Shown here: positions 1-64,000 of the stretch, piece after piece | Position numbering within the stretch: the first letter of the stretch is position 1 | How the letters are laid out: every line of letters begins with the position of its first letter | Translations under genes and position numbers: made by a program | The notes under the pieces: generated by a model | What the model was told of the DNA's origin: nothing | What the model saw: the letters and a program-made list of their open reading frames with translations, nothing else | Database searches by the model: none | DNA from: Naegleria gruberi | Taxonomy: Eukaryota | NCBI GenBank assembly: GCA_000004985.1 | Contig: GG738898.1 | Direction: 5' to 3' (one strand) | DNA length: 64,000 bases

Positions 1-259
1 CAGGAAACAAATGACGAATACTATCAACATGTTACCATAGATGTAACTTTCGAATAAAAAGTCACTGTAATTGAATTGTAAAGGCAATTGCATTTTTGTT
101 GTTGATTGGTATGTTCAATTTATCAGCCCATCAGACAGTCAAACGTCACTTTTAATATTTATCAAATCAACAAGAAAAAAAATCCAAGAGACAATCTCTT
201 TGTGAATACTCCCCACAAACACATACTCTAAAACGCAATAGTTAAAAAACTATTCCAAA

Positions 260-1372
260 ATGTCCAGTCAACTCTTCTCTGAATGGTCAGCCATCGCTGA
301 CGCCATTGCTGATGTCAGATCCGATCAAACACCAACTAATTGGATGGTTTGTGGTTATGTTGATGGAGCTGTCAAGGTTTTGGAACTTAAAGCCAAAGGT
401 GAAGGTGGTGTTGATGAAATGAAAGAACAATTCAAAGCAACCAATGCCTATTATGGTTTGGCTCGTATTGAAGAAATGATTGATTCCTCATTGACCATTA
501 AATTTGCCTTTGTTAAATTTGTTGGTGATGATTTAAAGCCACTCCTTCGTGCTGGTATTACACCTCAAGTTGGTGATATTACTACCAAATTCAAGCCATA
601 TCACGTTGATATGTACATTACCTCACAAGATGAAATTTCACAACATGTTATTGAAGAATTGGTTGGTAAGGCATCAATGAGTCGTTCCAATGTTATGGAA
701 AAACACGAAGGTGAAAAGATTCAAAGAGATAATGAAGAAAGACAACGTAGATTGGATTCCCACGTCAAGTTACAACAACAATCATCATCTTCATCAACAG
801 TTGGTACAAGCTCACCAACTACAAGCACTGCCACATCATCCCCTGTTCGTTCTGCCTCCACTACAACTAGACCAGTGAGTAGCAGTCCAAGACCAAGTAC
901 TCCTCTCTCAAGTGGTGGAGGTGTTTCTGGTGGTGTTGAATTTGATAATATTGATTCCATTCAAGAAGCAATTAGATCTGTCAGAAATGATGGAGATGCT
1001 ACCAATTGGATGTCTATTACTTATGCACCAAATTCAAAGACTAAACTTACCTTGTTAGGAAAGGGTGAAGGTGGTGTTGATGAAATGAAGGATTCTTGGG
1101 GACCAACTGGTGTCTATTTCGGATTGGTTCGTGTCACTGAAATTATTGATGATTCTGAAACTGTTAAATTCGTCTTTGTTCACATGTTGGGTGATAATGT
1201 TCATCCAATGTTGAAGGGACGTGTCTCCACTCACAAGGGTCAAGTTGAAGCTTTATTACAACCTTATCACACTACCTTTTTCACAACCAATAAGGATGAA
1301 ATCTCACAAGAAGAACTCTCCATCTTGGTTGCTAAGGCATCTCAATCCTACAAGTGGGAAATTAAAAAGTAA
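260..1372 (+). CDS. Actin-binding protein with two tandem ADF-H (coactosin/drebrin/ABP1-like) domains joined by a Ser/Thr-rich linker
   Basis: 370 aa ORF from ATG at 260 to TAA at 1372. Each half matches the ADF-H pattern (NW..CGYVDG...KGEGG..E....YGL.R......KF.FV...GD......PYH), which is closer to coactosin/drebrin than to cofilin. Two copies of the fold sit in one ORF. Confidence 0.7.
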   Translation: MSSQLFSEWSAIADAIADVRSDQTPTNWMVCGYVDGAVKVLELKAKGEGGVDEMKEQFKATNAYYGLARIEEMIDSSLTIKFAFVKFVGDDLKPLLRAGITPQVGDITTKFKPYHVDMYITSQDEISQHVIEELVGKASMSRSNVMEKHEGEKIQRDNEERQRRLDSHVKLQQQSSSSSTVGTSSPTTSTATSSPVRSASTTTRPVSSSPRPSTPLSSGGGVSGGVEFDNIDSIQEAIRSVRNDGDATNWMSITYAPNSKTKLTLLGKGEGGVDEMKDSWGPTGVYFGLVRVTEIIDDSETVKFVFVHMLGDNVHPMLKGRVSTHKGQVEALLQPYHTTFFTTNKDEISQEELSILVAKASQSYKWEIKK

Positions 1373-1991
1373 ACATCATCTCAATATGTGTTTTATTATT
1401 TTAACTCTCAATATTACATTCTGTCCTCTTTCCTTAATTCTAATTATTGGAGTTGCTTTCATAGTTCTAATTATTGAAGTAGAGTTAGTTGAACATTATT
1501 ATGAACTGTCACAGTCTCCTTTCCATACTCTTCATTCATTCGAACACCAAAACACTCCAAACCCTTATTGAACCACCTCCAGCTGTACCACATATATCTT
1601 ATAGGCCAACGGAATGATAACCGAACACATCCATTAAAGAATTTATTCAAAATGGATTGCTCAAATAAGTTGCCGCACAATCGTAAATGACAATCTCGCC
1701 TCTCCAAAACTGTCGTCATAATATACAATATTCCCTGTAGAAAAAAATTAGATTCTCTCTGACTATCTCCTCAGTTTTTTACTGCATCATCATCACCCAC
1801 AACAGTAGCGTTGAGATTTGTTTGGGGAGTGTATATAATACAAGTAATAGATTGCAATATTAAATTTTATATATAGTGGAAAATAGCAGAGACGATATTA
1901 TTTTAATAGGCTGCAACACGAAAACTTCTCTATTTGTAGATAATACGAGTTGTTATAAAAACTATAATCGGAAGCTTGTCTTTTAAGAAAA

Positions 1992-4892
1992 TTGGATCAC
2001 AAGATGAGTGTAAGCTTTCAACATCCTATATCCTCAACAGTTTCGGAATCCAAAGAAGATGAAATCTCTTCGGTTTGGTTTGATTCGAAAAAAGCATCAC
2101 TACCAACATCTAAATCATCGTTTTATTTGGTGCCAGAGGGAGACGATACAACCACTGCACCACCACCAACAAGACAAAGAGCATCAAGCACAGCTAACAT
2201 GTCCTTCATGGACCGAATATTTCATTACTTTAATAGAGAAGACGACAATTTTGAATATAGAAAGAATTCGATGGGAATGAGACTTAAATTTGTTTATTTA
2301 TTCTACTTTTTAATGGTTGGAAGTTTGGGATTTATATATATTGATGGAGTTACTCAAACTAGATTTGTATTTTATGTATTGATAGGAGCAGAGTTCATCC
2401 TTAATTCGCTGGTGATTAGGAATATCGAAAGGAATATACCAATGGCTAAGAAAGAGGCCCTGAATATGTTCATGACACTCTTTTCGTGTGCTAATAGAAT
2501 TGTACTTCAGGTGAGTATTTTTGATTATATTCGAAGAGTTTGATCATGATGGTAATAATTTCAGATTTATTACGGCCCTAATTTTCCTCTTTGGGGAATT
2601 AATACCTACCTTATAGTTATTACATCTAACTCGCTATACTTTAAAAAGTGGTCTACATTATTTAACTGTTTACTCATTTTGGCAACCACTCAATGCTCAC
2701 TATACTTTTCTTATCTGTTGATGGAATTTAGAGCAGATACTGGAGAAATATTTGGAAATGGACTTGAACGAATGGCACCAGTGTTGAATGGATTTGCATG
2801 TTTGAATTCTAGAAAATTCATCAAAATGACTGAAATTTGTGTTATGCAAATTATTGTAACAGCGAGTGGATTTATGTTTTCAGATGTATCTGAAAAGCAG
2901 TATGAAAAGATCTTCCGACAACAAATGGAAATTATGAAAGAAAAGGTTTTGAATGCCTCCAAGACAAAGTTTATTGGTAATCTCTCACATGAAGTGAGAA
3001 ATCCTTTACATGGTGTGGTAAGTAGTCTTTAAGAATTTTACAATAATTGGATTTCATTGATCAATGTATATTTCTAACAGGTTGGATCCATTCAAATATT
3101 AAAACATGAAGCTGAAAGATTAAACAGATTCACAGAATCCTCACTAAGAAAATCAAGCTCATTCAAAATGAGAAGACGAAAGAATTCCCTTCCCAGTTCA
3201 ATTCTCACTTCCTCTGAATGCCTTGAAGATTTATCAATAGACCATAGTATTGATGCGAATACAATAATTGCATCCAATCAAAGCTCTGTAGAATTAATTG
3301 ATGATATTTACAATAACTCCATACTGCTTTTAAACATATTTTCTAGATCATTACAACTAAGCAATTTAGAACTGGGTCAAGTCAAGTTGAATTTCCAAAA
3401 CTTTGACATGCTTGAATTGTTGGAAACAATGACTTCAGTATTTTACACATTGGCTTACGATAAGGGGATTTCTATTCAATCATTTTTTGATTTTGAAAAA
3501 GTGCCATTATTATTTAGAGGAGATCAGGTTAAGATTTCTCAAGTTTTGATGAACATCATTTCAAACAGTATCAAGTACACAAAGAAGGGATATGTTATGA
3601 TTACATGCGATCTTTGCAAAGATACTGATTTTGCCAAGTTTGGTTTAGATGAAAAAGCTCTAAAATCCATTCGAGATAATCTCACACTAGGAAACGAAGA
3701 GGAGGAAGTTGTCTTTCTCAAGATTAATTGTAACGATACTGGTCTTGGAATTTCACTCAATTCAATGAAAACTCTGTTCAAACCCTTCAGGACTATTGAA
3801 AACTCCTCACCAAGCTTTGAACAATACTACTCCAAGTATGAAAACCAAAAGGAAATTGCCAACTCTAGCTTTTCAGATCGTAACGGATTGGGGTTATCTA
3901 TTTGCAAGAGATTTTGTGATGTTATGCACGGGAAAATTGGCGTAGAAAGTGAAGTTGGAAATGGAACAAACATCTCAATCCTTTTACCTCTTGTGAAATG
4001 TTCTGAGAAAATTGAGACAGACTTTTCCAAAAAATCTGTTCATGACCAACTACTAACCTTGAAGAATATGAACATTCCAACTGTTTCCATCTATATTGTC
4101 GACTCGAACATTTGCTTGAGAAGAGTATTGACAGATTATCTTCGTTACATTTTTGAGGATTCTCCAATCTATGAATATGATAACTCTCAAAGTATTGATA
4201 TTAGCAATACTGATGTAAACAAGTTGCTAATTACCATTTACTCTGATGAGATGAATGATTCAATTCAAAAACAATTCGAATCATACCAATCTAGAACAAT
4301 ATTTATTCCTCTTTCTAACAGAGGTTTCTCTAAAAGAACAACTAACCTTAGGTACCTAACAAGACCGCTAAGAATTGGAGATTTGTTGAGTCTTTTAATT
4401 GATAACATGATAATCATGTTAGGAAAATTAGAAAATTCACATTCTTTACACTTTATTGAAAATGAAAAAGTTGAGGCGTTACCTCAAGAAATAACTGAGA
4501 TATCTTCGCCATCCAATAACTCAAATTATGCTCTAGTAGTTGACGACAATGAAATTAACAGGAAAGTTCTTCAAAAAATGTTGAAAATGGTTGGATTTGA
4601 TGAAATTGATGTGGCAGAGAATGGCCTTGTTGCATTTGAAAAGTTTAAGGAGAATCCAACCAAGTACAGAATAATATTTATGGATCTTTTAATGCCATTC
4701 GTATCTGGTAAAGAGTCTTGCGAACTCATTAGAAATCATACTACAAAATCTAACACTCTAATTGTTGCTGTCACAGCCAATATTTGGGAAACTAAGGAAA
4801 TGCTTTGTCAAGCAGGGTTTGATAGTGTGATATACAAGCCAATACTTTTAAATAATTTGCAAAAGGAGCTTACGAATTTGGGGTTACTATAA
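1992..4892 (+). CDS. Membrane-bound hybrid sensor histidine kinase (HisKA + HATPase_c + C-terminal receiver domain), multi-exon
   Basis: Exon 1 is about 1992..2510 (N-terminal region with TM helices). A GTGAGT...TTTCAG intron follows at about 2511..2564. Exon 2 is about 2565..3016 and ends in the H-box FIGNLSHEVRNPLHGV. A GTAAGT...AACAG intron follows at about 3017..3078. The rest runs to 4892 and carries HATPase_c motifs (NDTGLGI, GLGLSICKRFCDVMHGKIGVESEVGNGT) and a receiver domain (ALVVDDNEINRKVL...IIFMDLLMP). A further frame discontinuity lies near 3100-3170. Confidence 0.85.
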
Positions 4893-4908
4893 TTTACTGT
4901 TATTTTTA

Positions 4909-7786
4909 CTATTTGAAAATTATTGCATAACCATCAAACTCTTTTCCAATAACAGACCTTTCAAGTCTTAGAGCTACCTCTAATTCTCCTTTACTGATGA
5001 CCTCATCACAAACAGTAACATGGCCACATTCAAGGAAGGAAATCAGATCTCTTTTTGTCAACATTTGTAACTGTGGAAAGACAACTTTAATTTTTCTAGC
5101 AAACCTTCTACCAAGAGAAGCCATATTTGGAATTGCAACAAGATTTACATCCTCATTCTTGTTGGTTATTTCAATCTCTCTACAATTGATTTGATCCTTT
5201 AGATTAGTTGAGATAGTTCGTAATTTCCCTACCAGACTTTCATCTAAAACAAATATTACACATTTCGAAATTGAGGTAACTTTTGAAATGTTGAACATTT
5301 TTCTAACTAGTGAAGAATTGTTGGTAATGTCATAAAATAAACTAATAATTTCGTCCAAATCCAAATCTATTACGCTTTCAAAGTGTAATTTGCTTTGTAA
5401 ATGTATTGAACCTTTTGTTCCTTTATCCAATAGTTTAAAGAGATACTCTGCTAGAAACGGCGTAAGCGGTGCCATCAAGTGAATCAGAATATTCAAATTC
5501 TTAAGAAGAATTGTTAGCAATGATAATCTATCTTCTTTTGAAATATTGGTTGATAAATATTTCTTCTTTTGAATAAAAAAATAAACCAAATCCTGTTCAT
5601 ATTCAAGTATTCTCTTCACGATATCAGAAACTTTGAGTAGAGAGAAGTTTTCCTCAACAAATTTGTAGAATTTCCTCTGGATGTAATAAATCTGTCAAAA
5701 ATGTCGCTTGTTTGTTGATCATTTTCCATTACTTCTCCCAACTCTATTGAATTTGTTTCAATACAATCAGCCAACTTGTGTGCGATTTTGTAAAGTGGTA
5801 AAATATTCTTACTAAACACTGCAGCGATTCCAGCATCTGTGACATTCAAAACCCCTCCACAAACTGCTTCAGATGATAGTAAATAAAGTCTGAGAGCATC
5901 CGAACCATAACAACTTAAATCTTCAGGAAATGAAAAGTGCTTGTTTTTGTGTTTACAATCTTGCACAAGTCCAGTGACAAGAGCAGCCTCTAATGGTTGT
6001 TTTTGATCTAATGCAGCTCCAATAACTTGCATGGCATGAAGCCATCCGTTACTTTGATTCATTCCCTCAGTAGCTAGATTACCAGTCAACCTTTTTTCAG
6101 ATTGAATATCAGCAAATGGAAACATCCAGATTCAAACCAGCCGTCAAACACATAGGGTACTCTTTTGAGAATTACATGTTCTCTTGTTGGACTTGGGATT
6201 GTCAAGTGGTCTATGAACTCTCTGTGAATATTTTCAAGTCCGCTTTTACCAGTCAATTTCTCCAATTCTTCTATGGATTCCACCACAATAATTTCTTCAC
6301 CATCTTCACTCATCCAAATTGGCAGAGGTGTTCCCCAATATCTTGATTTGGATATGAGCCAGAACTCGTATTGATTATTTGAAAATCTGTTAGCTATATT
6401 CTCAGGAAACCATTTCACATTTTTACAATTTTCCAAATACTTTGTATTGATAGATTTCATATCAAGGAACCATCCTTCAACTGCTTTGTAAATGAGAGTT
6501 CTCCCTGATATCCAACATGAATTTTGATAACTAGTTCTTTTCTCCTTTTTCAGTAACATTGACCTCAATGTGAGGTTTTTAACCAGTTGATTTGAAAGAT
6601 GATCTACATATTTTCCTTCAAACTCTGAGCCCTTCAATAGACACTTCCCGGTTTCATCTATTGGACAAGGTAATTCAGAACTCTCAACAAATCTCAATTC
6701 ATTACAAATATTGTAATCCTGGAGTGAAAGTCCAGGTGCAAGATGAATAATTCCAGTTCCTGTCTCGGTAACAGGATCACTACTTGGTATAATTCTAAAA
6801 GATCCTTCATTGTTCGAGTAATATTCAAAAGCTGGCACATATGTTAAACCCACCAATTCATGTCCTTTGAACGTGTCAACAATCTTCTCCTCTTTGAAAT
6901 GCTTCTCATAATATGATCTAGAAAGAATATATTCTTTTCCTGTTATTATTTTTACATAGTCTTTTTCTGGATTTACACAGAGAGCAACATTTGCAAGTAG
7001 TTTCCAACACGGATTCATACATGATGTCATTAAAAATGTTCCTTTGAATTTTTCCTTATCAGAAATAAGTTCAATTGAGATTGTAATTTCAAGTGAATCA
7101 ACGTTCAAATGGTTTTTCGCTTCAATATCTGACAGTGGGCTGGCACATCCAATACTGAATGGTAATAATTTTACATCCTTGTAAATGAGCTTATTATCCC
7201 ATAACTCTTTAAAAATCTTCCAAACATTTTCCATGTATTTTGGTTGACTTGTAGAGCAAGTATTTGAAAAATCAAGCCATCTTCCCATTCTGCTCAATCC
7301 ATTCTTCCACTCATCCATATGCTCAATTGAAATCTTTTCACATTCCTCATTATATTTTGCAATCCCAAGCTCTTCAATTTCAGAATAGGACCAAGCCAAT
7401 TTACCTCTTTTCTTTTCAAATTCATATTCGATCGGCAATCCATGACAATCCATCACAAATCTGCAATCCAATCCATATCCAAACTGAAAAGCAAATCTTG
7501 AAATCATATCTTTGATGGTTGTATTCAACAAATGTCCACAATGAGGTTTCTTTGATCAAATTCATCATCACACAAAATACTAATTATTAAATTCACCTAC
7601 CCCTGAAGCAAATGGAGGCTTTTCAAGCAATGAAAATTGATCATTTCTGCTCTGAGCCTCCCTTATCCATAAATCATCAATTTTGTGTTCCTTCCAATAT
7701 TGCATAATTTCTTTCTCCACCAATACTATTGATTTTTCTCCGATTATCAGAGGTTGAGTATTCTTTGTATTGTTGCTGTTGATCAT
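4909..7786 (-). CDS. Isoleucyl-tRNA synthetase (class I, cytoplasmic type), multi-exon with frame breaks
   Basis: N-terminal exon is 7580..7786 (FSLLEKPPFASGV). An intron follows at about 7532..7579. The main body is 6086..7531, with HGLPIE, WKNG, YWGTPLPIW and the HCGHLLNTTIKD = HxGH motif. C-terminal parts are 5616..6125 and 4909..5619 (anticodon-binding region). The frames do not join at about 6100 and about 5650, consistent with 1-nt indels or tiny introns. Confidence 0.85.
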
Positions 7787-7962
7787 TTTTTTTGTGTTTG
7801 GTTTACAAAATCATTTCTTTCCAGTTCAATGTTCCAGTACTTGAATAGATAAATATCAATAAAAATTTTGGTCATTATGCACAAGAATTTTAACAATTTA
7901 GTTGGGAACTTTAAATTCATTTAAAGTTGTTGAAAGTTTACTAAAAAAAACATTTAAAAAAA

Positions 7963-8661
7963 ATGAAAAGAAAACTCTCGGAAACTATGTTAGGCAAATT
8001 TTTGATCGATGAAAATTGTCACCAAAAAATACAAGACGATTGTTTCATAGCTCCACACTTGAAGAAAATTAAGAATGCTACTGTTGTTGAGGATGAGGAG
8101 GATATGATGGATGATTCTTTGAGTTTTGATCAATCACGAATGCAGAAAATGATTAACCTATCGAATGTTACTACAGAGACAGCTTGTGTTGTGCATGGAA
8201 ATTGTGTAAATTTACCAAGTCAATCGAGTTTAATGTCCCTTTTTGAGAATCCTAGCAAGTATTTGCTTTTAGTGTTTCATTCACAAAATTTCACGCCATT
8301 TTCGTCCAGATTGTTACTAGTACTGAATCAGTCATTGGAAAGGTTTAGACAATTGAGTGCTGAGATGGTATCTGTGAGCTCTGACTCTCATTATTCACAT
8401 ATGATTTGGAGCAAGTTGCCAATTTCAGATATGAATGGGTTAGGTCATCAGAATCATATTCCTCTAATTTCTGATTTGAACCATGATATTTGCAAGAGAT
8501 TTTTAGGGAAATTCTCGAATGAGCCATGTATTTTCCTTATTGATATTATTGCAAACCATTGTTGTAAATTCGATTTGGCTCCTATTCAGATATCAAATAA
8601 TTTAGACATTATTCCCGATGCAATTTCACATATTGAAAATTTCATAAGAAATTTGAACTAA
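7963..8661 (+). CDS. Peroxiredoxin-fold (thioredoxin-like) protein with N-terminal extension; peroxidatic Cys replaced
   Basis: 232 aa. The C-terminal 150 aa align to typical 2-Cys peroxiredoxins (YLLLVFHSQNFTPFSSRL vs YVVLFFYPLDFTFVCPTE; SVSSDSHYSHMIWSK vs GVSVDSHFSHLAW; IPLISD, IFLID). The Cp position reads S, and no resolving-Cys VCPAGW motif is present. Confidence 0.5.
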   Translation: MKRKLSETMLGKFLIDENCHQKIQDDCFIAPHLKKIKNATVVEDEEDMMDDSLSFDQSRMQKMINLSNVTTETACVVHGNCVNLPSQSSLMSLFENPSKYLLLVFHSQNFTPFSSRLLLVLNQSLERFRQLSAEMVSVSSDSHYSHMIWSKLPISDMNGLGHQNHIPLISDLNHDICKRFLGKFSNEPCIFLIDIIANHCCKFDLAPIQISNNLDIIPDAISHIENFIRNLN

Positions 8662-9794
8662 TTCTCCTCATCTAGAAATAGTGCAATAGTACAAACATCA
8701 ATATCAATTTTCTTTTCAAATCCCAACTTGGAATACAAGTTACAACCACTCTCAGATGCATGTAATATGACATGATCATATCCCCTCAACTTGGCCAATT
8801 CCATCAATGTAACAACAATCATGGTGGCATAACCTCTTCCTCTAAATTGATCTCTTGTGGCAATACTGTAGATGGCCGCACAATTCGAATTCTCCTTGTA
8901 ATCTTTACTCTCCAACTCATTTCCATAAAGAATCATACCAGCTGAGGCAATTTCATTATTTTCCAAAATAATTACATAATCTGACAGAGGTTTACCACCA
9001 GCTCTCTCCAATTGAACTTGTCTATAGTAAATATTAAAGAGATGCTTTCTAAGAGAGGGATTCATTCGATTTCCTGATGCAAATTCAACTGTAATCTCAA
9101 AATATTTACAAAAATCCTCAAAATTGTCAGTGGCTGTTTTAAGAATAATTGTCTTGTCTTTTAGTTGATCCTCTGAGGTTAGAGAGCTATTATGTAAACT
9201 TTCACAATTCAATCGACAGAATACTCTCGTATCGAATTTTCTCATTGTATCCAATTTCCATTGATGTTTCGTCTTCATGGTATTCAACTGTGTGTTGAAG
9301 AATTCAGTGCTCGGAGCTGATGTTTTCCATATCATGCCACTCTCCTTGCTTTGGTGAGTGGTTGGAAATTTGGTTTTTAATCTGTTGACCAAGCTATTGT
9401 TGAGTTGATGAGGAAGGAAGAGACAAACAATGTAGTGCTGGGCAATCTTTTCAATTAAACTTTCCTTTTCAAAGATGAAGTGATTATTCAGCTCTTCTTT
9501 GTCAACGTTATTTGGAGAAGAGGTAGTATTGTCATTGTGAGGAACAGTAAATTGTGGCAATGTTGAATAGGCGTAGAAGAATAATTGTGCAATATCGTGA
9601 TGAGTGCTTTCCGCAGATGGATTGTCTACAGTGGAAGGAACAGCACATGTTTCCGAGCCTGAATACACATGATTAACAATACTATCACCAAATCTCCTTT
9701 TAAATATTTCGTTATAATCCCAAATGGCCTTGATGATTAATTGTTGCTCATCTTGTTGCTTATCACTCGACATTTTTCTTCTTGATGTTTTCAA
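8658..9794 (-). CDS. GNAT-family N-acetyltransferase domain protein (C-terminal GNAT, long N-terminal region)
   Basis: 378 aa ORF. The C-terminus has acetyl-CoA-binding motif A (RGRGYATMIV...LAKLRGYDHVILHASESGCNLYSKLGFEK). Confidence 0.5.
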   Translation of the reverse strand: MKTSRRKMSSDKQQDEQQLIIKAIWDYNEIFKRRFGDSIVNHVYSGSETCAVPSTVDNPSAESTHHDIAQLFFYAYSTLPQFTVPHNDNTTSSPNNVDKEELNNHFIFEKESLIEKIAQHYIVCLFLPHQLNNSLVNRLKTKFPTTHQSKESGMIWKTSAPSTEFFNTQLNTMKTKHQWKLDTMRKFDTRVFCRLNCESLHNSSLTSEDQLKDKTIILKTATDNFEDFCKYFEITVEFASGNRMNPSLRKHLFNIYYRQVQLERAGGKPLSDYVIILENNEIASAGMILYGNELESKDYKENSNCAAIYSIATRDQFRGRGYATMIVVTLMELAKLRGYDHVILHASESGCNLYSKLGFEKKIDIDVCTIALFLDEEN

Positions 9795-9911
9795 AAAGCA
9801 GAATGAATAACAAACCTCGAATAATTAATTAAATTAGTTTATTCAGTTGCTAGCAGCATTAAAGATAAGAGTTGAATTTTAAGTTTTTTCGATATATTTA
9901 TTTTAGAGGGT

Positions 9912-10397
<486 letters not shown>

Positions 10398-10898
10398 TCA
10401 ACAAATTTTTAATAATTTTATTCTGGAGGTGGTTGATAAGCACAACAAGGAGACTTTACAATGAAAACTTTTGGAAGGGGCATTTTTACTGCAGCAGGAT
10501 ATTTTAAGAAGCTTTGGGATCGCCTCTTCAACTCTCGGCTCCACTGACTGTATTATTTGGATTTGATACAAGTGGCTAGAGAGAAATTAACCACCACAAT
10601 GAATGAAACCAATTAATTGTCATTGAGCAACATTGGCTGTTTGAAATTGAATTCAATTTCATGATGGAGTATCAAACCACTTTTATACATTTCAAACTGT
10701 TTCACATTATGATTGAACCAACAATAACCAACACCAATTATTAATTACTCCAACCAATTACAACATTCTCAATATCACATTCATAATTCCAATCTACTCC
10801 AATTCTCTTCCCCATTGGTTCTAATAGCAGCCTTCCTTAAACGATGTTGAGGAGGGAAAGGAGGATGAACATTAAAACTTCCTGCAACCAATCAAAAA

Positions 10899-12683
10899 AT
10901 GCAAAACGATCAAGGACTCCATGCAACATTCTCTTCAGTCGATGAGAACAAGATAAAGATTTGTTTTGTTATGATTGATGGTATTGGAGAGGTTAATATT
11001 GAAGAGTTGGGAAAGAAGACTGCATTGCAAAGTGCTCAAACTCCGAACATGGATCGTTTGGCAGGTAAGAGGATTATTAAATCATCAATTTATTGATTAT
11101 TTAAATTATAATAATAATAATAACATTGCTTGGATGGTTAATCATATTAATTTATAATGTTGATAACTAATTATTGGATTAATAATTATTTGGAAATTAA
11201 TTGAAATTATTATTCGGAAAAAGCTTGTGGTGTAAATGGCTTGATGGATCCTGTTCAACCTGGATTGGCTTGTGGTAGTGATACTGCGCACATGAGTATC
11301 TTTGGTTATGATCCGAGATTGTAAGTTGATTTAACCTTCGAATAGTAGTTTGTTAAATAGTTATTATTGTTATTATTTGACAATATAATTTGTTAATATA
11401 TTTACATCATTACGGACAACAATATCTACTCTGAATTTTGAATTACATTGAACGTAATCCATCTGAATATTATTATTATCCAATTCTATACTCATGAACA
11501 ATAATTTATTATTAATTATTTCTTATTTTCCAATTCAATACTGTCATGTTATTATTTATATTATTATAATAGACACTATAAGGGAAGAGGAAGTTTTGAA
11601 ACTATCGGAGCAGGTCTTGACATGTCTCCAGGTGATATTGCATTCAAGAGTAATTTTGCAACATGGAATTCAAAAACCAATATTGTTGAATTGAGAAGAG
11701 CAGATAGACATTTTGAAGAGATGGGACCAATTCTCTGTGACTATCTTCAACAACAATGTGAAGAGAAGGGGTTCAATGCCAAACATAATTGTACAGTCTC
11801 TATAAAATATGCAACAGAACACAGATGTGGAGTTAAGGTGAGCGGAAAGAATTTGAGTGGTGACATTACTGGAACTGATCCACTTGTGGATGATTTGGAA
11901 CTTGTAAAATGTGAACCTGTTAAGGGACTCAAAGGAGAGGAATTGGAAAAAGCTAAAAGAACAAGTGATCTCGTCAATGATCTTTCACACTTTATCTATG
12001 AACAACTCTCTAAACATGAAATTAACAAACAGAGAAAACAAGAAGGAAAGAATGAAGCCAATATAGTCTTATTGAGAGGTTGTGGTGTTTGTATAGATGT
12101 ACCACCATTCTCAGAGAGACATCCAGGATTGAGAGGTATGTTGGTTGCTCCAACTGCTATCATTGCTGGTCTGGGCAAGAGTGTTGGTATGGAATTGAAA
12201 AAAGTCGAAGGTGCAAGTGGAGATTATCGTACCAATTTAACCAAGAAGGGTAAAGGATTTTTGGAACATTTGGTGAATGGTGATGAATTTAATTTTGGTT
12301 TCTGTCATATTAAGGCAGTTGATGATACTGGTCATGATGGAAATTTTGTTTTAAAGAAGGAATTTATTGAAAAATCAGATCAAATGATTGGTATGCTTAT
12401 GGATGAATTTGAAAAGAGAAAACAACGAGTAGTATTTGTCATTACTGGAGATCACTCTACACCTTGCTATTACAAGGATCATAGTTATGAACCAGTTCCA
12501 TTAATTATTTCTGGCAATTATCTCAACTTGGAACAATATCCAGAGTTGACTGACTCAACAAAATCATTCGATGAAGTCTTTTCTCAAGGCTCCTTAGGCA
12601 GATTCACAGGAGCTCAAGTTTTTGACATTATTCGAAATTATGTCAATGTGACAACTGCTAACAAGAATTATTTCAAATTTTAA
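10899..12683 (+). CDS. Archaeal-type 2,3-bisphosphoglycerate-independent phosphoglycerate mutase (ApgM-like metalloenzyme), three exons
   Basis: Exons are about 10899..11064, 11224..11320 and 11573..12683, joined by GTAAGA/GTAAGT...AG introns. Motifs match ApgM: [42 protein letters not shown]...[27 protein letters not shown] and SLGRFTG. Confidence 0.8.
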
Positions 12684-12712
12684 ACGAGTATTTCATTCTA
12701 ACAATAAATTAT

Positions 12713-14211
12713 TTATTTCCATTCGAAATCTCCTGTGAGTTTGTTGAAGAGGTAATCTTTGCCATCCAAGTGCATGATACCACATTTGAGAGTACACTTC
12801 CATCTATTCTTGTGACGAGTGACCTTTTCATATTGGGCAAGAATAATGTTAGGGGTATCAGGATCCTTATCATCCTCAACGTCATCATCAGATCCTAATT
12901 CTTCTTCTCCAGTGGAAGCGGCACTCTTAGATGGTTCCTCTTCTTCTTCATCTTCTTCAGAGTCATCGTCTTCATCGTCTTCGTCGTCGTCATCATTTGC
13001 ACCATCATATTGTCTAAAGTTAGGATTATTATTATTGCCTAGTCTTGCATCATTAGAATTTGGATCCAACCTTAATCTCTTGTTGGTATCCAAAGGACTA
13101 GTGTAAGCAGGTGATTCTATTGAGGAAGAACTGAATGGTGTACCATATGGATTTGGTGAGTAAGCTGGAGGTAACATTGAACCAATGGAAGGAAGAGAAT
13201 TCTGGCCAAATTGTGGAGATTGAATACTTGGGAGAGTATTTTCACGAGCTTGTGGTAAGCTAAGAGGAGATTGATTTCTTCCCAAAATTGGATTTGAACT
13301 AAAAGAGACAGGAGGCATGTAACTTTCAGGTCTTCCAAATGAAGATATGGACTAGAGGCCATGAAATCAGATTTTGGAGTTGAAAAGGATGGAGGTGGAA
13401 TATTAGGCATACCATAAGGTGATTGAATTGGAGTTACTGGTGGAGGTAATGAAATTGTGCTACTGAAAATAGAGTTTGGTGTAGATGATGATGGAGTTGT
13501 TGCAGCAGGTAGAGAAGGAAGTGAAAGACCACCTCCACTTGCCAAGATGCCACCTCCAGTACTACTCGATAAGATGCCTCCACCACTACTATTACTTGGT
13601 GTATTGTAGAGTGGATTTGTTGGTGTGGAAATGTTATGATGATGTGCAGATGAGAGTGGAGAAATTGAAGGTAAACCAGGACTAATTGAAGGCAGACTTG
13701 GCATTGCCCCACTGAGAATGCCAGAAGAAAAACCTGGAGGTGGACCCAAATTTGGATTTGAAAAGGATGGAGGTGGAATTCTTGGTTGTGGAGGCATAAA
13801 TTCACTTGGAGTTCCAGCAACAATTGGTAATGTTGGAGCATGGTTACCACCGAGGATATCTTGTGATTGATTGATTTGGGTGGATTGAGTTCCGAGCTGA
13901 GAAGATTGTGTTGGAATTGCAGTGTTACTTGAAGAAGCAGCTGCATTTTGATTTCTTGATCTGGCTGCATTTCTCGAAGCAGCAGCACCTCTATTTGAAC
14001 CTCTCGAACTAGATTGTCCAGGGGTAATATTCCAAGCAGGTACAGCTCCACTTTCTCCAATTTTGTCTCCCCAAAGTTTCTTCAATTCATTTATAACATC
14101 GGAGTTGTAACCTTCCTCAACAAATATTTCTTGAATACCGGCAGCAACTTCATCAATCAGAGAACGATAAAAGTCAGCCACTAATTTTTCGTGGTTGGAA
14201 ACAGAAGACAT
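12713..14211 (-). CDS. Transcription initiation factor TFIIA large subunit (alpha/beta)
   Basis: N-terminus: MSSVSNHEKLVADFYRSLIDEVAAGIQEIFVEEGYNSDVINELKKLWGDKI (TFIIA-L N-terminal helix). Then a long low-complexity S/T/P/G region and an acidic D/E run. The C-terminal beta-barrel has NIILAQYEKVTRHKNRWKCTLKCGIMHLDGKDYLFNKLTGDFEW. The frame is broken near 13320-13335. Confidence 0.75.
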
Positions 14212-14640
14212 GTTGGTTTTGATTCACACAATGAGTAAAATTCCGAACTAGTTGTTGTTTCACTATTGTTGTACTATGTACACTGTGATCAGAGTTGTTT
14301 CTAGCTGAATGAAAGGTTGAAACAAAGAAATTCTTGTTGTTGCTATTCTTGACAAAAACTACTACAACAGAGAGTTGATACTAAATTCTTGTTAGGTGAG
14401 AGTTTAAAGAGAGTGTAGGGACGGTTTGTGTTGGGTTCAAAAAATATTCGCAAGTTGCTACAATGCTTTTTGCGATTTTTTTTTAAATTTTGTAATTTGG
14501 CCGTGCTTTAAACATCAGCGAACATTTTAAAGGCTTTTGGGTTATAAATAGAATGAAATGAGGAGAAAAAAAAGAGAATGAAGTAAGTGAAAACGAGATT
14601 TAATATTACCTATTGGTAAGGAATAATTTGAAATAAAGGT

Positions 14641-16012
14641 TTACTTTTTCTTCTTCTTTTTGGTTGATTTGGAAGAAGATGAGGAGGTGGTCTTTGCCAT
14701 TGCATTATATTGAACTCTTGCATATTGCATTAGATCGTGTTGGAATCGTGAGAATTCCTTTGGTCCAATATCTAATTCTTCAATCAGAGATTCTTTGGAA
14801 AAGTCCTTTTCTCTTTGAAGAAGTTTCTTGATTGCAATATTGACCAATTCTTTTTGTTTGTCTCCAAATACAGACCAGTGAACCTCTGTTTGGCAGTTAT
14901 TGAACTATGTAAATAGTTATAATTGATTACTAACCTTCAATATCTTTTGGTTTGATTTTGTACAATCTTCTATTGGTGACACCTGGCCAATTTTCCTTAC
15001 TTTCAATAGAAGGATGAATTGAAGACGGTTTGCAACAAATGTATAAAACAGCTCCTTCAGTGATAAAGTGATTATACTCATATCTTACTTCCAGATTGTT
15101 CATCTTTCTATATTCCTCATTCTTAATAAAGTCGGCTACTTGTCTTGATTTACAAATTTCTGTCATCTTTTCAAATCCATTGAATTCATATTGTTGATTG
15201 GATTCAGTATTCATGACTGGTTCAATAAATCCTCCATTTAAATGTTGCATGAATAGTGGTTTGAGATCAATATCAAAATCATACAGGACCAGATGAGGTT
15301 CTTTCTTTCCGCACAATTCACACGATAGAGATTGAATTTCAGGTCTAGTAATAAATTCTTTCAAAATGGCAGGTGGATTCTTTACATCAATTGACTTTCT
15401 GTCACTACTCGATCCATACAATGCCTCTAAGGTCAATGCATAAAAATCACCATATTGAGTATCAGTTAAAGTAGGACTTCCCTTTGTTTTGGCAGAGACA
15501 AATAAATTTCCATTCTTATCATAATATTTAAAGAATAATACATTTGTTCCATTCCACCTATTTTACAATTAATTGAATAATTTAAATTCTTCTTTGAAAA
15601 TTAATCTGTATACCTACTTGTTCGAAAGTACGAAATTTGTCACTTTATCATCAGTTTTAAAACTCTCCTTGTACTTTAATCCAGACAATTGCAATTCTTC
15701 TCCTCCTTCATTATCAGCACTATTTTCTTCCTTCTCTCCATCATGAACATCCTCATCATCATCTCTCTTCTTCTTCTTCTTATCGGAATATGGGTACAAC
15801 AACTTGGGAACACCATAAATCTTTTGTAATTTATCCAATTTTTGATTATTTACATGAGTGATCACAAGAGATCCTCCGAATGGACCATCCTTCTTACAAA
15901 TAAATCCAGAAATTTGTTGTTTCGGATTCAGTGGATCTGTGATATCAAAGGCTTTGATCTGTTTGTTGGACGTATCGAAAAAATCACAAGCTTCCTTCTT
16001 GTAGTTTGTCAT
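14641..16012 (-). CDS. Hypothetical conserved protein, three exons (about 421 aa), Lys/acidic-rich with C-terminal Ser/Lys tail
   Basis: Exons are about 15618..16012 (ATG at 16012), 14935..15557 and 14641..14885. The introns are 60 nt and 49 nt, with GTAGGT/GTTAGT donors and AG acceptors. The reading frame is continuous across the splices (…FVLSNK|WNGTNVLFFKYY…KPKDIE|EVHWSVFGDKQKELVNIAIKK…KKKKKK*). I recognised no homolog. Confidence 0.5.
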
Positions 16013-16223
16013 TATTTTTTTTTGTTGGAACTGTTTTCGAAATGGCAACATTCTGAAATTGTAAAGTATTAAATGTGGATTCAATTTGGCGATTGAATTA
16101 TTCTAAAGATTAAAGTGGAAATTGATGTGCAGAAAATGACTGGATGATAGTCGTCTTTAATATCAAAAATCCATTAACCTTAATCACAGATTGACTGTTT
16201 ATCATTAGTATTTTTGGTACTTG

Positions 16224-16327
16224 ATGGCTACGGCCATATCACGATGAATGCACCTCATCCCGTCCGATTTGAGAAGTTAAGCATCGTCGAGCCACATCAG
16301 TACTGAGGTGGAGACAACTTGGGAACC
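16224..16327 (+). rRNA. 5S ribosomal RNA, copy 1 (3' end runs into 50-N gap)
   Basis: GGCTACGGCCATATCACGATGAATGCACCTCATCCCGTCCGATTTGAGAAGTTAAGCATCGTCGAGCCACATCAGTACTGAGGTGGAGACAACTTGGGAACC has the canonical 5S helices I-V, the GGCCATA start and the CCCGTCCGAT and AGTTAAGC motifs. Confidence 0.8.
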
Positions 16328-16435
16328 NNNNNNNNNNNNNNNNNNNNNNNNNNNNNNNNNNNNNNNNNNNNNNNNNNGCAGCAGATTGGCTGTTTATTGT
16401 TAGTAATTTATGATATCATTAGAATCGTTAGATAA

Positions 16436-16513
16436 CGTTTGAGAAGTTAAGCATCGTCGAACCACATCAGTACTGAGGTTGGATACAACTTGGGAACCTG
16501 TGGTGCTGTAGTA
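16436..16513 (+). rRNA. 5S rRNA, 3' two-thirds only (5'-truncated copy or repeat collapsed at the gap), followed by a T-run terminator
   Basis: Bases 16436..16513 match the copy-1 3' part and continue to the mature end GGGAACCTGTGGTGCTGTAGTA, then TTTTT. The sequence 5' of 16436 is not 5S-like. Confidence 0.6.
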
Positions 16514-16518
16514 TTTTT
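16512..16518 (+). terminator. Pol III oligo-T terminator after 5S copy
   Basis: TATTTTT follows immediately after the 5S 3' end. Confidence 0.5.
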
Positions 16519-16639
16519 GCAGATTTCATTGCACCAGATTTGTGTGGCCATACTATTGAATGCTGTTCAAATTCAACCTCACAAATGAAACTTGATAAAA
16601 CCATTGACTGTACTTTTACAGGATCCACTTCAAAAAAAC

Positions 16640-19545
16640 ATTATATTTTCTTAACAAGATTCTTGTATTATTTATTTATTTTGTTATCGGACAGTTTATT
16701 TCAAGTTGACAACTTGGAAAAGTGACAAGTTAATTTAAAAAAAAATCTTTGCAAGATGTTAAATTCTTTCCACAAGAGAGAAAGAGAATATTCTGATGAA
16801 GAGGATACAACAGTAGAAGGAAACAAGGATGACCAAGCTGATGAACCTACCAGTGGCCCAACTCACTTTTTTATGCCAGAAACCTATGAACAAGCTATTC
16901 CGAAAAAGAAAAAGCTAATGGACTATGTTAATATTGATATTGAAAACAAAGTACAATTGCCTGAAGCAGAGAGTAGGAATGCAATTGAACACTACCTCAC
17001 AACAAATGTTGGAGCATCTTACTGTAAAAAGATTGGTGAGGGAGGAGGTGGAGATGTTTATCTTGTAAAGAAGGGAAACACCATGAAAGCAGTGAAACAC
17101 ATTCGCAGTTTTAGTAATGAATATAGTAGATTTGATGAGGTATTTCAAATTGCAAAGTTAAAGCACGACCACATTATTGAAATTGATGATTATTATTTGA
17201 TTAATAATGAATTTTGCTTCGAGATGGACTATTATGAAAAGGGCTCATTGGAAACATATAAGAATAAGTTGACAGTGGGTCAACTATTTCAAATAGCATG
17301 TCAAATTTCAAGTGCTATTAAATATATTTCAGAACAGGAACTATGTCATCGAGACGTCAAAATTGCTAACATACTCGTGAAGGAAATTACTGATTCTAAT
17401 ATTTATGTAGTATTGACAGACTTTGGAGTATCTTTTAAGAAAAACTCATACAAGCCCTACCAATTCAAAACTGGAACTGAGCAATATTACGATCCAGAAA
17501 TTGAAAAATACTTTAACACCGAAAAAAGAGGTTTACTAGAGTTTCCTTTCAAAACTGAAACTGATTTGTACGCCCTAGGTGTAACACTTGAACGATTATC
17601 CAACAAAACCACTATCAATAGTACTCCTCTTTTGAAAGAAATTATTACTAGTCTTACAAATTCAACTCTCCCAACAAGAATGAAAATGATGAATGTATTG
17701 GCTGATATTTCACTTGCAACTACCATAGCATTTAAAGATCCAAAAAACAGAACGCAGTGGGATAAGTACTTGCATGCTTGTGTTATGAACCCAAATTGTT
17801 TCATATTTTGCCCTTACAACAAAAATAAGCGATTTATTTACAAAGTATTGGATATCAATCACCATATTTTCGAAATGGTTCCTGACGATTTGTTGGATGA
17901 AAATATAGTTATAAAGTCAATAAGAGATGTCAGATCAGTATTAATATTTCAAAACAGAAATAAGGCTTGCATAGATAAGTTCAAGTCTTTAATTTCACAC
18001 CTCATAGACGTTCATGTACTTAGAAATGTACAATATAATACAGGAGAGAGAATCCAGACAGAGATGGAAAAGTTAAGTGAGAGTCAGTTGGAAATATTGG
18101 TATATTATAACTCTCGTTTTTTTAAATATTTTCCGATCAAGTACACATTGAATCGAAATATTGTATTTTCATTCATCAAAAAAGTGGAAGAATGTTTCCA
18201 GCATTGTAGTTACCGAGACGATGAAGAAATAATTCAATATGTACTAGAGAAAAATCCAAAGTTTATCACTTTCATCAGTTTTGAGTTAAGATTTAAATAT
18301 GAACAACAATATGCAAAGGAAATTTTGGAAGTGGATCCGTCTTTTTATTCATCCTTAAGTGAAATTAGTTTAAAAGATAGATTATTTGCCAAACTTGCAA
18401 TGAAAGGCTGCAAGTCACAACGTGATTTTGATTCAAATTTTGATTGTCTACCTGAAGATCTTAAAACTCAAGATTTTTTTATAGAGATAATTACAGAAAA
18501 TTCCAAGACTTTCCATAATTTGAAGAACCATTTGGATCATGACTCATTGGTACAGGTAATAACACCTAGTTTATATTTTACTTTGGAAGATAGAAGAAAA
18601 ATGGATCGAGATATTCTCAGAAAAATATTATCAGAGAAGTTTTCAAGTGAAGAAATAGAAAAAATATTGAATTGTTTGAGTGAAAATTATTATCACTCAC
18701 ATTTCAAACAGGAATTGTTTGAAAATATTTCAAAAGAAAGCGTGTTAGATTTAATATTGTTGGGTGTACCACTGCCTGAGTGTGTCTACTATCAACAGAC
18801 GCAGATTTCATATTGGAAATTATTACTCGTACCAAAAAAGGGTATTTTACATCAAGTTTTTTGAAAGATTCTACAATTAATATTTCCACATTGGTTTGGA
18901 TTTTATTAAGAAATTGTGCCTTGATAAACAGGGTTTCTCTCACTTGATTCATGCCATTGAAGTTAAAGAACAAGGAAATGAATTGATGCAAAAATGTTCA
19001 GATGACATTGAATTGGTAAATCAAATAATTGAAATATCTCCTGATCTATATGAAAATCTATCATGCAATAATTTAAAAAATAATGAAATAATAATTGAAA
19101 CTTATCTGAATCATACCTACTATCCTCGATTATCCAAAGATTTAAAACTTGATGATGAATTCCAAGCAAAGCATTTAAAAAAATTAATTGATTCAGGATA
19201 CATTACAAAACCAAATAGAGAATTAGTAAGGAGTGGAATATTTAAATCAAAGGATATAGGTTTATTGCTTTATTTGGAATCCAAGGATTTAGACGACAAA
19301 GAATTTATGCTTCCAATATTAGAGAAATTTCCTCGTGCTTATTTGAGCTGTAGATCCTTATTAATAGACAAGGAAATAATCAAGATGGTCATTCGTAAAA
19401 ATGATGAAATTTATGAAGATCTCGATACTACTTTTCAAAAAGATGAGGAAATATTATCTGTCCTTAATGAACCAAAAAGTTCCATCGATTCAATAATGGC
19501 AGAAGTTAATGATAATACTTCTGAGAAATAACTTGATAAATGTAT
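16640..19545 (+). repeat. Segmental duplication unit (about 2.9 kb), copy 1; inverted partner at about 52100..54745
   Basis: Nucleotide-level homology begins about 100 bp upstream of the kinase ATG (CAAGTTGACAACTTGGAAAAGTGA…) and ends about 10 bp after the stop (AAATAACTTGATAAAT). The copies are scattered with substitutions, so they are diverged paralogs rather than an assembly duplicate. Confidence 0.85.
16756..19531 (+). CDS. Atypical Ser/Thr protein kinase with long C-terminal domain of unknown function, copy 1 (two 1-nt frame disruptions near 18800 and 18885)
   Basis: The kinase domain carries IGEGGGGDVYLVKKGNTMKAVKHI, CHRDVKIANILV, TDFGVS and YYDPE. The track splits it into 16756..18864 and 18896..19531. 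Copy 2 on the opposite strand reads through the same region, which places two -1 indels in copy 1. Confidence 0.75.
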
Positions 19546-19789
19546 CTGCTTGGTACTTTCAATCTTCGTTTCCCTCTTGTCCATTTCACTTCTGTATGTT
19601 GCTTGTTACTTTTTGAAAAAGACAAATGAAAATGACAGGTAAAGATGTTAAGTGGAATGTAAAAGAATAAGAGTTGATGAAGGAACTTGTTAAAATCAAA
19701 AAGAATCACCCACCAATCACTAAATCATAGCCTTCACACTGTAGGATGGTCAGATTGCAGAGCTGCATGAGCTAACAGTGAGTGAAATC

Positions 19790-20455
19790 TGGGATTAAAA
19801 TATTAATACTCATCTATAAAATCCTCTTCTTCATCTTCCTCTTGGATGAGATCGAAAGAATTGGTATCAAGGGATGGGAAAGATTCATCATCTTCCTCTT
19901 CTTCCTACTGTGCCCAAAATCAGCCAATTTGATAGTTCCACTCTTGGTTTCTATTAAAATATTACCTCCCTTGATGTCTCTGTGGATAATATTCTTATCA
20001 TGTATTTCAAACCAAACAGTGTTTGTCTTGTATATTGTCTTACTACACTTTCATCAAGTTTGCCAACATTTTTGAGAACGACTTCCACCATCTATCAACT
20101 GTGATTCGATCCTAAATAGTAGTAAGCAAATATGTAGATTACTGAGATAAACTGGGTAGTTTCCATCATGTTATTACAACGACAATTTTTGAATTTTTCT
20201 ACAATATTTCAATGAAAGATTCCTCACCATTGAATAGTTCATGCACAGCTCCTTAACTGCTGATGAATGATGATAATTCAGAGCTTTCAGTAATAATTTC
20301 GTTATGACCTCTTCTCCAAATAATCACATCTACAATTCATCAAGTGGTAAATCATCTACTAACTTGCTGTATTCTTGAATAATTCTAGTGTAATAAGTTG
20401 TTTCCACATCGAACTCAGCCAAGGAATCCAAAAACTTCTTATCATGTTCACTAAA
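19790..20455 (-). CDS. Protein kinase (MEKK/STE-like catalytic domain), 3' portion; upstream part lost in 4.2 kb assembly gap
   Basis: The minus strand encodes …GGS(V)[56 protein letters not shown]…. A 1-nt frame slip sits near GGS and possible short introns lie upstream. A possible 5' exon lies beyond the gap at about 24770..24890 (EIRRNYEVGDRL…). Confidence 0.5.
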
Positions 20456-23400
20456 NNNNNNNNNNNNNNNNNNNNNNNNNNNNNNNNNNNNNNNNNNNNN
20501 NNNNNNNNNNNNNNNNNNNNNNNNNNNNNNNNNNNNNNNNNNNNNNNNNNNNNNNNNNNNNNNNNNNNNNNNNNNNNNNNNNNNNNNNNNNNNNNNNNNN
20601 NNNNNNNNNNNNNNNNNNNNNNNNNNNNNNNNNNNNNNNNNNNNNNNNNNNNNNNNNNNNNNNNNNNNNNNNNNNNNNNNNNNNNNNNNNNNNNNNNNNN
20701 NNNNNNNNNNNNNNNNNNNNNNNNNNNNNNNNNNNNNNNNNNNNNNNNNNNNNNNNNNNNNNNNNNNNNNNNNNNNNNNNNNNNNNNNNNNNNNNNNNNN
20801 NNNNNNNNNNNNNNNNNNNNNNNNNNNNNNNNNNNNNNNNNNNNNNNNNNNNNNNNNNNNNNNNNNNNNNNNNNNNNNNNNNNNNNNNNNNNNNNNNNNN
20901 NNNNNNNNNNNNNNNNNNNNNNNNNNNNNNNNNNNNNNNNNNNNNNNNNNNNNNNNNNNNNNNNNNNNNNNNNNNNNNNNNNNNNNNNNNNNNNNNNNNN
21001 NNNNNNNNNNNNNNNNNNNNNNNNNNNNNNNNNNNNNNNNNNNNNNNNNNNNNNNNNNNNNNNNNNNNNNNNNNNNNNNNNNNNNNNNNNNNNNNNNNNN
21101 NNNNNNNNNNNNNNNNNNNNNNNNNNNNNNNNNNNNNNNNNNNNNNNNNNNNNNNNNNNNNNNNNNNNNNNNNNNNNNNNNNNNNNNNNNNNNNNNNNNN
21201 NNNNNNNNNNNNNNNNNNNNNNNNNNNNNNNNNNNNNNNNNNNNNNNNNNNNNNNNNNNNNNNNNNNNNNNNNNNNNNNNNNNNNNNNNNNNNNNNNNNN
21301 NNNNNNNNNNNNNNNNNNNNNNNNNNNNNNNNNNNNNNNNNNNNNNNNNNNNNNNNNNNNNNNNNNNNNNNNNNNNNNNNNNNNNNNNNNNNNNNNNNNN
21401 NNNNNNNNNNNNNNNNNNNNNNNNNNNNNNNNNNNNNNNNNNNNNNNNNNNNNNNNNNNNNNNNNNNNNNNNNNNNNNNNNNNNNNNNNNNNNNNNNNNN
21501 NNNNNNNNNNNNNNNNNNNNNNNNNNNNNNNNNNNNNNNNNNNNNNNNNNNNNNNNNNNNNNNNNNNNNNNNNNNNNNNNNNNNNNNNNNNNNNNNNNNN
21601 NNNNNNNNNNNNNNNNNNNNNNNNNNNNNNNNNNNNNNNNNNNNNNNNNNNNNNNNNNNNNNNNNNNNNNNNNNNNNNNNNNNNNNNNNNNNNNNNNNNN
21701 NNNNNNNNNNNNNNNNNNNNNNNNNNNNNNNNNNNNNNNNNNNNNNNNNNNNNNNNNNNNNNNNNNNNNNNNNNNNNNNNNNNNNNNNNNNNNNNNNNNN
21801 NNNNNNNNNNNNNNNNNNNNNNNNNNNNNNNNNNNNNNNNNNNNNNNNNNNNNNNNNNNNNNNNNNNNNNNNNNNNNNNNNNNNNNNNNNNNNNNNNNNN
21901 NNNNNNNNNNNNNNNNNNNNNNNNNNNNNNNNNNNNNNNNNNNNNNNNNNNNNNNNNNNNNNNNNNNNNNNNNNNNNNNNNNNNNNNNNNNNNNNNNNNN
22001 NNNNNNNNNNNNNNNNNNNNNNNNNNNNNNNNNNNNNNNNNNNNNNNNNNNNNNNNNNNNNNNNNNNNNNNNNNNNNNNNNNNNNNNNNNNNNNNNNNNN
22101 NNNNNNNNNNNNNNNNNNNNNNNNNNNNNNNNNNNNNNNNNNNNNNNNNNNNNNNNNNNNNNNNNNNNNNNNNNNNNNNNNNNNNNNNNNNNNNNNNNNN
22201 NNNNNNNNNNNNNNNNNNNNNNNNNNNNNNNNNNNNNNNNNNNNNNNNNNNNNNNNNNNNNNNNNNNNNNNNNNNNNNNNNNNNNNNNNNNNNNNNNNNN
22301 NNNNNNNNNNNNNNNNNNNNNNNNNNNNNNNNNNNNNNNNNNNNNNNNNNNNNNNNNNNNNNNNNNNNNNNNNNNNNNNNNNNNNNNNNNNNNNNNNNNN
22401 NNNNNNNNNNNNNNNNNNNNNNNNNNNNNNNNNNNNNNNNNNNNNNNNNNNNNNNNNNNNNNNNNNNNNNNNNNNNNNNNNNNNNNNNNNNNNNNNNNNN
22501 NNNNNNNNNNNNNNNNNNNNNNNNNNNNNNNNNNNNNNNNNNNNNNNNNNNNNNNNNNNNNNNNNNNNNNNNNNNNNNNNNNNNNNNNNNNNNNNNNNNN
22601 NNNNNNNNNNNNNNNNNNNNNNNNNNNNNNNNNNNNNNNNNNNNNNNNNNNNNNNNNNNNNNNNNNNNNNNNNNNNNNNNNNNNNNNNNNNNNNNNNNNN
22701 NNNNNNNNNNNNNNNNNNNNNNNNNNNNNNNNNNNNNNNNNNNNNNNNNNNNNNNNNNNNNNNNNNNNNNNNNNNNNNNNNNNNNNNNNNNNNNNNNNNN
22801 NNNNNNNNNNNNNNNNNNNNNNNNNNNNNNNNNNNNNNNNNNNNNNNNNNNNNNNNNNNNNNNNNNNNNNNNNNNNNNNNNNNNNNNNNNNNNNNNNNNN
22901 NNNNNNNNNNNNNNNNNNNNNNNNNNNNNNNNNNNNNNNNNNNNNNNNNNNNNNNNNNNNNNNNNNNNNNNNNNNNNNNNNNNNNNNNNNNNNNNNNNNN
23001 NNNNNNNNNNNNNNNNNNNNNNNNNNNNNNNNNNNNNNNNNNNNNNNNNNNNNNNNNNNNNNNNNNNNNNNNNNNNNNNNNNNNNNNNNNNNNNNNNNNN
23101 NNNNNNNNNNNNNNNNNNNNNNNNNNNNNNNNNNNNNNNNNNNNNNNNNNNNNNNNNNNNNNNNNNNNNNNNNNNNNNNNNNNNNNNNNNNNNNNNNNNN
23201 NNNNNNNNNNNNNNNNNNNNNNNNNNNNNNNNNNNNNNNNNNNNNNNNNNNNNNNNNNNNNNNNNNNNNNNNNNNNNNNNNNNNNNNNNNNNNNNNNNNN
23301 NNNNNNNNNNNNNNNNNNNNNNNNNNNNNNNNNNNNNNNNNNNNNNNNNNNNNNNNNNNNNNNNNNNNNNNNNNNNNNNNNNNNNNNNNNNNNNNNNNNN

Positions 23401-24688
23401 NNNNNNNNNNNNNNNNNNNNNNNNNNNNNNNNNNNNNNNNNNNNNNNNNNNNNNNNNNNNNNNNNNNNNNNNNNNNNNNNNNNNNNNNNNNNNNNNNNNN
23501 NNNNNNNNNNNNNNNNNNNNNNNNNNNNNNNNNNNNNNNNNNNNNNNNNNNNNNNNNNNNNNNNNNNNNNNNNNNNNNNNNNNNNNNNNNNNNNNNNNNN
23601 NNNNNNNNNNNNNNNNNNNNNNNNNNNNNNNNNNNNNNNNNNNNNNNNNNNNNNNNNNNNNNNNNNNNNNNNNNNNNNNNNNNNNNNNNNNNNNNNNNNN
23701 NNNNNNNNNNNNNNNNNNNNNNNNNNNNNNNNNNNNNNNNNNNNNNNNNNNNNNNNNNNNNNNNNNNNNNNNNNNNNNNNNNNNNNNNNNNNNNNNNNNN
23801 NNNNNNNNNNNNNNNNNNNNNNNNNNNNNNNNNNNNNNNNNNNNNNNNNNNNNNNNNNNNNNNNNNNNNNNNNNNNNNNNNNNNNNNNNNNNNNNNNNNN
23901 NNNNNNNNNNNNNNNNNNNNNNNNNNNNNNNNNNNNNNNNNNNNNNNNNNNNNNNNNNNNNNNNNNNNNNNNNNNNNNNNNNNNNNNNNNNNNNNNNNNN
24001 NNNNNNNNNNNNNNNNNNNNNNNNNNNNNNNNNNNNNNNNNNNNNNNNNNNNNNNNNNNNNNNNNNNNNNNNNNNNNNNNNNNNNNNNNNNNNNNNNNNN
24101 NNNNNNNNNNNNNNNNNNNNNNNNNNNNNNNNNNNNNNNNNNNNNNNNNNNNNNNNNNNNNNNNNNNNNNNNNNNNNNNNNNNNNNNNNNNNNNNNNNNN
24201 NNNNNNNNNNNNNNNNNNNNNNNNNNNNNNNNNNNNNNNNNNNNNNNNNNNNNNNNNNNNNNNNNNNNNNNNNNNNNNNNNNNNNNNNNNNNNNNNNNNN
24301 NNNNNNNNNNNNNNNNNNNNNNNNNNNNNNNNNNNNNNNNNNNNNNNNNNNNNNNNNNNNNNNNNNNNNNNNNNNNNNNNNNNNNNNNNNNNNNNNNNNN
24401 NNNNNNNNNNNNNNNNNNNNNNNNNNNNNNNNNNNNNNNNNNNNNNNNNNNNNNNNNNNNNNNNNNNNNNNNNNNNNNNNNNNNNNNNNNNNNNNNNNNN
24501 NNNNNNNNNNNNNNNNNNNNNNNNNNNNNNNNNNNNNNNNNNNNNNNNNNNNNNNNNNNNNNNNNNNNNNNNNNNNNNNNNNNNNNNNNNNNNNNNNNNN
24601 NNNNNNNNNNNNNNNNNNNNNNNNNNNNNNNNNNNNNNNNNNNNNNNNNNNNNNNNNNNNNNNNNNNNNNNNNNNNNNNNNNNNNNNN
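20456..24688. other. Assembly gap (4233 N). Smaller 50-N gaps lie at 16328..16377, 38531..38580 and 54345..54394. There is a single ambiguous base at 28277.
   Basis: Runs of n in the sequence. Confidence 1.
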
Positions 24689-24948
24689 TGCAGACGATGA
24701 TAGTTACGAGAATTGTGAATGACAGCAGATTCAAATCGAGCCATCAAAACTTGAATTCTATTCTACAACCTCATTGGAAGAGTAATGACGAAGTGTTTTG
24801 GCTGAGACAAAACTTAAGACATCTCCATCGGATAGTCTATCGCCAACTTCATAGTTACGTCTAATCTCCTTGATAGTAGTTAGAACCCATGCCTTTTTAC
24901 CTCATGAAGTTTTAATCTGCTAAATTAACTTTTCAAATTCTTAGCTCA

Positions 24949-26116
24949 ATGTTCATCACATGTCTTCCATCAACACACAATTATTTTACAATAAAAAAAA
25001 TGTCTGAAGAAGTAGCCCTCGTTATTGACAATGGTTCTGGAATGTGTAAAGCTGGTTTTTCTGGTGATGATGCTCCTCGTGTAGTGTTTCCTTCTATCAT
25101 CGGTCAACCAAAACACTTGTCAGAAATGTCCGAATTCTACGTTGGAGATGAAGCTCAATCAAAACGAGGTCTATTAAATTTGAGAAATCCAATCAATCAA
25201 GGAATTGTCAATAATTGGGATGATATGGAAAGGATTTGGTTTCATACTTTTTACAATGAATTGAGAGTTGCTCCTGAGGAATATCCAATATTGATGAGTG
25301 AAGTTTCGTTGAATCTCAAGACAAATAGAGAAATGATGTCACAAATCATGTTTGAAAAATTTTGTGTGCCAGCTCTGTATGTTGCTAATAGAGCTGTCTT
25401 GGCATTGTACGCTTCTGGAAAAAGTACTGGAATGATTGTGAATTCTGGAGATTCTGTCACTCATGCCGTTCCTATTTACGAAGGTCATGCTCTGCCATGC
25501 CATTTTGAAAATGGATTTAGGTGGTCGAGATTTAACAAATTATTTAATGAAAATGTTGACAGAAAGAGGATACACTTTCACTAACACTGCTGAAAGAGAA
25601 ATAGTTAGAGATCGTAAAGAAAAGCTCTGTTACCTTGCTCTAGATTTTCAAGAGGAAATGAATTCGGTTGTAAGAGAAGAACCAACCATTGATAGAAAAT
25701 TGTATGATATACCAGAGGGTAATGTTGTCACTCTTGGGAATGAAAGATTCAGATGTCCAGAGATTTTATTCCATCCAAATATGATTGATGTGGAATCTAA
25801 AGTTGGAATTCATGAAATGACTTTCAATTCAATTGGACAATGTGATCCTGATATAAGAAAGGAATTGTTTGGAAATATTTTCTTATCTGGTGGCAATACC
25901 ATGTTTGAGGGAATTACTGACAGAATGAGTAAGGAATTAACTGCTCTCGCTCCAGAATCCTTCAATATTAAGGTGACTGCTCCACCTGAGAGAAAATACT
26001 CAACTTGGATTGGTGGTTCAATGCTTGCACTCAGTTCCACTTTTAAAGATAATTGGATGACAAGGGAGGATTATGAAGAGGTTGGACCAGCCATCATACA
26101 CAGAAAGTGTTTTTAA
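24949..26116 (+). CDS. Divergent actin / actin-related protein, with a 2-nt frame disruption near 25490
   Basis: The likely ATG is at about 25000 ([37 protein letters not shown]…). The actin motifs continue in a second frame ([28 protein letters not shown]…[36 protein letters not shown]). The two frames join if 2 nt are restored at HALP|HAIL. Confidence 0.85.
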
Positions 26117-26386
26117 AATTTAAACACCAAGTTCCCAAAATGTTTTTCATTGGAGTTCATTTTATCTTTTGCCAGCTATTTATAAACATGATGACGAAAT
26201 TTTCGTCATCATTACAAAAAGAATGATGTCAGCGACTCCGAAATTAAATTGCTGATGAAGAAGACACTGAGGGTTTTCATTCAAATAATGCCCATTCATG
26301 AATGATATTCTTGAAAAAAACAAGACAATTTAATTTGCAAACAAGCAATTCAACTAACAACTAACAACAACAATAACTCAACAAAA

Positions 26387-26935
26387 ATGGACTTTTTCAA
26401 AAAGATTGGTCAATTCTTCTCTGGATGGCTCAAAGGTTTATTCGAAAATAAGGAAGCCAAGATTCTATTCCTTGGTTTGGATGCAGCTGGTAAAACTTCA
26501 GCTCTATATAAGATTCAATTAGATGAAAATGTCAGCACCATTCCAACTATTGGTTTCAATGCTGAAGTTATACAATATAAGAAGGTTACTTTCAGAGTGT
26601 TTGATATTGGTGGTCAGGATAAGATTAGAAAGTTATGGAGACACTATTATCAATCGACGAATGCTATCATTTTCATTGTCGATTCTAATGATACTGAGAG
26701 ATTTAAAGAAGCTGCTGAAACCTTACGGGAAGTTATGCAAGATGATCTGTTGAAAGATGCCAAGTTATTGGTGTGGGCTAATAAGCAAGATTTACCAAGA
26801 GCTGCCAATGTTAAAGACATGGTCAATACTTTGAAATTACACGAGATCAAGCAAGAATGGTACATCCAACCATGTAGTGCCCTGTCTGGAAATGGATTAT
26901 TCGAAGGTTTAGATTGGTTATCCAGTAAATTGTAA
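26387..26935 (+). CDS. ARF-family small GTPase (ARL-like; no N-terminal Gly2 myristoylation site)
   Basis: 182 aa with [40 protein letters not shown] and CSALSGNGL. About 80% identical to the paralog at 51338..51874. Confidence 0.9.
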
Positions 26936-26975
26936 ATATCACAATGAATAAAATCATGTCCAATGGAGACACTAT

Positions 26976-27552
26976 TCAAATATCTTCTTTTTCGTCAAGT
27001 AATTCGTGAATTCGAGATCCATCTGTTGACTCACCAACACTCTTATAAACTCCTTCTTTCTTGAGATGATAATACACAAGGCAATTACAACTCCAATAAT
27101 CCACCAGTGAGAGATCCAACGGTTGCTGCATCCAAATTCCAATAATTGAATTTACTGCCAGTTGTTGAAACTTTTGGAACAATGCAATCAGAAAGTGTTG
27201 GCGTAATACGCACGGCACCAGTTCCTTTCGAATAGATAGCATCAACCAGAATGTATATTCATTGGGGCTTCTGATGGATTCACACTGGTTTTTGTTGAGG
27301 TTCCATCCATAAAGAAGTCAAATCCAGAGAATGTTGGTATTGTATTCATTCCAATAAACATCTGGATCAAATGCTGAACGAATGAACAGAATAATCTTTG
27401 CTCTTGAAGGTGAATGACGCATGAAGAACACATCTATTGGAATTGTTTTGTCTAAATTCCACAATAGAATTGTCAATGCTATTTTCAAGAATGGGATTTG
27501 GTTGCCTCTCATAAAGATTGAAAAGATAGTTTCGTTTTGGGGAAGTGGACAA
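26976..27552 (-). CDS. Hypothetical gene fragments (several overlapping short ORFs, hydrophobic segments); structure unresolved
   Basis: Four minus-strand ORFs of 61-89 aa overlap in different frames. This is consistent with a frameshifted or intron-containing gene. I recognised no domain. Confidence 0.2.
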
Positions 27553-28105
27553 ATAATTTAGCCATCTTCATCCAACACGAATAATCTGAATGTAGGATTT
27601 AAATTCATTAATGGAGGAGGGTTTCCAGTCAGGTTAATCTTCAACTCATTTGCTCAATGAAAGGAAGATGATATTATGCCAAAATATTGTACAGTTTGGC
27701 TCTGCTCCAGGATTCTCATCTTCATACACAGCTTTGTAGTTCGACAATATTAATTATGCACTTGTTTCATCAGCTTAAATACTATCCAGTCAAAATTTGA
27801 TGTAGATAAATGAAGGAGTTTTTTAAAGTGGAAAGTTGACAATGTTTGAAAATGAAACTCTTCCACACATTACTCAATATTTTAAATACAACGAGTGTAT
27901 TCTTTCATCAGATACATGTAAGAAAGAAATTGTAAACCCAATTGAACTGCAAGCTCTTCAATTATTGTAAAGTTTACAATAAAAAAAACTCAGCTCGTCC
28001 TTAAAAGTCCGCACGAGCCAAAAAACATTCGCACAAACATAAATTCCCATAAAAGAAACCACATGCCACGTATTCGAAAAATCAAAAACAAAACACAAAA
28101 AAAAA

Positions 28106-28992
28106 ATGTCCACTACTACTATTACTACTACTTCTAAAACTACATCCCGTGTCTGGCTTATTGTTGGTACTTCCACAGGTTTCGGAAGAGAATTTGTCAA
28201 GTCTGTCCTTCATAGAGGTGAAAAGGTTATAGCCACAGCTCGTTCCTTGGACAAGATTCAAGATTTGAAGGAATTGNGTGCTCATACTATGCAACTTGAT
28301 GTTACCTCCGATCAAGGTACATTAAATTTGTTTGCTGAGCAGGCAATTGGAGTGTATGGTCATGTTGATATTCTCATCAATAATGCTGCCTATGTTTTGA
28401 ATGGGACTATTGAGGAGACATGAGGAGATCAACACTTGTTTAATACCAATGTTTTTGGATTGTTGAATACGACACGTGCTATTCTTCCACATTTTCGTGA
28501 AAGAAAGAGTGGAATTATTGTAAATATTCATCCATTGGTGGAATAGCTAGTGTTAAAGTTGGTGGATTGTATTGTGCTACTAAATTTGCTGTGGAAGCAA
28601 TTTCTGAAGCACTCAAAGATGAAGTTGCTCATTTGGGAATTAAGGTTGTCGTTGTTGAACCAGGTTACTTTAGAACTGATTTGCTTTCGTCTAGTAATAT
28701 GAAGGATGCTAAAAAAACTATTTCAGATTATGAACCAATTTACAAGGAAGTTGATTTCCATGCTGTTAATCACAAGCAAAGAGGTGATCCTGTAAAGTTA
28801 TCCGAAAGACTCGTTGATGTTTTGACCCAGAGTGGAGTTGCTGCTGGAAGAGAAATTCCATTCAGAATTCCATTTGGTGTTGATGCTTATCCATTCATTG
28901 AAGGTAAATGTCAAACTGTTTTGAAGGAAATGAAGGAATGGGAAGATGTCATTAAGAGTACTGATCATGATGATGTCACTCCTCAACAATAA
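28106..28992 (+). CDS. Short-chain dehydrogenase/reductase (classical SDR)
   Basis: Carries the TGxxxGxG-like motif VGTSTGFGREF, NNAAY and the YCATK catalytic Tyr-x-x-x-Lys. An in-frame TGA sits at the conserved Trp position (IEET*GDQ) at about 28421. A 1-nt deletion in a T run near 28535 splits the ORF. A single N lies at 28277. Confidence 0.8.
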
Positions 28993-29079
28993 TTGTAAAA
29001 TATTTAACATTTCTAAAATAAAGAGTTGTAGATTCAGCTCTAAATGTTCAAGAAATTGATATAAAGATATATATTTAAG

Positions 29080-31591
29080 TTACAATTTAAAGATTGGCTC
29101 ACCAGGTTTCAAATAACTGGTAAAATGAGAGCCCACCACTGTGTGATAATTCATGAAATTGAGTGATTTCTCTTCGTGTTGTGAATGAGATTTTGTAAGC
29201 AAGTGCTCCAATCTTTCAACTACCTTATCTTCTACACCTGATGATTTATGACTGGAAAGATGGGACAGAATATTATCAACTTGCTCTTGATTGATTCCGT
29301 TTTCTGTTTCGAATATTTGACAAAAATCTGCATTGAATTCGTCCATCTTGGAATTTGCCTTCTTTTGCTCCAATTCGTATAACCATTCATCATCTTGAAC
29401 TTGAGAACGTTTCAACAATTGATAAACAGAGTGAATATGATGATTCTCTGCAAAAATTCTTTCCACTGGTCTGAAAATGAACGATTGTTTCGTAAACTTG
29501 TAAGATGACCAATCACAAACTATTGGAATATCCAAAAAGTTTGAAAATTCATTCAATTCCTTTGCTCTATTTATAACTGAACCAATCATGGCAAAGAAAC
29601 GCATCTGCTTACTTCCCACATTACCCATAATTCCATTTCCTGATGCACCCGATGCGCACATCTTAATTTTCGGTTGGTTATCCTTACTCAATGTTTCGTT
29701 CAAAGAGTTCAGTAAGGTAAGGATCTTGAGGGAAGTTTCCAAAGCAGCTGCTTGAGGATTCTTATCGGTAAAGGTAATAACATATTCATTGTAACTCTTG
29801 ATTTGAAGATCTGCCTTTGAGGTCTTACAGATTGTTGAAATGGAGGTCAATGCTTTGGAAATTAAATTCGAAAGCATACCAGATTCGAATTCATAGGAAT
29901 CTTCATTGAGGTTTGGAACTGTCAAGTAGATAATTGCACATTCCTTCATGGAGAGACCAAGTTTGAATAGATTGTTGGCAATATTTTCCTTCTTGGAAAT
30001 TTTCGAATGGTTTCCACTGCTATGGGACATGTGACTCCTCGATTCCTTTCTTGAGTGGAACGACTCATAAGCATTGTGATGATTGTTATCTTGCTTGTCA
30101 TCTTCAGTTTCAAGCTTGGTCATTTCCAATTGATTCAAAACCGAATCTGGAATAAATGCTCTAATTTCACCCAACCATCTCACAGTTTCAGTTAAACTTG
30201 AATAGATTGCATTGGCTTCCGTGAATATCGAAGATCTTGGTTTGATATTCGCCAAATCCAAAATCTCAATCTTTTTGAAATCTTGTTGTAATTTGATAAA
30301 TGGACTTGCAACTGACCACCCAATAAGAATACTCATTATTACACCAAGTAAACAAACTCCTATAGAAACTCCTATAATAACATAACTACTCATAATAATA
30401 CCATTCTTTACCTCTCTTTCATCAAAAACTAAGGTCATTCTCCATTTTAGGTTAAAAAATATATATGGTGATGAAGAAACCAAGAAACTTTCACCTGCAT
30501 CATTGGTTAATGTTAGTCTAATATCTGTAGTTTCGTTTAAATTGTTATCTTTCTGATGTTGCAAGAGTTTGGTCATGAGTGTTCCAGCTCCTCTTGTGGT
30601 CACATTGGTTGCCTTCATTCTCTTCAAAACAATGTCGGGAATTGTGAGAGAACTACCAATGATATAGTCATTTCCATATTCTGATAGGATGACATATCCC
30701 TTTTCTAGAACTTTGATTGCTGACAAGAATTGAGCAATGGCATCGAGTGAGATGTTGATTTTGGCAAATCCAATTCTATTCTTCTTTCCTGAAGGTAATT
30801 CGGTTCTATTGTAAATTGGGGTTGACCAATAGGTTGATTGAGGTCCATTAATTACTATATTAACAATTTCATTACAATAAAATATTCGAAACTAAACACT
30901 TACCCTTATAAGGAGCTCCAAATGCACCATCTGGATACATCTTCATCAACTCTATAGATTCCAAATAATAATCAGTCTTACCAACAGCATAGGTAATATT
31001 TGTCGAATAAGAATTCGGATTATATAAACCAGTTGTCATATTCGCAGCATACACCACAAAATTTCCTTTTTGTCTCTTCATAGCCAAAGCTAAAGATTTA
31101 GTCTTTACATCTGCTGAAAATGCATAGAGTGCATTATTACCTTGCTCTCCCAAGCAAAAATTTGTAACTGTCACGCCAAATGTCTTAATTCTTTGATAGA
31201 GATAGGTCAATACAGTATCAGCAAAGTCAATGTGATAATTATGATAATCATCTGCTAAACTATCTGCAATGTATTTGGCGGGAATTAATTGACCATTCAT
31301 GAAAGCTTGGATTTTCTCATTCATGTTTGTGATTAAAACGTCAACTTGTTCGAGAGCTGCTGCTTCGTTCATGGTGTAGGCAGCTGACCAAATTGGGATG
31401 GCTGTCATGAGGACAATTAGGACAATGGCAATGATGAGGAATAGTCTGATACTTAGAATAAACTTTAGAAGAAAGTTTCTATTCGAATTGGCTGGTTTGG
31501 CAAAGAGTTCTGCATTAGAATCAGTTTCGTCTTGAAGAATGTCTAGAGATTGACGAGGAGGTTGCTTTTCTTCTGGTGCTATCTTTGTCAT
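29080..31591 (-). CDS. Receptor-type class III nucleotidyl cyclase-like protein: short cytoplasmic N-terminus, TM helix, about 300 aa extracellular sensor domain (CHASE/Cache-like), second TM helix, single cyclase-homology domain; two exons
   Basis: Exons are about 30904..31591 (ATG at 31591) and 29080..30854, with a 49-nt GTAAGT…ATAG intron between them. The cyclase domain has KIKMCASGASGNGIMGNVGSKQMRF…GSVINRAKELNEF (the Asn-Arg pair is present). The positions of the two metal-binding Asp read IYLTVPNL and SYNEY. Confidence 0.65.
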
Positions 31592-32530
31592 TCTATTAAG
31601 TATTCTAAAGGACAGCTATTAGAAAGTTGTTTTTTTTGGTTTAGTTTTTAACGTGTTCATCTGAAAACATCAACTCATTTGAAGGATAAGATGCAACATC
31701 ATGCATCATCGTAATCTCCCAAGAATCAATCAGTTTAGTTCAGTTTCTTATTAATCAATATTGAAATCCAATAATATTGAAATGTCGGTTTGTCCCTGTT
31801 TTGGTTGATAAGTATTCAAAGCCTTTCAAAAGTTGTAAAATCTCTAAACAATTCAAGGAATGGGCTTTGTTAAGTTTATTCAATGTTTCGACTCTAGACA
31901 AAAGCAGGCATACCAAGACCATGTATGGATCACGATTTTTCTTTAAGCACCTTCATTCCTTATAAGTTAACTCGTACTTCTTGCAATATCTCACTACATA
32001 TCAATGTTTATCAAACAAAGTTATTCGAAATATTCAATCTCTATATTTCCCAAATCTTTCATTACATCTCTAACTATTACTAAGCTACATTAAGAAAGAA
32101 GCATTTCTAAACATTGACTTCAATTCGTTGACTTTCTATCCTAATTGTGACTGAAAGTCCACTCATTGAAATACAACTTGCGATCTATACTTGACTCTGC
32201 ACAAACATTATGTTCCAGCAGAGTTGTACACAATTTTGGAAAACAACATTGCCATAACATATGTATCAGTAATAAGGATTGTTTGGTGAGGAGTGAGGAA
32301 TATATGTAAGCGATTCTTTTATTTGGATCCCTATTGCTTACATTCAACATATTTGTAACAGAACTTCATGACACTTTTTACATCATTGCCACCTCATCAC
32401 AATTTTGTAAACACATTCTCCACAACAACAACAACAGATCATCTTTGTCATCATCTTCCGATCAATTAAAAATAAATTCAATAAATTCTTTAGATGATGA
32501 ACTTGTAAATTATTCATAGCAGCAAAAAAA

Positions 32531-34611
32531 ATGTGGAATATAATGGATCATATTTCGAGCGATCAGGCAAAGACCGTCACTGAGAAGGTTATTGATGAGG
32601 AGGATGTTAGTAAATATTCGCATTGGTATTGTAGGGATGAAAGTCTTTTGAAGGAGGATGCGGAATCAAAGCCTAATGAAGAGGCCATCAGAAAAGTACA
32701 AAATTCAATGATTTATTATTTGATCAGAGATGAAGAGACAAAATCGGATGCTGCTGATCAAAAACAACAAGTAGAAACAGAAACTGAAAAGACTAACGAT
32801 GAAAACAATCAAGAAAAGAAAGAAGAAAACAAGGAAAAGAAAGAAGAAAAGATTCCGAATGATTTGTTTGAAATGGAAACAACTCAAGGAGAGGACGATC
32901 TTGTTACGGTCAATTATAATAGATTGGGTCAGAAGGAAGAAGAGTTGGTCTATTTTACCATTCACATTCCAGATATTAAGAAGAAATTGTTGGTTTCTAG
33001 AGAATTACTATTGTTGGAAAGCAAGGTTTTTGAGGGAATGTTGAACAGTGAAATGTTGGAATCAAAATCAAATGAAATGACTCTCCAAAAGGAGCAAGCT
33101 CAAGAAGGTGAAAAATCATCATGTGAATACTTTGATTTGGCTATGGAATTTATTCATGTTGGAAAATTGGGTGTTTCCAAAACTTCATTCAATGAAAATG
33201 TTTCCAATATTATTGAATGGAAAGACTTGTTGGGTTTACTGAGAATTGCTGACGAATATCAAATTGAAAGTTTATCGAGAGCCATTTCAAGAGTTGTAAA
33301 TCAATTCAATGCTCTCACTATTGGAATTACTTGTTTGGAATTTTCAGCTGATTGTAAATCCATCATCTTGCCAAACGTGTGTGATAATTTGGCTTTCAAT
33401 CCAGCTTGCGTTGTATCGGATATGGTTTATTCTGGAATACCAATTGAAACTGCAAACCATGAAGAGGTTAACCAATACTTGGAAGATCCAAAACTTGCAC
33501 TCAAAGAGTATCCATTCCTCGATAGTAATTTAGCTCCTCCAACTTTGCACAAGATTCTTGCAACACCACTTGTGCAACCACTCGCAAAGATTATTATTTC
33601 ACTTCCAATTGAATTATTTGAAGGAATGATGACATCACCTTATTGCGCTCTTAAACAAGATCCAAAGATGGCATTCATTGTTTTGTGGATGCTTCAAGAT
33701 GTTGAGAATAGATATATTGATACTTTTAGATTATTGAAAAGTGTTGATTGGAGCTTGTGTGAAACTGAAATTCTCTACACACTCATCTACTTTGTATTTA
33801 TAGGAATTGGAAAAACATTGCCACAACATAAGAGTATTTGTGGAGAGGCTCACGACATGCTACACATGTCCATGTTTAGAAAAAATAATACTCTTTCTGA
33901 TGAGGATTGGTCAAACTATCTCACCAAATTATTTCCAGAAAGAGAACAAGGCAAAATCAGTCATCTACACAAGGAGTTGAGATTCTTGAATCTTGGAATT
34001 GATGCCTCTGGTAAAACAACACTTCTGTACAAACTTAAATTGGATGAGGTTGTCACAACTGTAAGTAATTTATGAGATTGTAATATTTCTTATAATTTAT
34101 AGATTCCAACCATTGGATTTAATGTAGAAACTGTAGATTATAAGAATGCCAAGATTACCATGGTAAGTTAAAGTATTGATTTTGTTATATTGACTTTAAA
34201 TAGTGGGATGTTGGTGGTGCTTACAAGCTTAGAGCTCTTTGGAGACACTATTACCAAAACACTAATGGCGTAGTTTTCGTTGTGGATTCTAATGATAGAG
34301 ACAGATTGGAGGAAGCAGCTGATGACCTCCACAAATTGGCTAAAGAAGACGAGCTCAAAGATTGTCCAATTTTAATTTTGGCTAACAAGCAAGACCTTCC
34401 AAATGCTATGAGTGTCGCAGAAATAGCAGACAAGATGAAATTAACTTCACTTTCACAAAAGAAATGGTTCATTCAAGCATGTTGCGCTCTGACTGGTGAA
34501 GGATTGTATGAAGGTCTGGAATGGGCTGTTGAATCATGTAATGTGAAACTTGTGAATACTCCAAAGGGTAATCTTCAAAAGTTCTCTCATTTCGGAACTA
34601 TGACATTTTAA
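32531..34611 (+). CDS. Fusion protein: about 510-aa N-terminal region with BTB/POZ-like segment plus C-terminal ARF-like GTPase domain; three exons
   Basis: Exons are 32531..34060, 34103..34162 and 34204..34611, joined by GTAAGT introns of 42 and 41 nt. The GTPase motifs are [44 protein letters not shown] and CALTGEGL. The catalytic Gln of DVGGQ is Ala. Confidence 0.75.
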
Positions 34612-34788
34612 AGAACGCTTAATATATTTACTTTAATTTCTATTTACCGCAATTTATTTCCCCAAGTATCGAATAAGATGAAGTTGAGTTCTTACAAAGG
34701 AAATACTTTATTCTCTCGAAATGATTCGGTCAATATTAACACTAATGTGTACACTAAAAATTGATAATTTTGGATGATATTTCACAAC

Positions 34789-35193
34789 TTAACACCATCT
34801 AACACCTCCAGCACAACCATATCCGGCGCCATAACCATAACCACCATAATAAGGAACAGCTCCATATCCACCATAATATGGAACTCCATAACCTCCATAT
34901 CCACCATAGAATGGCATTGAGTAAGCACTTCCATAATTATTTCCATAACTTGTTGGACCAACATATGAAGATCCATAACTTGAGTATGGATTTGAGTTGA
35001 CAGCATTAATTTGATTCAAATAGGATTGAGTGTTTTGAGCATATTGATTGTAATTTCCTCCAGTGACTCCATAGTTAGAACCAGCACCTCCATATGAACC
35101 ATAATTGTTGCCATAATTGTTGCTATATTGGCAGTTGACCAAGCATGCAGCTAAGAGAAGAGTTGCGACAAGAGCAGTGATGAATTTGTTCAT
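34789..35193 (-). CDS. Secreted low-complexity Gly/Tyr/Asn/Ser-rich protein (structural or cell-wall/spore-coat-like)
   Basis: 134 aa. The N-terminal signal peptide is MNKFITALVATLLLAACLVNC. The rest is YG/GYG/NYG repeats with C-terminal Cys residues. Confidence 0.6.
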   Translation of the reverse strand: MNKFITALVATLLLAACLVNCQYSNNYGNNYGSYGGAGSNYGVTGGNYNQYAQNTQSYLNQINAVNSNPYSSYGSSYVGPTSYGNNYGSAYSMPFYGGYGGYGVPYYGGYGAVPYYGGYGYGAGYGCAGGVRWC

Positions 35194-35507
35194 TGTTTTG
35201 ATTTGTTTTTTATCTGAATTGAATGAGAATGAAAGTTTCTTGGTATTTATATGTTTGGAAAAATTGTTTTGGATGCTAACATCTTGTTTTCTAAATGTAA
35301 ATTGGACAAAATAGGAATGGTTGTTGTGGATTTTGTGTAATTTAGGATGATTTTGAAATGTAAATAGAAATTCGACTAAAATGTAATTATTCGATTAATG
35401 TAATTATCTGATCTTTGCAAATTTTTGATAGAATTATCTTGGTTGTTGCCAATATTTAGAATAATAATCACCACCAATGTCTCAACACTAGAATAAATTT
35501 ATTGAAT

Positions 35508-36020
35508 TTAAATAGTGTTGGAATTATCCTGATTAACTTCTAGTTGATTACTTTCTCTCTTCTTTGAAATGAACAAAGCATTCACAACCAAACAAAACAA
35601 TTCAAAGGACACAATAAAACTTGCAGGAAATCTAATTTCAAAATTATTTCCAAAACCATAGAACACGAAAGGAAAATCTCCAACAAGAATCGAAACAATT
35701 TGAAGAACAGACACACCACTCAATATGAAATAATTAACTCCTTCATGATGGAGAATGTAGAATAGACCAGCCAATAGAACCTTAATTATTAATGCAATAG
35801 TTTGAATGAAATTCTTCTCCTTATCACTTCCCAAAAACGTGTAACATACAAGCATTAGTAGCATGGAAAAAACTAAATATCCACTCTGTGGTAGTCGTTC
35901 TTGTTCCTTAATTTGGTTGCACTCTTGCTGATTGTTGCTAAGACTTGGTAGAGTTTGAGATTGTTCAACGTCTTTTGGATTGTTACTTTCATCAATTGAG
36001 AGCATAGTATTTGTTTGCAT
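35508..36020 (-). CDS. Small multi-pass (about 4 TM) membrane protein, paralog B of a tandem pair
   Basis: 170 aa. Shares the core YxFLGS..EK.FI.TIAL.IK..L…..YFIL.GV…Q.VSILVGD with the downstream paralog. Confidence 0.55.
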   Translation of the reverse strand: MQTNTMLSIDESNNPKDVEQSQTLPSLSNNQQECNQIKEQERLPQSGYLVFSMLLMLVCYTFLGSDKEKNFIQTIALIIKVLLAGLFYILHHEGVNYFILSGVSVLQIVSILVGDFPFVFYGFGNNFEIRFPASFIVSFELFCLVVNALFISKKRESNQLEVNQDNSNTI

Positions 36021-36142
36021 TCTTTTTTAATTATTATCTTTTTTTTATTTGAGGGTTTTGTTAAGAATTTATTCCAAAAGGTTCCATATGAACTTGTTTC
36101 TTCCTATTTAGTATTAATTACGCAGAAGTGAATAAAGTTCAA

Positions 36143-36730
36143 TTAGACTTGCTGTTGAGAAGGAATTGTGTTGTTGGTGTGAGCTATTTGCTTGGTTTCA
36201 CTCCTCTTCTTCTTTATCACCATTACAATGCTCAGTACCAAACTAAACAATTCCAAGGTCATCATTGAATAGATGGGAATGAGAACAGCCGTATCAAAAA
36301 CTCTTTCATTTGGAAAGAACATTATCAAAAACAAGAGTGAATCACCAACAAGAATCGAAACAAACTGAATGGCACACACTCCAATCAAGATGAAATAATT
36401 TCCAAAACTACAGATAATTACGCTCAGAGCAGAAAGTACAAGTTTGATTAACAGTGCAATAGTTCCAATGAATGCCTTCTCCTCAACACTACCCAAAAAC
36501 AAGTACACCACCAATAGAATGAGCATGACTACAACAAGACATGTTTGAATAATCCTCTCTGTGAGAATGTTAGTCAATAGAATCCTTTTCACCTTTTCTG
36601 CTTTGCTCTCTGACTCATGTTGTTGGATTAACAAATCTTCCAGTTGTGATTGAGGATAATGAGCTGCCATACCTCCTTGTGATTGGTCAGTATCTTCTTC
36701 ATCTTGTGAGTGGTTGTTGCTTGTTTGCAT
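36143..36730 (-). CDS. Small multi-pass membrane protein, paralog A of a tandem pair
   Basis: 195 aa. About 50% identical to 35508..36020 across the TM core. Both start MQT(S/N)N and have polar, acidic N-termini. Confidence 0.55.
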   Translation of the reverse strand: MQTSNNHSQDEEDTDQSQGGMAAHYPQSQLEDLLIQQHESESKAEKVKRILLTNILTERIIQTCLVVVMLILLVVYLFLGSVEEKAFIGTIALLIKLVLSALSVIICSFGNYFILIGVCAIQFVSILVGDSLLFLIMFFPNERVFDTAVLIPIYSMMTLELFSLVLSIVMVIKKKRSETKQIAHTNNTIPSQQQV

Positions 36731-36994
36731 TCTTTTTGTACTTTTCTATTATTGAATTGTTCCATAGCATAGAATTTATGAGAGAAGTATATTGGATTGT
36801 TATTAGAAGGGTATGATAAAAATGTATTGGACTCGAAGTATCATTAGTAATTAATGAATCTAAAATGTTTCCATTTGCTCTCTTCTCATAGATCTAGTAT
36901 TTTTAAATACAATAATATTAATTAAATTAAAATTATTAATTAATACAAGTAGCTAAATAATATTGTTCTGGTTTTTTGAATAAAAGATAAAATT

Positions 36995-37195
36995 ATGATA
37001 GATGTGATCATCTTTTCAGGGTCTCATGGAATTGTTTCTTCCAGTCAACAAGCGGGATGATCAGGTTTGGCTGGGGTTGCTATAAACATAGATCCTTACC
37101 GTTCTCCAGTCGGGGAAGAACAGCAATGGGCATGAATCCTAGTTGTGTGGGTATTAACCAGATGATGAATTCAACCTTTTCGGAGGCATCTTATT
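36995..37195 (+). ncRNA. Candidate non-coding RNA: about 180-bp GC-rich (about 48% GC) island in 25%-GC intergenic DNA, no ORF, ends in TTTT
   Basis: GGGTCTCATGGAATTG…CCAGTCGGGGAAGAACAGCAATGGGCATGAATCC…CCAGATGATGAATTCAACCTTTTCGG. It contains RUGAUGA-like box-C motifs. A TATA-like AT stretch lies upstream. I could not match it to a known RNA class. Confidence 0.25.
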
Positions 37196-37947
37196 AAAAA
37201 TGAAGGAAATTGTTGTGGTTTGAATATTTTTTAATAATAATTGAAGTAATTTGGTATTTTGGAATATGATGAAGAACAAGTAAGAAAGATGAAGATAGGT
37301 TATTCGAGTAGTGGTTGTTTTTTTGTTTATTGTGGAAGTTAATCCAGATTGATGGTTGAATGGAAATCTAACCGTTACACAAAATTTAAATTAAATTTTA
37401 ATAAAATCAGAATTAATAAATTATTAGAATTAGAAAAAAATTCCTCTCCACACCTTCATCATGCCATCATAAATATTTTAGAAGACAATTTATGCCAATC
37501 AATTTTCACACTCACAGATGTGCCGATACCTCAATAAGCTCTCCATAGTTTCTTTTGGGACTGTAGTTTACAAACTTCAAAGACCTTTAAAAGAAGTGAT
37601 GATACTTCATCACCGAAGCTTCTCTTTCAACACACCTTTGCTTGATACCATTTAACTCACAAATAATCACAATAAGTTGAATCAACTTGTCATGTAATAG
37701 ATAACGAACAACACTATTAACAGCTCATGTTCATCATTCATTATCCATGTTCACAACATATTAAATTCATGCCAAATATTTTAACCATTTTCTTCTCAAA
37801 AAGTCTAAATAAGTCCATCAAATGTGCATGGTCTATTCCGAGAGCTAAGAAATTTAAAATAAAAAATCAAAAAAAAACATCTTTTTCATACAACACACTC
37901 ACAACAATCAAAGCTGTTGAATTAAAAAAGATATTACTAAATTATTA

Positions 37948-40450
37948 TTGAAAATGAGTCAACCACCTTCCGAACCAACTCAACCAGTATCATCATCACA
38001 GTATGTAGAAAGTCTACCAATTCCAGAGGAATCATCACCAAGATTTAGATCAAATTCAAGGTCTCGAGATGGACCACTCTCTCCTACCTTCCAAAAGATG
38101 CCAGCCGATGTTTGGGATTTATCCTCTGAACACCATTCGAAAAAAGCTTCTCTTCCAAAATCACCATCAAGCTTATTAAAGGGATCTAACTGCAATTTGC
38201 AACAAATTGGAAAAACCAACTCATCATCTCAAGTTACACATCATTCAAAGACAAAATTAACTTTGGACATTATTCGTAAATTGCCAAAAGCTGAATTGCA
38301 CAGACACTTGGATGGTTCTGTTCGTGTTGAAACCATCATTGAACTTGCCAAGGAACAAGGTGTCGATTTGCCATCATTTGATGTTGAAGAATTGAGAAAA
38401 CTTGTCTCTGTTACAAATGATTGCACTTCACTTGTTGAATATTTACGTGGCTTTGATATTTCCCTCTCTGTCATGCAAAAGAGATACAGTATCACACGTA
38501 TCATGTACGAAGTTTGTGAAGATGCTGGAANNNNNNNNNNNNNNNNNNNNNNNNNNNNNNNNNNNNNNNNNNNNNNNNNNAGGTATGAGACAAATGGATA
38601 GCAAGATTACCTTGCAACTTGCAGAAATTGCTTGGCGTTACAGAGACCGTGGTGTCTGTGCCTTTGACTTGGCTGGGCCAGAAAATGGCTTCTCCTCAAA
38701 GAACCATGCTTCTGCATTTGAATTAGTTCATCGTAAAATGTTGAACTGCACTCTTCACTCTGGTGAAGCCAGTGGTTGGGAATCTATTCAAGATTCAATT
38801 CGTTATTGTGGTGCTAATCGTATTGGTCACGGAACTCACTTGAAGGAAAATCCAGACCTCACTCAATATGTTGCCAATCACAGAATTCCAATCGAAATTT
38901 GTATCACCAGTAACTTGCAAACTAAGGCCATTCAAAAATTCGAAGAACATCCAGTTCGTGAATTCTTTGATTATGGTATTGTACTTGTTCCATGTACTGA
39001 TAATACTACTGTTAGTAATGTAACACTCTCTGAAGAATACTTGTTAATTCAAAACCAATTCGGATTTGATGTTAAGGAAATTGTCAAACTCATTGATTAT
39101 GGTTTCCGTTCTGCATTCTTGGACTTGTCTATTAAGAACAGACTCCGTGCTGATGCTCTCCATACCATTCAAGAAATCCTCTCCAGTGAAGGATACGACT
39201 TGACAAGTAGTTTCTCTGCCAAGTCTGCTGTTGATTTGGGCTTTGATTTCAACAATAGAGCTGAAATTCTCCCAGTTGACTATGATCTCTACAAGAATGA
39301 AACCATCAGACAATTCATCAATTCCATTCCAAAGGCTGATGTTAACTGTCGTTTCAATGGTTCAGTTTCTGTTGATACTTTGTGGACAAACTTGTCACAC
39401 GATGAATACTCTACCGATTTCCTCAATTTGGAATTGGAATTATTAGGATTGGGAAGAATTCACTCCAAGAATGAATTGGAATGTCTTATTAGACCACCTG
39501 GAGCCAAGCATGACAAGTCAACAATTGCTCGTGCCATTCAAGTCATGTCCTTGTTCTTACAAACTAAGAGTCAAATTATTCATGGTTGTGAAGATATTTT
39601 AGAAAAGGCTGCTGCTGAGCATGTCTTTTATCTTGAATTACAAGTGAGACCAACTATGCACACCAAGAGAGGTCTCAGTGCTCAAGAAGTTTTGGATGTC
39701 ATGGTTGTTACTATCAATGAATGCAGCAAGAGATATAATATTCAAGTTGGTCTCGTTGTTTATGGTGATTTTACTTCCGATGGTTTGGACCAATTGAAAG
39801 AACTTTCCCTCCTCACCATTAGAAATAAGAAGAATTTGGTTGGTTTTGGTTTCTTTGGATACAATGATGAAAAGGGTGCTATCCTCCCTGAATTAATCCC
39901 AGTTTTCAACATGTTGAAGAATCATCAAATTAACGTTTGCTGTTCTGCTGGTTTCTATAATCCTCTCAGTGTCATTCCTGCTATCCATGATGTTGGTGCT
40001 TCTAGATTGAGTGGTTGTTTCTCCATCCACTCTTCTCCATCTGTCATGAGCTACTTGTGTGACAATGGTGTTCCTATTGAAATTTCCATGACTGATACTT
40101 TGAAGAATCTCACAAAGGAAGTTAATGAATTTGCTGGATCTGCTGTCAGATTATTCTTGGATAGAGGTATCAAGGTTGCTCCATGTTCACTCGATTTGAC
40201 CTTGTACGATATGAATCGTTCTGAAAATATCTACTTGATGTCTAAGGAATGCAATTTGAGTTTGAACGAAGTTGTTCAACTCATGTTAATTGGTTTCCGT
40301 ATCTGTTTCCAAAACTATTGGACTCGTAAGGAAATGTTCATTGGTGCCTATCACACAATGTTGAAATTGGTTGATAATTTGAAACTCACATTTGACACTG
40401 ATTCATTCTCCCTCTTCTGTTCCTCATACAATCCAGCGGAAAAGGATTGA
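37948..40450 (+). CDS. Adenosine/AMP-deaminase-family protein with two tandem ADA-fold domains (first intact, second degenerate); spans a 50-N gap
   Basis: Domain 1 has LPKAELHRHLDGS (HxH), HSGEA, RIGHG and VPCTDNT. Domain 2 has NCRFNGSVSVD, CCSAGF and SMTDT at the equivalent positions. ORFs 37948..38601 and 38402..40450 join across the N gap. Confidence 0.8.
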
Positions 40451-40506
40451 TTCTAAATTAACTTTAAATTATAAATATTTATTGTAAAAAATATTAACAC
40501 ATCATC

Positions 40507-41537
40507 ATGGTGTCACTTCTTCTCAGTATTAAACTGAACAGTTATCTGTTAGGAATGCTTTCTCTCTTATACTATCTACTCTATTACTTTGGATCGAGAA
40601 AACCACAAATTCCGAATCAAAATCTTCTCGGAAAGAACAAACAACAAGCAAAGAATCTTCTCCAACAACACAAATTGGACAGCCATCACCAACAATGGAT
40701 CCACTCACTGCTCAAATTCAATTCACAAAACGACCAATTCTCTACATGTCTCGTTTGGGAAAGGTTTTATTGTCTAACAAGTGGTTCCGAGTTGTGTGTG
40801 GAATTTTACTTTTGGCTGGTTGTGATGTTTTGGCTTGGATGATGACAGTTTCATGCTTGGTGGTGACTGGATTTGTGCTGTATGGAGTTTCCATGTTCAG
40901 AAAGAGAAAGGAATGTAGTATTGCGCATGGCAAAGACGAGCAAGATATTGAATGGTTGAATGAAACTCTTGGTGGCGATATTTCATTGGTGGATGATGCA
41001 CTTGGTCAAGTAATTGAGAGTTGTAAGAGTGAAAAGAAGAGTTTGATTATTGTGGGAGTTGGATTGGGAGCTGTTTTGAAGAGATTGGAAAAATTAAATC
41101 ACTTGATGGAACAATTCGAAAATGTGAAAGTTTTGGAACCAAATGAAACAATTATTAGAAAATGCAAGGAAATAGCAACAAGTAGTAAGATTGAATTTTT
41201 GAGCTGTGAATATTTGGATATTTCCAAATGTTCAGCCGATATTGTCATGTTACAAATGGAATATTTGAAGCATTTAGACAACAAGTCAATTGCTCAATTA
41301 ATTCAGAATTGCAGAAATATTGCAAAGGTTGGATTGATTATTGGTGATTTACAAAGATCAAATTTTATTGGCATGCTTACATTGATCAATGTTGGTTCCT
41401 GTATTTCTACTCATGATTTATTAACTTTGAGTGAGTGGAATAACTTTTTGAATCGCCAAGTTAAAGTGGAAACAAATCAAATCTCGAGTGTTTGGACATT
41501 CGGAAGAACTACCTTGATGGTGAGTGGAAATATTTAA
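40507..41537 (+). CDS. Hypothetical membrane protein with Rossmann-like (possible class I methyltransferase) C-terminal region
   Basis: Two overlapping ORFs. A TM segment (VVCGILLLAGCDVLAWMMTVSCLVVTGFVLYGV) is followed by LIIVGVGLGAVL…DIVML…VGLIIGDL. The match is weak. Confidence 0.3.
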
Positions 41538-42532
41538 CAGCACTTTGAATCTTCAGTCAAGAGGCAAGTCTTCTTCACATAGTGATAGAGTATTTGAGAT
41601 TCTTCGTATCTGTATGATTTCCACGATTCTACTAACTGAGTGATCCATTCCTTGATTAATAATTGTTCAGATTCAGTTAGTGAATTGTCTTGAATGAAAG
41701 ATTCAAAGAAGCTCTGATTTTCCAAGTATTTAATTGGACAATCTCTTAGTGAAATCCATTCTTCTATCATATTCTCTTTCATAGCTTGGTTCAATTGAGC
41801 AGAGAGTTTGCTCTTTAGAGATTCCACCAACTTTCCAAAATTCATACCGATTGGAATAATTCGATTTGTCAATTGGCAATGCCTTTCCAGCGATAATTCA
41901 AAAACTCTTTCCATAGAATCTAATGAATCCACAAATAAATCCTCCAAACCTTCGCACACTACATCATCCAACAATACTACAGCTCGATAGGCAAACCAAT
42001 TTCCAATCTCTGGATGAAAACTCAAATACGAAATTCCATTCTCATAAAAAGCAAAACCAGAAACCTGGCCAGCTACTTGAATGGCGACTCTCGGATAATT
42101 TCCAATAAATTCATGGCTGTAAAATGTTGAAGTTGGTTGTTTTTCATCACAACTTTCCATTACTTTTTTCACACAATCCATCGTATAGGAATCGAGTGGA
42201 TTCTTCTGCTGTAAATTTCCATTCTTATCAATCAAATGATTCTCCACAAGATGACCCTTGAATTTAGGCCATAAATTCTTTGTATTTCCAATCAAAATGG
42301 CTACACAATCATCATCGGAATTTGAATTTTTCTTTAATTTTTCATACGGTTTCAACAATGTTTCTGGAGTTTTCTGTTGTGATTTATAATATTGATTGTA
42401 TCTGGAGAGTGGAAATGGTTGGAAAATATCAAAACCACACTCGGCAAGTTTAGCTTTGGCTTGTGTTAAAAAATTACGAGCTTGACATGCTTTCATTTTT
42501 TTAATTTGGGTTTTGTTGTAATCCAAACTCAT
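41534..42532 (-). CDS. MMACHC: MMACHC-like protein (cblC; cyanocobalamin reductase / alkylcobalamin dealkylase family)
   Basis: 332 aa. CGFDIFQPFPLSRYN and GISYLSFHPEIGNWFAYRAVVLLD match the MMACHC signature regions ([38 protein letters not shown]). Confidence 0.65.
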   Translation of the reverse strand: MSLDYNKTQIKKMKACQARNFLTQAKAKLAECGFDIFQPFPLSRYNQYYKSQQKTPETLLKPYEKLKKNSNSDDDCVAILIGNTKNLWPKFKGHLVENHLIDKNGNLQQKNPLDSYTMDCVKKVMESCDEKQPTSTFYSHEFIGNYPRVAIQVAGQVSGFAFYENGISYLSFHPEIGNWFAYRAVVLLDDVVCEGLEDLFVDSLDSMERVFELSLERHCQLTNRIIPIGMNFGKLVESLKSKLSAQLNQAMKENMIEEWISLRDCPIKYLENQSFFESFIQDNSLTESEQLLIKEWITQLVESWKSYRYEESQILYHYVKKTCLLTEDSKCC

Positions 42533-43617
42533 TCCAGGAATGAAAACACAACTTCCAATACCTCACCTGGCAAATCACCAATTAATGGAGCATGTCTATT
42601 GGCAATCAGTAGCAGGAGATTAATCATTGCTCTCTTCTCCTTTGAGAAATGTTGATGCAATTCTCGCATCCAGTAAACACCTTTAAAAACTGGATATTGA
42701 TTCGAATCAAAACCAGATTCATTCGAGGTGAATTTGGCTCTATCATTGCTCACTGATAAGATCTTCTTACTGGATCTTCTTGAAGGACAGTTCGCTTTTA
42801 TATCCAAATTCTCAGAAGAAATTCCAAAATTCTTCACTCTATCATTATCCCACTTCAGGTATGGCAAATAAATCAATGCATGATTATTGAAAATATGGTA
42901 TAATTCTGGATCAAAAAAGAATTGACTATCAGTTTGCCCCTTTCCCTGTAAAAGCAATAGATTTTTTCTGGAACACATTTCTACATGATTATCAGAAAGA
43001 GCTACATTCCAAACTGACATTTGGCTCATAAATCCTTCATAATAGCCACTACCTGGGTGGCCTATCATAGAATATCCAATACAGAGCTTATTTTGCAGAG
43101 GTGGATCCAACATCTTCAAATCACTCAAATGCACCACGTCCAATTCTCCATTAATATAAAATCTCATTTCTCCCTTCTTAAAAGTCACACAACAATGATT
43201 CCACTCCCCAATTCTAACACTCCTTCGACTGCTCACACAATTGACCCCCACAGCAACATCATCCCTTCTCGAACCAAGAAACCTCACCTTATCCATATGC
43301 AAATCAAAACCAAAGCCTGCAAAATTCTCTCCAGCCACAGAAGAATCAAAAATTCTAATATCTCCATGTTTTGTAGGATGAACCCAAGCCATCATGGTCA
43401 ACTCATCAAAAGGCTGGATCATCATCTCGGAGGGAACTTTCATTTCATAATACAAATTAACCTCAGAACTAAACTCGAACACACTATTAATTCCCGAGTG
43501 ATTCATATCATGTAAATCTTCATCATCTTGTTGTCTGGTGCTGTCGTTGTAGAGGGCTCCTACAAACAAGGCTCTTACAAAGTTTGAGTTGGAAACTTGA
43601 TGGGCTCGTCGACTCAT
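42529..43617 (-). CDS. Concanavalin A-like / laminin-G (pentraxin-like) domain protein with C-terminal F-box-like peptide
   Basis: 362 aa. WNHCCVTFKKGEMRFYINGELD…MSVWNVALS fits the LamG/pentraxin pattern. The C-terminal LIGDLPGEVLEVVFSFLE resembles an F-box start. Its TGA stop overlaps the ATG of the MMACHC ORF (ATGA). Confidence 0.45.
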   Translation of the reverse strand: MSRRAHQVSNSNFVRALFVGALYNDSTRQQDDEDLHDMNHSGINSVFEFSSEVNLYYEMKVPSEMMIQPFDELTMMAWVHPTKHGDIRIFDSSVAGENFAGFGFDLHMDKVRFLGSRRDDVAVGVNCVSSRRSVRIGEWNHCCVTFKKGEMRFYINGELDVVHLSDLKMLDPPLQNKLCIGYSMIGHPGSGYYEGFMSQMSVWNVALSDNHVEMCSRKNLLLLQGKGQTDSQFFFDPELYHIFNNHALIYLPYLKWDNDRVKNFGISSENLDIKANCPSRRSSKKILSVSNDRAKFTSNESGFDSNQYPVFKGVYWMRELHQHFSKEKRAMINLLLLIANRHAPLIGDLPGEVLEVVFSFLE

Positions 43618-43761
43618 TTTTTTTATCTCTTAATTTCTCTTGATTTGGAAAGTTTACAATGAACTTTGAAATTGGTTGAGAGGTCAGTAGAGAGATTTGA
43701 ATCAAATTATTTTAAAATTTGTTCATAATCGATTGAATCGTTTAATGATATATTAAATATT

Positions 43762-44663
43762 TTACAATTTCTTTTCAATTCTAAAAGAGGAAATTAATTG
43801 AGTGACCTCTTCATTATTATAAGATTTGAATTGACCACTCCATTCCATTGGGAAACGATCCACCAAGCATGCAAGAATTTCACCAATCTTTTCAGGACTT
43901 TCCAATTCCTTATTTTCATGCAAGTTGACGAAATTTTTGTAATCCTTCATTGATTCCACATTTCCTACTGTTCTAATTTGTTCTTGCATTTGAGTATCGA
44001 CAACTCCTGGTCTGATACTCAATATTCCGACTGGTTTCTCTTGTTTTCTCTCCTCCAAATCGAGACACATTCCAAAATGATTGAGAGCTGCCTTTGAAGT
44101 GCAGTAAGCTGACCATCCATCGATAGCTCTTGTGGCTGCTCCACTGCTTACTAAGAGGATTCTTCCACCATCTGGCGATTTTCTCAATTCTGGAAGACAG
44201 TAATGACACAATTGCATGACACTGATCAGATTGACTTGAAAAACTTGATTCAAATCAGTAGCTTGTTCATGATTCCATTGAGAAATATTCTGAATAGGTC
44301 CAATCACTCCTGCATTGCACACCAATCGATCCACTCTCTTAAAATTCCTCATTGCAAAATTAAATATTTCCAAAGATGGATCTTTACACTATTATCATGT
44401 GATGAAACTTTTTCCACAATTTTATCACTCTCCCGATCAATGAATAATTCAACGGTAGAAGAACAGGTAGGTTGTGATAAATCCACACAGATGGCTGCTG
44501 CTTCACCTCCGAGTTGGTGAATATCCTTCAGAGAATTTTCTAATTTTTCTTTGTTGGATCCTGTTATGACAACTGTGTGTCCATGCAAACAGGAGAGTGA
44601 CTTGGCAATGTGCAATCCGATTCCTCTCGATGAGCCAGTTACAATGGAAACTAGTTTTTGCAT
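43762..44663 (-). CDS. Short-chain dehydrogenase/reductase (sepiapterin/benzil-reductase-like), frame break near 44360
   Basis: IVTGSSRGIGLHIA (TGxxxGIG), NAGVIGP and YCTSKAALNH (YxxxK). It is split into 44349..44663 and 43762..44373. Confidence 0.75.
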
Positions 44664-44744
44664 TTTTTCTTTTGCGAATTTGAAGATTAAAAATTAGATT
44701 TGTTTATTTGCCAGATTTATATTTTTAGTGTGAAAATACTAATA

Positions 44745-47532
44745 TTACAAAACAAAATTGAGAAGGACAATCAAGAAGGCACCAATAAGGAGTGAATAGA
44801 AATTCTTAGGTGCCTTGCTGAGGACCATTTCCAATTCTGTTTGTTGGATATTGAAAGTGCTTGAAATGACCATACTGAAATTTTGATCGCCGACATTGTT
44901 TTCATTTGCCATGACGTTTACAGTGCAAATGTCACTCTTAGTAGTAAAGTACACCTGTTCGACAGTATTAACCTTGTCCAACATTCCATTCCCTAAATAT
45001 TCTTCACCACCCGTACAATGAACAGAAAGATCCAAATCATTGATTAATTTGGTAACATTGGAAGTCATGTCTGATTGAGAAGCTCTATCATACCATGTAA
45101 GAGTAATCTTGATAGCATTCCTAGCTTCGAAAAGGAAGGTATAGGATTTCTTTTGTCCTGGTGAAATTGGTTGTCTATTCAAAACTCTGAGAGTATCTGG
45201 ATTGGAGAATTTCATAACAGTGTCCAAACTAACTGTACCATAACCATAAATAGGATTTGGAGAAGAATAACTTGAAATATCAATGGAAGGATCAGTGAGA
45301 GATGAATAGATGGCACCTTCAACTGGAAGTGCAGAGTGAATAAGGAAGGCCTTAATCAAAGTACCTGACACACTCAATGTTTCATTCTCTCCCAAAGTGT
45401 TATTCAAATTGAAATATCTCAAACGTTCATAATTATTAGCAGTGAGATATTCTCTAACAAGTGCAGCCGAACCCGACTAAATAACACCATGTGCCAAATT
45501 CAGTAAATACAATAACTTATTAAAGTAAAAAATAATAGAAATAACATACGACACCTGGTGTTGACATTGATGTTCCGCTCAATGCCACAAAGTCACAAGT
45601 TGATCCACTCTTTGCAGACATTATGAAATGACCTGGGGCCATAACATCTGGCTTGTTTCTTCCATCCATGGTTGGACCTTTTCCTGAGAAGAGAGGCATT
45701 CCCATACTGAAAGTTGAATACTTGCTTTCACATTTGGAGGCACTCATTGAGGTAGAATTACAATAGGATGTGTAATAGTTGTGAACTGCTCCGACAGAGA
45801 GTAAATTCTTGGCTGTTGCTGGAGCTGAAATACTTTCTAAAAGTGAAATATTGCCACTGTTACCTGAAGCTTGGACAATAATCATGTCATCGTGGTCATA
45901 GAGGAATTGATCCATCAAACTTGCTTGGTCACTGTAGCCAAGACATTGTTGGTGACATTTCACACCCTTCTCTGCCATGCATTCAGTGTCATTGACTATG
46001 GCTCCTCTTTGTCCATTCTGTTTCAATCGGTAACAAACTCTGTTATAGTCGCAAGAGTAACTTGAAGGTTTGCATCCCCAAGAGTTGGAGTGAATTCTAG
46101 AGCCAGCCAAATTGTAAGCTCTATTTAACATTCCTTGTAAATCATAGTTTGATGCCACAGAACCATCAGCACTTGAAGAGAAATCAATCACATAGAGTTT
46201 TGCATTCTTGGCCACACCATTTCTTTTCGACATTGAACTGGAAGGATATCTAGATGACAAATCACCAGCAATAATACCAGCAACGTGTGAGCCGTGTCCA
46301 TTGGTATCAATCATGTCCATTCCTTCAATACCAACAACCTTTTTATGATTGAAATTAATGGATGTATAGTTGGTTGCATTCTTATCGTAGAATAAACAGT
46401 GCTCTACAGAAATTCCTGTATCAATATAGGAAACAATTTGATTCTTTCCTGTAATTCCGTTATCCCAAATGGTTGATCCTAATTCTTCAATTCTTCCTCC
46501 TTGAACAACATTGTTCATTCCCTCATCGAAGAGTTGAGTTTCAGTAGCTCTGGAAACATGGATAATTGACTCATCAGAGGAAAGTTGTTCATAGAGAGAT
46601 TGGGCTAATTGTACATTCAAATTCTCAAGCATTCTTCTATTTCTTGTTGGTTCAGACTCCACTTCAATGAATTGATTTGGGCTCAATGAAAATAACTTAT
46701 TTCTTGGGTGGAGGAGTTGAGTGAGTGAAAAATCAAACTTTCCGCTCAATTCCTTATTCATCCATTCAGTATTGGATTCAAAGGTTGATTCTAATCCTCT
46801 CACTCTGGACAATTCACTTTCAGACATACTCCTTACAGTGGTTCTCACTCGCTTGTTTACTTCTCCCTTTAACCAATTCGAAAGCTTTCTCTCTGAAAAT
46901 CCATGAGATGTTTCAATCAAGAGTGGAGCTCTACTCAATGATAAAACATCACTAATAGGAATTGAAATTCTATGAGAGGAAGGAACTCTCTTAATCCACT
47001 CAATATTCAATGATTTCATTCTTGATGAAGCCAAAGAGAGAATAACCTTCGGAGTTGCTAGTACCTTAAAGATTCTATTGTTTGTTCCGTATTGTGGTAC
47101 AAAGTTCTTGTCAAAGTTTGATGTTTTCTTCATCAAATCATTTTCCTTATTATCATCGTTGTTTTCAAAGGCAAGAGCTATTTGTTGGAGAAGTGAATCT
47201 TTCAAAAGGACTCCATCAGCAATTTTAATATAAGTCAATAAGTAATCATTCGGTCTATCAAAGAGCATTGCTTTGTATTGTTCAATATTAGAACTAATTG
47301 AAGTTGAAGCAACTTTCACTTGTATCTTTGTTTGATGATGAAAGGAGAGAAATAATTTGGCCAAACAAGGACCCACCGATTCAAATCTTGATATTTCTGT
47401 TGCATTTACATTCCCCAACAGACAGAACAACACAACGATCATCATCATTGCAACAATTAAAAAAGCAGAAGTAACACCTCTTCCGCTGTTGTTACTCGTC
47501 CTCATCCTCTTCTTCTTCTCTAATATCTCCAT
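44745..47532 (-). CDS. Subtilisin-like serine protease (peptidase S8) with signal/TM N-terminus, pro-region, and C-terminal domain ending in a TM anchor; two exons
   Basis: Exons are 45550..47532 (ATG at 47532) and 44745..45476, with a 73-nt GTATGT…TTTAG intron. The catalytic triad motifs are VSYIDTGI (Asp), TNGHGSHVAGIIAG (His) and ALSGTSMSTPGV (Ser). The C-terminal hydrophobic stretch is FYSLLIGAFLIVLLNFVL. Confidence 0.85.
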
Positions 47533-47735
47533 GAAATGTAATATATTATAATTTAATCACCACAGAATCGTATGTTGATTATATTTTAAGGAAATAAGGT
47601 TGCGATTCAGTTTGGGCGATTTTTTTCAAACTTTTGAATGGTTTAAGGCAAGAACCAAAAATACTTATTTAGCTACGAAAAATGTCAAAACCTTACTGAA
47701 TAACATGTATTGGAAAGCAATTTTCTATAATTTAT

Positions 47736-48933
47736 TTATTGCTTCTTTGCTTTTTGCTTCTTTTCTATAAGAGCAAATTCCCTTATCATTTGAGATGCCA
47801 TTTCATCAAAATGTGTTGGGTTGTGCTTCTTAACTTGGTCATCAGATGATAATTCTTTCATTACATTTGAAATTTTCGTTTCCACCTGTTCCCAGTCCTT
47901 ATTAAAGAGTTGAAGAACAGATTTTTTGTAAGTTTCCACAATTGCTTTTGCCAATTCATCCAAAAGAGCCTCATTACTAATCATATCTTTTCTCACTTCC
48001 ATTGGTATTTCTATTTGGAGAGCTGGCATTCCTAACATGACTGATTGATGACTTATTGTTGTCACTGTATTTTCACCCCAATATCCATGCAAGTGTGGTT
48101 CACTGTCAATGGTCAGTTTCATTCCAGAATAGGTCCTATTGCATGTTGAAACAGCAAGTTGAATATTATCACAAAGATCCTTCTTGAAATGTTGAAACCC
48201 TTTCAAATCTTTCCATAATACTTCCATTGGTTTAGTTCCAATATCGAGATTTCTGTCATTTTTTGCATTTGCCTTACCATGAAGGTCAACATGTAAGGTA
48301 GGAAATCCTGAATATTGATTCTTCATCTTGAGAAGGAATAAGTGGAATGGTGAACTCATAAATTGCTTTTCCACAAGATAATTAGGATCCAAATTACTCT
48401 TATCCTATCATTTGCAATACGATCAATGTCAATTAAAATTACAAAATACAAACCTTTGCTTTTGCAGTTTTAGGATTCCACATGATGAAACTTCCCTCAA
48501 TTCCCAAATATTTCTTCACATGCAAAGAAAGAAGCAGACAAATTTCATTGGTATATATTTCTTTAGCATGAACACTCTCTTCTTTCTTTGAAATTGCTCC
48601 TCCTCTATAAACTTGCAATCCGTGAGGTGCTGAAAACAATATCGGACCAGCCAAGTGATCAATATGATTTGAATATTCAGCATCACCCGAAGAAGAAGCA
48701 TCCAATTTAATACTATATAAATCATGTTCAGTAGATGTTACCTGTGCCTTTTTACTCGCCTTAGTAGATTTACTAGTATCATCACTCGTCTTCGGAACCT
48801 TAGTTGAATTCTTATTCTTCTTTGATGATTTGTTGGATGATGAATCATTTTCAATTTTAATATATAATGCGGTATTCTCTGTTATGTTGCTGCTCTTCAT
48901 GGCTTTTGAAGGTTTGCTTGAGCTGGTGCCCAT
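47736..48933 (-). CDS. Hypothetical protein with N-terminal MGxxxS (possible N-myristoylation), Ser/Lys-rich region and a C-terminal metal-hydrolase-like domain (possibly N-formylglutamate-amidohydrolase-like); two exons
   Basis: Exon 1 is about 48441..48933 (MGTSSSKPSK…). Exon 2 is 47736..about 48394. A 46-nt intron with GTTTGT…GATAG lies between them. The motifs LFSAPHG and FPTLHVDLHGK are suggestive only. Confidence 0.35.
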
Positions 48934-48981
48934 TTTTCTTCTTTCTTTTTAATGTTGTTAAGGAGAGCGAATGACTGTGGG

Positions 48982-49634
48982 GCAGAACCTTTAGAAAATA
49001 TAAATTGTAATATTTATTAACGTCTCTTGTATCGTAAAGACCTGAGAGACGAGGTCTACAACCAGTACGTTTCGGATCAGCGTTTAAGTGTTATGGGTTG
49101 ACGCTAAGTGGTTGTTTAGACTGGGCCTGCCTGTGGTAGGCAGAGAGGTATTTCCTGTTAATAGTGAAGCTTGCATTGGGACGGTAGTACCACACTGAGT
49201 TCTTGTACAAATAAATAGCTAGTGCTTTGTAGACTTCTAGGGCCACATTCTTAGGTAGTCTTTTGCGCTTAGACCAGTTAAGTCATTACGGGAGCAACGA
49301 CCATCAAATTCTATCCTAAGTTGAGAGGATTCTGAGACATCAGGAGGGAATCTGTAGTTTCACCCTTGAGCGCCTTATTTATCATGGCTCTTGCGATTTT
49401 TTGGGTGATAGGAGAGCATCTACGCTTGAGAGGTATCTAGGTACAGAAAGCACTTCAGAGATAATATTACGTTCCTCATTGGACCGAGTCTCAAGTGTTT
49501 TGGTCTGAAATTTAGTAATCTGGATTCAACTTTTAAGAGAACCTTATCATCGGAGGGAGACCAAGACATGTTATTAATAAAGGAGGTGTAGATACTCTAA
49601 CGGATTATTCTCAGAACTGAACCTTTAGAAAAAA
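48982..49634. repeat. GC-rich (about 45%) non-coding island of about 610 bp flanked by 16-18 bp direct repeats (CAGAACCTTTAGAAAA); candidate SINE-like or retroelement insertion, or ncRNA locus
   Basis: Direct repeats lie at 48982..48999 and 49612..49633. No ORF of 60 aa or more occurs on either strand. Composition differs sharply from the flanks. An internal hairpin GACCTGAGAGACGAGGTC is present. Confidence 0.35.
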
Positions 49635-50074
49635 TCCAAATAACATGTTAAGAAAACTAATAAACAGATGATGAAAATTAACAGACAACATTATCATGCC
49701 AAGTGATCAGTACTAAACATGAATTGTTAGGAGGTATAGTATACTTCAAAAAGGTAAAAAGGCATGGGTGGAGTTTCGCCACCAACACTTCAGAGAAATG
49801 AGCTGATCGTGATGTTAGAATTACACTACATGCCTCAAATACAATTCAATTTCACAACCTATCTTACCTTCAGTTTGTTTTAAATGTTCACTTCATTATG
49901 GTATTATTCTTTTCTTAAACTACTCTGAAGGTTCAAAACACACTATTAGTTATTTAACTGATGTCTAATGTACTTCAAGTTCTAAAATACCATGACATAA
50001 CATTAGTTTCTATAAGAAATGAACTTTTTTTAATTTCTAAATTTCCAAACCACAACCCAAGTTCACTTTGGCCA

Positions 50075-50141
50075 CTCTTCACTGTTCATGCAGTCAAAGA
50101 CTGCAGCGGGATAGTCGTCATATTCCTGGCAGGCTTCCCGT
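50075..50141 (+). ncRNA. Candidate small structured RNA / conserved repeat element, copy A (about 140 bp upstream of tRNA-Asp)
   Basis: CTTCACTGTTCATGCAGTCAAAGACTGCAGCGGGATAGTCGTCATATTCCTGGCAGGCTTCCCG contains a perfect 6-bp hairpin (GCAGTC-AAA-GACTGC) and a CGGGA…TCCCG stem. A copy about 91% identical lies at 54800..54870 in inverted orientation. Confidence 0.35.
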
Positions 50142-50281
50142 TTCGTTTTGTAATTGAAATCATTATTCGAACAAACACAGCTTGACAGTCAATCTAATTT
50201 CAAAAAAGAATATCTATTGGTTAGCTCAAGTAACTGCTTTTCACTAAGGCCATGTAAGGAATCTTTGTATCATGTATGTAA

Positions 50282-50352
50282 TCGGGTGTGGTATAGTGGT
50301 AGCATTCCAGACTGTCACTCTGGCGACCCGGGTTCAATTCCCGGCACTCGAG
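50282..50352 (+). tRNA. tRNA-Asp(GUC): tRNA-Asp (anticodon GTC)
   Basis: TCGGGTGTGGTATAGTGGTAGCATTCCAGACTGTCACTCTGGCGACCCGGGTTCAATTCCCGGCACTCGAG. The 7-bp acceptor stem includes one G-U pair. The D arm is GTAT/AGTGGTAG. The anticodon loop is CTGTCAC. The T arm is CCGGG-TTCAATT-CCCGG. The fold is close to eukaryotic tRNA-Asp. Confidence 0.9.
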
Positions 50353-50750
50353 ATTAATTTTTGCCTCTATCTCTCTATTATTTGAATTTTTCTTTTTTCA
50401 TCATTGAAGGAATGATATTTAATCTAGCTAAATATCAATTTTCAAAGTTTCATCTCTTAAAACTGCAGAGAAAATAATCAAAGATTTGTTACCCATCAGT
50501 TTCCTTTAAAAATATTTCAAGTTCCAAGTTCCTTGCCTATCTTTCAAATTATTTCCGCTTATCAATCAAACTCGAAATAATTCTATTGGTTGATTCACCA
50601 CCAATCTTTCAAAATTGTCTCCTTTCTACTCTCAATTTGCAACAAGTTCACTTTAAATTAATTATAAATACTTTACTGTATTCGAAACTTTTGAAAAACA
50701 AAAACAAAACAAATAGCTAAACAACTAAAACAACTCAAAACAAATCAAAA

Positions 50751-51203
50751 ATGATGCTTAATTGTCAATTCAGTGATGAAATTATCAAAACCTATGAAGA
50801 AATGAGAATGGGAAAGGGTTCGAATAAGGATAAAAAGTTCCTAGTATTGAAAATGCAAGAAAGTTCCATTCAAATAGATCAAGAATTGACTCAACTCTCT
50901 TCATTGGATGAATTGACTTCTAATCTTCCACCAAAAAATTCTCGTTTCATTTGCTATCATTTAAGTTTCGAAATGCCATCTCAAAACGAAACTTGTCAAA
51001 TCAGAGAAGGAATCAGAACTAAAATGATGTTTCTCACATGGTGTCCAAACGAAACCAATGTTAAGGAAAAGTTTCAAGTTGCTGCCACTGTCAAAACAGT
51101 TAAACAAAAATTAAATGGTTTGAGTGCAACTATTCACTGCTCAACCAAGAGTGAAATTGATGAAAAGTCAATGATTGAAAAATGTTTAACTTTTATGAAA
51201 TGA
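50751..51203 (+). CDS. ADF/cofilin-family (ADF-H domain) actin-depolymerising-factor-like protein
   Basis: 150 aa. It fits the cofilin/GMF pattern (C.FSDEII..YEEM.MGK…KKFLVLK…LPPKNSRFICYHLSF……KMMFLTWCPNETNVKEKFQVAATVKTVKQKL). Confidence 0.65.
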   Translation: MMLNCQFSDEIIKTYEEMRMGKGSNKDKKFLVLKMQESSIQIDQELTQLSSLDELTSNLPPKNSRFICYHLSFEMPSQNETCQIREGIRTKMMFLTWCPNETNVKEKFQVAATVKTVKQKLNGLSATIHCSTKSEIDEKSMIEKCLTFMK

Positions 51204-51337
51204 TAATAGACATGCAAACAATAATGTAAATAAATGTAAATAACAAATAGATAATTAATCAATTATAGAATTATATTCAAACAATCTAAAAGAATAAAAA
51301 GTACCATGTTGAATCTTACAAGTTTGTTTGTTTTTAT

Positions 51338-51874
51338 TTACAATTTGCTAGATAACCAATCTAAACCTTCAAATAAACCAGTGCCATTCATTGCGCTACA
51401 TGGTTGTATATACCAATCTTGTTTGATTGAATTTAATTGCAGAATCTTGGCAAGATCTGTAACATTGGCAGCTCTTGGTAAATCTTGCTTATTAGCCCAC
51501 ACCAATAACTTGGCATTTGATAGAGATGGATCTTCCATTACTTTATGCAATGTTTCCGAAACTTCTTCAAATCTCTCTCTATCATTCGAATCGACAATGA
51601 ATATCACAGCATCTGTTCCATTATAATAATGTCTCCATAAGGTTCTAATCTTATCCTGACCACCAATATCAAACACTCTGAATTGAACTCTCTTATATTG
51701 AATCACTTCGGCATTGAAACCAATAGTAGGTATAGTATTGACATTCTCATCTAATTGAATCTTGTACAGTGTTGATGTTTTACCAGCTGCATCCAAACCT
51801 AAGAAGAGAATTTTTGCTTGTTTGTTTTCGAATAGGGATAAGTTCTTTATCATGTTAGAAAGTAATTGACCCAT
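51338..51874 (-). CDS. ADP-ribosylation factor (ARF) with N-terminal Met-Gly (myristoylation-competent)
   Basis: 178 aa. MGQLLSNM…[36 protein letters not shown]…[16 protein letters not shown]…ANKQDLP…[20 protein letters not shown]. Confidence 0.9.
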
Positions 51875-52113
51875 TTTTGTGTATTAGTATATTAGTTATT
51901 GTAGTAGATTGAAGTATTGTTGTTGTTTTTTTTCAATTTGTTGTTGTTTTCAATCAAGTTCTCTTCCATGCTTGTTTTAAAGTGAAATCCACGCCATTAT
52001 ATCATTTTTTGTAAACTTGAAAAATGTCGTCATCAGCAACAGATAAAAATAGAATGTGCCAGAGCTCTGTGTTGCAATTTTAAAGACAATCACGGAATAA
52101 ATTTATCAAGTTA

Positions 52114-54760
52114 TTACTCAGAAGTATTATCATTAATTTCTGCCATTATTGAATCGATGGAACTTTTTGGTTCATTAAGGACCGATAATATTTCCTCATC
52201 TTTTTGAAAAGTAGTATCGAGATGTTCATAAATTTCATCATATTTACGAATGACCATCTTGATTATTTCCTTGTCTATTAATAAGGATCTACAACTCAAA
52301 TAAGCACGAGGAAATTTCTCTAATATTGGAAGCATAAATTCCTTGTCGTCTAAATCCTTGGTTTCCAAATAAAGCAATAAACCTATATCCTTGGATTTAA
52401 ATATTCCACTCCTTACTAATTCTCTATTTGGTTTTGTAATGTATCCTGAACCAATTAATTTTTTTAAATGCTTTGCTTGGAATTCATCATCAAGTTTTAA
52501 ATCTTTGGATAATCGAGGAAAGTAGGTATGATTCAGATAAGTTTCAATTATTATTTGATTATTTCTTAAATTATTGCATGATAGATTTTCATATAGAGCA
52601 GGATATATTTCAATTATTTCATTTACCAATTCAATGTCATCTGAACATTTTTGCATCAATTCATTTCCTTGTTCTTTCACTTCAATGGCATGAATCAAGT
52701 GAGAGAAACCCTGTTTATCAAGGCGCAAGTTCTTAATAAAATCCAAACCAATGTTGGAAATATTAATTGTAGAATCTTTCAAAAAACTTGATGTAAAATA
52801 CCCTTTTTTGGTACGAGTAATAATTTTCAATATGAAATCTGCGTCGTGTTGATAGTAAAACAACTCAGGCAGTGGTACACCCAACAATATTAAATCTAAC
52901 ACTCTTTCTTTTGAAATATTTTCAAACAATTCCTGTTTGAAATGTGTGTGATAATTTTCACTCAAACAATTCAATATTTTTTCTATTTCTTCACTTGAAA
53001 ACTTGTCTGATAATATTTTTCTGAGAATATCTCGATCCATTTTTCTTCTATCTTCCAAAGTAAAATATAAACTAGGTGTTATTACCTGTACCAATGAGTC
53101 ATGATCCAAATGGTCCTTCAAATTATGGAAAGTCTTGGAATTTTCTGTAATTATCTCTATAAAAAAATCTTGAGTTTTAAGATCTTCAGGTAGACAATTA
53201 AAATTTGAATCAAAATCACGTTGTGATTTGCAGCCTTTCATTGCAAGTTTGGCAAATAATCTATCTTTTAAACTACTCTCACTTAAGGATGCATAAAAAG
53301 TCGGATCTACTTCCAAAATTTCCTTTGCATATTGTTGTTCATATTTAAATCTTAACTCATCTGAACTGATGTCAGTGATAAACTTTGGATTTTTCTCTAG
53401 TACATATTGAATTATTTCTTCATCATCTCGGTAACTACAATGCTGGAAACATTCTTCCACTTTTTTGATGAATGAAAATACAATATTTCTATTAAATTTG
53501 TACTTGAAAGGAAAGTAATTAAAAAATAGAGAGTCATACTCTACTAATATTTCCAACTGACTCTCGCTTAACTTTTCCATCTCTATCTGGATTCTCTTTC
53601 CTGTATTATATTGTACATTTCTAAGCACATGAACGTCTATGAGTTGTGAAATTAAGGACTTAAACTTATCTATGCAAGCCTTATTTCTGTTTTGAAATAT
53701 TAATACTGATCTGACATCTCTTATTGACTTTCTAACTATATTTTCATCCAACAAATCGTCAGGAACCATTTCGAAAATACGGTGATTGTTATCCAATACT
53801 TTGTAAATAAAGCGCTTATTTTTGTTGTAAGGGCAAAATTTTAAACAATTTGGGTTCATAACACAAGCATGCAAGTACTTATCCCACTGCGTTCTGTTTT
53901 TTGGATCTTTAAATGCTATGGTAGTTGCAAGTGAAATATCAGCCAATACATTCATCATTTTCATTCTTGTTGGGAGAGTTGAATTTTTAAGACTAGTAAT
54001 AATTTCTTTCAAAAGAGGAGTACTATTGATAGTGGTTTTGTTGGATAATCGTTCAAGTGTTACACCTAGGGCGTACAAATCAGTTTCAGTTTTGAAAGGA
54101 AACTCTAGTAAACCTCTTTTTTCGGTGTTAAAGTATTTTTCAATTTCTGGATCGTAATATTGCTCAGTTCCAGTTTTGAATTGGTAGGGCTTGTATGAGT
54201 TTTTCTTAAAAGATACTCCAAAGTCTGTCAATACTACATAAATATTAGAATCAGTAATTTCCTTCACGAGTATGTTAGCAATTTTGACGTCTCGATGACA
54301 TAGTTCCTGTTCTGAAATATATTTAATAGCACTTGAAATTGACANNNNNNNNNNNNNNNNNNNNNNNNNNNNNNNNNNNNNNNNNNNNNNNNNNTCTCTG
54401 CTTCAGGTAATTGTACTTTGTTTTCAATATCAATATTAACATCGTCCATTAGCTTTTCTTTTTCGGAATAGCTTGTTCATAGGTTGGACTTTCTGGCATA
54501 AAAAAGTGAGTTGGGCCACTGGTAGGTTCATCAGCTTGGTCATCCTTGTTTCCTTCTACTGTTGTATCATCCTCTTCATCAGAATATTCTCTTTCTCTCT
54601 TGTTGAAAGAATTTAACATTTTAAAGATTTTTTTTAATTTTAAATTATCTTGTGAAATCATCTCACTTTTCCAAGTTGTCAACTTGCTCATCCTGCAGCT
54701 TAGAATTTGAAATAAACTAAAATAAAATAAATTAATCCAAGCAATAAACAACGTATCCAT
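52114..54760 (-). CDS. Atypical Ser/Thr protein kinase with long C-terminal domain, copy 2 (inverted paralog of 16756..19531); contains a 50-N gap and an N-terminal frame break at an A-run
   Basis: ORF 52114..54267 is continuous through the region that is frameshifted in copy 1. N-terminal pieces are 54449..54760 (MLNSFNKREREYSDEEDDTTVEGNKDDQADEPTSGPTHFFMPESPTYEQAIPKKK) and 54264..54449. It is about 93% aa-identical to copy 1. Confidence 0.75.
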
Positions 54761-54799
54761 TCCAGCTCTTGCTCTATTAAGCTACATTTCGATTATTAA

Positions 54800-54870
54800 T
54801 TTGGACGGGAAGCCTGCCAGGAATATGGCGACAATCCCGCTACAGTCTTTGACTGTATGAACGGTGAAGG
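54800..54870 (-). ncRNA. Candidate small structured RNA / conserved repeat element, copy B (just upstream of kinase copy 2)
   Basis: Reverse complement: GTTCATACAGTCAAAGACTGTAGCGGGATTGTCGCCATATTCCTGGCAGGCTTCCCG. In the hairpin the G-C pair of copy A is replaced by A-T (ACAGTC-AAA-GACTGT), a compensatory double substitution. Confidence 0.35.
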
Positions 54871-55300
54871 CAACGAATCTATTGATTGTTGGTTCAGTAA
54901 GTTTGTTGTTTAGAAAAGCTTGCTTCGTGACCATTTATTTATCACCTTTGAATTTAATCTATTTGGAAAGTGAAACTTGTGGTTGATCAATAAATGATCA
55001 AATTTCGAATTTAAGCGGCCAGTGGTTCAAATAATATTTAGACAATTGGGTATTAAAGCTCAGGGGCTGAACCACCTTAATGGTGAAACAGCCTGGAACC
55101 TGCTTTGAAGGATGTAAATCTTTATCCACAGCAGTTAAAAGAGTCTCCTTAATAGTAAACAACCCAAACAATTTGGATAAGATTGAATTTACAAGTTTTT
55201 CAATAAAGTTCTTTAAATTGGCCAATTTTCTTCACATATTTGTACATTTCCATTTCAATATTGTCAAACGCGGCAGCAATTCACATTTGTTTGGTCCCAT

Positions 55301-56489
55301 CTATTTGAATGAAAATAAAGCATCAGAAAATGGAGAAGCATTCAGTGAAAATGATTTGAGATTTTTGATAAAGTAAATCTCACTCTTTCCAACTTGTTTG
55401 GTGAACTTGTTTCTAAATATTAAGGCATGCCAAGGACCAAGTGAAAATTGTTGATCTTCATATTCTACCTTATGAAAATATCCTACCTTGTCCAAATCAT
55501 CTTTTACAGATCCGTAAAATATAAAATGAGTAGGTGTTCGGAGAGCAGTACAAATACTTCCACATTCAATATCAAGAACTCCTGTTACTTTGACTTCACA
55601 AAAGGTACCTTCTATATCTATAACATCTCCATTTGCACATTGATTGTAATTGTTGAGTCCTCTTGTAAATACCTGTCCGTTTTCTAATAGAACCGCACAA
55701 TGTCCATAACCTGATGAAACCTTCTTGATTCCACTATTAAAGAGTGGAGTAGCAACCTCAACAGTAACTCCAAGTTCATAAGATGCAAATCCATAATGGG
55801 AATCCTGTGTGGCGCCATCCTTAATAATGTAGAATTTGTTATTTTCCAAAACAATAATTTGTAAATCTCTGCAAAAACATGAAAATAGCTTGACTGGTGA
55901 TGGATCATTAATTACAACTTCTTTAGGATCTACATTAAACTGTTTCTTAATAATTTTCCCCTCAGTAGTTTGAACCATTATTATGTTCGACATTAGTCCA
56001 CTTCCAATCACTCTAATTTGTGAAGATCTCAATAAAGAAGCAAGACAGCGATCCAGTCTTGACATCAAACTGATACAATCTTCCATCCATCATTTCAAAC
56101 AATAGTCCATTATTATTCAGCAAGACTACTCTCTTCATCAATCGTGACCAATAAGGTTCTGCTCTAGGTGTCATCTGATTGAACAATACTTCAAAAACAT
56201 ATTTCTTTTCCATGAAAAACCACCTCGATTCACTTCCTTCAAAAAAGTACAATGAATAGGGTTTAGATTCACCACCCGAACAAACCATAGAGAGTGGTAA
56301 TTCATCATGTTCTCCGATCTGATCATCCAAAACCCCAGAAACAAAGGAATCCTTTCGCAATACAATGGAGGGAAATACTTGCGAGTTGTCTACACCACGT
56401 AAATTGGCTCCATGAGCGCCATCACAGTAGAGTTTGTATTTTTCATTCATTTTTTTAATGACTTGATCAAGTATTAATAGATTATTCAA
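55301..56489 (-). CDS. RCC1-like repeat (beta-propeller) protein, frame break near 56013-56086
   Basis: GYGHCAVLLENGQVFTRGLNNYNQCANG and other G..H…L..G.V…G.N…Q-like repeats. It is split into 56013..56489 and 55301..56086. Confidence 0.45.
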
Positions 56490-56980
56490 GTCCTAACTAG
56501 CCGTTACGAATTACAAATTATTAACAAAAATTTAAAAATAACAAACAAGTACATTTTGTTGAAGGAGAAAAGGATTTTGGAAATGATAAAGTACTCTTTC
56601 TATTAATATGGGATGTGGCTTTGAACATTTTTTGATTATGAAGATCTATGTAGGAGTTTTAGGTTGATGTGAATGATGAGAGAAGCACACCCACCTAGTC
56701 ATTTCAAGGACAGAATTTTGCGGCAATGTATGAAGTAACCTCATTCCGGAGTATTATGAAGTAAAGTATTCAACAAACTCTTGTGAATTATTTAATTAAT
56801 TCTCAACAAGTTACAAGGCAGTGAAGAATGATTATCTACAAGTAAAGAGGTTAATAAATTTAATATGAAACGATTTTAAAATCACCAAATTTCGTTCCTT
56901 TGCTGTCGTTCATTAAACAAAAATTAACAATTTATTATTCTGCCAGATTATTGAAAATTAATGGAAACAAGAATTATTTA

Positions 56981-59900
56981 TTAATATTGGTAAAACACAA
57001 CAATAGCTAACAAGAAAGAAATTAAACAAGACAAGTTAACAGCTGGAGCCATACTAATCTTGGTACTAGATATTGGATCTGTCGTAGTAGATTGGATCAA
57101 AACGTAAATTCCGGTGCTTTTGACTGAAGCAGTGACTGTACCATCAGTTCCCAAAACAACTGTGCATCCAACATCTAAAAGATTACTAGTTGTTGGATCA
57201 ATCTTCTTACAAGAGGTAATTGTTCCTGCAACAGATCTACTAGACAAACCCTTTGTTTCAAATACCAAATCAGCAATAACAGAATTGGAGGAAACTGATA
57301 TTACACTTGTATCATTGCTAAGGGAGAATTCCATAGACTTGGTGACAGCATTTGAAATTGCTGTAGAGGAGGCAGTTTTGACAACAAGGTGAACAGACTT
57401 GGTATTGGCTAGTTCTGAGAGAGCAGAAACACCACTCTTGAACATTATTTGATTCTTTCCTGTTGTTGTTTGAACCAAATTGTTCAATGTCACAATATTG
57501 ACCTTTCGTGAAACTGTGGTGACTCCATTAGCTGTTACTGTGGCAGCTGGACCATCAGGAACAGAGTCCTTAGTCTTTAATGTGGCAACACTAGCAAATA
57601 CTTTATCCAAGTTTGCGATATCAGCATTACTGAATACTCTCTTGGTCACACCTTTCTTCACAATGTAATCAAGGAAATTGTTTGCAGTACTGGTTGTGCC
57701 TTCAATAGCAGAATTGGACAAACTGGCAGATGAGCTCTTGACAACTGCTGAAGTCGTCTTGGCCAAATTCTCTACGACCTTAGAAGTCGTAGAATCACTA
57801 ACAAGACCTTTAGCAACAGAAGCAGAAACAGAGGCAGTAAATGACAAACTATTTTCAGCAGAAGCAGACGAAACTGAAGTGACAGCCTCAGCCTTGGCTT
57901 GTTGATTCAAGAAGGCTTCTGTAATTGAGGAAGCAGCTTGTTGAATAGCAGCTTTTTGTTCTTCTGATGGATTATCTATTGAACCAATGACCGACATGAC
58001 AGAGGAAGCAGCTGCCAAGGTAACAGTATCCTTACCAGATGCAATGACTGACAATGCGCTTGTGGCAGCAGCTGCACTTAGTTTAGTAATGGTTACAGTG
58101 GTTTCTGATTCAGAGGCAGCTCCAAGTGAGTCATAAACAACAGCCTTAACTCTCAATGAGGTACCAGAGGCAGGTTGTGGAAGTTGGACCGAGGCACTTT
58201 GTCGTTCACTCTTTTCAGTAAAGGAATTCCATTTAGTGGAAGCAGAATCATAGTAGAAGAATTGGAATTTCAAAGGAGTTTGAGGATCAGACCAACCATT
58301 ACCACACTTCAAATCGAATGAATCACTCAAAGCAACACCAATTTCTGGATAAACTTCAAATGTTCCCTTTGTAGGTGGAGAATTTACAGTGAAGGTCAGA
58401 GAGGCAATACCAGATTTATCTCCATCATCAACAAGGAGTGTAACAACATAGGAAGCACCTGATACAAGGTTAGCACTTGGAATTGTGAGAAGTGATGCCT
58501 TGGATTCGTCACCAGTTTCAGACACCCAGGAGAAACTTGGTGATAATAATTTGTCCAAAGTATTGTATGTGAGATACAAATCCTTTGTTGGATCCACAGT
58601 TGTCAAGTCAACATTTGAAATAATAGAAACTCTAATAATCTTATCCTTGGCACTATCAATTAGAGAAATAGTCAAGGTGGCCTTGGCCTTTCTGGAACCC
58701 TTAGTTGCAACAGCTGTAAATGTGTAAGTACCAGAAGAGAAAGAGGCCCTAAATGTAGAAGCATCTTCAGGACTGCTTGGACAATTTAATCCAGTAGAAT
58801 CCACACAATTTGTGGAGAGAGACAACACATCTTGCGTATTACTAGGATCCTTTACACTGATAGAGAATTCGATTGGGTCATCCTTTGATTGAGTAATATC
58901 TGGAACACTGAAAGAAACCAAGATTGGTTGAGCCTCAGCTGTAACTTTAACAGTGGTAGTTACTGGTTCTGCTACATCAGCAGTGGCCTTAATTACAAAG
59001 AAATAGTCTCCTTCCAAGTTAATATTGGTATAACCAGATCCAAGAATCATCATGTTGTTATTGACAGAAGTTGACAATGATGAAACCTTAGAAACACTTC
59101 CATCAAGGGTAAACGTATAAGTTGTTGAACCAGTGCCATTGTAACACACAGGGAAGGAAATTACAGGAGTAATCAAACCAATTGATCCAATCAAATACTT
59201 GATTGAAAGTCCTTCCTTAACACTGAGTGTTGGTGCAGCCTTGGCAATTACTGTGAAAGAGATAGACTTGAAAGAAGTTAATCCGAATGCACTCGAAACA
59301 GCTACCTGAATTGAGTAGATTCCAGCAGATAGTCCAGCAGTTCTCATATTAATTTTATATCCACTCTTTTGAGAAGAAATGAGGCTGGACAACTTGCTTT
59401 GGTCTTCAGAGGAAGGCCCATTAGTACAAGTCCAAGAGAATGTAAGAGGGCGACGATCCAATGAAACGGAATCAAAAGCGTTCAATGATAATACGTCACA
59501 TTGAGATACTAATGTCTTGTCAGAAGTCAAAGAAGCAGTTGGAGCAATAGCAACAAATTCACCAGCATCAATAGAAACTGCAAGGGTCGAATTATTATCT
59601 CCCATAAGGGAATAGACACTCAATATATTACCAGTAACTATTGAGGCTCCAGCTCCTAAAACAATTTCTAGGGATGATTTTCCATCCATATTACATTGTG
59701 GACCAGAACCAAGCTTATCCAAATTGGAAATTATTTGAGAGCAAGGAACTTGTTTTTTCACAGTGTTGTAAATTTTTGCAGTGATTCTATCTCCATTGGC
59801 ATTGAATTTGAAGGAAGTGGTATCAACCTTATAATTACAAGCGTCACCTCTGAACCCATTCAAACATTTTCCAGGGATACAATTGAAAGCAGGGTCATAA

Positions 59901-62900
59901 TTACCTGTACAATAACATGTACCCGTCTTTGTGCAGGTACCATGTGAATTACAAGTGGTTGCAGCAGAACAAGCAATATCACATTTATCTCCAACAAATC
60001 CACTCTTGCAAGAAGAACAAAATTCTCCATCAAAATTTCCATTACAAACACATTTGAAATTGGAATCACAAGAACCATGAGAGTTACAAGTTTCTGTTGG
60101 TGAACACATTGCAGTTGAGCAAGTTTCTCCTGAATATGCTGGACTGCAGCTAGTGCAGGTATTATTCTTATTATTCCAATTGGCAACACATTCACATGTA
60201 TTTGGAGCAATACATTTTCCTCTAGTGCTTCCACCACAAACATTGCTGTCACTCTTTGGAATACCGTAACAGGAAAAGCTTTGACAAATTGATCCAGAGT
60301 ATCCAGACCTACATGAACAATTATTAGGAGCAGTACATTCACCTCTGCTACCACACACAGAACTATCAGTTGCAGGAGTATTATAACAAACAGGTATGTC
60401 ACACTTGGATCCCATATAACCAGTCTTACAAGATAAACAGAATGTAGAAGGATCAAAATTACCCTTACAAATACATGTATCAGTGGCATTACATGCACCA
60501 CGCAAAGAACATCCTCCCAAAATTTCACTCTTACCATTACATGTTGGATTATCACATTTAGCACCTGTTGAGCCAGATTTACAAATGCAAGTATCTGGGG
60601 CAACACATGAACCCTTTCCAGAACATACAGATGCATCACTATTAGTCTTTGAGAAACATACTGGTTTTTCACAATTAGTTCCATCATAACCAGTTACACA
60701 ACGACAAACATCTTGAGAAATACAAGAACCCTTACCAGAGCAAACATCATAGGCTTTTGCCAATTTTCCAAAGCAAGTAGTGGTGTCTGGAAGATAAAGT
60801 CCATAATGACAACTTGATTCTGGGAAATAGCTACATGACTCATTCTTTGGTAATGACCAGAAAGCACTGGCTTGGTCGTACATTACTTCACAGGCAGCTC
60901 TACAGAATGGAACAGAATTGGCTGTGGTGTTTTTGCACGACATGAAAGTTCTGTAACATGCATTTCTTTTGATATGAATCAAACAATCGGCAGTAACGCA
61001 GTTAGGATTGTACAATGATCCCATTTGGAATGTTGAATTAGCTTGAGCATCCAATTTAGCAAGATTTGCAGCAAGGAAAATAGAGGCTTCACCTGCACTC
61101 TTTGCTCCTGACATTAAATTCAAATTGTACAATGGTAAAATGACGTCAGCAGCATAACAGAATGGAGTAGAAGAGGAAGACATTTCATTGATACAAGCTG
61201 GAGTAAGTGAGAAGGAGGTCTTTTCACAATTGTTACCTTCATATCCAGAATCACATATGCATCTTCCATTCTTACAAGTACCGTGGTCAGAACAGGAAAC
61301 ATCATAGCATTGATCAACATAATTAATCTCTGATGAGCAACCCTCATTGTCATTCAAAGAACCACACAAAGTTTCCAGAGAGTTATTTCCAACTAAATAA
61401 GGCATCAACATAGTTTCGCATGCACTTTTACAGATTGGATTGTATACTCCTTTAACAAGTTCAGTAACCCAAGAGCACATTGGGAAATGTGAATAGCAAG
61501 AATATCTCTTGTAGACCAGACGACAAGCTTCTGTGGTACATGCAATCATGAGTTGTTCGGCCATTGTACGAGATGACTGATCCAAAACTTTGAGAGCAGC
61601 AATTCTGACCTGTGGTACTGCAACCTCACCTGTATAATTTGCTAACAGATTATATCCGTCTTGTGACAAGTACTGCATTATATAGTGTTCAACACCAGCA
61701 GCTACACAAAAAGGTGTGTTTGCGGCTTGCATGCCAGTGTAACAAGTGACAGCAGCATATTTTGAACAGGTTGGACCATAATAAAAGTAATCTGGTGTGG
61801 ACTGACAAATACATTTTCCGGCAAGACAAGTTCCATTAACACATTGGTTATTACATGAATCTGTTTCAGTGTCATTTACAATCACCAAGTCTTGGCACAT
61901 AGTCCCAGTGTATCCTGTGTCACAAGAGCATTTTCCTTCCAAACAAGTTCCATTATAACATTTTATGCTAAAACAAAGATCTGTTTGATTTTTGACTACA
62001 TCTGATTGATCACACAATGTTCCAATGTAACCAGAGTCACAATTACAAACACCCTCAATACATTTTCCATGTACACATACAATATCTTTACACTTATTTT
62101 GAGTGGAGGTGTTGTTTGTGCTTGTATCATTTGATGGAATAGTATTATTATTGGAACTTGGGAGAGTTGAATTTGAGGTTGTCGAATTTGAGGAACTATC
62201 AGGACTGGTTCCATTGTAAGTTTGAGTACTGTTACTTGTACTATTATAATCAGTAATATTAGAGGAGTTTGGGCTTGTTGGATCCCTGCTTGTGTTGTTT
62301 GTGGCTGTGTCATTGGATAATGTAGTATTTTTTCCATGGGAGCTATCAAAACTAGTTCCATTATTTCCTTGAGTATTGTTGCTACTAGTACTATTGTGGT
62401 TAGTAATATTAGTGGAGCTTGGACTTGATGGATCAATATTCGTGTTGTTAGTAGTTGTTGTGTTATTGGATAAAGTGGTATTACTTGTATTGGTTGTGTT
62501 GCTGGTTGTTGAAGCATTGGCAACTGTGTCAGTATTGACAGAAGGTTCTAAAAGTTTCAATTCACAGAAAGTTCCATTATATCCCTGTCCACAAACGCAA
62601 ACGTTATCAGTGGTACAATTACCATGAGAGTTACAAACAAAAGAATCATAGGAACGTGTTCCATTACATACATAATAACTTGATGAACAATCGCTTCCAT
62701 AGAAAGATGCCTTACATGAGCAACCAGAAAAAGTGCAATTACCATTTCCTGAACAAGCAAGTTTTGATGATTGGGGAATGTCATTACAAATAGCTTCATT
62801 TTCACAAAAAGTTCCATTGTAACCAGCTTTGCATAAACATTGATTAAGGCCTATACATTGACCATTTCCAGAACAAACATTGTCCTCTGTTTCCAACAAT

Positions 62901-63991
62901 CCATTACAAACATAGTGAGTGAATTGACATTCTTGTCCATATGCCAATGTAGTTCGTGGTTCTGATGAAGTACCAATTGAGAAGACAACTGCTCCCTTAG
63001 AGTTATAAATCCTAAAAGTACCATCATTTCCAAAGTTAAACATTGGTGGGGTGTTTGCACCCACACCATGACAAAAATCGTTTTCAAGGTTCAAAATACT
63101 ACTATCGAAAGTGGTAGTGAAGAAATAGCCTTCACGTGTTATCCAAAAATATTCAATGGGAGTAAACTCCCCTTCTAAAATTCTCCACAATTCCTTTCCA
63201 CCACATTTAGAGACAACTCTAGTGCTGGTGTCATTGTTTTCATTAAGATAATACTCAACACCCAAAGTGCAGTTACCATTTGATGATGTAAGGTATAGAT
63301 TTGTATTGCTATCAAAATTAATATGATGGTCTCCATTCGCAACAATCATTTGATCATTTGTGCAACTACATAAAGAACTATTGAGACAAGAACCACGATA
63401 GTGGCATGACTTGGCACTTTCACAAACAAAGTCATATATTTCACAATTCGAACCAGTGTAGCTCAAATTGATACAATCACACGTGTCATCAGCAGTACAT
63501 TTTCCAGCGCCACTACAAACATTCGGATCGGATTCAGAAACATTGAAACATGAAAAATGGCAATCAGGATAGTGACCTCCAGTACAAGTACAATTATTCG
63601 TTGCAACACAAGTGCCTTTTCCATTGCATACCTTAGAATTGCTTGCATCATATCCAAAACAAACATGTTTTGAACAATCAGAGCCTCCCCATACTTCTGG
63701 TGAGTTACATTTACAACCACTTTCTGTACATATTCCTCTTCCATTACAAACAGTTGGATCAGTACTAACAATGTTATCGCAATAATGTAATGGTTCTTCA
63801 CATGTTGTTCCATTAAAATCTTGCCATTGGATGGACGAATCAAAGAATCCTGTTGACCAACATTCCTTACCTGTGGAATCATAGACTGTAAATAAGGCAT
63901 CCTTTCTGAAGAAGGAATAGAATGGAGCAACTCCTTCACATGGAATTGAAGTGTTGCCATCCTTATTGACAAGTGGAGAACAATTATTCAC
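56981..63991 (-). CDS. Giant (more than 2300 aa) cysteine-rich cell-surface protein: N-terminal tenascin-type EGF/Cys-rich repeats, N/S/T-rich mucin-like stretch, more EGF repeats, about 1000-aa Cys-poor S/T/A/V-rich region, C-terminal hydrophobic anchor; N-terminus may extend beyond the window
   Basis: Single 7 kb ORF. It has many CxCxxGYxGxxCE repeats (e.g. CLCKAGYNGTFCENE, CVCGQGYNGTFCELK, CDSGYIGTLCDQ). A poly N/T/S segment is probably glycosylated. The C-terminus is …NLSCLISFLLAIVVFYQY* (TM or GPI signal). Confidence 0.8.
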   Translation of the reverse strand: MNNCSPLVNKDGNTSIPCEGVAPFYSFFRKDALFTVYDSTGKECWSTGFFDSSIQWQDFNGTTCEEPLHYCDNIVSTDPTVCNGRGICTESGCKCNSPEVWGGSDCSKHVCFGYDASNSKVCNGKGTCVATNNCTCTGGHYPDCHFSCFNVSESDPNVCSGAGKCTADDTCDCINLSYTGSNCEIYDFVCESAKSCHYRGSCLNSSLCSCTNDQMIVANGDHHINFDSNTNLYLTSSNGNCTLGVEYYLNENNDTSTRVVSKCGGKELWRILEGEFTPIEYFWITREGYFFTTTFDSSILNLENDFCHGVGANTPPMFNFGNDGTFRIYNSKGAVVFSIGTSSEPRTTLAYGQECQFTHYVCNGLLETEDNVCSGNGQCIGLNQCLCKAGYNGTFCENEAICNDIPQSSKLACSGNGNCTFSGCSCKASFYGSDCSSSYYVCNGTRSYDSFVCNSHGNCTTDNVCVCGQGYNGTFCELKLLEPSVNTDTVANASTTSNTTNTSNTTLSNNTTTTNNTNIDPSSPSSTNITNHNSTSSNNTQGNNGTSFDSSHGKNTTLSNDTATNNTSRDPTSPNSSNITDYNSTSNSTQTYNGTSPDSSSNSTTSNSTLPSSNNNTIPSNDTSTNNTSTQNKCKDIVCVHGKCIEGVCNCDSGYIGTLCDQSDVVKNQTDLCFSIKCYNGTCLEGKCSCDTGYTGTMCQDLVIVNDTETDSCNNQCVNGTCLAGKCICQSTPDYFYYGPTCSKYAAVTCYTGMQAANTPFCVAAGVEHYIMQYLSQDGYNLLANYTGEVAVPQVRIAALKVLDQSSRTMAEQLMIACTTEACRLVYKRYSCYSHFPMCSWVTELVKGVYNPICKSACETMLMPYLVGNNSLETLCGSLNDNEGCSSEINYVDQCYDVSCSDHGTCKNGRCICDSGYEGNNCEKTSFSLTPACINEMSSSSTPFCYAADVILPLYNLNLMSGAKSAGEASIFLAANLAKLDAQANSTFQMGSLYNPNCVTADCLIHIKRNACYRTFMSCKNTTANSVPFCRAACEVMYDQASAFWSLPKNESCSYFPESSCHYGLYLPDTTTCFGKLAKAYDVCSGKGSCISQDVCRCVTGYDGTNCEKPVCFSKTNSDASVCSGKGSCVAPDTCICKSGSTGAKCDNPTCNGKSEILGGCSLRGACNATDTCICKGNFDPSTFCLSCKTGYMGSKCDIPVCYNTPATDSSVCGSRGECTAPNNCSCRSGYSGSICQSFSCYGIPKSDSNVCGGSTRGKCIAPNTCECVANWNNKNNTCTSCSPAYSGETCSTAMCSPTETCNSHGSCDSNFKCVCNGNFDGEFCSSCKSGFVGDKCDIACSAATTCNSHGTCTKTGTCYCTGNYDPAFNCIPGKCLNGFRGDACNYKVDTTSFKFNANGDRITAKIYNTVKKQVPCSQIISNLDKLGSGPQCNMDGKSSLEIVLGAGASIVTGNILSVYSLMGDNNSTLAVSIDAGEFVAIAPTASLTSDKTLVSQCDVLSLNAFDSVSLDRRPLTFSWTCTNGPSSEDQSKLSSLISSQKSGYKINMRTAGLSAGIYSIQVAVSSAFGLTSFKSISFTVIAKAAPTLSVKEGLSIKYLIGSIGLITPVISFPVCYNGTGSTTYTFTLDGSVSKVSSLSTSVNNNMMILGSGYTNINLEGDYFFVIKATADVAEPVTTTVKVTAEAQPILVSFSVPDITQSKDDPIEFSISVKDPSNTQDVLSLSTNCVDSTGLNCPSSPEDASTFRASFSSGTYTFTAVATKGSRKAKATLTISLIDSAKDKIIRVSIISNVDLTTVDPTKDLYLTYNTLDKLLSPSFSWVSETGDESKASLLTIPSANLVSGASYVVTLLVDDGDKSGIASLTFTVNSPPTKGTFEVYPEIGVALSDSFDLKCGNGWSDPQTPLKFQFFYYDSASTKWNSFTEKSERQSASVQLPQPASGTSLRVKAVVYDSLGAASESETTVTITKLSAAAATSALSVIASGKDTVTLAAASSVMSVIGSIDNPSEEQKAAIQQAASSITEAFLNQQAKAEAVTSVSSASAENSLSFTASVSASVAKGLVSDSTTSKVVENLAKTTSAVVKSSSASLSNSAIEGTTSTANNFLDYIVKKGVTKRVFSNADIANLDKVFASVATLKTKDSVPDGPAATVTANGVTTVSRKVNIVTLNNLVQTTTGKNQIMFKSGVSALSELANTKSVHLVVKTASSTAISNAVTKSMEFSLSNDTSVISVSSNSVIADLVFETKGLSSRSVAGTITSCKKIDPTTSNLLDVGCTVVLGTDGTVTASVKSTGIYVLIQSTTTDPISSTKISMAPAVNLSCLISFLLAIVVFYQY

Positions 63992-64000
63992 ATCCAGCGA

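Follow-up and report, generated by a model that had tools for sequence, protein, structure and literature searches.

An inverted kinase-DUF4116 gene pair and its mirrored ARF neighbours in Naegleria gruberi: a possible case of old duplication with later gene conversion

The arms of the human Y-chromosome palindromes are inverted duplicates that undergo concerted evolution by intrachromosomal gene conversion. A very different association is seen in Dictyostelium, where the retrotransposons TRE and DGLT-A target tRNA genes. Here, a locus of the heterolobosean Naegleria gruberi is compared with both systems, using a 64,000-nucleotide stretch of contig GG738898.1 (assembly GCA_000004985.1), hereafter the window. 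Like the Y-palindrome arms, the locus comprises two copies in opposite orientation on one chromosome, separated by a unique spacer, and the repeated unit is far more alike than the neighbour with which it appears to have been duplicated (dS 0.047 for the kinase pair versus 0.83 for the ARF pair), with sharp edges of high identity and mosaic divergence inside. The N. gruberi unit is much smaller, at 2.9 kb and a single gene rather than tens to hundreds of kb, and less uniform, at 96-97% identity rather than above 99.9%, and its conversion is read from one genome rather than from a cross-species comparison. The resemblance to TRE and DGLT-A is limited to the proximity of one of the two copies to Pol III-transcribed genes; the organism is another one, and the unit lacks a reverse transcriptase, an integrase, terminal structures, target-site duplications and a fixed spacing.

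The two arms carry the same gene in opposite orientations, at a distance of 32.5 kb:

16664..19545, plus strand: arm 1, kinase copy 1, including ~90 bp on its 5' side and 14 bp on its 3' side
52097..54747, minus strand: arm 2, kinase copy 2, including the 5' flank and 17 bp on the 3' side
16702..16725, plus strand: identical 24-nt block in the indel-rich 5' flank (partner block 54686-54663)

This inverted repeat is genuine and well above chance. Its main block (17299-19545 versus 54344-52097) is 96.7% identical over 2253 columns, and its 5' block (16738-16972 versus 54635-54395) is 93.4% identical, with differences that are mostly indels; together, these blocks bear out the inverted kinase-gene duplication proposed in a sequence-only reading of the same DNA. 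Overall, the copies share 96-97% identity at the DNA level and ~94% at the protein level, such that the ~93% given in that reading suits the protein (about 93-94%) and not the DNA. In the 5' direction, the alignment can be followed beyond the start codons, for ~90 bp in copy 1 (to ~16664) and for ~128 bp in copy 2 (to ~54747). At the other end, high identity extends to 19545 / 52097, 14 nt past the copy-1 stop and 17 bp past the copy-2 stop. Upstream of 16664 / 54747, the flanks of the two arms have no detectable similarity. The copies differ by four in-frame indels plus many indels in the 5' flank, where substitution divergence (94% identity at aligned positions) is at the same level as in the coding sequence. 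The identical 24-nt block holds a perfect palindrome, CAAGTTG-A-CAACTTG (CAAGTTGACAACTTG), and is a candidate cis-regulatory site.

Because the flanks of the two copies differ, the paralogous duplication is taken to be real and not a collapsed or duplicated assembly artefact, in keeping with the earlier judgement. Moreover, an independent environmental contig, L004 (ENA ERZ929261), matches the copy-2 end together with the spacer and the ARF_B gene at 95% identity. A more specific artefact may be imagined, in which the 4-kb contig bearing copy 1, being either a chimera or a diverged haplotype from the copy-2 locus, was mis-scaffolded, leaving only one true gene. Copy 1 does occupy a 4,078-bp contig with N gaps at either end, the gap in copy 2 falls exactly where the copies are most alike, and heterozygosity has been reported for N. 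gruberi (PMC9928731). Nevertheless, the copy-1 flanks within that same contig (a 5S remnant upstream and a minus-strand kinase fragment downstream) are unrelated to copy 2, the 5S sequence on either side of the gap at 16328-16377 backs that join, and the four in-frame indels and many 5'-flank indels also count against a single gene, making this explanation improbable.

The coding sequences, neither of which contains an intron, are as follows:

16756..19531, plus strand: kinase-DUF4116 coding sequence, copy 1
52114..54619, minus strand: kinase-DUF4116 coding sequence, copy 2

Relative to copy 2, copy 1 is missing single bases after 18797 and after 18887, whereby the frame is lost and a stop is reached at 18864 in the sequence as assembled. 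With its frame repaired, copy 1 encodes 925 aa, in which the protein kinase domain occupies aa 91-299 and the DUF4116 repeats are matched best at aa 466-512. The GenBank model of this copy (P0001, 799 aa) skips 127 aa as an artificial intron, thereby hiding the two frameshifts. In copy 2, one A is absent from the A-run AAAAAGAAAA(A)G after 54458, at a site 64 nt from a contig end, which results in a stop. A 50-N gap (54345-54394) takes the place of ~326 bp, the counterpart of 16973-17298 in copy 1; 717 codons are open between 54267 and the stop codon. In the corresponding GenBank model (P0002), the kinase is wrongly fused with the RCC1-like gene lying upstream, the join crossing an assembly gap. 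The sequence-only reading had correctly placed two single-base deletions near the copy-1 C-terminus, as well as the A-run slip (near 54450) and the N gap of copy 2, and both copies are indeed disrupted as assembled, with three frame disruptions in all; its copy-2 start at 54760 must be moved to the homologous start codon at 54619. Frame disruptions are also found in two more genes near gaps, namely an otherwise full-length actin-like gene and a kinase fragment running into the gap, which suggests that the local consensus sequence is poor. As to which disruptions are real, we infer that the single-base slip in copy 2 is probably a sequencing or base-calling error at a contig end, and that copy 1 is probably a relaxed, young pseudogene.

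The N-terminal part of the protein matches the Pfam protein kinase family (PF00069) at 99.9 bits against a cut-off of 31.7 (aa 91-299), and the copy-1 translation possesses the catalytic motifs GEGGGGDV (GxGxxG), AVK (the beta-3 lysine), HRDVKIANIL (HRDxKxxN) and DFG. Among solved structures, the best relatives are PAK and CAMK kinases (E ~1e-12). The C-terminal region matches DUF4116 (PF13475) in 3 stretches, at 45.4 bits against a cut-off of 24.9, and DUF4116 is present in all of the relatives P0006-P0011; a single-sequence AlphaFold model of the region, at pLDDT 37, was unusable for confirming a helical-repeat fold. Judged by these motifs and profile matches, the protein combines an ordinary eukaryotic protein kinase with what would be divergent DUF4116 helical repeats on its C-terminal side. 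The description "atypical" is thus abandoned, given that the GxGxxG, VAIK-lysine, HRDxKxxN and DFG motifs were all found, and the ~550 aa once assigned "unknown function" instead match DUF4116 repeats. A third N. gruberi gene of this architecture, NAEGRDRAFT_48268 (XP_002678385.1, P0007), likewise carries an acidic N-terminus, a protein kinase domain and DUF4116 helical repeats from end to end, and aligns with the pair over 856 columns (E = 8e-67). However, it resides on another scaffold, is only 27% identical to the pair, and scores 210.8 bits for DUF4116 as compared to their 45.4 bits. Close copies number only two among 5.8 billion protein clusters and 1.84 billion representatives.

Downstream of each kinase copy lies a gene for an ARF-family GTPase, and the DNA between kinase and ARF differs considerably in length between the arms:

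26387..26935, plus strand: ARF_A, ARF-family GTPase, downstream of kinase copy 1
51338..51874, minus strand: ARF_B, ARF-family GTPase, 240 bp downstream of kinase copy 2
19574..19705, plus strand: copy-1 3' flank, weakly and collinearly similar to 52064-51937 in the copy-2 spacer
26322..26381, plus strand: ARF_A 5' flank, weakly similar to 51965-51908 in the ARF-proximal copy-2 spacer
19706..26321, no strand: segment of ~6.6 kb between kinase and ARF_A, present in arm 1 only

The order of kinase then ARF is mirrored, being on the plus strand in arm 1 and on the minus strand in arm 2. The mirrored ARF paralogs were missed in the sequence-only reading, and they point to a different history of the locus. 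ARF_A and ARF_B are mutual closest relatives (sister paralogs; neighbour-joining bootstrap 164/200) and have diverged to a dN of 0.15. Naegleria fowleri and Naegleria lovaniensis each possess one ARF co-ortholog, which falls outside the ARF_A/ARF_B pair. The ARF loci of these two species have no kinase-DUF4116 neighbour and share no gene but ARF with the window, which leaves the ancestral adjacency of kinase and ARF a putative one. No other mirrored paralog pair was found for cofilin, the RCC1-like gene or the ORF upstream of the 5S genes.

The copy-2 spacer shows a split similarity to both sides of the arm-1-only segment. When the 222-bp spacer was compared with the copy-1 3' flank, an equal score was reached by 2/300 shuffles and 2/1052 real window segments, and against the ARF_A 5' flank the corresponding counts were 1/300 and 0/1028. 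Both similarities are weak (~58% identity with gaps) and AT-rich; that of the copy-1 3' flank may be read as the remnant of an older duplication. Within the arm-1-only segment are a minus-strand MEKK-like kinase fragment, a 4233-N gap and an actin-like gene whose frame is disrupted once; the segment would either have been inserted in arm 1 or have been deleted from arm 2.

Divergence within the kinase pair is unevenly distributed, with one tract standing apart:

17304..17801, plus strand: near-identical tract in the kinase C-lobe (1 difference in 498 bp)

Synonymous differences amount to 0 at 105 sites in this tract versus 20.5 at 324 sites elsewhere (Fisher p = 0.006), and the longest identical run between the copies is 354 bp (P = 1.5e-4 under uniform spacing). 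The tract may be the product of the latest conversion, or alternatively of assembly cross-talk or misassigned reads, as it adjoins the copy-2 gap. For the pair as a whole, omega is 0.52, significantly lower than 1 (chi-square p = 0.012). Some constraint persists, in agreement with one copy being constrained and the other relaxed. Changes in the final 207 coding nt were also polarised by means of the environmental contig L004, a comparison that rests on eight sites: copy-1-specific changes comprise 4 nonsynonymous, loss of the ancestral stop codon among them, and 0 synonymous, and those specific to copy 2 and to L004 comprise 0 nonsynonymous and 4 synonymous. Over the 224 bp that this contig provides of one relative, it shares the state of copy 2 at 5 sites and that of copy 1 at 2 sites.

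Taken as a whole, the locus is probably, on balance, an old inverted duplication of kinase plus ARF in which the kinase was later homogenised by gene conversion. From the observed repeat, gene content, mirrored order, divergence figures and mosaic pattern, we infer the following order of events, with conversion as the homogenising process. An ancestral block of kinase-DUF4116 followed by ARF would have undergone inverted duplication once the lineage of N. fowleri / N. lovaniensis had separated. Thereafter, the ARF copies and all intergenic DNA would have been free to diverge, while the kinase genes may have continued to exchange sequence by intrachromosomal gene conversion (i.e., concerted evolution), which would account for both the 96-97% identity that was kept and its sharp drop at the gene ends. 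Later, ~6.6 kb would have been gained between kinase and ARF in arm 1, or lost from arm 2. Following the last exchange, copy 2 may have remained under purifying selection and copy 1 may have been relaxed.

Two independent events could also have produced this arrangement, beginning with an old ARF duplication and followed much later by a local, DNA-level copy of the 2.9-kb kinase unit that landed by chance and experienced no conversion. The equal divergence of 5' flank and coding sequence is as expected of a single young 2.9-kb unit, and both the undetectable homology upstream of the unit and the outgroup ARF loci without an adjoining kinase agree with such a history. It nevertheless demands a coincidence of position and orientation, estimated at roughly 1e-4 if the landing site is random in 41 Mb and at a few per cent if it lies within 50 kb, and it leaves unexplained both the split similarity of the copy-2 spacer and the mosaic synonymous divergence. 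Independent events are therefore rather unlikely, yet they deserve more credence than any other rival to the history of old duplication and conversion.

The surroundings of the two kinase genes include several small elements, all of them outside the duplicated unit:

16226..16343, plus strand: 5S rRNA gene (Rfam RF00001, 60.7 bits versus a gathering score of 38)
16420..16514, plus strand: 5'-deleted 5S copy (30.9 bits, below the gathering score)
54805..54868, minus strand: 65-nt element with two hairpins

The last 16 positions of the 5S gene lie inside the N gap at 16328-16377. The 5'-deleted copy is missing about its first 45 nt, is followed by a T-run, and ends ~240 bp before the copy-1 ATG (16756) and ~150 bp before the start of the unit; the 240 bp separating copy 1 from a 5S "cluster" in the earlier account is thus accurate as a distance, and the cluster itself reduces to one gene and one truncated copy. 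The 65-nt element has only two copies in the window (50078-50141, plus strand, and 54868-54805, minus strand), which differ in two base pairs, through a compensatory G-C to A-U change and a G-C to G-U change, and at both sites it is upstream of the next gene and co-oriented with it. Within these copies, 50091-50141 corresponds to 54855-54805. Its other copy does sit upstream of tRNA-Asp (50282-50352), as had been observed, at a distance of ~140 bp; the 60 bp said to separate the element from kinase copy 2 proved to be 186 bp when counted to the copy-2 ATG (54619). A search of Rfam at a permissive threshold assigned the element to no family and returned only sub-threshold snoRNA noise, and it has no consistent T-run terminator, for which reasons the label "Pol III-type" is unfounded. 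Of two metagenome scans, one yielded nothing and the other a single chance match of 22 nt in a bacterial-looking contig (L003). That the element is an undescribed small structured RNA or cis-element of Naegleria, or else that the 5S array at copy 1 is a recombination-prone duplication breakpoint, is improbable, more so than independent events. Under the duplication-and-conversion history, the 5S genes by copy 1 and the 65-nt element would be bystanders.

Pol III elements had been proposed to flank each copy and to hint at a duplication or targeting mechanism. The first part holds for copy 1, with its bona fide 5S gene, and not for copy 2, where the 65-nt element has no shown link to Pol III; apart from tRNA-Asp, the region around copy 2 (49800-55300) has no 5S or tRNA gene, and the tRNA-Asp gene lies 1.7 kb from the copy-2 3' end with two other genes between. 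The mechanism itself finds no support, considering that 5S genes are numerous and dispersed in N. gruberi, that terminal structures are absent and that copy 2 has no upstream Pol III gene; likewise, the parallel drawn with dictyostelid genomes falls away in a heterolobosean host. Specifically, 279 putative 5S genes are widely dispersed in the genome (PMC3369914 Table S1), and we estimate that 5S is the nearest neighbour of a few per cent of all genes. The related suggestion that the kinase unit is, or was moved by, a Pol III-targeting mobile element, or is a processed retrocopy, draws on the start of copy 1 ~150 bp downstream of the 5S pair and on the confinement of homology to roughly the transcribed region. 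Against it, no terminal inverted or direct repeats and no target-site duplication bracket 16664/19545 or 52097/54747; no poly(A) tract or A-run follows 19545 or 52097, and flanking direct repeats are absent. Pkinase and DUF4116 are the only matches in the unit, which lacks any reverse transcriptase, integrase or transposase; copy 2 has no 5S or tRNA gene on its upstream side, and no set distance to Pol III genes is kept; and the abundance of dispersed 5S genes, as well as the existence of only two close copies in the protein collections searched, also speaks against mobility. Intron loss is uninformative with regard to a retrocopy, since neither copy has an intron. The mobile-element or retrocopy reading is contradicted on every testable feature and is the least credible of all those considered.

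In the absence of any sign of a mobile element or of 5S/tRNA targeting, the case is an ordinary one that supports no new targeting mechanism and opens no long-standing question. Its value is mainly curatorial, in that the GenBank/JGI models P0001 and P0002 are wrong and the C-terminal 600 aa, formerly "unknown", can now be assigned to DUF4116 repeats. In addition, the locus provides a small, clean case of a gene pair that is much younger in sequence than its co-duplicated neighbour, and as such it may be used for studying inverted-repeat gene conversion in Naegleria, a genus in which recombination and the sexual cycle are still debated.

The kinase gene at 16756..19531 (+), copy 1, recurs in inverted orientation at 52114..54619 (-), copy 2, and this inverted duplication is borne out by self-comparison of the window and by global alignment. 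In the self-comparison, 17299-19545 matches 54344-52097 inverted at 96.7% identity, and 16738-16972 matches 54635-54395 inverted at 93.4%. Segment by segment, the copies are 98.6% identical in their N-terminal coding sequence, 99.8% over 17299-17801, and 96.5% in the remaining coding sequence; the 5' flank reaches 94% at aligned positions, yet carries seven indel events. The 3' edge is sharp, with high identity stopping 14 nt past the stop codon. Copy 1 is one base short of copy 2 after 18797 (CAACA[C]GACG) and again after 18887 (TTCC[A]ACATT); copy 2 lacks one A after 54458, in an A-run, and has an N gap in place of 326 bp of copy 1. The sequence-only reading had considered the duplication real, which is upheld, and its coordinates are all right to within a few bases; the DNA identity is higher than it had stated, and copy 2 has its homologous start codon at 54619. 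Upstream of both copies, within the otherwise indel-rich 5' flank, an exact 24-nt match (16702-16725 / 54686-54663) contains the perfect palindrome CAAGTTG-A-CAACTTG; the palindrome occurs nowhere else in the window, and the block is a candidate regulatory site.

Features of the window surrounding the two kinase copies
16226-16343, 5S gene, just outside repeat arm 1
16420-16514, 5'-deleted 5S copy, just outside repeat arm 1
about 19800-20455, minus strand, MEKK/STE-like protein kinase fragment unrelated to copy 1 and directly downstream of it
24949-26116, plus strand, divergent actin-like gene whose frame breaks once, at about 25496; a contig end lies roughly 800 nt away
26387-26935, plus strand, ARF-family GTPase gene ARF_A
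50078-50141 (plus strand) and 54868-54805 (minus strand), 65-nt G+C-rich element, copies about 92% identical
50282-50352, tRNA-Asp, the only tRNA near copy 2; ARF_B and a cofilin gene separate it from the copy-2 3' end, 1.7 kb away
51338-51874, minus strand, ARF-family GTPase gene ARF_B
16328-16377, 20456-24688, 28277, 38531-38580 and 54345-54394, N runs (five)

The window, about 35% G+C, is from N. gruberi and not from a dictyostelid: the frame-repaired copy-1 protein, used as a query, retrieved two N. gruberi GenBank proteins, P0001 and P0002. The A-run with the copy-2 slip is separated from a contig end by 64 nt. Once its frame is repaired, the actin-like gene matches Pfam Actin end to end (positions 3-410, 437 bits), and its disruption is either a sequencing error or the mark of a very young pseudogene. 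The MEKK/STE-like fragment shows several frame changes and ends in the 4,233-N gap. Because both genes are frame-disrupted, local consensus quality is doubtful. Elsewhere, a very long ORF of at least 2,336 aa (56981-63991, minus strand), with many teneurin-type EGF repeats, a REJ domain and internal repeats, ends 9 nt from the window edge, and ORF 260-1372 contains an internal tandem duplication at 275-1348 (+), in which 275-682 and 941-1348 share 43% amino-acid identity. A third ARF-like domain (32531-34461, plus strand), about 47% identical to ARF_A and ARF_B, ends a 514-aa ORF and resumes at 34189-34461, probably past an intron.

A 5S "cluster" had been described next to copy 1; 5S is indeed present, as one gene plus one 5'-deleted copy only. 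The second unit (16378-16520) keeps its upstream region (cagattgGctgtttat…), the 3' two-thirds of the gene and the T-run, and lacks about the first 45 nt; it belongs, in truncated form, to a short tandem array of 5S units that was collapsed into the N gap 16328-16377. In N. gruberi, 279 putative 5S genes are scattered over most scaffolds (PMC3369914, Table S1). Set against about 16,000 genes, 5S is by our estimate the nearest neighbour of roughly 3-4% of genes, and it is therefore unremarkable that one of two paralogs adjoins a 5S gene. The proposal of a Pol III or mobile-element mechanism is rejected, since there is no 5S or tRNA gene upstream of copy 2 and the hallmarks of mobile elements are absent: the ends of the duplicated unit carry no terminal repeats or target-site duplication, the unit has no poly(A) tract, and Pfam matches of its encoded protein include no transposition protein. 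Likewise, nothing links the 65-nt element, previously taken as Pol III-type, to Pol III. It occurs twice in the window, with none expected by chance, and folds as two adjacent hairpins (z about -3), its copies being set apart by a compensatory change (G-C to A-U) and a second change from G-C to G-U; the next gene downstream, in shared orientation, is tRNA-Asp in one case and kinase copy 2 in the other. No Rfam family fits the element, two scans of the metagenome collection yielded no relative, and a T-run does not consistently follow it.

Six-frame self-comparison identified the ARF genes as a second mirrored pair, and no further mirrored gene pair exists in the window. Both ARF genes share the strand of a kinase copy and lie 3' of it; the distance is 240 bp for arm 2, and in arm 1 it reaches 6.9 kb, an interval that includes a 4.2-kb gap, the MEKK-like fragment and the actin-like gene. 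ARF_B has its closest N. gruberi relative in ARF_A, the two are sisters in a neighbour-joining tree (164/200 bootstraps), and N. fowleri and N. lovaniensis each possess a single co-ortholog; the ARF duplication therefore took place in the N. gruberi lineage. The ARF genes differ by dS 0.83 and dN 0.15, and the kinase copies by dS 0.047 and dN 0.025 (omega 0.52). With moderate confidence, our best reading is that an old inverted duplication would have encompassed a kinase+ARF block, and that gene conversion would then have held the kinase copies similar. The main rival, less likely, is that only the kinase was duplicated, locally, in a separate and recent event. Past the 3' edge of the kinase repeat, 19574-19705 and 52064-51937 remain weakly similar and collinear (a score matched by 2 of 300 shuffles and by 2 of 1052 real segments from the window), and the ARF-proximal part of the spacer between copy 2 and ARF_B resembles the ARF_A 5' flank (1 of 300 and 0 of 1028, respectively). 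Such split spacer homology is the expected leftover of an old block duplication followed by insertion in arm 1.

Differences between the kinase copies are unevenly spread: 17304-17801 has a single one, and the sequence beyond it has 3-12 in every 100 bp. Of synonymous differences, this tract has 0 at 105 sites and the remainder 20.5 at 324 sites (Fisher p = 0.006). If differences were uniformly spaced, an identical stretch as long as the longest one, 354 bp, would have P = 1.5e-4. As the near-identical tract adjoins the copy-2 gap, it could instead stem from misassigned reads. For the pair, omega falls below 1 (chi-square p = 0.012), which means that one copy or both came under constraint after the two last shared sequence. 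An environmental contig (L004; ENA ERZ929261, 1,183 bp), 95% identical to 52320-51162, is independent confirmation that copy 2, spacer and ARF_B follow one another in this order; that sample therefore contains a near relative of N. gruberi NEG-M, with the same gene order. Within the last 207 coding nucleotides, all four copy-1-specific changes are first-position and nonsynonymous, one of them converting the ancestral stop codon to Lys; copy 2 and L004 between them account for four specific changes, every one silent and at a third position. This small sample suggests that copy 2 is the conserved gene and copy 1 the relaxed one.

Frame-repaired copy 1 encodes 925 aa. Its kinase, wrongly termed "atypical" earlier, matches Pkinase (99.9 bits, aa 91-299) with catalytic motifs intact, and its nearest solved kinases are PAK and CAMK (E about 1e-12). 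The C-terminal region, formerly "of unknown function", contains DUF4116 (45.4 bits versus a cut-off of 24.9), a predicted alpha-solenoid in a published modelling study (PMC8078820); our single-sequence model is all-helical but unreliable (pLDDT 37). An exhaustive HMMER search of 1.84 billion representatives with the C-terminal 613 aa returned only eight proteins at E <= 1e-3: the two kinase copies, an environmental fragment (P0006, 40% identity), N. gruberi NAEGRDRAFT_48268 (P0007, 978 aa), and four further DUF4116 repeat proteins, one annotated as bacterial. NAEGRDRAFT_48268 has this architecture too, a kinase with DUF4116, and can be aligned over the full length at 27% identity (E = 8e-67).

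Taken as a whole, the locus is an ordinary paralog pair in a draft assembly. Both public gene models, located on the same 310,422-bp N. gruberi scaffold, are mis-built. P0001 ("CAMK family protein kinase", 799 aa), 100% identical to the frame-repaired query, jumps from '...DSLVQ' to 'GFSHL...', losing 127 aa as an invented intron that bridges the two frameshifts. P0002 ("predicted protein", 933 aa), 94% identical to that query, is a chimera (52114-56086) joining an RCC1-like gene (55301-56086) to kinase copy 2 across the gap 54345-54394. Corrections to these two models are useful by-products of the analysis.

Follow-up and report, generated by a model that had tools for sequence, protein, structure and literature searches.

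The GC-rich island at positions 49000 to 49611 of the 64-kb stretch of Naegleria gruberi DNA that was analyzed here (hereafter the window) is almost certainly a dead, 5'-truncated, minus-strand copy of a multi-copy N. gruberi LINE that is flanked by a target-site duplication of 12 to 19 bp. It is an unannotated copy of an ordinary kind of genomic fossil and not a new RNA gene; this copy is unable to encode a protein or to transpose and has no demonstrated function. An earlier reading made from the letters of the same DNA (the sequence-only reading) had proposed that the direct repeats at both ends of the island look like target-site duplications left by a SINE or non-autonomous retroelement, and the core of this proposal, a retroelement unable to move by itself, was right. 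The repeats coincide exactly with the two ends of the LINE homology (Table 1).

Table 1. Features of the LINE copy in the island (positions are those of the window; remnants are matched to N. gruberi protein P0029, and L003 and L004 are contigs with related elements)
Feature	Position	Strand	Basis or remark
Left direct repeat CAGAACCTTTAGAAAATAT	48982-49001	.	Target-site duplication beside the element 3' end
LINE 3' UTR, ca. 90 nt, complete to the 3' terminus, without poly(A)	49002-49090	-	Similarity to L003 and L004
AATAAA hexamer, ca. 12 nt before the element 3' end	49013-49018	-	Also in L003
3' UTR stem-loop (CGTCTCT, 17-nt loop, AGAGACG)	49021-49051	-	Both arms in L003
TAA stop of the LINE ORF, after ...PLSVNP	49091-49093	-	
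ORF remnant 6 (LNWSKRKR...PLSVNP), C-terminal 63 codons	49094-49282	-	P0029 791-856; 57/66 identical
ORF remnant 5 (RFPPDVSESSQLRIEFDGRCSRN)	49285-49353	-	P0029 766-788; 22/23 identical
ORF remnant 4 (SPITQKIARAMINKALKGETTDSL)	49344-49415	-	P0029 601-624; 24/24 identical
ORF remnant 3 (EVLSVPRYLSSVDA)	~49412-49454	-	P0029 522-536; same weaker match as remnant 1
ORF remnant 2 (SFINNMSWSPSDDKVLLKVESRLLNFRPKHLRLGPMRNVILS)	49459-49587	-	P0029 480-521; 42/42 identical
ORF remnant 1 (S-E-NNPLEYL)	49589-49615	-	P0029 469-477; within a weaker, longer match
Right direct repeat CAGAAC(TGAAC)CTTTAGAAAAAAT	49612-49635	.	Target-site duplication beside the truncated 5' end

Six-frame translation of the island gave a single strong match, the 856-aa N. 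gruberi protein XP_002676178 (P0029) from a different scaffold (E 3.4e-57). In tblastn, P0029 is matched by six collinear minus-strand segments in three alternating frames that cover its residues 469 to 856, with the ORF homology running on the minus strand from 49615 to 49094; the segment that yields the fully identical stretch of remnant 2 spans 49584 to 49459. Remnant 6 is about 91% identical to P0030 and P0074, and the stitched translation of the island reaches 93% to 95% identity to N. gruberi P0029, P0030, P0074, and P0075. Such high residue identity between copies suggests that the family was active fairly recently. A long ORF hence does emerge after correction of indels, as the sequence-only reading had foreseen for the case of a degraded gene, but its source is a retrotransposon and not a degraded host gene, so that the recovered ORF confirms a mobile element. 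The raw six-frame translation of the island yielded no Pfam domain, since its segments are of insufficient length and are not covered by the Pfam models for reverse transcriptase (RT) and endonuclease.

The GC content amounts to 41.2% over 49000-49611 and to 42.4% over 49030-49600 compared to a mean of 32.3% for the whole window and 33% to 35% in the flanks, which puts the island within the highest 2.4% of windows of 612 bp. The enrichment described previously is therefore genuine, though the contrast is smaller than the ca. 45% in the island and 25% to 30% in the flanks that had been given, and it results from LINE coding sequence sitting in AT-rich intergenic DNA. Also the absence of any ORF of 60 aa or more holds, with a longest start-to-stop frame of 51 aa, a longest stop-to-stop frame of about 62 codons, and stop codons throughout all six frames of the island. 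Neither terminal inverted repeats nor long terminal repeats were found at the island, and there is no second copy of it within the 64-kb window. The window belongs to a draft nuclear scaffold with runs of N at 20456-24688 (4.2 kb), 38531-38580, 54345-54394, and 28277, so that further repeats, including transposon copies, could hide in these gaps.

With P0029 as the query, an exhaustive HMMER search recovered 44 relatives (E<=1e-3). The C-terminus is common, at 90% identity or more, to at least five N. gruberi gene models that lie on five different scaffolds and differ in their N-terminal extents (XP_002676178, XP_002669669, XP_002682177, XP_002668186, and XP_002673784), the N. gruberi protein XP_002681148 bears the endonuclease part, and a relative of the family was found in Willaertia magna. 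In two of the relatives, P0034 and P0035, the region that aligns with the island is preceded by a reverse transcriptase with a YADD motif (RVT_1; E 1.8e-37 and 4.4e-39, respectively); the island copy lacks the RT core owing to its 5' truncation and contains no endonuclease domain either. An endonuclease scores above the Pfam cut-off in P0063 (33.0 bits for Exo_endo_phos_2, cut-off 27.4) and in P0041 (24.6 bits for Exo_endo_phos, cut-off 24.5), and the N-terminal endonuclease/exonuclease/phosphatase-like domain of P0029 stays below both cut-offs (22.3 versus 27.4 and 21.2 versus 24.5), as do the endonuclease matches of N. gruberi P0032 and P0076, with scores of 20 to 22 bits across the three models. 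Against solved structures, the RT-bearing relatives match best the reverse transcriptases of R2 and LINE-1 ORF2p, with R2 scoring above L1, a comparison with the PDB that places the RT as a generic non-LTR RT and in no particular clade. Judged by the domains found in its protein sequences, the family is an APE-type non-LTR retrotransposon with endonuclease, reverse transcriptase, and a C-terminal Cys/His domain.

The RT core is missing in all N. gruberi gene models of the family that we examined, and no intact RT-bearing copy was found among them. The two longer models of the family, P0029 and P0076, lack this core with differing breakpoints (LLTV/SKNNPLEYLG in P0029 and DSWKA/VDISHVERM in P0076). 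P0076 corresponds to XP_002673784, a chimeric gene model of 1920 aa on another scaffold in which an EGF-repeat host protein is fused to LINE parts, i.e., an RRM-plus-coiled-coil region that is possibly a LINE ORF1, part of an endonuclease, the beginning of the RT, and the C-terminal region of the LINE. Its EGF part resembles an EGF-repeat coding sequence at 59909-63817 (minus strand) of the window. JGI metagenome contigs were scanned both by protein and by a degenerate DNA pattern and gave no match.

The homology of the island begins at P0029 residue 469, about 55 codons past the RT YADD motif, and no match to upstream LINE sequence was found to the right of 49635, so that this copy is 5'-truncated. 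About 176 of the last ca. 390 codons of the ORF are retained. Remnants 3 and 4 adjoin with deletion of P0029 residues 537-600 (64 codons, including GGLGL), and remnants 4 and 5 adjoin with deletion of residues 625-765 (141 codons, including the Cys/His motif CDKCNVKEDWTHxFQTC). P0029, P0031, P0034, and P0035 contain the two blocks, and P0030 contains the one of 141 codons; since the relatives possess them, the deletions arose in the lineage of the island copy. The matches of remnants 4 and 5 overlap by 10 nt (49344-49353), and we infer that short direct repeats on either side probably led to the loss of the 141-codon block. The reading frame is shifted in at least three further places, at LEYL(GA)SF, VILS(K)VLS, and RND(W)LNW; the change of frame between remnants 5 and 6 would reflect a loss of 4 nt, given that P0030, P0074, P0075, and P0076 read through, and a 9-nt in-frame deletion in remnant 6 (loss of ENC) affects a stretch that independent copies and relatives read through as well. 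This indel load, comprising at least three frameshifts, the 9-nt deletion, and the two large deletions, is heavy in view of a residue difference from the relatives of only about 5% to 7% and counts as a point against the interpretation.

At its other end, the island has kept the true 3' terminus of the element, since the 3' UTR is conserved in elements of two other samples (L003 and L004). Compared to the related element on Logan contig L003, the island is 69% identical over 283 nt, and a manual count from the alignment gives roughly 85% identity for the last ca. 60 nt; the protein of the L003 element is 54% identical across the whole alignment and 58% identical in the C-terminal segment matched by tblastn. 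The 3' UTR (L003 1262-1332 and L004 2407-2445 versus 49002-49090 on the minus strand) is better conserved than the neighboring coding sequence with a protein identity of only about 52% to 58%, and the stem-loop core GTCTCT...AGAGAC and the AATAAA hexamer fall into this conserved stretch. L004 has the 5' arm and the loop of the stem-loop up to its contig end. Taken by itself, the 3' UTR gave no significant fold (z -0.16), and a search of L005 and P0040 for additional 3' UTRs found none. Within a comparison set of two full UTRs and a partial one, the conservation of the 3' UTR suggests that it may serve as a cis-acting 3' recognition element. The 3' UTR ends with ...GTTAATAAATATTACAATTTAT, after which the left repeat follows. 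There is no A-run at the end of the element, ...AATAAATATTACAATTTAT(ATTTT), and the end of the L003 element is alike, which argues against an L1-type tail though not against LINE membership.

The near-identical direct repeats reported at both ends of the island are confirmed, with GAACCTTTAGAAAATAT (48985-49001) and GAACCTTTAGAAAAAAT (49619-49635) being identical at 16 of 17 positions. Both copies are preceded by CAGAAC, and the right copy carries an additional TGAAC. When up to two mismatches are allowed, exactly these two occurrences are found in the 64-kb window where 0.08 would be expected (100 shuffles). The terminal AAAAT of the left repeat (ATTTT on the minus strand) could alternatively represent the element's own U-rich terminus. 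Since both elements (island and L003) end with TATTTT and the left repeat starts with ATTTT on the minus strand, the duplication measures at least 12 bp (CTAAAGGTTCTG) and at most about 19 bp. Next to the related element on L003, we looked for a target-site duplication and found none.

A retained 3' end, truncation at the 5' end, and a duplication of 12 to 19 bp together are the standard signature of target-primed reverse transcription. By this mechanism, the endonuclease would have nicked the plus strand of the window after ...GAAAAAAT, and the A-rich 3' end at the nick would have annealed to the U-rich terminus of the element transcript to prime cDNA synthesis. An early stop of synthesis or joining would have caused the 5' truncation, and a staggered second nick 12 to 19 bp away, followed by fill-in of the gap, would have generated the direct repeats. 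The 5' end may have been joined via a microhomology of a few bases (TCTG/GTTC) that left the extra TGAAC behind, and about 4 nt are shared by the P0029 homology and the right repeat. The allele before insertion would read ...GGGGCAGAACCTTTAGAAAA(A/T)ATCCAAATAAC.... The internal deletions may have been present in the source RNA already or may postdate the insertion, and the former is plausible because other N. gruberi copies (P0029 and P0076) are internally deleted at other points.

Had the element been inserted in its deleted form, it could belong to a non-autonomous, amplifying subfamily of deletion derivatives, i.e., a SINE-like "mini-LINE" that is mobilized in trans via the 3' stem-loop. 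The recognition-like element in the 3' UTR is intact and conserved, a residue identity of 93% to 95% despite the large deletions fits deletions older than the insertion, and the differently placed deletions of P0029 and P0076 point in the same direction. We nevertheless consider such a subfamily unlikely, since the junctions SSVDA/SPITQ and TDSL/RFPP are absent elsewhere among the 44 family representatives or cluster members and since the island copy, truncated inside the ORF and devoid of a 5' UTR or promoter, is itself no source of further copies.

The tRNA-Asp(GTC) gene that had been noted to the right of the island was confirmed at 50282-50352 (plus strand), 646 bp past the end of the right repeat. 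The LINE fragment thus lies 646 to 670 bp upstream of a pol III gene, and one might suppose that this gene dictated the insertion site and that the family targets pol III genes in the manner of Dictyostelium TRE and DGLT-A or yeast Ty1 and Ty3. We regard this as very unlikely because it is one observation only, no tRNA gene is found on the related-element contigs L003 and L004, the window's only other pol III gene (5S) has no LINE fragment nearby, and the distance does not fit the fixed short spacing of known tRNA-targeting elements. In Dictyostelium and for Ty3, such targeted insertions lie within tens of bp to ca. 100 bp of the tRNA gene. With Dictyostelium TRE5, TRE3, and DGLT-A or yeast Ty3, the island thus shares a retroelement near a tRNA gene and differs in a distance that is not in the range of tens of bp and in a host that is not an amoebozoan. 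The view of the sequence-only reading that tRNA-proximal insertion is typical for amoebozoan elements does not apply to N. gruberi, which is a heterolobosean (Discoba). The genome paper reportedly puts the size of the N. gruberi genome at about 41 Mb. This genome contains 924 tDNAs (PMC2888827). At that density, several percent of random intergenic sites would lie this near a tDNA, so that the proximity is not unusual. The 5S rRNA gene itself is located at 16226-16343 (plus strand; 60.7 bits), and its 3' end enters a 50-base run of N at 16328-16377; over about its last 16 positions, the match consists of masked or gap bases, so that the end of the gene and its terminator are unreadable.

Arrival at the DNA level, be it by capture of cDNA or DNA in double-strand-break repair or by ectopic duplication and with the repeats as repair microhomology, would agree with the untidy 5' junction and its extra TGAAC as well as with the unusually high indel load. 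It appears extremely improbable in view of the exact and conserved 3' terminus, the truncation on the 5' side only, and the duplication of 12 to 19 bp, because a random captured fragment is not expected to preserve a precise 3' end.

The sequence-only reading had also offered a structured RNA gene delimited by the repeats as an alternative. A GC-rich, ORF-free island in AT-rich DNA adjoining a pol III gene would suit such a non-coding RNA gene (for instance, telomerase RNA, RNase P/MRP RNA, or a snoRNA). We see virtually no chance of it, since Rfam at E<=10 over 48700-50400 matches the tRNA alone, folding is not significant compared to shuffled sequence (z -0.89 on the plus strand and -1.64 on the minus strand), and homology to the LINE ORF and UTR accounts for the entire island. 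Rfam at gathering thresholds and at E<=10 returned this tRNA and, elsewhere in the window, the 5S gene and nothing else. Telomerase RNA was rejected specifically because the island contains no template, i.e., no 8-nt permutation of the complement of TTTGGG, the candidate telomere repeat of N. gruberi (PMC3622300). The suggestion of a SINE fell as well, given that the island has no tRNA-, 7SL-, or 5S-like head (Rfam E<=10) and that its body consists of LINE ORF remnants and LINE 3' UTR.

As a 5'-truncated LINE copy, the island resembles the "dead-on-arrival" LINE-1 copies of mammals in its intact 3' end, its 5' truncation, its duplication of 12 to 19 bp, and the microhomology and extra bases at its 5' junction. 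The parent element shares with LINE-1 an APE-type endonuclease and a reverse transcriptase, and the RTs of the family match LINE-1 ORF2p structures. Unlike LINE-1, the island element has no poly(A) and its target is not of the TTTT/AA type; the likeness is one of structure. A poly(A) tail characterizes L1 but is not typical of every LINE clade, and stringent-type LINEs such as eel UnaL2/L2, CR1, and RTE are recognized by a 3' UTR stem-loop and have no poly(A). With the latter, the island has in common a short 3' UTR, a stem-loop with stronger conservation than the coding sequence beside it, the lack of poly(A), and a short defined terminus, though recognition of the Naegleria stem-loop by the RT is something that we only infer. 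The best-known LINEs of Discoba are ingi/L1Tc of kinetoplastids together with their deletion derivatives RIME and NARTc. Like ingi/L1Tc, the N. gruberi family belongs to the APE-type LINEs, has a discoban host, and includes many copies with internal deletions; the likeness is one of general features. Unlike RIME-type derivatives, which retain both element ends, the island copy has no 5' end.

To the left of the island lies a minus-strand gene (47736-48933) of two exons with a 49-nt GT-AG intron predicted from the sequence, and it encodes a protein with 100% identity to N. gruberi XP_002672404 (NAEGRDRAFT_72598), which identifies the window as nuclear DNA of this species. The LINE fragment is found 48 to 67 bp upstream of the ATG of this gene and in the same orientation, with the left repeat starting at 48 bp. 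No Pfam domain was detected in NAEGRDRAFT_72598, homologs with 32% to 47% identity occur in molluscs, MMETSP/EukProt protists, and metagenomes, and its N-terminus MGTSSSK might be an N-myristoylation signal. Further to the left, a subtilisin-like (Peptidase_S8) gene at 44787-47532 (minus strand) appears to extend in further exons to about 44800. A protein 98% identical to its product is encoded on the 3.9-kb contig L001 of ENA metagenome ERZ929261, indicating a very close N. gruberi relative in that sample, and this contig stops short of the island. At the locus of the subtilisin homolog in N. fowleri, no synteny was found. To the right of the tRNA gene follow a cofilin/ADF gene (50751-51203, plus strand) and an Arf-family GTPase gene (51338-51874, minus strand).

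A broader reading would see in the family a Heterolobosea-specific, poly(A)-less LINE lineage that uses 3' stem-loop recognition and a U-rich RNA terminus primed on A-rich nicks and that survives in N. gruberi mainly as RT-deleted, trans-mobilized derivatives, with the island copy in addition supplying part of the promoter or 5' UTR of NAEGRDRAFT_72598. We hold this wider scenario to be distinctly improbable.

The interpretation as a dead LINE copy traces a peculiar island, GC-rich and devoid of ORFs, to a fossil retrotransposon, and its significance lies mainly in annotation. The five "predicted proteins" that share the C-terminus of the family (accessions given above) are LINE-derived or chimeric and should be masked. 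The transposable-element content of N. gruberi was given as 0.28% (bioRxiv 10.64898/2026.06.24.734286), most of its repeats are unclassified (PMC12344493), and our search of the literature found no description of N. gruberi non-LTR or LINE families. The copies described here provide an initial outline of a LINE family for a genome that has been reported to be very poor in transposable elements.

Follow-up and report, generated by a model that had tools for sequence, protein, structure and literature searches.

The DNA analysed here, referred to as the window, is a 64-kb stretch of a scaffold of Naegleria gruberi, whose genome is AT-rich (about 0.33 GC overall; coding GC3 0.30). It contains two inverted copies, 4.7 kb apart, of a sequence with a 65-base GC-rich core: copy A on the plus strand (50077-50141) and copy B on the minus strand (54805-54869). 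The two cores are identical at 60 of 65 positions (92.3%; blastn E 1e-19), which bears out a first-pass annotation of this DNA that had reported inverted copies of about 91% identity over about 65 nt. A repeat search also returned wider arms of 84 nt at 85% identity, with the similarity weakly continuing downstream. Both cores have a GC content of 0.52 and the same architecture. In copy A, a single-stranded 5' tail of 12 nt (CUUCACUGUUCA, within 50077-50141, plus strand) is followed by hairpin 1 (50089-50105, plus strand), with 7 bp and an AAA loop, and then by hairpin 2 (50106-50141, plus strand), which is closed by a G-U pair and has 13-14 bp interrupted by a bulge and an internal loop. Two sub-patterns of 22-23 nt taken from the element each occur exactly twice in the window and never in 100 shuffles. 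A covariance model built from the pair (R1), run over the 64 kb with filters off, yielded no credible third copy; a 15-bit match at 38741-38803 is unrelated and falls within coding sequence.

Between the copies lie a tRNA-Asp(GTC) gene (50282-50352, plus), a cofilin gene (50751-51203, plus), an ARF gene (51338-51874, minus) and a CAMK-type kinase gene with a DUF4116 region (kin2; 52117-54619, minus). The tRNA gene is on the same strand as copy A and 140 nt downstream of it, as had been noted before, and it is taken here as context and not as part of the element. Likewise as context, kin2 shares the strand of copy B. The distance of about 60 bp given earlier for this pair has to be corrected, since the homology-supported start of the kinase (MLNSF..., ATG at 54619) is 185 nt downstream of copy B. 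The kinase has an inverted paralog in the window (kin1, 16702-19545, plus, versus kin2, 54686-52097, minus; 96.6% identical DNA), and this duplication ends at 54686, which leaves copy B 118 nt beyond it. The dN/dS ratio between kin1 and kin2 is about 0.5-0.6, and the reading frame of kin1 is broken near 18864-18896, where the NCBI model P0002 bridges the break with an intron, a pattern suggestive of a pseudogene or of a relaxation of constraint. A 717-aa ORF (52114-54267, minus) matches the N. gruberi NCBI proteins P0001 at 100% and P0002 at 94%. In the window, P0001 (933 aa; 54312-56450, minus) joins RCC1-like exons (56450-56223 and 55870-55487) to the kinase at 54312, spans a gap of 50 N (54345-54394), omits the N-terminus of kin2 (ATG 54619) and takes copy B as an intron, and it is probably a fused mis-model of two genes.

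The ARF genes are also duplicated (26439-26938, plus, and 51834-51335, minus; 82.5% identical), and each follows a kinase paralog in the same relative orientation, suggesting an older inverted duplication of a kinase/ARF block, in which the kinases were later homogenised or duplicated. A 4.2-kb run of N (20456-24688), an assembly gap, separates kin1 from the first ARF gene, and the long ORFs called across it are artefacts. A 5S rRNA gene (16226-16343, plus; Rfam 60.7 bits), split by a gap of 50 N (16328-16377), and a second partial 5S copy (16438-16498, plus; 95% identical) are both located about 200 nt upstream of kin1, the place held by copy B upstream of kin2. Cofilin has further N. gruberi paralogs on other scaffolds (P0003, accession D2VZT4, 97%; P0004, 88%; P0006, 76%; P0008, 69%). 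Finally, a 660-nt segment between a minus-strand gene and copy A (48960-49620) has a GC content of 0.415, compared with 0.19-0.30 in its neighbours, and gave no ORF, no Pfam match in six frames and no Rfam match; possible readings are a gene in decay and a non-coding transcript that lacks annotation. A decayed transposon or a Fanzor/TnpB gene was considered for the 1.1-kb non-coding stretch upstream of copy A and was dropped when a six-frame Pfam search of that stretch came back empty.

In both copies the fold consists of a 7-bp hairpin and, immediately 3' of it, an imperfect hairpin of 13-14 bp. Hairpin 1 reads UGCAGUC-AAA-GACUGCA in copy A and UACAGUC-AAA-GACUGUA in copy B, so that the hairpin with a matched change described in the first-pass annotation is present in both copies, its stem being 7 bp and not 6 bp as stated there; the second stem, CGGGA...UCCCG, is the same in A and B, also as described. 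The folding energies of the sense strands are about -25.7 to -26.1 and -25.4 kcal/mol, with z-scores of -3.8 and -4.5 against dinucleotide shuffles. The complementary strands reach -16.8 and -22.0 kcal/mol (z -1.15 and -2.8), and the sense strand folds better because hairpin 2 contains three G-U pairs. The fold of the element as DNA is significant as well (z -3.2 and -3.9), and hairpin 1 is a perfect palindrome on both strands.

These values were compared with those of all 65-nt segments of the window, both strands included, which gave 23,694 folds. Copies A and B rank first and second among distinct loci, an energy of -25 kcal/mol is reached by only five of the 23,694 strand-windows, and the tRNA-Asp gene itself folds less stably (-23.7 kcal/mol) than either copy. 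In base composition the cores (0.52 GC) contrast with flanks of 0.30 GC on both sides and belong to the top 0.06% of 65-nt segments, the fraction that reaches 0.53. The 3' limit of the high-identity core coincides exactly with the closing pair of hairpin 2. Thus, the element is a real repeat and an outlier in structure and composition, and one would very seldom meet this stability and GC content in a randomly drawn piece of this genome. Two limits apply to this comparison. First, copies A and B are one evolutionary object, so the outlier fold counts as a single observation. Second, two other segments, which lie within coding sequence or antisense to it, have energies of -24 to -25.5 kcal/mol, meaning that such folds do arise by chance. 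These are a very stable hairpin at 46701-46765 (plus; -25.5 kcal/mol, z -4.9), antisense to a 670-aa ORF (45520-47532), and another at 28821-28885 (plus; -23.9 kcal/mol, z -4.3).

The five differences between the cores, from copy A to copy B, are U7C, G14A, C28U, A37U and U42C. One falls in the 5' tail, two form a G-C to A-U double change in hairpin 1, one is in the internal loop and one converts a U-G pair of hairpin 2 to C-G, with the result that none of the 20 pairs of the RNAalifold consensus is broken. When four transitions and one transversion were placed at random on one copy, which was then refolded, 7.3% of the trials from A to B and 3.0% of those from B to A were at least as stable as the real partner; at least one compensatory pair appeared in 5% of the trials, and a compensatory pair without additional breakage in 1.1-3.5% (P 0.011-0.035). 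The covariation therefore amounts to one compensatory pair and one wobble-to-Watson-Crick change between only two sequences (P about 0.03-0.07), and none of the structural tests goes beyond nominal significance. The first-pass annotation had seen in the double change the classic signature of selection on secondary structure. With one compensatory pair in two sequences (P about 0.05) and a stability P of 0.03-0.07, the pattern is suggestive and not classic. In addition, a perfect palindrome can acquire matched changes by intrastrand template switching, a process that requires no selection.

Outside the cores, similarity is found downstream. Past copy A (50142-50160, plus), a 9-nt spacer that is not conserved (TTCGTTTTG) and that contains the only T-run precedes a conserved box (TAATTGAAAT); past copy B (54786-54804, minus), the corresponding spacer is CCAAATTAA and the box TAATCGAAAT. 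The box, TAATYGAAAT, thus lies exactly 9 nt past the core (+10 to +19) in both copies and is identical at 9 of 10 positions, a coincidence with a P of about 0.001-0.002 by shuffling and by comparison with random intergenic pairs. Beyond it, a weak residual homology runs in register between 50161-50241 (plus) and 54705-54785 (minus). In the 100 nt downstream of the core, 43 positions are identical where 30 would be expected (P 0.0025), none of the 41 offsets tested scores higher than offset 0, and leaving out the first 20 nt does not abolish the signal (P 0.016); the test is post-hoc, and its weight as evidence is moderate. If this homology is real, the duplication took in the flank and is old, and the core has changed far less than the flank (5 differences in 65 versus 57 in 100; Fisher P 3e-11). 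The weak downstream homology and the box thus hint at a core that evolves much more slowly than its flank. With homologous flanks, this would point either to constraint or to repeated conversion limited to the core; with a spurious match between the flanks, the core need not be constrained at all.

The upstream flanks of A and B are unrelated and have no similarity that would fit a shared promoter. The ACCCAAG motif upstream of copy A, put forward earlier as a possible promoter element, is absent at the matching position upstream of copy B. A 19-nt local match between the upstream sequences (CAACC-CAAG-TTCACTTT) lies at different distances from the two cores and is not significant (P 0.1). A 4-bp helix between the upstream flank and the downstream box, which would have closed the structure and supplied a second compensatory change, was also rejected, as it depends on a gapped alignment of non-homologous flank and is easily obtained by chance. 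TTTT occurs 8 nt past the core in copy A only, with none in copy B within the roughly 45 nt scanned, and no Pol III A box or B box, terminator or promoter is common to both copies.

Comparison with known RNA families gave no assignment. At both copies, the 4227 covariance models of Rfam 15 returned nothing, either at gathering thresholds or at E <= 1, and the only Rfam matches in the window are tRNA-Asp and 5S rRNA. For a tRNA or a tRNA-derived SINE, ARAGORN predicted no tRNA at either copy, and neither core contains an A box (TRGCNNAGTGG) or a B box (GGTTCGANNCC) within two mismatches. For box C/D snoRNAs (C box RUGAUGA, D box CUGA), CTGA is absent from both strands of both copies, and C-box-like strings are found only on the antisense strand of copy A and are not kept in copy B. 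For box H/ACA snoRNAs, no ACA is conserved in both copies after either hairpin, and the internal loops have only 1-2 nt. An Sm site (RAU3-6GR) is absent from the sense strand of either copy, the sole match being in the antisense flank of copy B and unshared. Among ribozymes, the element has no CUGANGA of the hammerhead core (CUGANGA...GAAA), the complement of the 5' tail expected of an HDV-like fold (AGUGAAG) is missing from the element, and the Rfam ribozyme models gave no match. For a TIR transposon or MITE, the window offers no visible target-site duplication, no transposase and only two copies.

Outside the genome, no relative of the element was found among viral contigs, prokaryotic genome contigs, plasmids and phages. 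A match of a 22-nt pattern to a JGI metagenome sequence (L001) extends over 23-24 nt only, lies within a bacterial-looking ORF and has unrelated flanks, and was set down to chance. Two Naegleria-like cofilin contigs from metagenomes (L002 and L003) have neither the element nor the tRNA. Full-text literature searches on Naegleria snRNAs, snoRNAs, repeats and strings of the element turned up nothing relevant, nor any account of Naegleria small RNAs of this type.

On this basis, we tentatively favour, with somewhat less than even confidence, a reading of the core as a structured RNA element of an undescribed family, with its sense strand plus at A and minus at B and present as two old copies. Such an RNA, with two adjacent hairpins behind a short single-stranded 5' tail, would come from a small non-coding RNA gene of its own or form a cis-acting motif within a longer transcript; its two paralogous copies would be old, with flanks decayed almost to background and the core kept by selection on folding. 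In this respect the earlier proposal of a candidate novel small ncRNA survives in part: the element is discrete and GC-rich, folds beyond its shuffles and has no broken pair; on the other side, it has no third copy in the window, no Rfam family and no shared promoter or terminator. Overall, an orphan structured-RNA element is plausible and unproven. Transcription of the element, selection on it and any function of the box 9 nt downstream are inferences from the sequence; by analogy with the 3' box of snRNA genes, one might speculate that this box is a signal for 3'-end formation. A more specific form of this reading, which we consider unlikely, is that A and B are the founding pair of a small RNA family (about 65-85 nt) specific to Naegleria or Heterolobosea, independently transcribed beside small-RNA genes, with the downstream box involved in 3'-end formation and more copies in the 41-Mb genome, e.g., beside the 97% cofilin paralog.

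Several known systems offer partial parallels. The element resembles small Pol II and Pol III ncRNAs such as snRNAs, U7, and vault and Y RNAs (60-110 nt) in its size, as a GC-rich island in AT-rich intergenic DNA, in the layout of a single-stranded 5' tail followed by terminal hairpins, and in its position among small-RNA genes (tRNA-Asp here, and 5S rRNA upstream of the paralogous kinase). The snRNA 3' box is called to mind by the short conserved box that lies some 10 nt beyond the structured part. However, unlike those RNAs, the element has no Rfam match, Sm site, A or B box, shared upstream element or shared T-run, and it is known from its sequence alone. A second parallel is provided by the single-hairpin H/ACA-like and short C/D snoRNAs of Euglenozoa, which are relatives of Heterolobosea; they are likewise about 65 nt long and fold mainly into hairpins, but in the element there is no combination of C and D boxes on either strand, no conserved ACA/AGA box three nt from the 3' end and no pseudouridylation pocket. 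The third consists of GC-rich palindromic or double-hairpin mini-elements, as exemplified by the GC clusters of yeast mitochondria, the double-hairpin elements of chytrid mtDNA and the Rickettsia palindromic elements. These mini-elements are likewise short, discrete, GC-rich two-hairpin units with sharp boundaries, found at unrelated sites in an AT-rich background. They are organellar or bacterial and occur in many copies, whereas the present element is nuclear, has two copies in the window and displays no visible insertion signature.

The foremost alternative, possible although we think it doubtful, is that the pair is a non-functional inverted duplicate, i.e., that about 65-85 bp were copied to a site 4.7 kb away and then drifted neutrally. 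Such a copy could have arisen as a templated insertion or template switch during the kinase/ARF rearrangements, as a gene-conversion patch or from a selfish GC-rich palindromic mini-element; the hairpins would then be a property of the source sequence, and the matched changes would be due to chance or to the intrastrand template switching mentioned above. The cores differ at 5/65 positions (7.7%), a value equal to the synonymous divergence between kin1 and kin2 (0.088 over 509 codons and 0.045 over 199 codons), and 92% identity alone is therefore no proof of constraint: if the element was copied as recently as the kinase similarity implies, its identity would be explicable without selection. 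In line with this, copy B lies close to the kinase duplication boundary (118 nt beyond it), the region has been repeatedly rearranged (kinases at 96.6%, ARF genes at 82.5%, several cofilin paralogs), only two copies exist in the window, no promoter, terminator or known family is shared, and the compensatory pair has a P of only about 0.05. Against this origin, a segment picked at random would have very little chance of folding best, and of ranking almost highest in GC content, among the 65-mers of the 64 kb, the edges of identity match the edge of the fold, and no target-site duplication is visible in the outer flanks. Moreover, the decayed in-register homology downstream (P 0.0025) implies an older duplication with a slower-evolving core.

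A role of the element as DNA, which appears distinctly unlikely, would make each copy a cis-regulatory module whose palindromes (CAGTC-AAA-GACTG, CCTG-G-CAGG and CGGGA-N24-TCCCG, as putative sites) bind dimeric factors, with the downstream 100 nt being part of a promoter that serves kin2 at copy B and the tRNA-Asp/cofilin side at copy A. Both copies are intergenic and face, over comparable distances, a downstream gene (tRNA-Asp at 140 nt; the kinase homology at 118 nt and its ATG at 185 nt), the diverged downstream flank keeps its register without indels, as would be seen where spacing matters, and hairpin 1 is palindromic on both strands, with significant DNA folds of both copies (z -3.2 and -3.9). 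However, 65 contiguous nucleotides at 92% identity far exceed what transcription-factor sites need, and the reliance of hairpin 2 on G-U pairs, which leaves a weaker fold on the complement, points to RNA. Further, kin1 lacks the element and has 5S rRNA genes in its place, and the nearest gene downstream of copy A is a tRNA gene, which has an internal promoter.

A coding explanation also deserves mention, because the statement in the first-pass annotation that no ORF is involved does not strictly hold: both copies occupy the same frame of short ORFs, one of 74 aa over copy A (49961-50185, plus) and one of 50 aa over copy B (54782-54934, minus). The element could accordingly be the conserved C-terminal portion, about 28 codons, of a small ORF or terminal exon, with the peptide FTVH[AT]VKDCSGIV[VA]IFLAGFP[FS][RK][FL][VI]IE[IM]. 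This frame is open in both copies, and three of the five core differences are synonymous in it, the compensatory G-to-A and C-to-T changes corresponding to an Ala/Thr replacement and a silent Cys change. The 9-nt spacer reads F-R-F versus S-K-L, with Arg CGT becoming Lys AAA, and is followed by V/I, I, E and I/M; a reading frame would thus account for the in-register similarity downstream. Scored with BLOSUM, the differences are more conservative than in 99% of permutations (P 0.0099), and the four synonymous codons have a P of 0.09. Nevertheless, the protein-coding reading is, on the sequence features that follow, very unlikely. The codon adaptation index of the 21 core codons is 0.36 and 0.41, compared with 0.72 +/- 0.09 in local genes, where none of 1470 gene windows is as low, and GC3 is 0.62 versus 0.30 in the genes of the window. 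A search of 5.8 billion proteins at E <= 10, with a chimera of both open frames from both copies as the query, returned no homolog at all, an annotated self-hit included. At their N-terminal ends the 74-aa and 50-aa ORFs are unrelated, an AG acceptor is absent at the 5' edge of the homology, the P of 0.01 rises to about 0.06 once corrected for the six frames tested, and chance alone produces many ORFs of 50-74 aa in this window. Lastly, a mobile or composite element of 4.8 kb, with tRNA-Asp, cofilin, ARF and kinase as cargo and the two copies as its terminal inverted repeats, is hardly credible: although the inverted copies do bracket a four-gene block, there is no target-site duplication of 2-10 bp at the outer ends (GGCCACT| ... 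|GCAACGA), no transposase or recombinase among the ordinary cellular cargo and no Pfam match in the adjoining 1.1 kb of non-coding DNA, and the weak extra homology is on the inner side only.

The comparison of these explanations illustrates how the same five substitutions can be accounted for by more than one model, and that a single compensatory pair between two paralogs cannot separate selection at the RNA level from neutral drift or a coding-like constraint. To return to the structured RNA element that we tentatively favour, the sequence may represent an uncharacterised small RNA of N. gruberi. If the pair proves to be merely a short inverted duplicate, it would be an ordinary marker of a template-switch rearrangement amid recent gene duplication. 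The non-coding RNA content of Heterolobosea is almost unexplored, and a lineage-specific structured RNA located beside tRNA and 5S genes would, if true, be a useful entry point into it.
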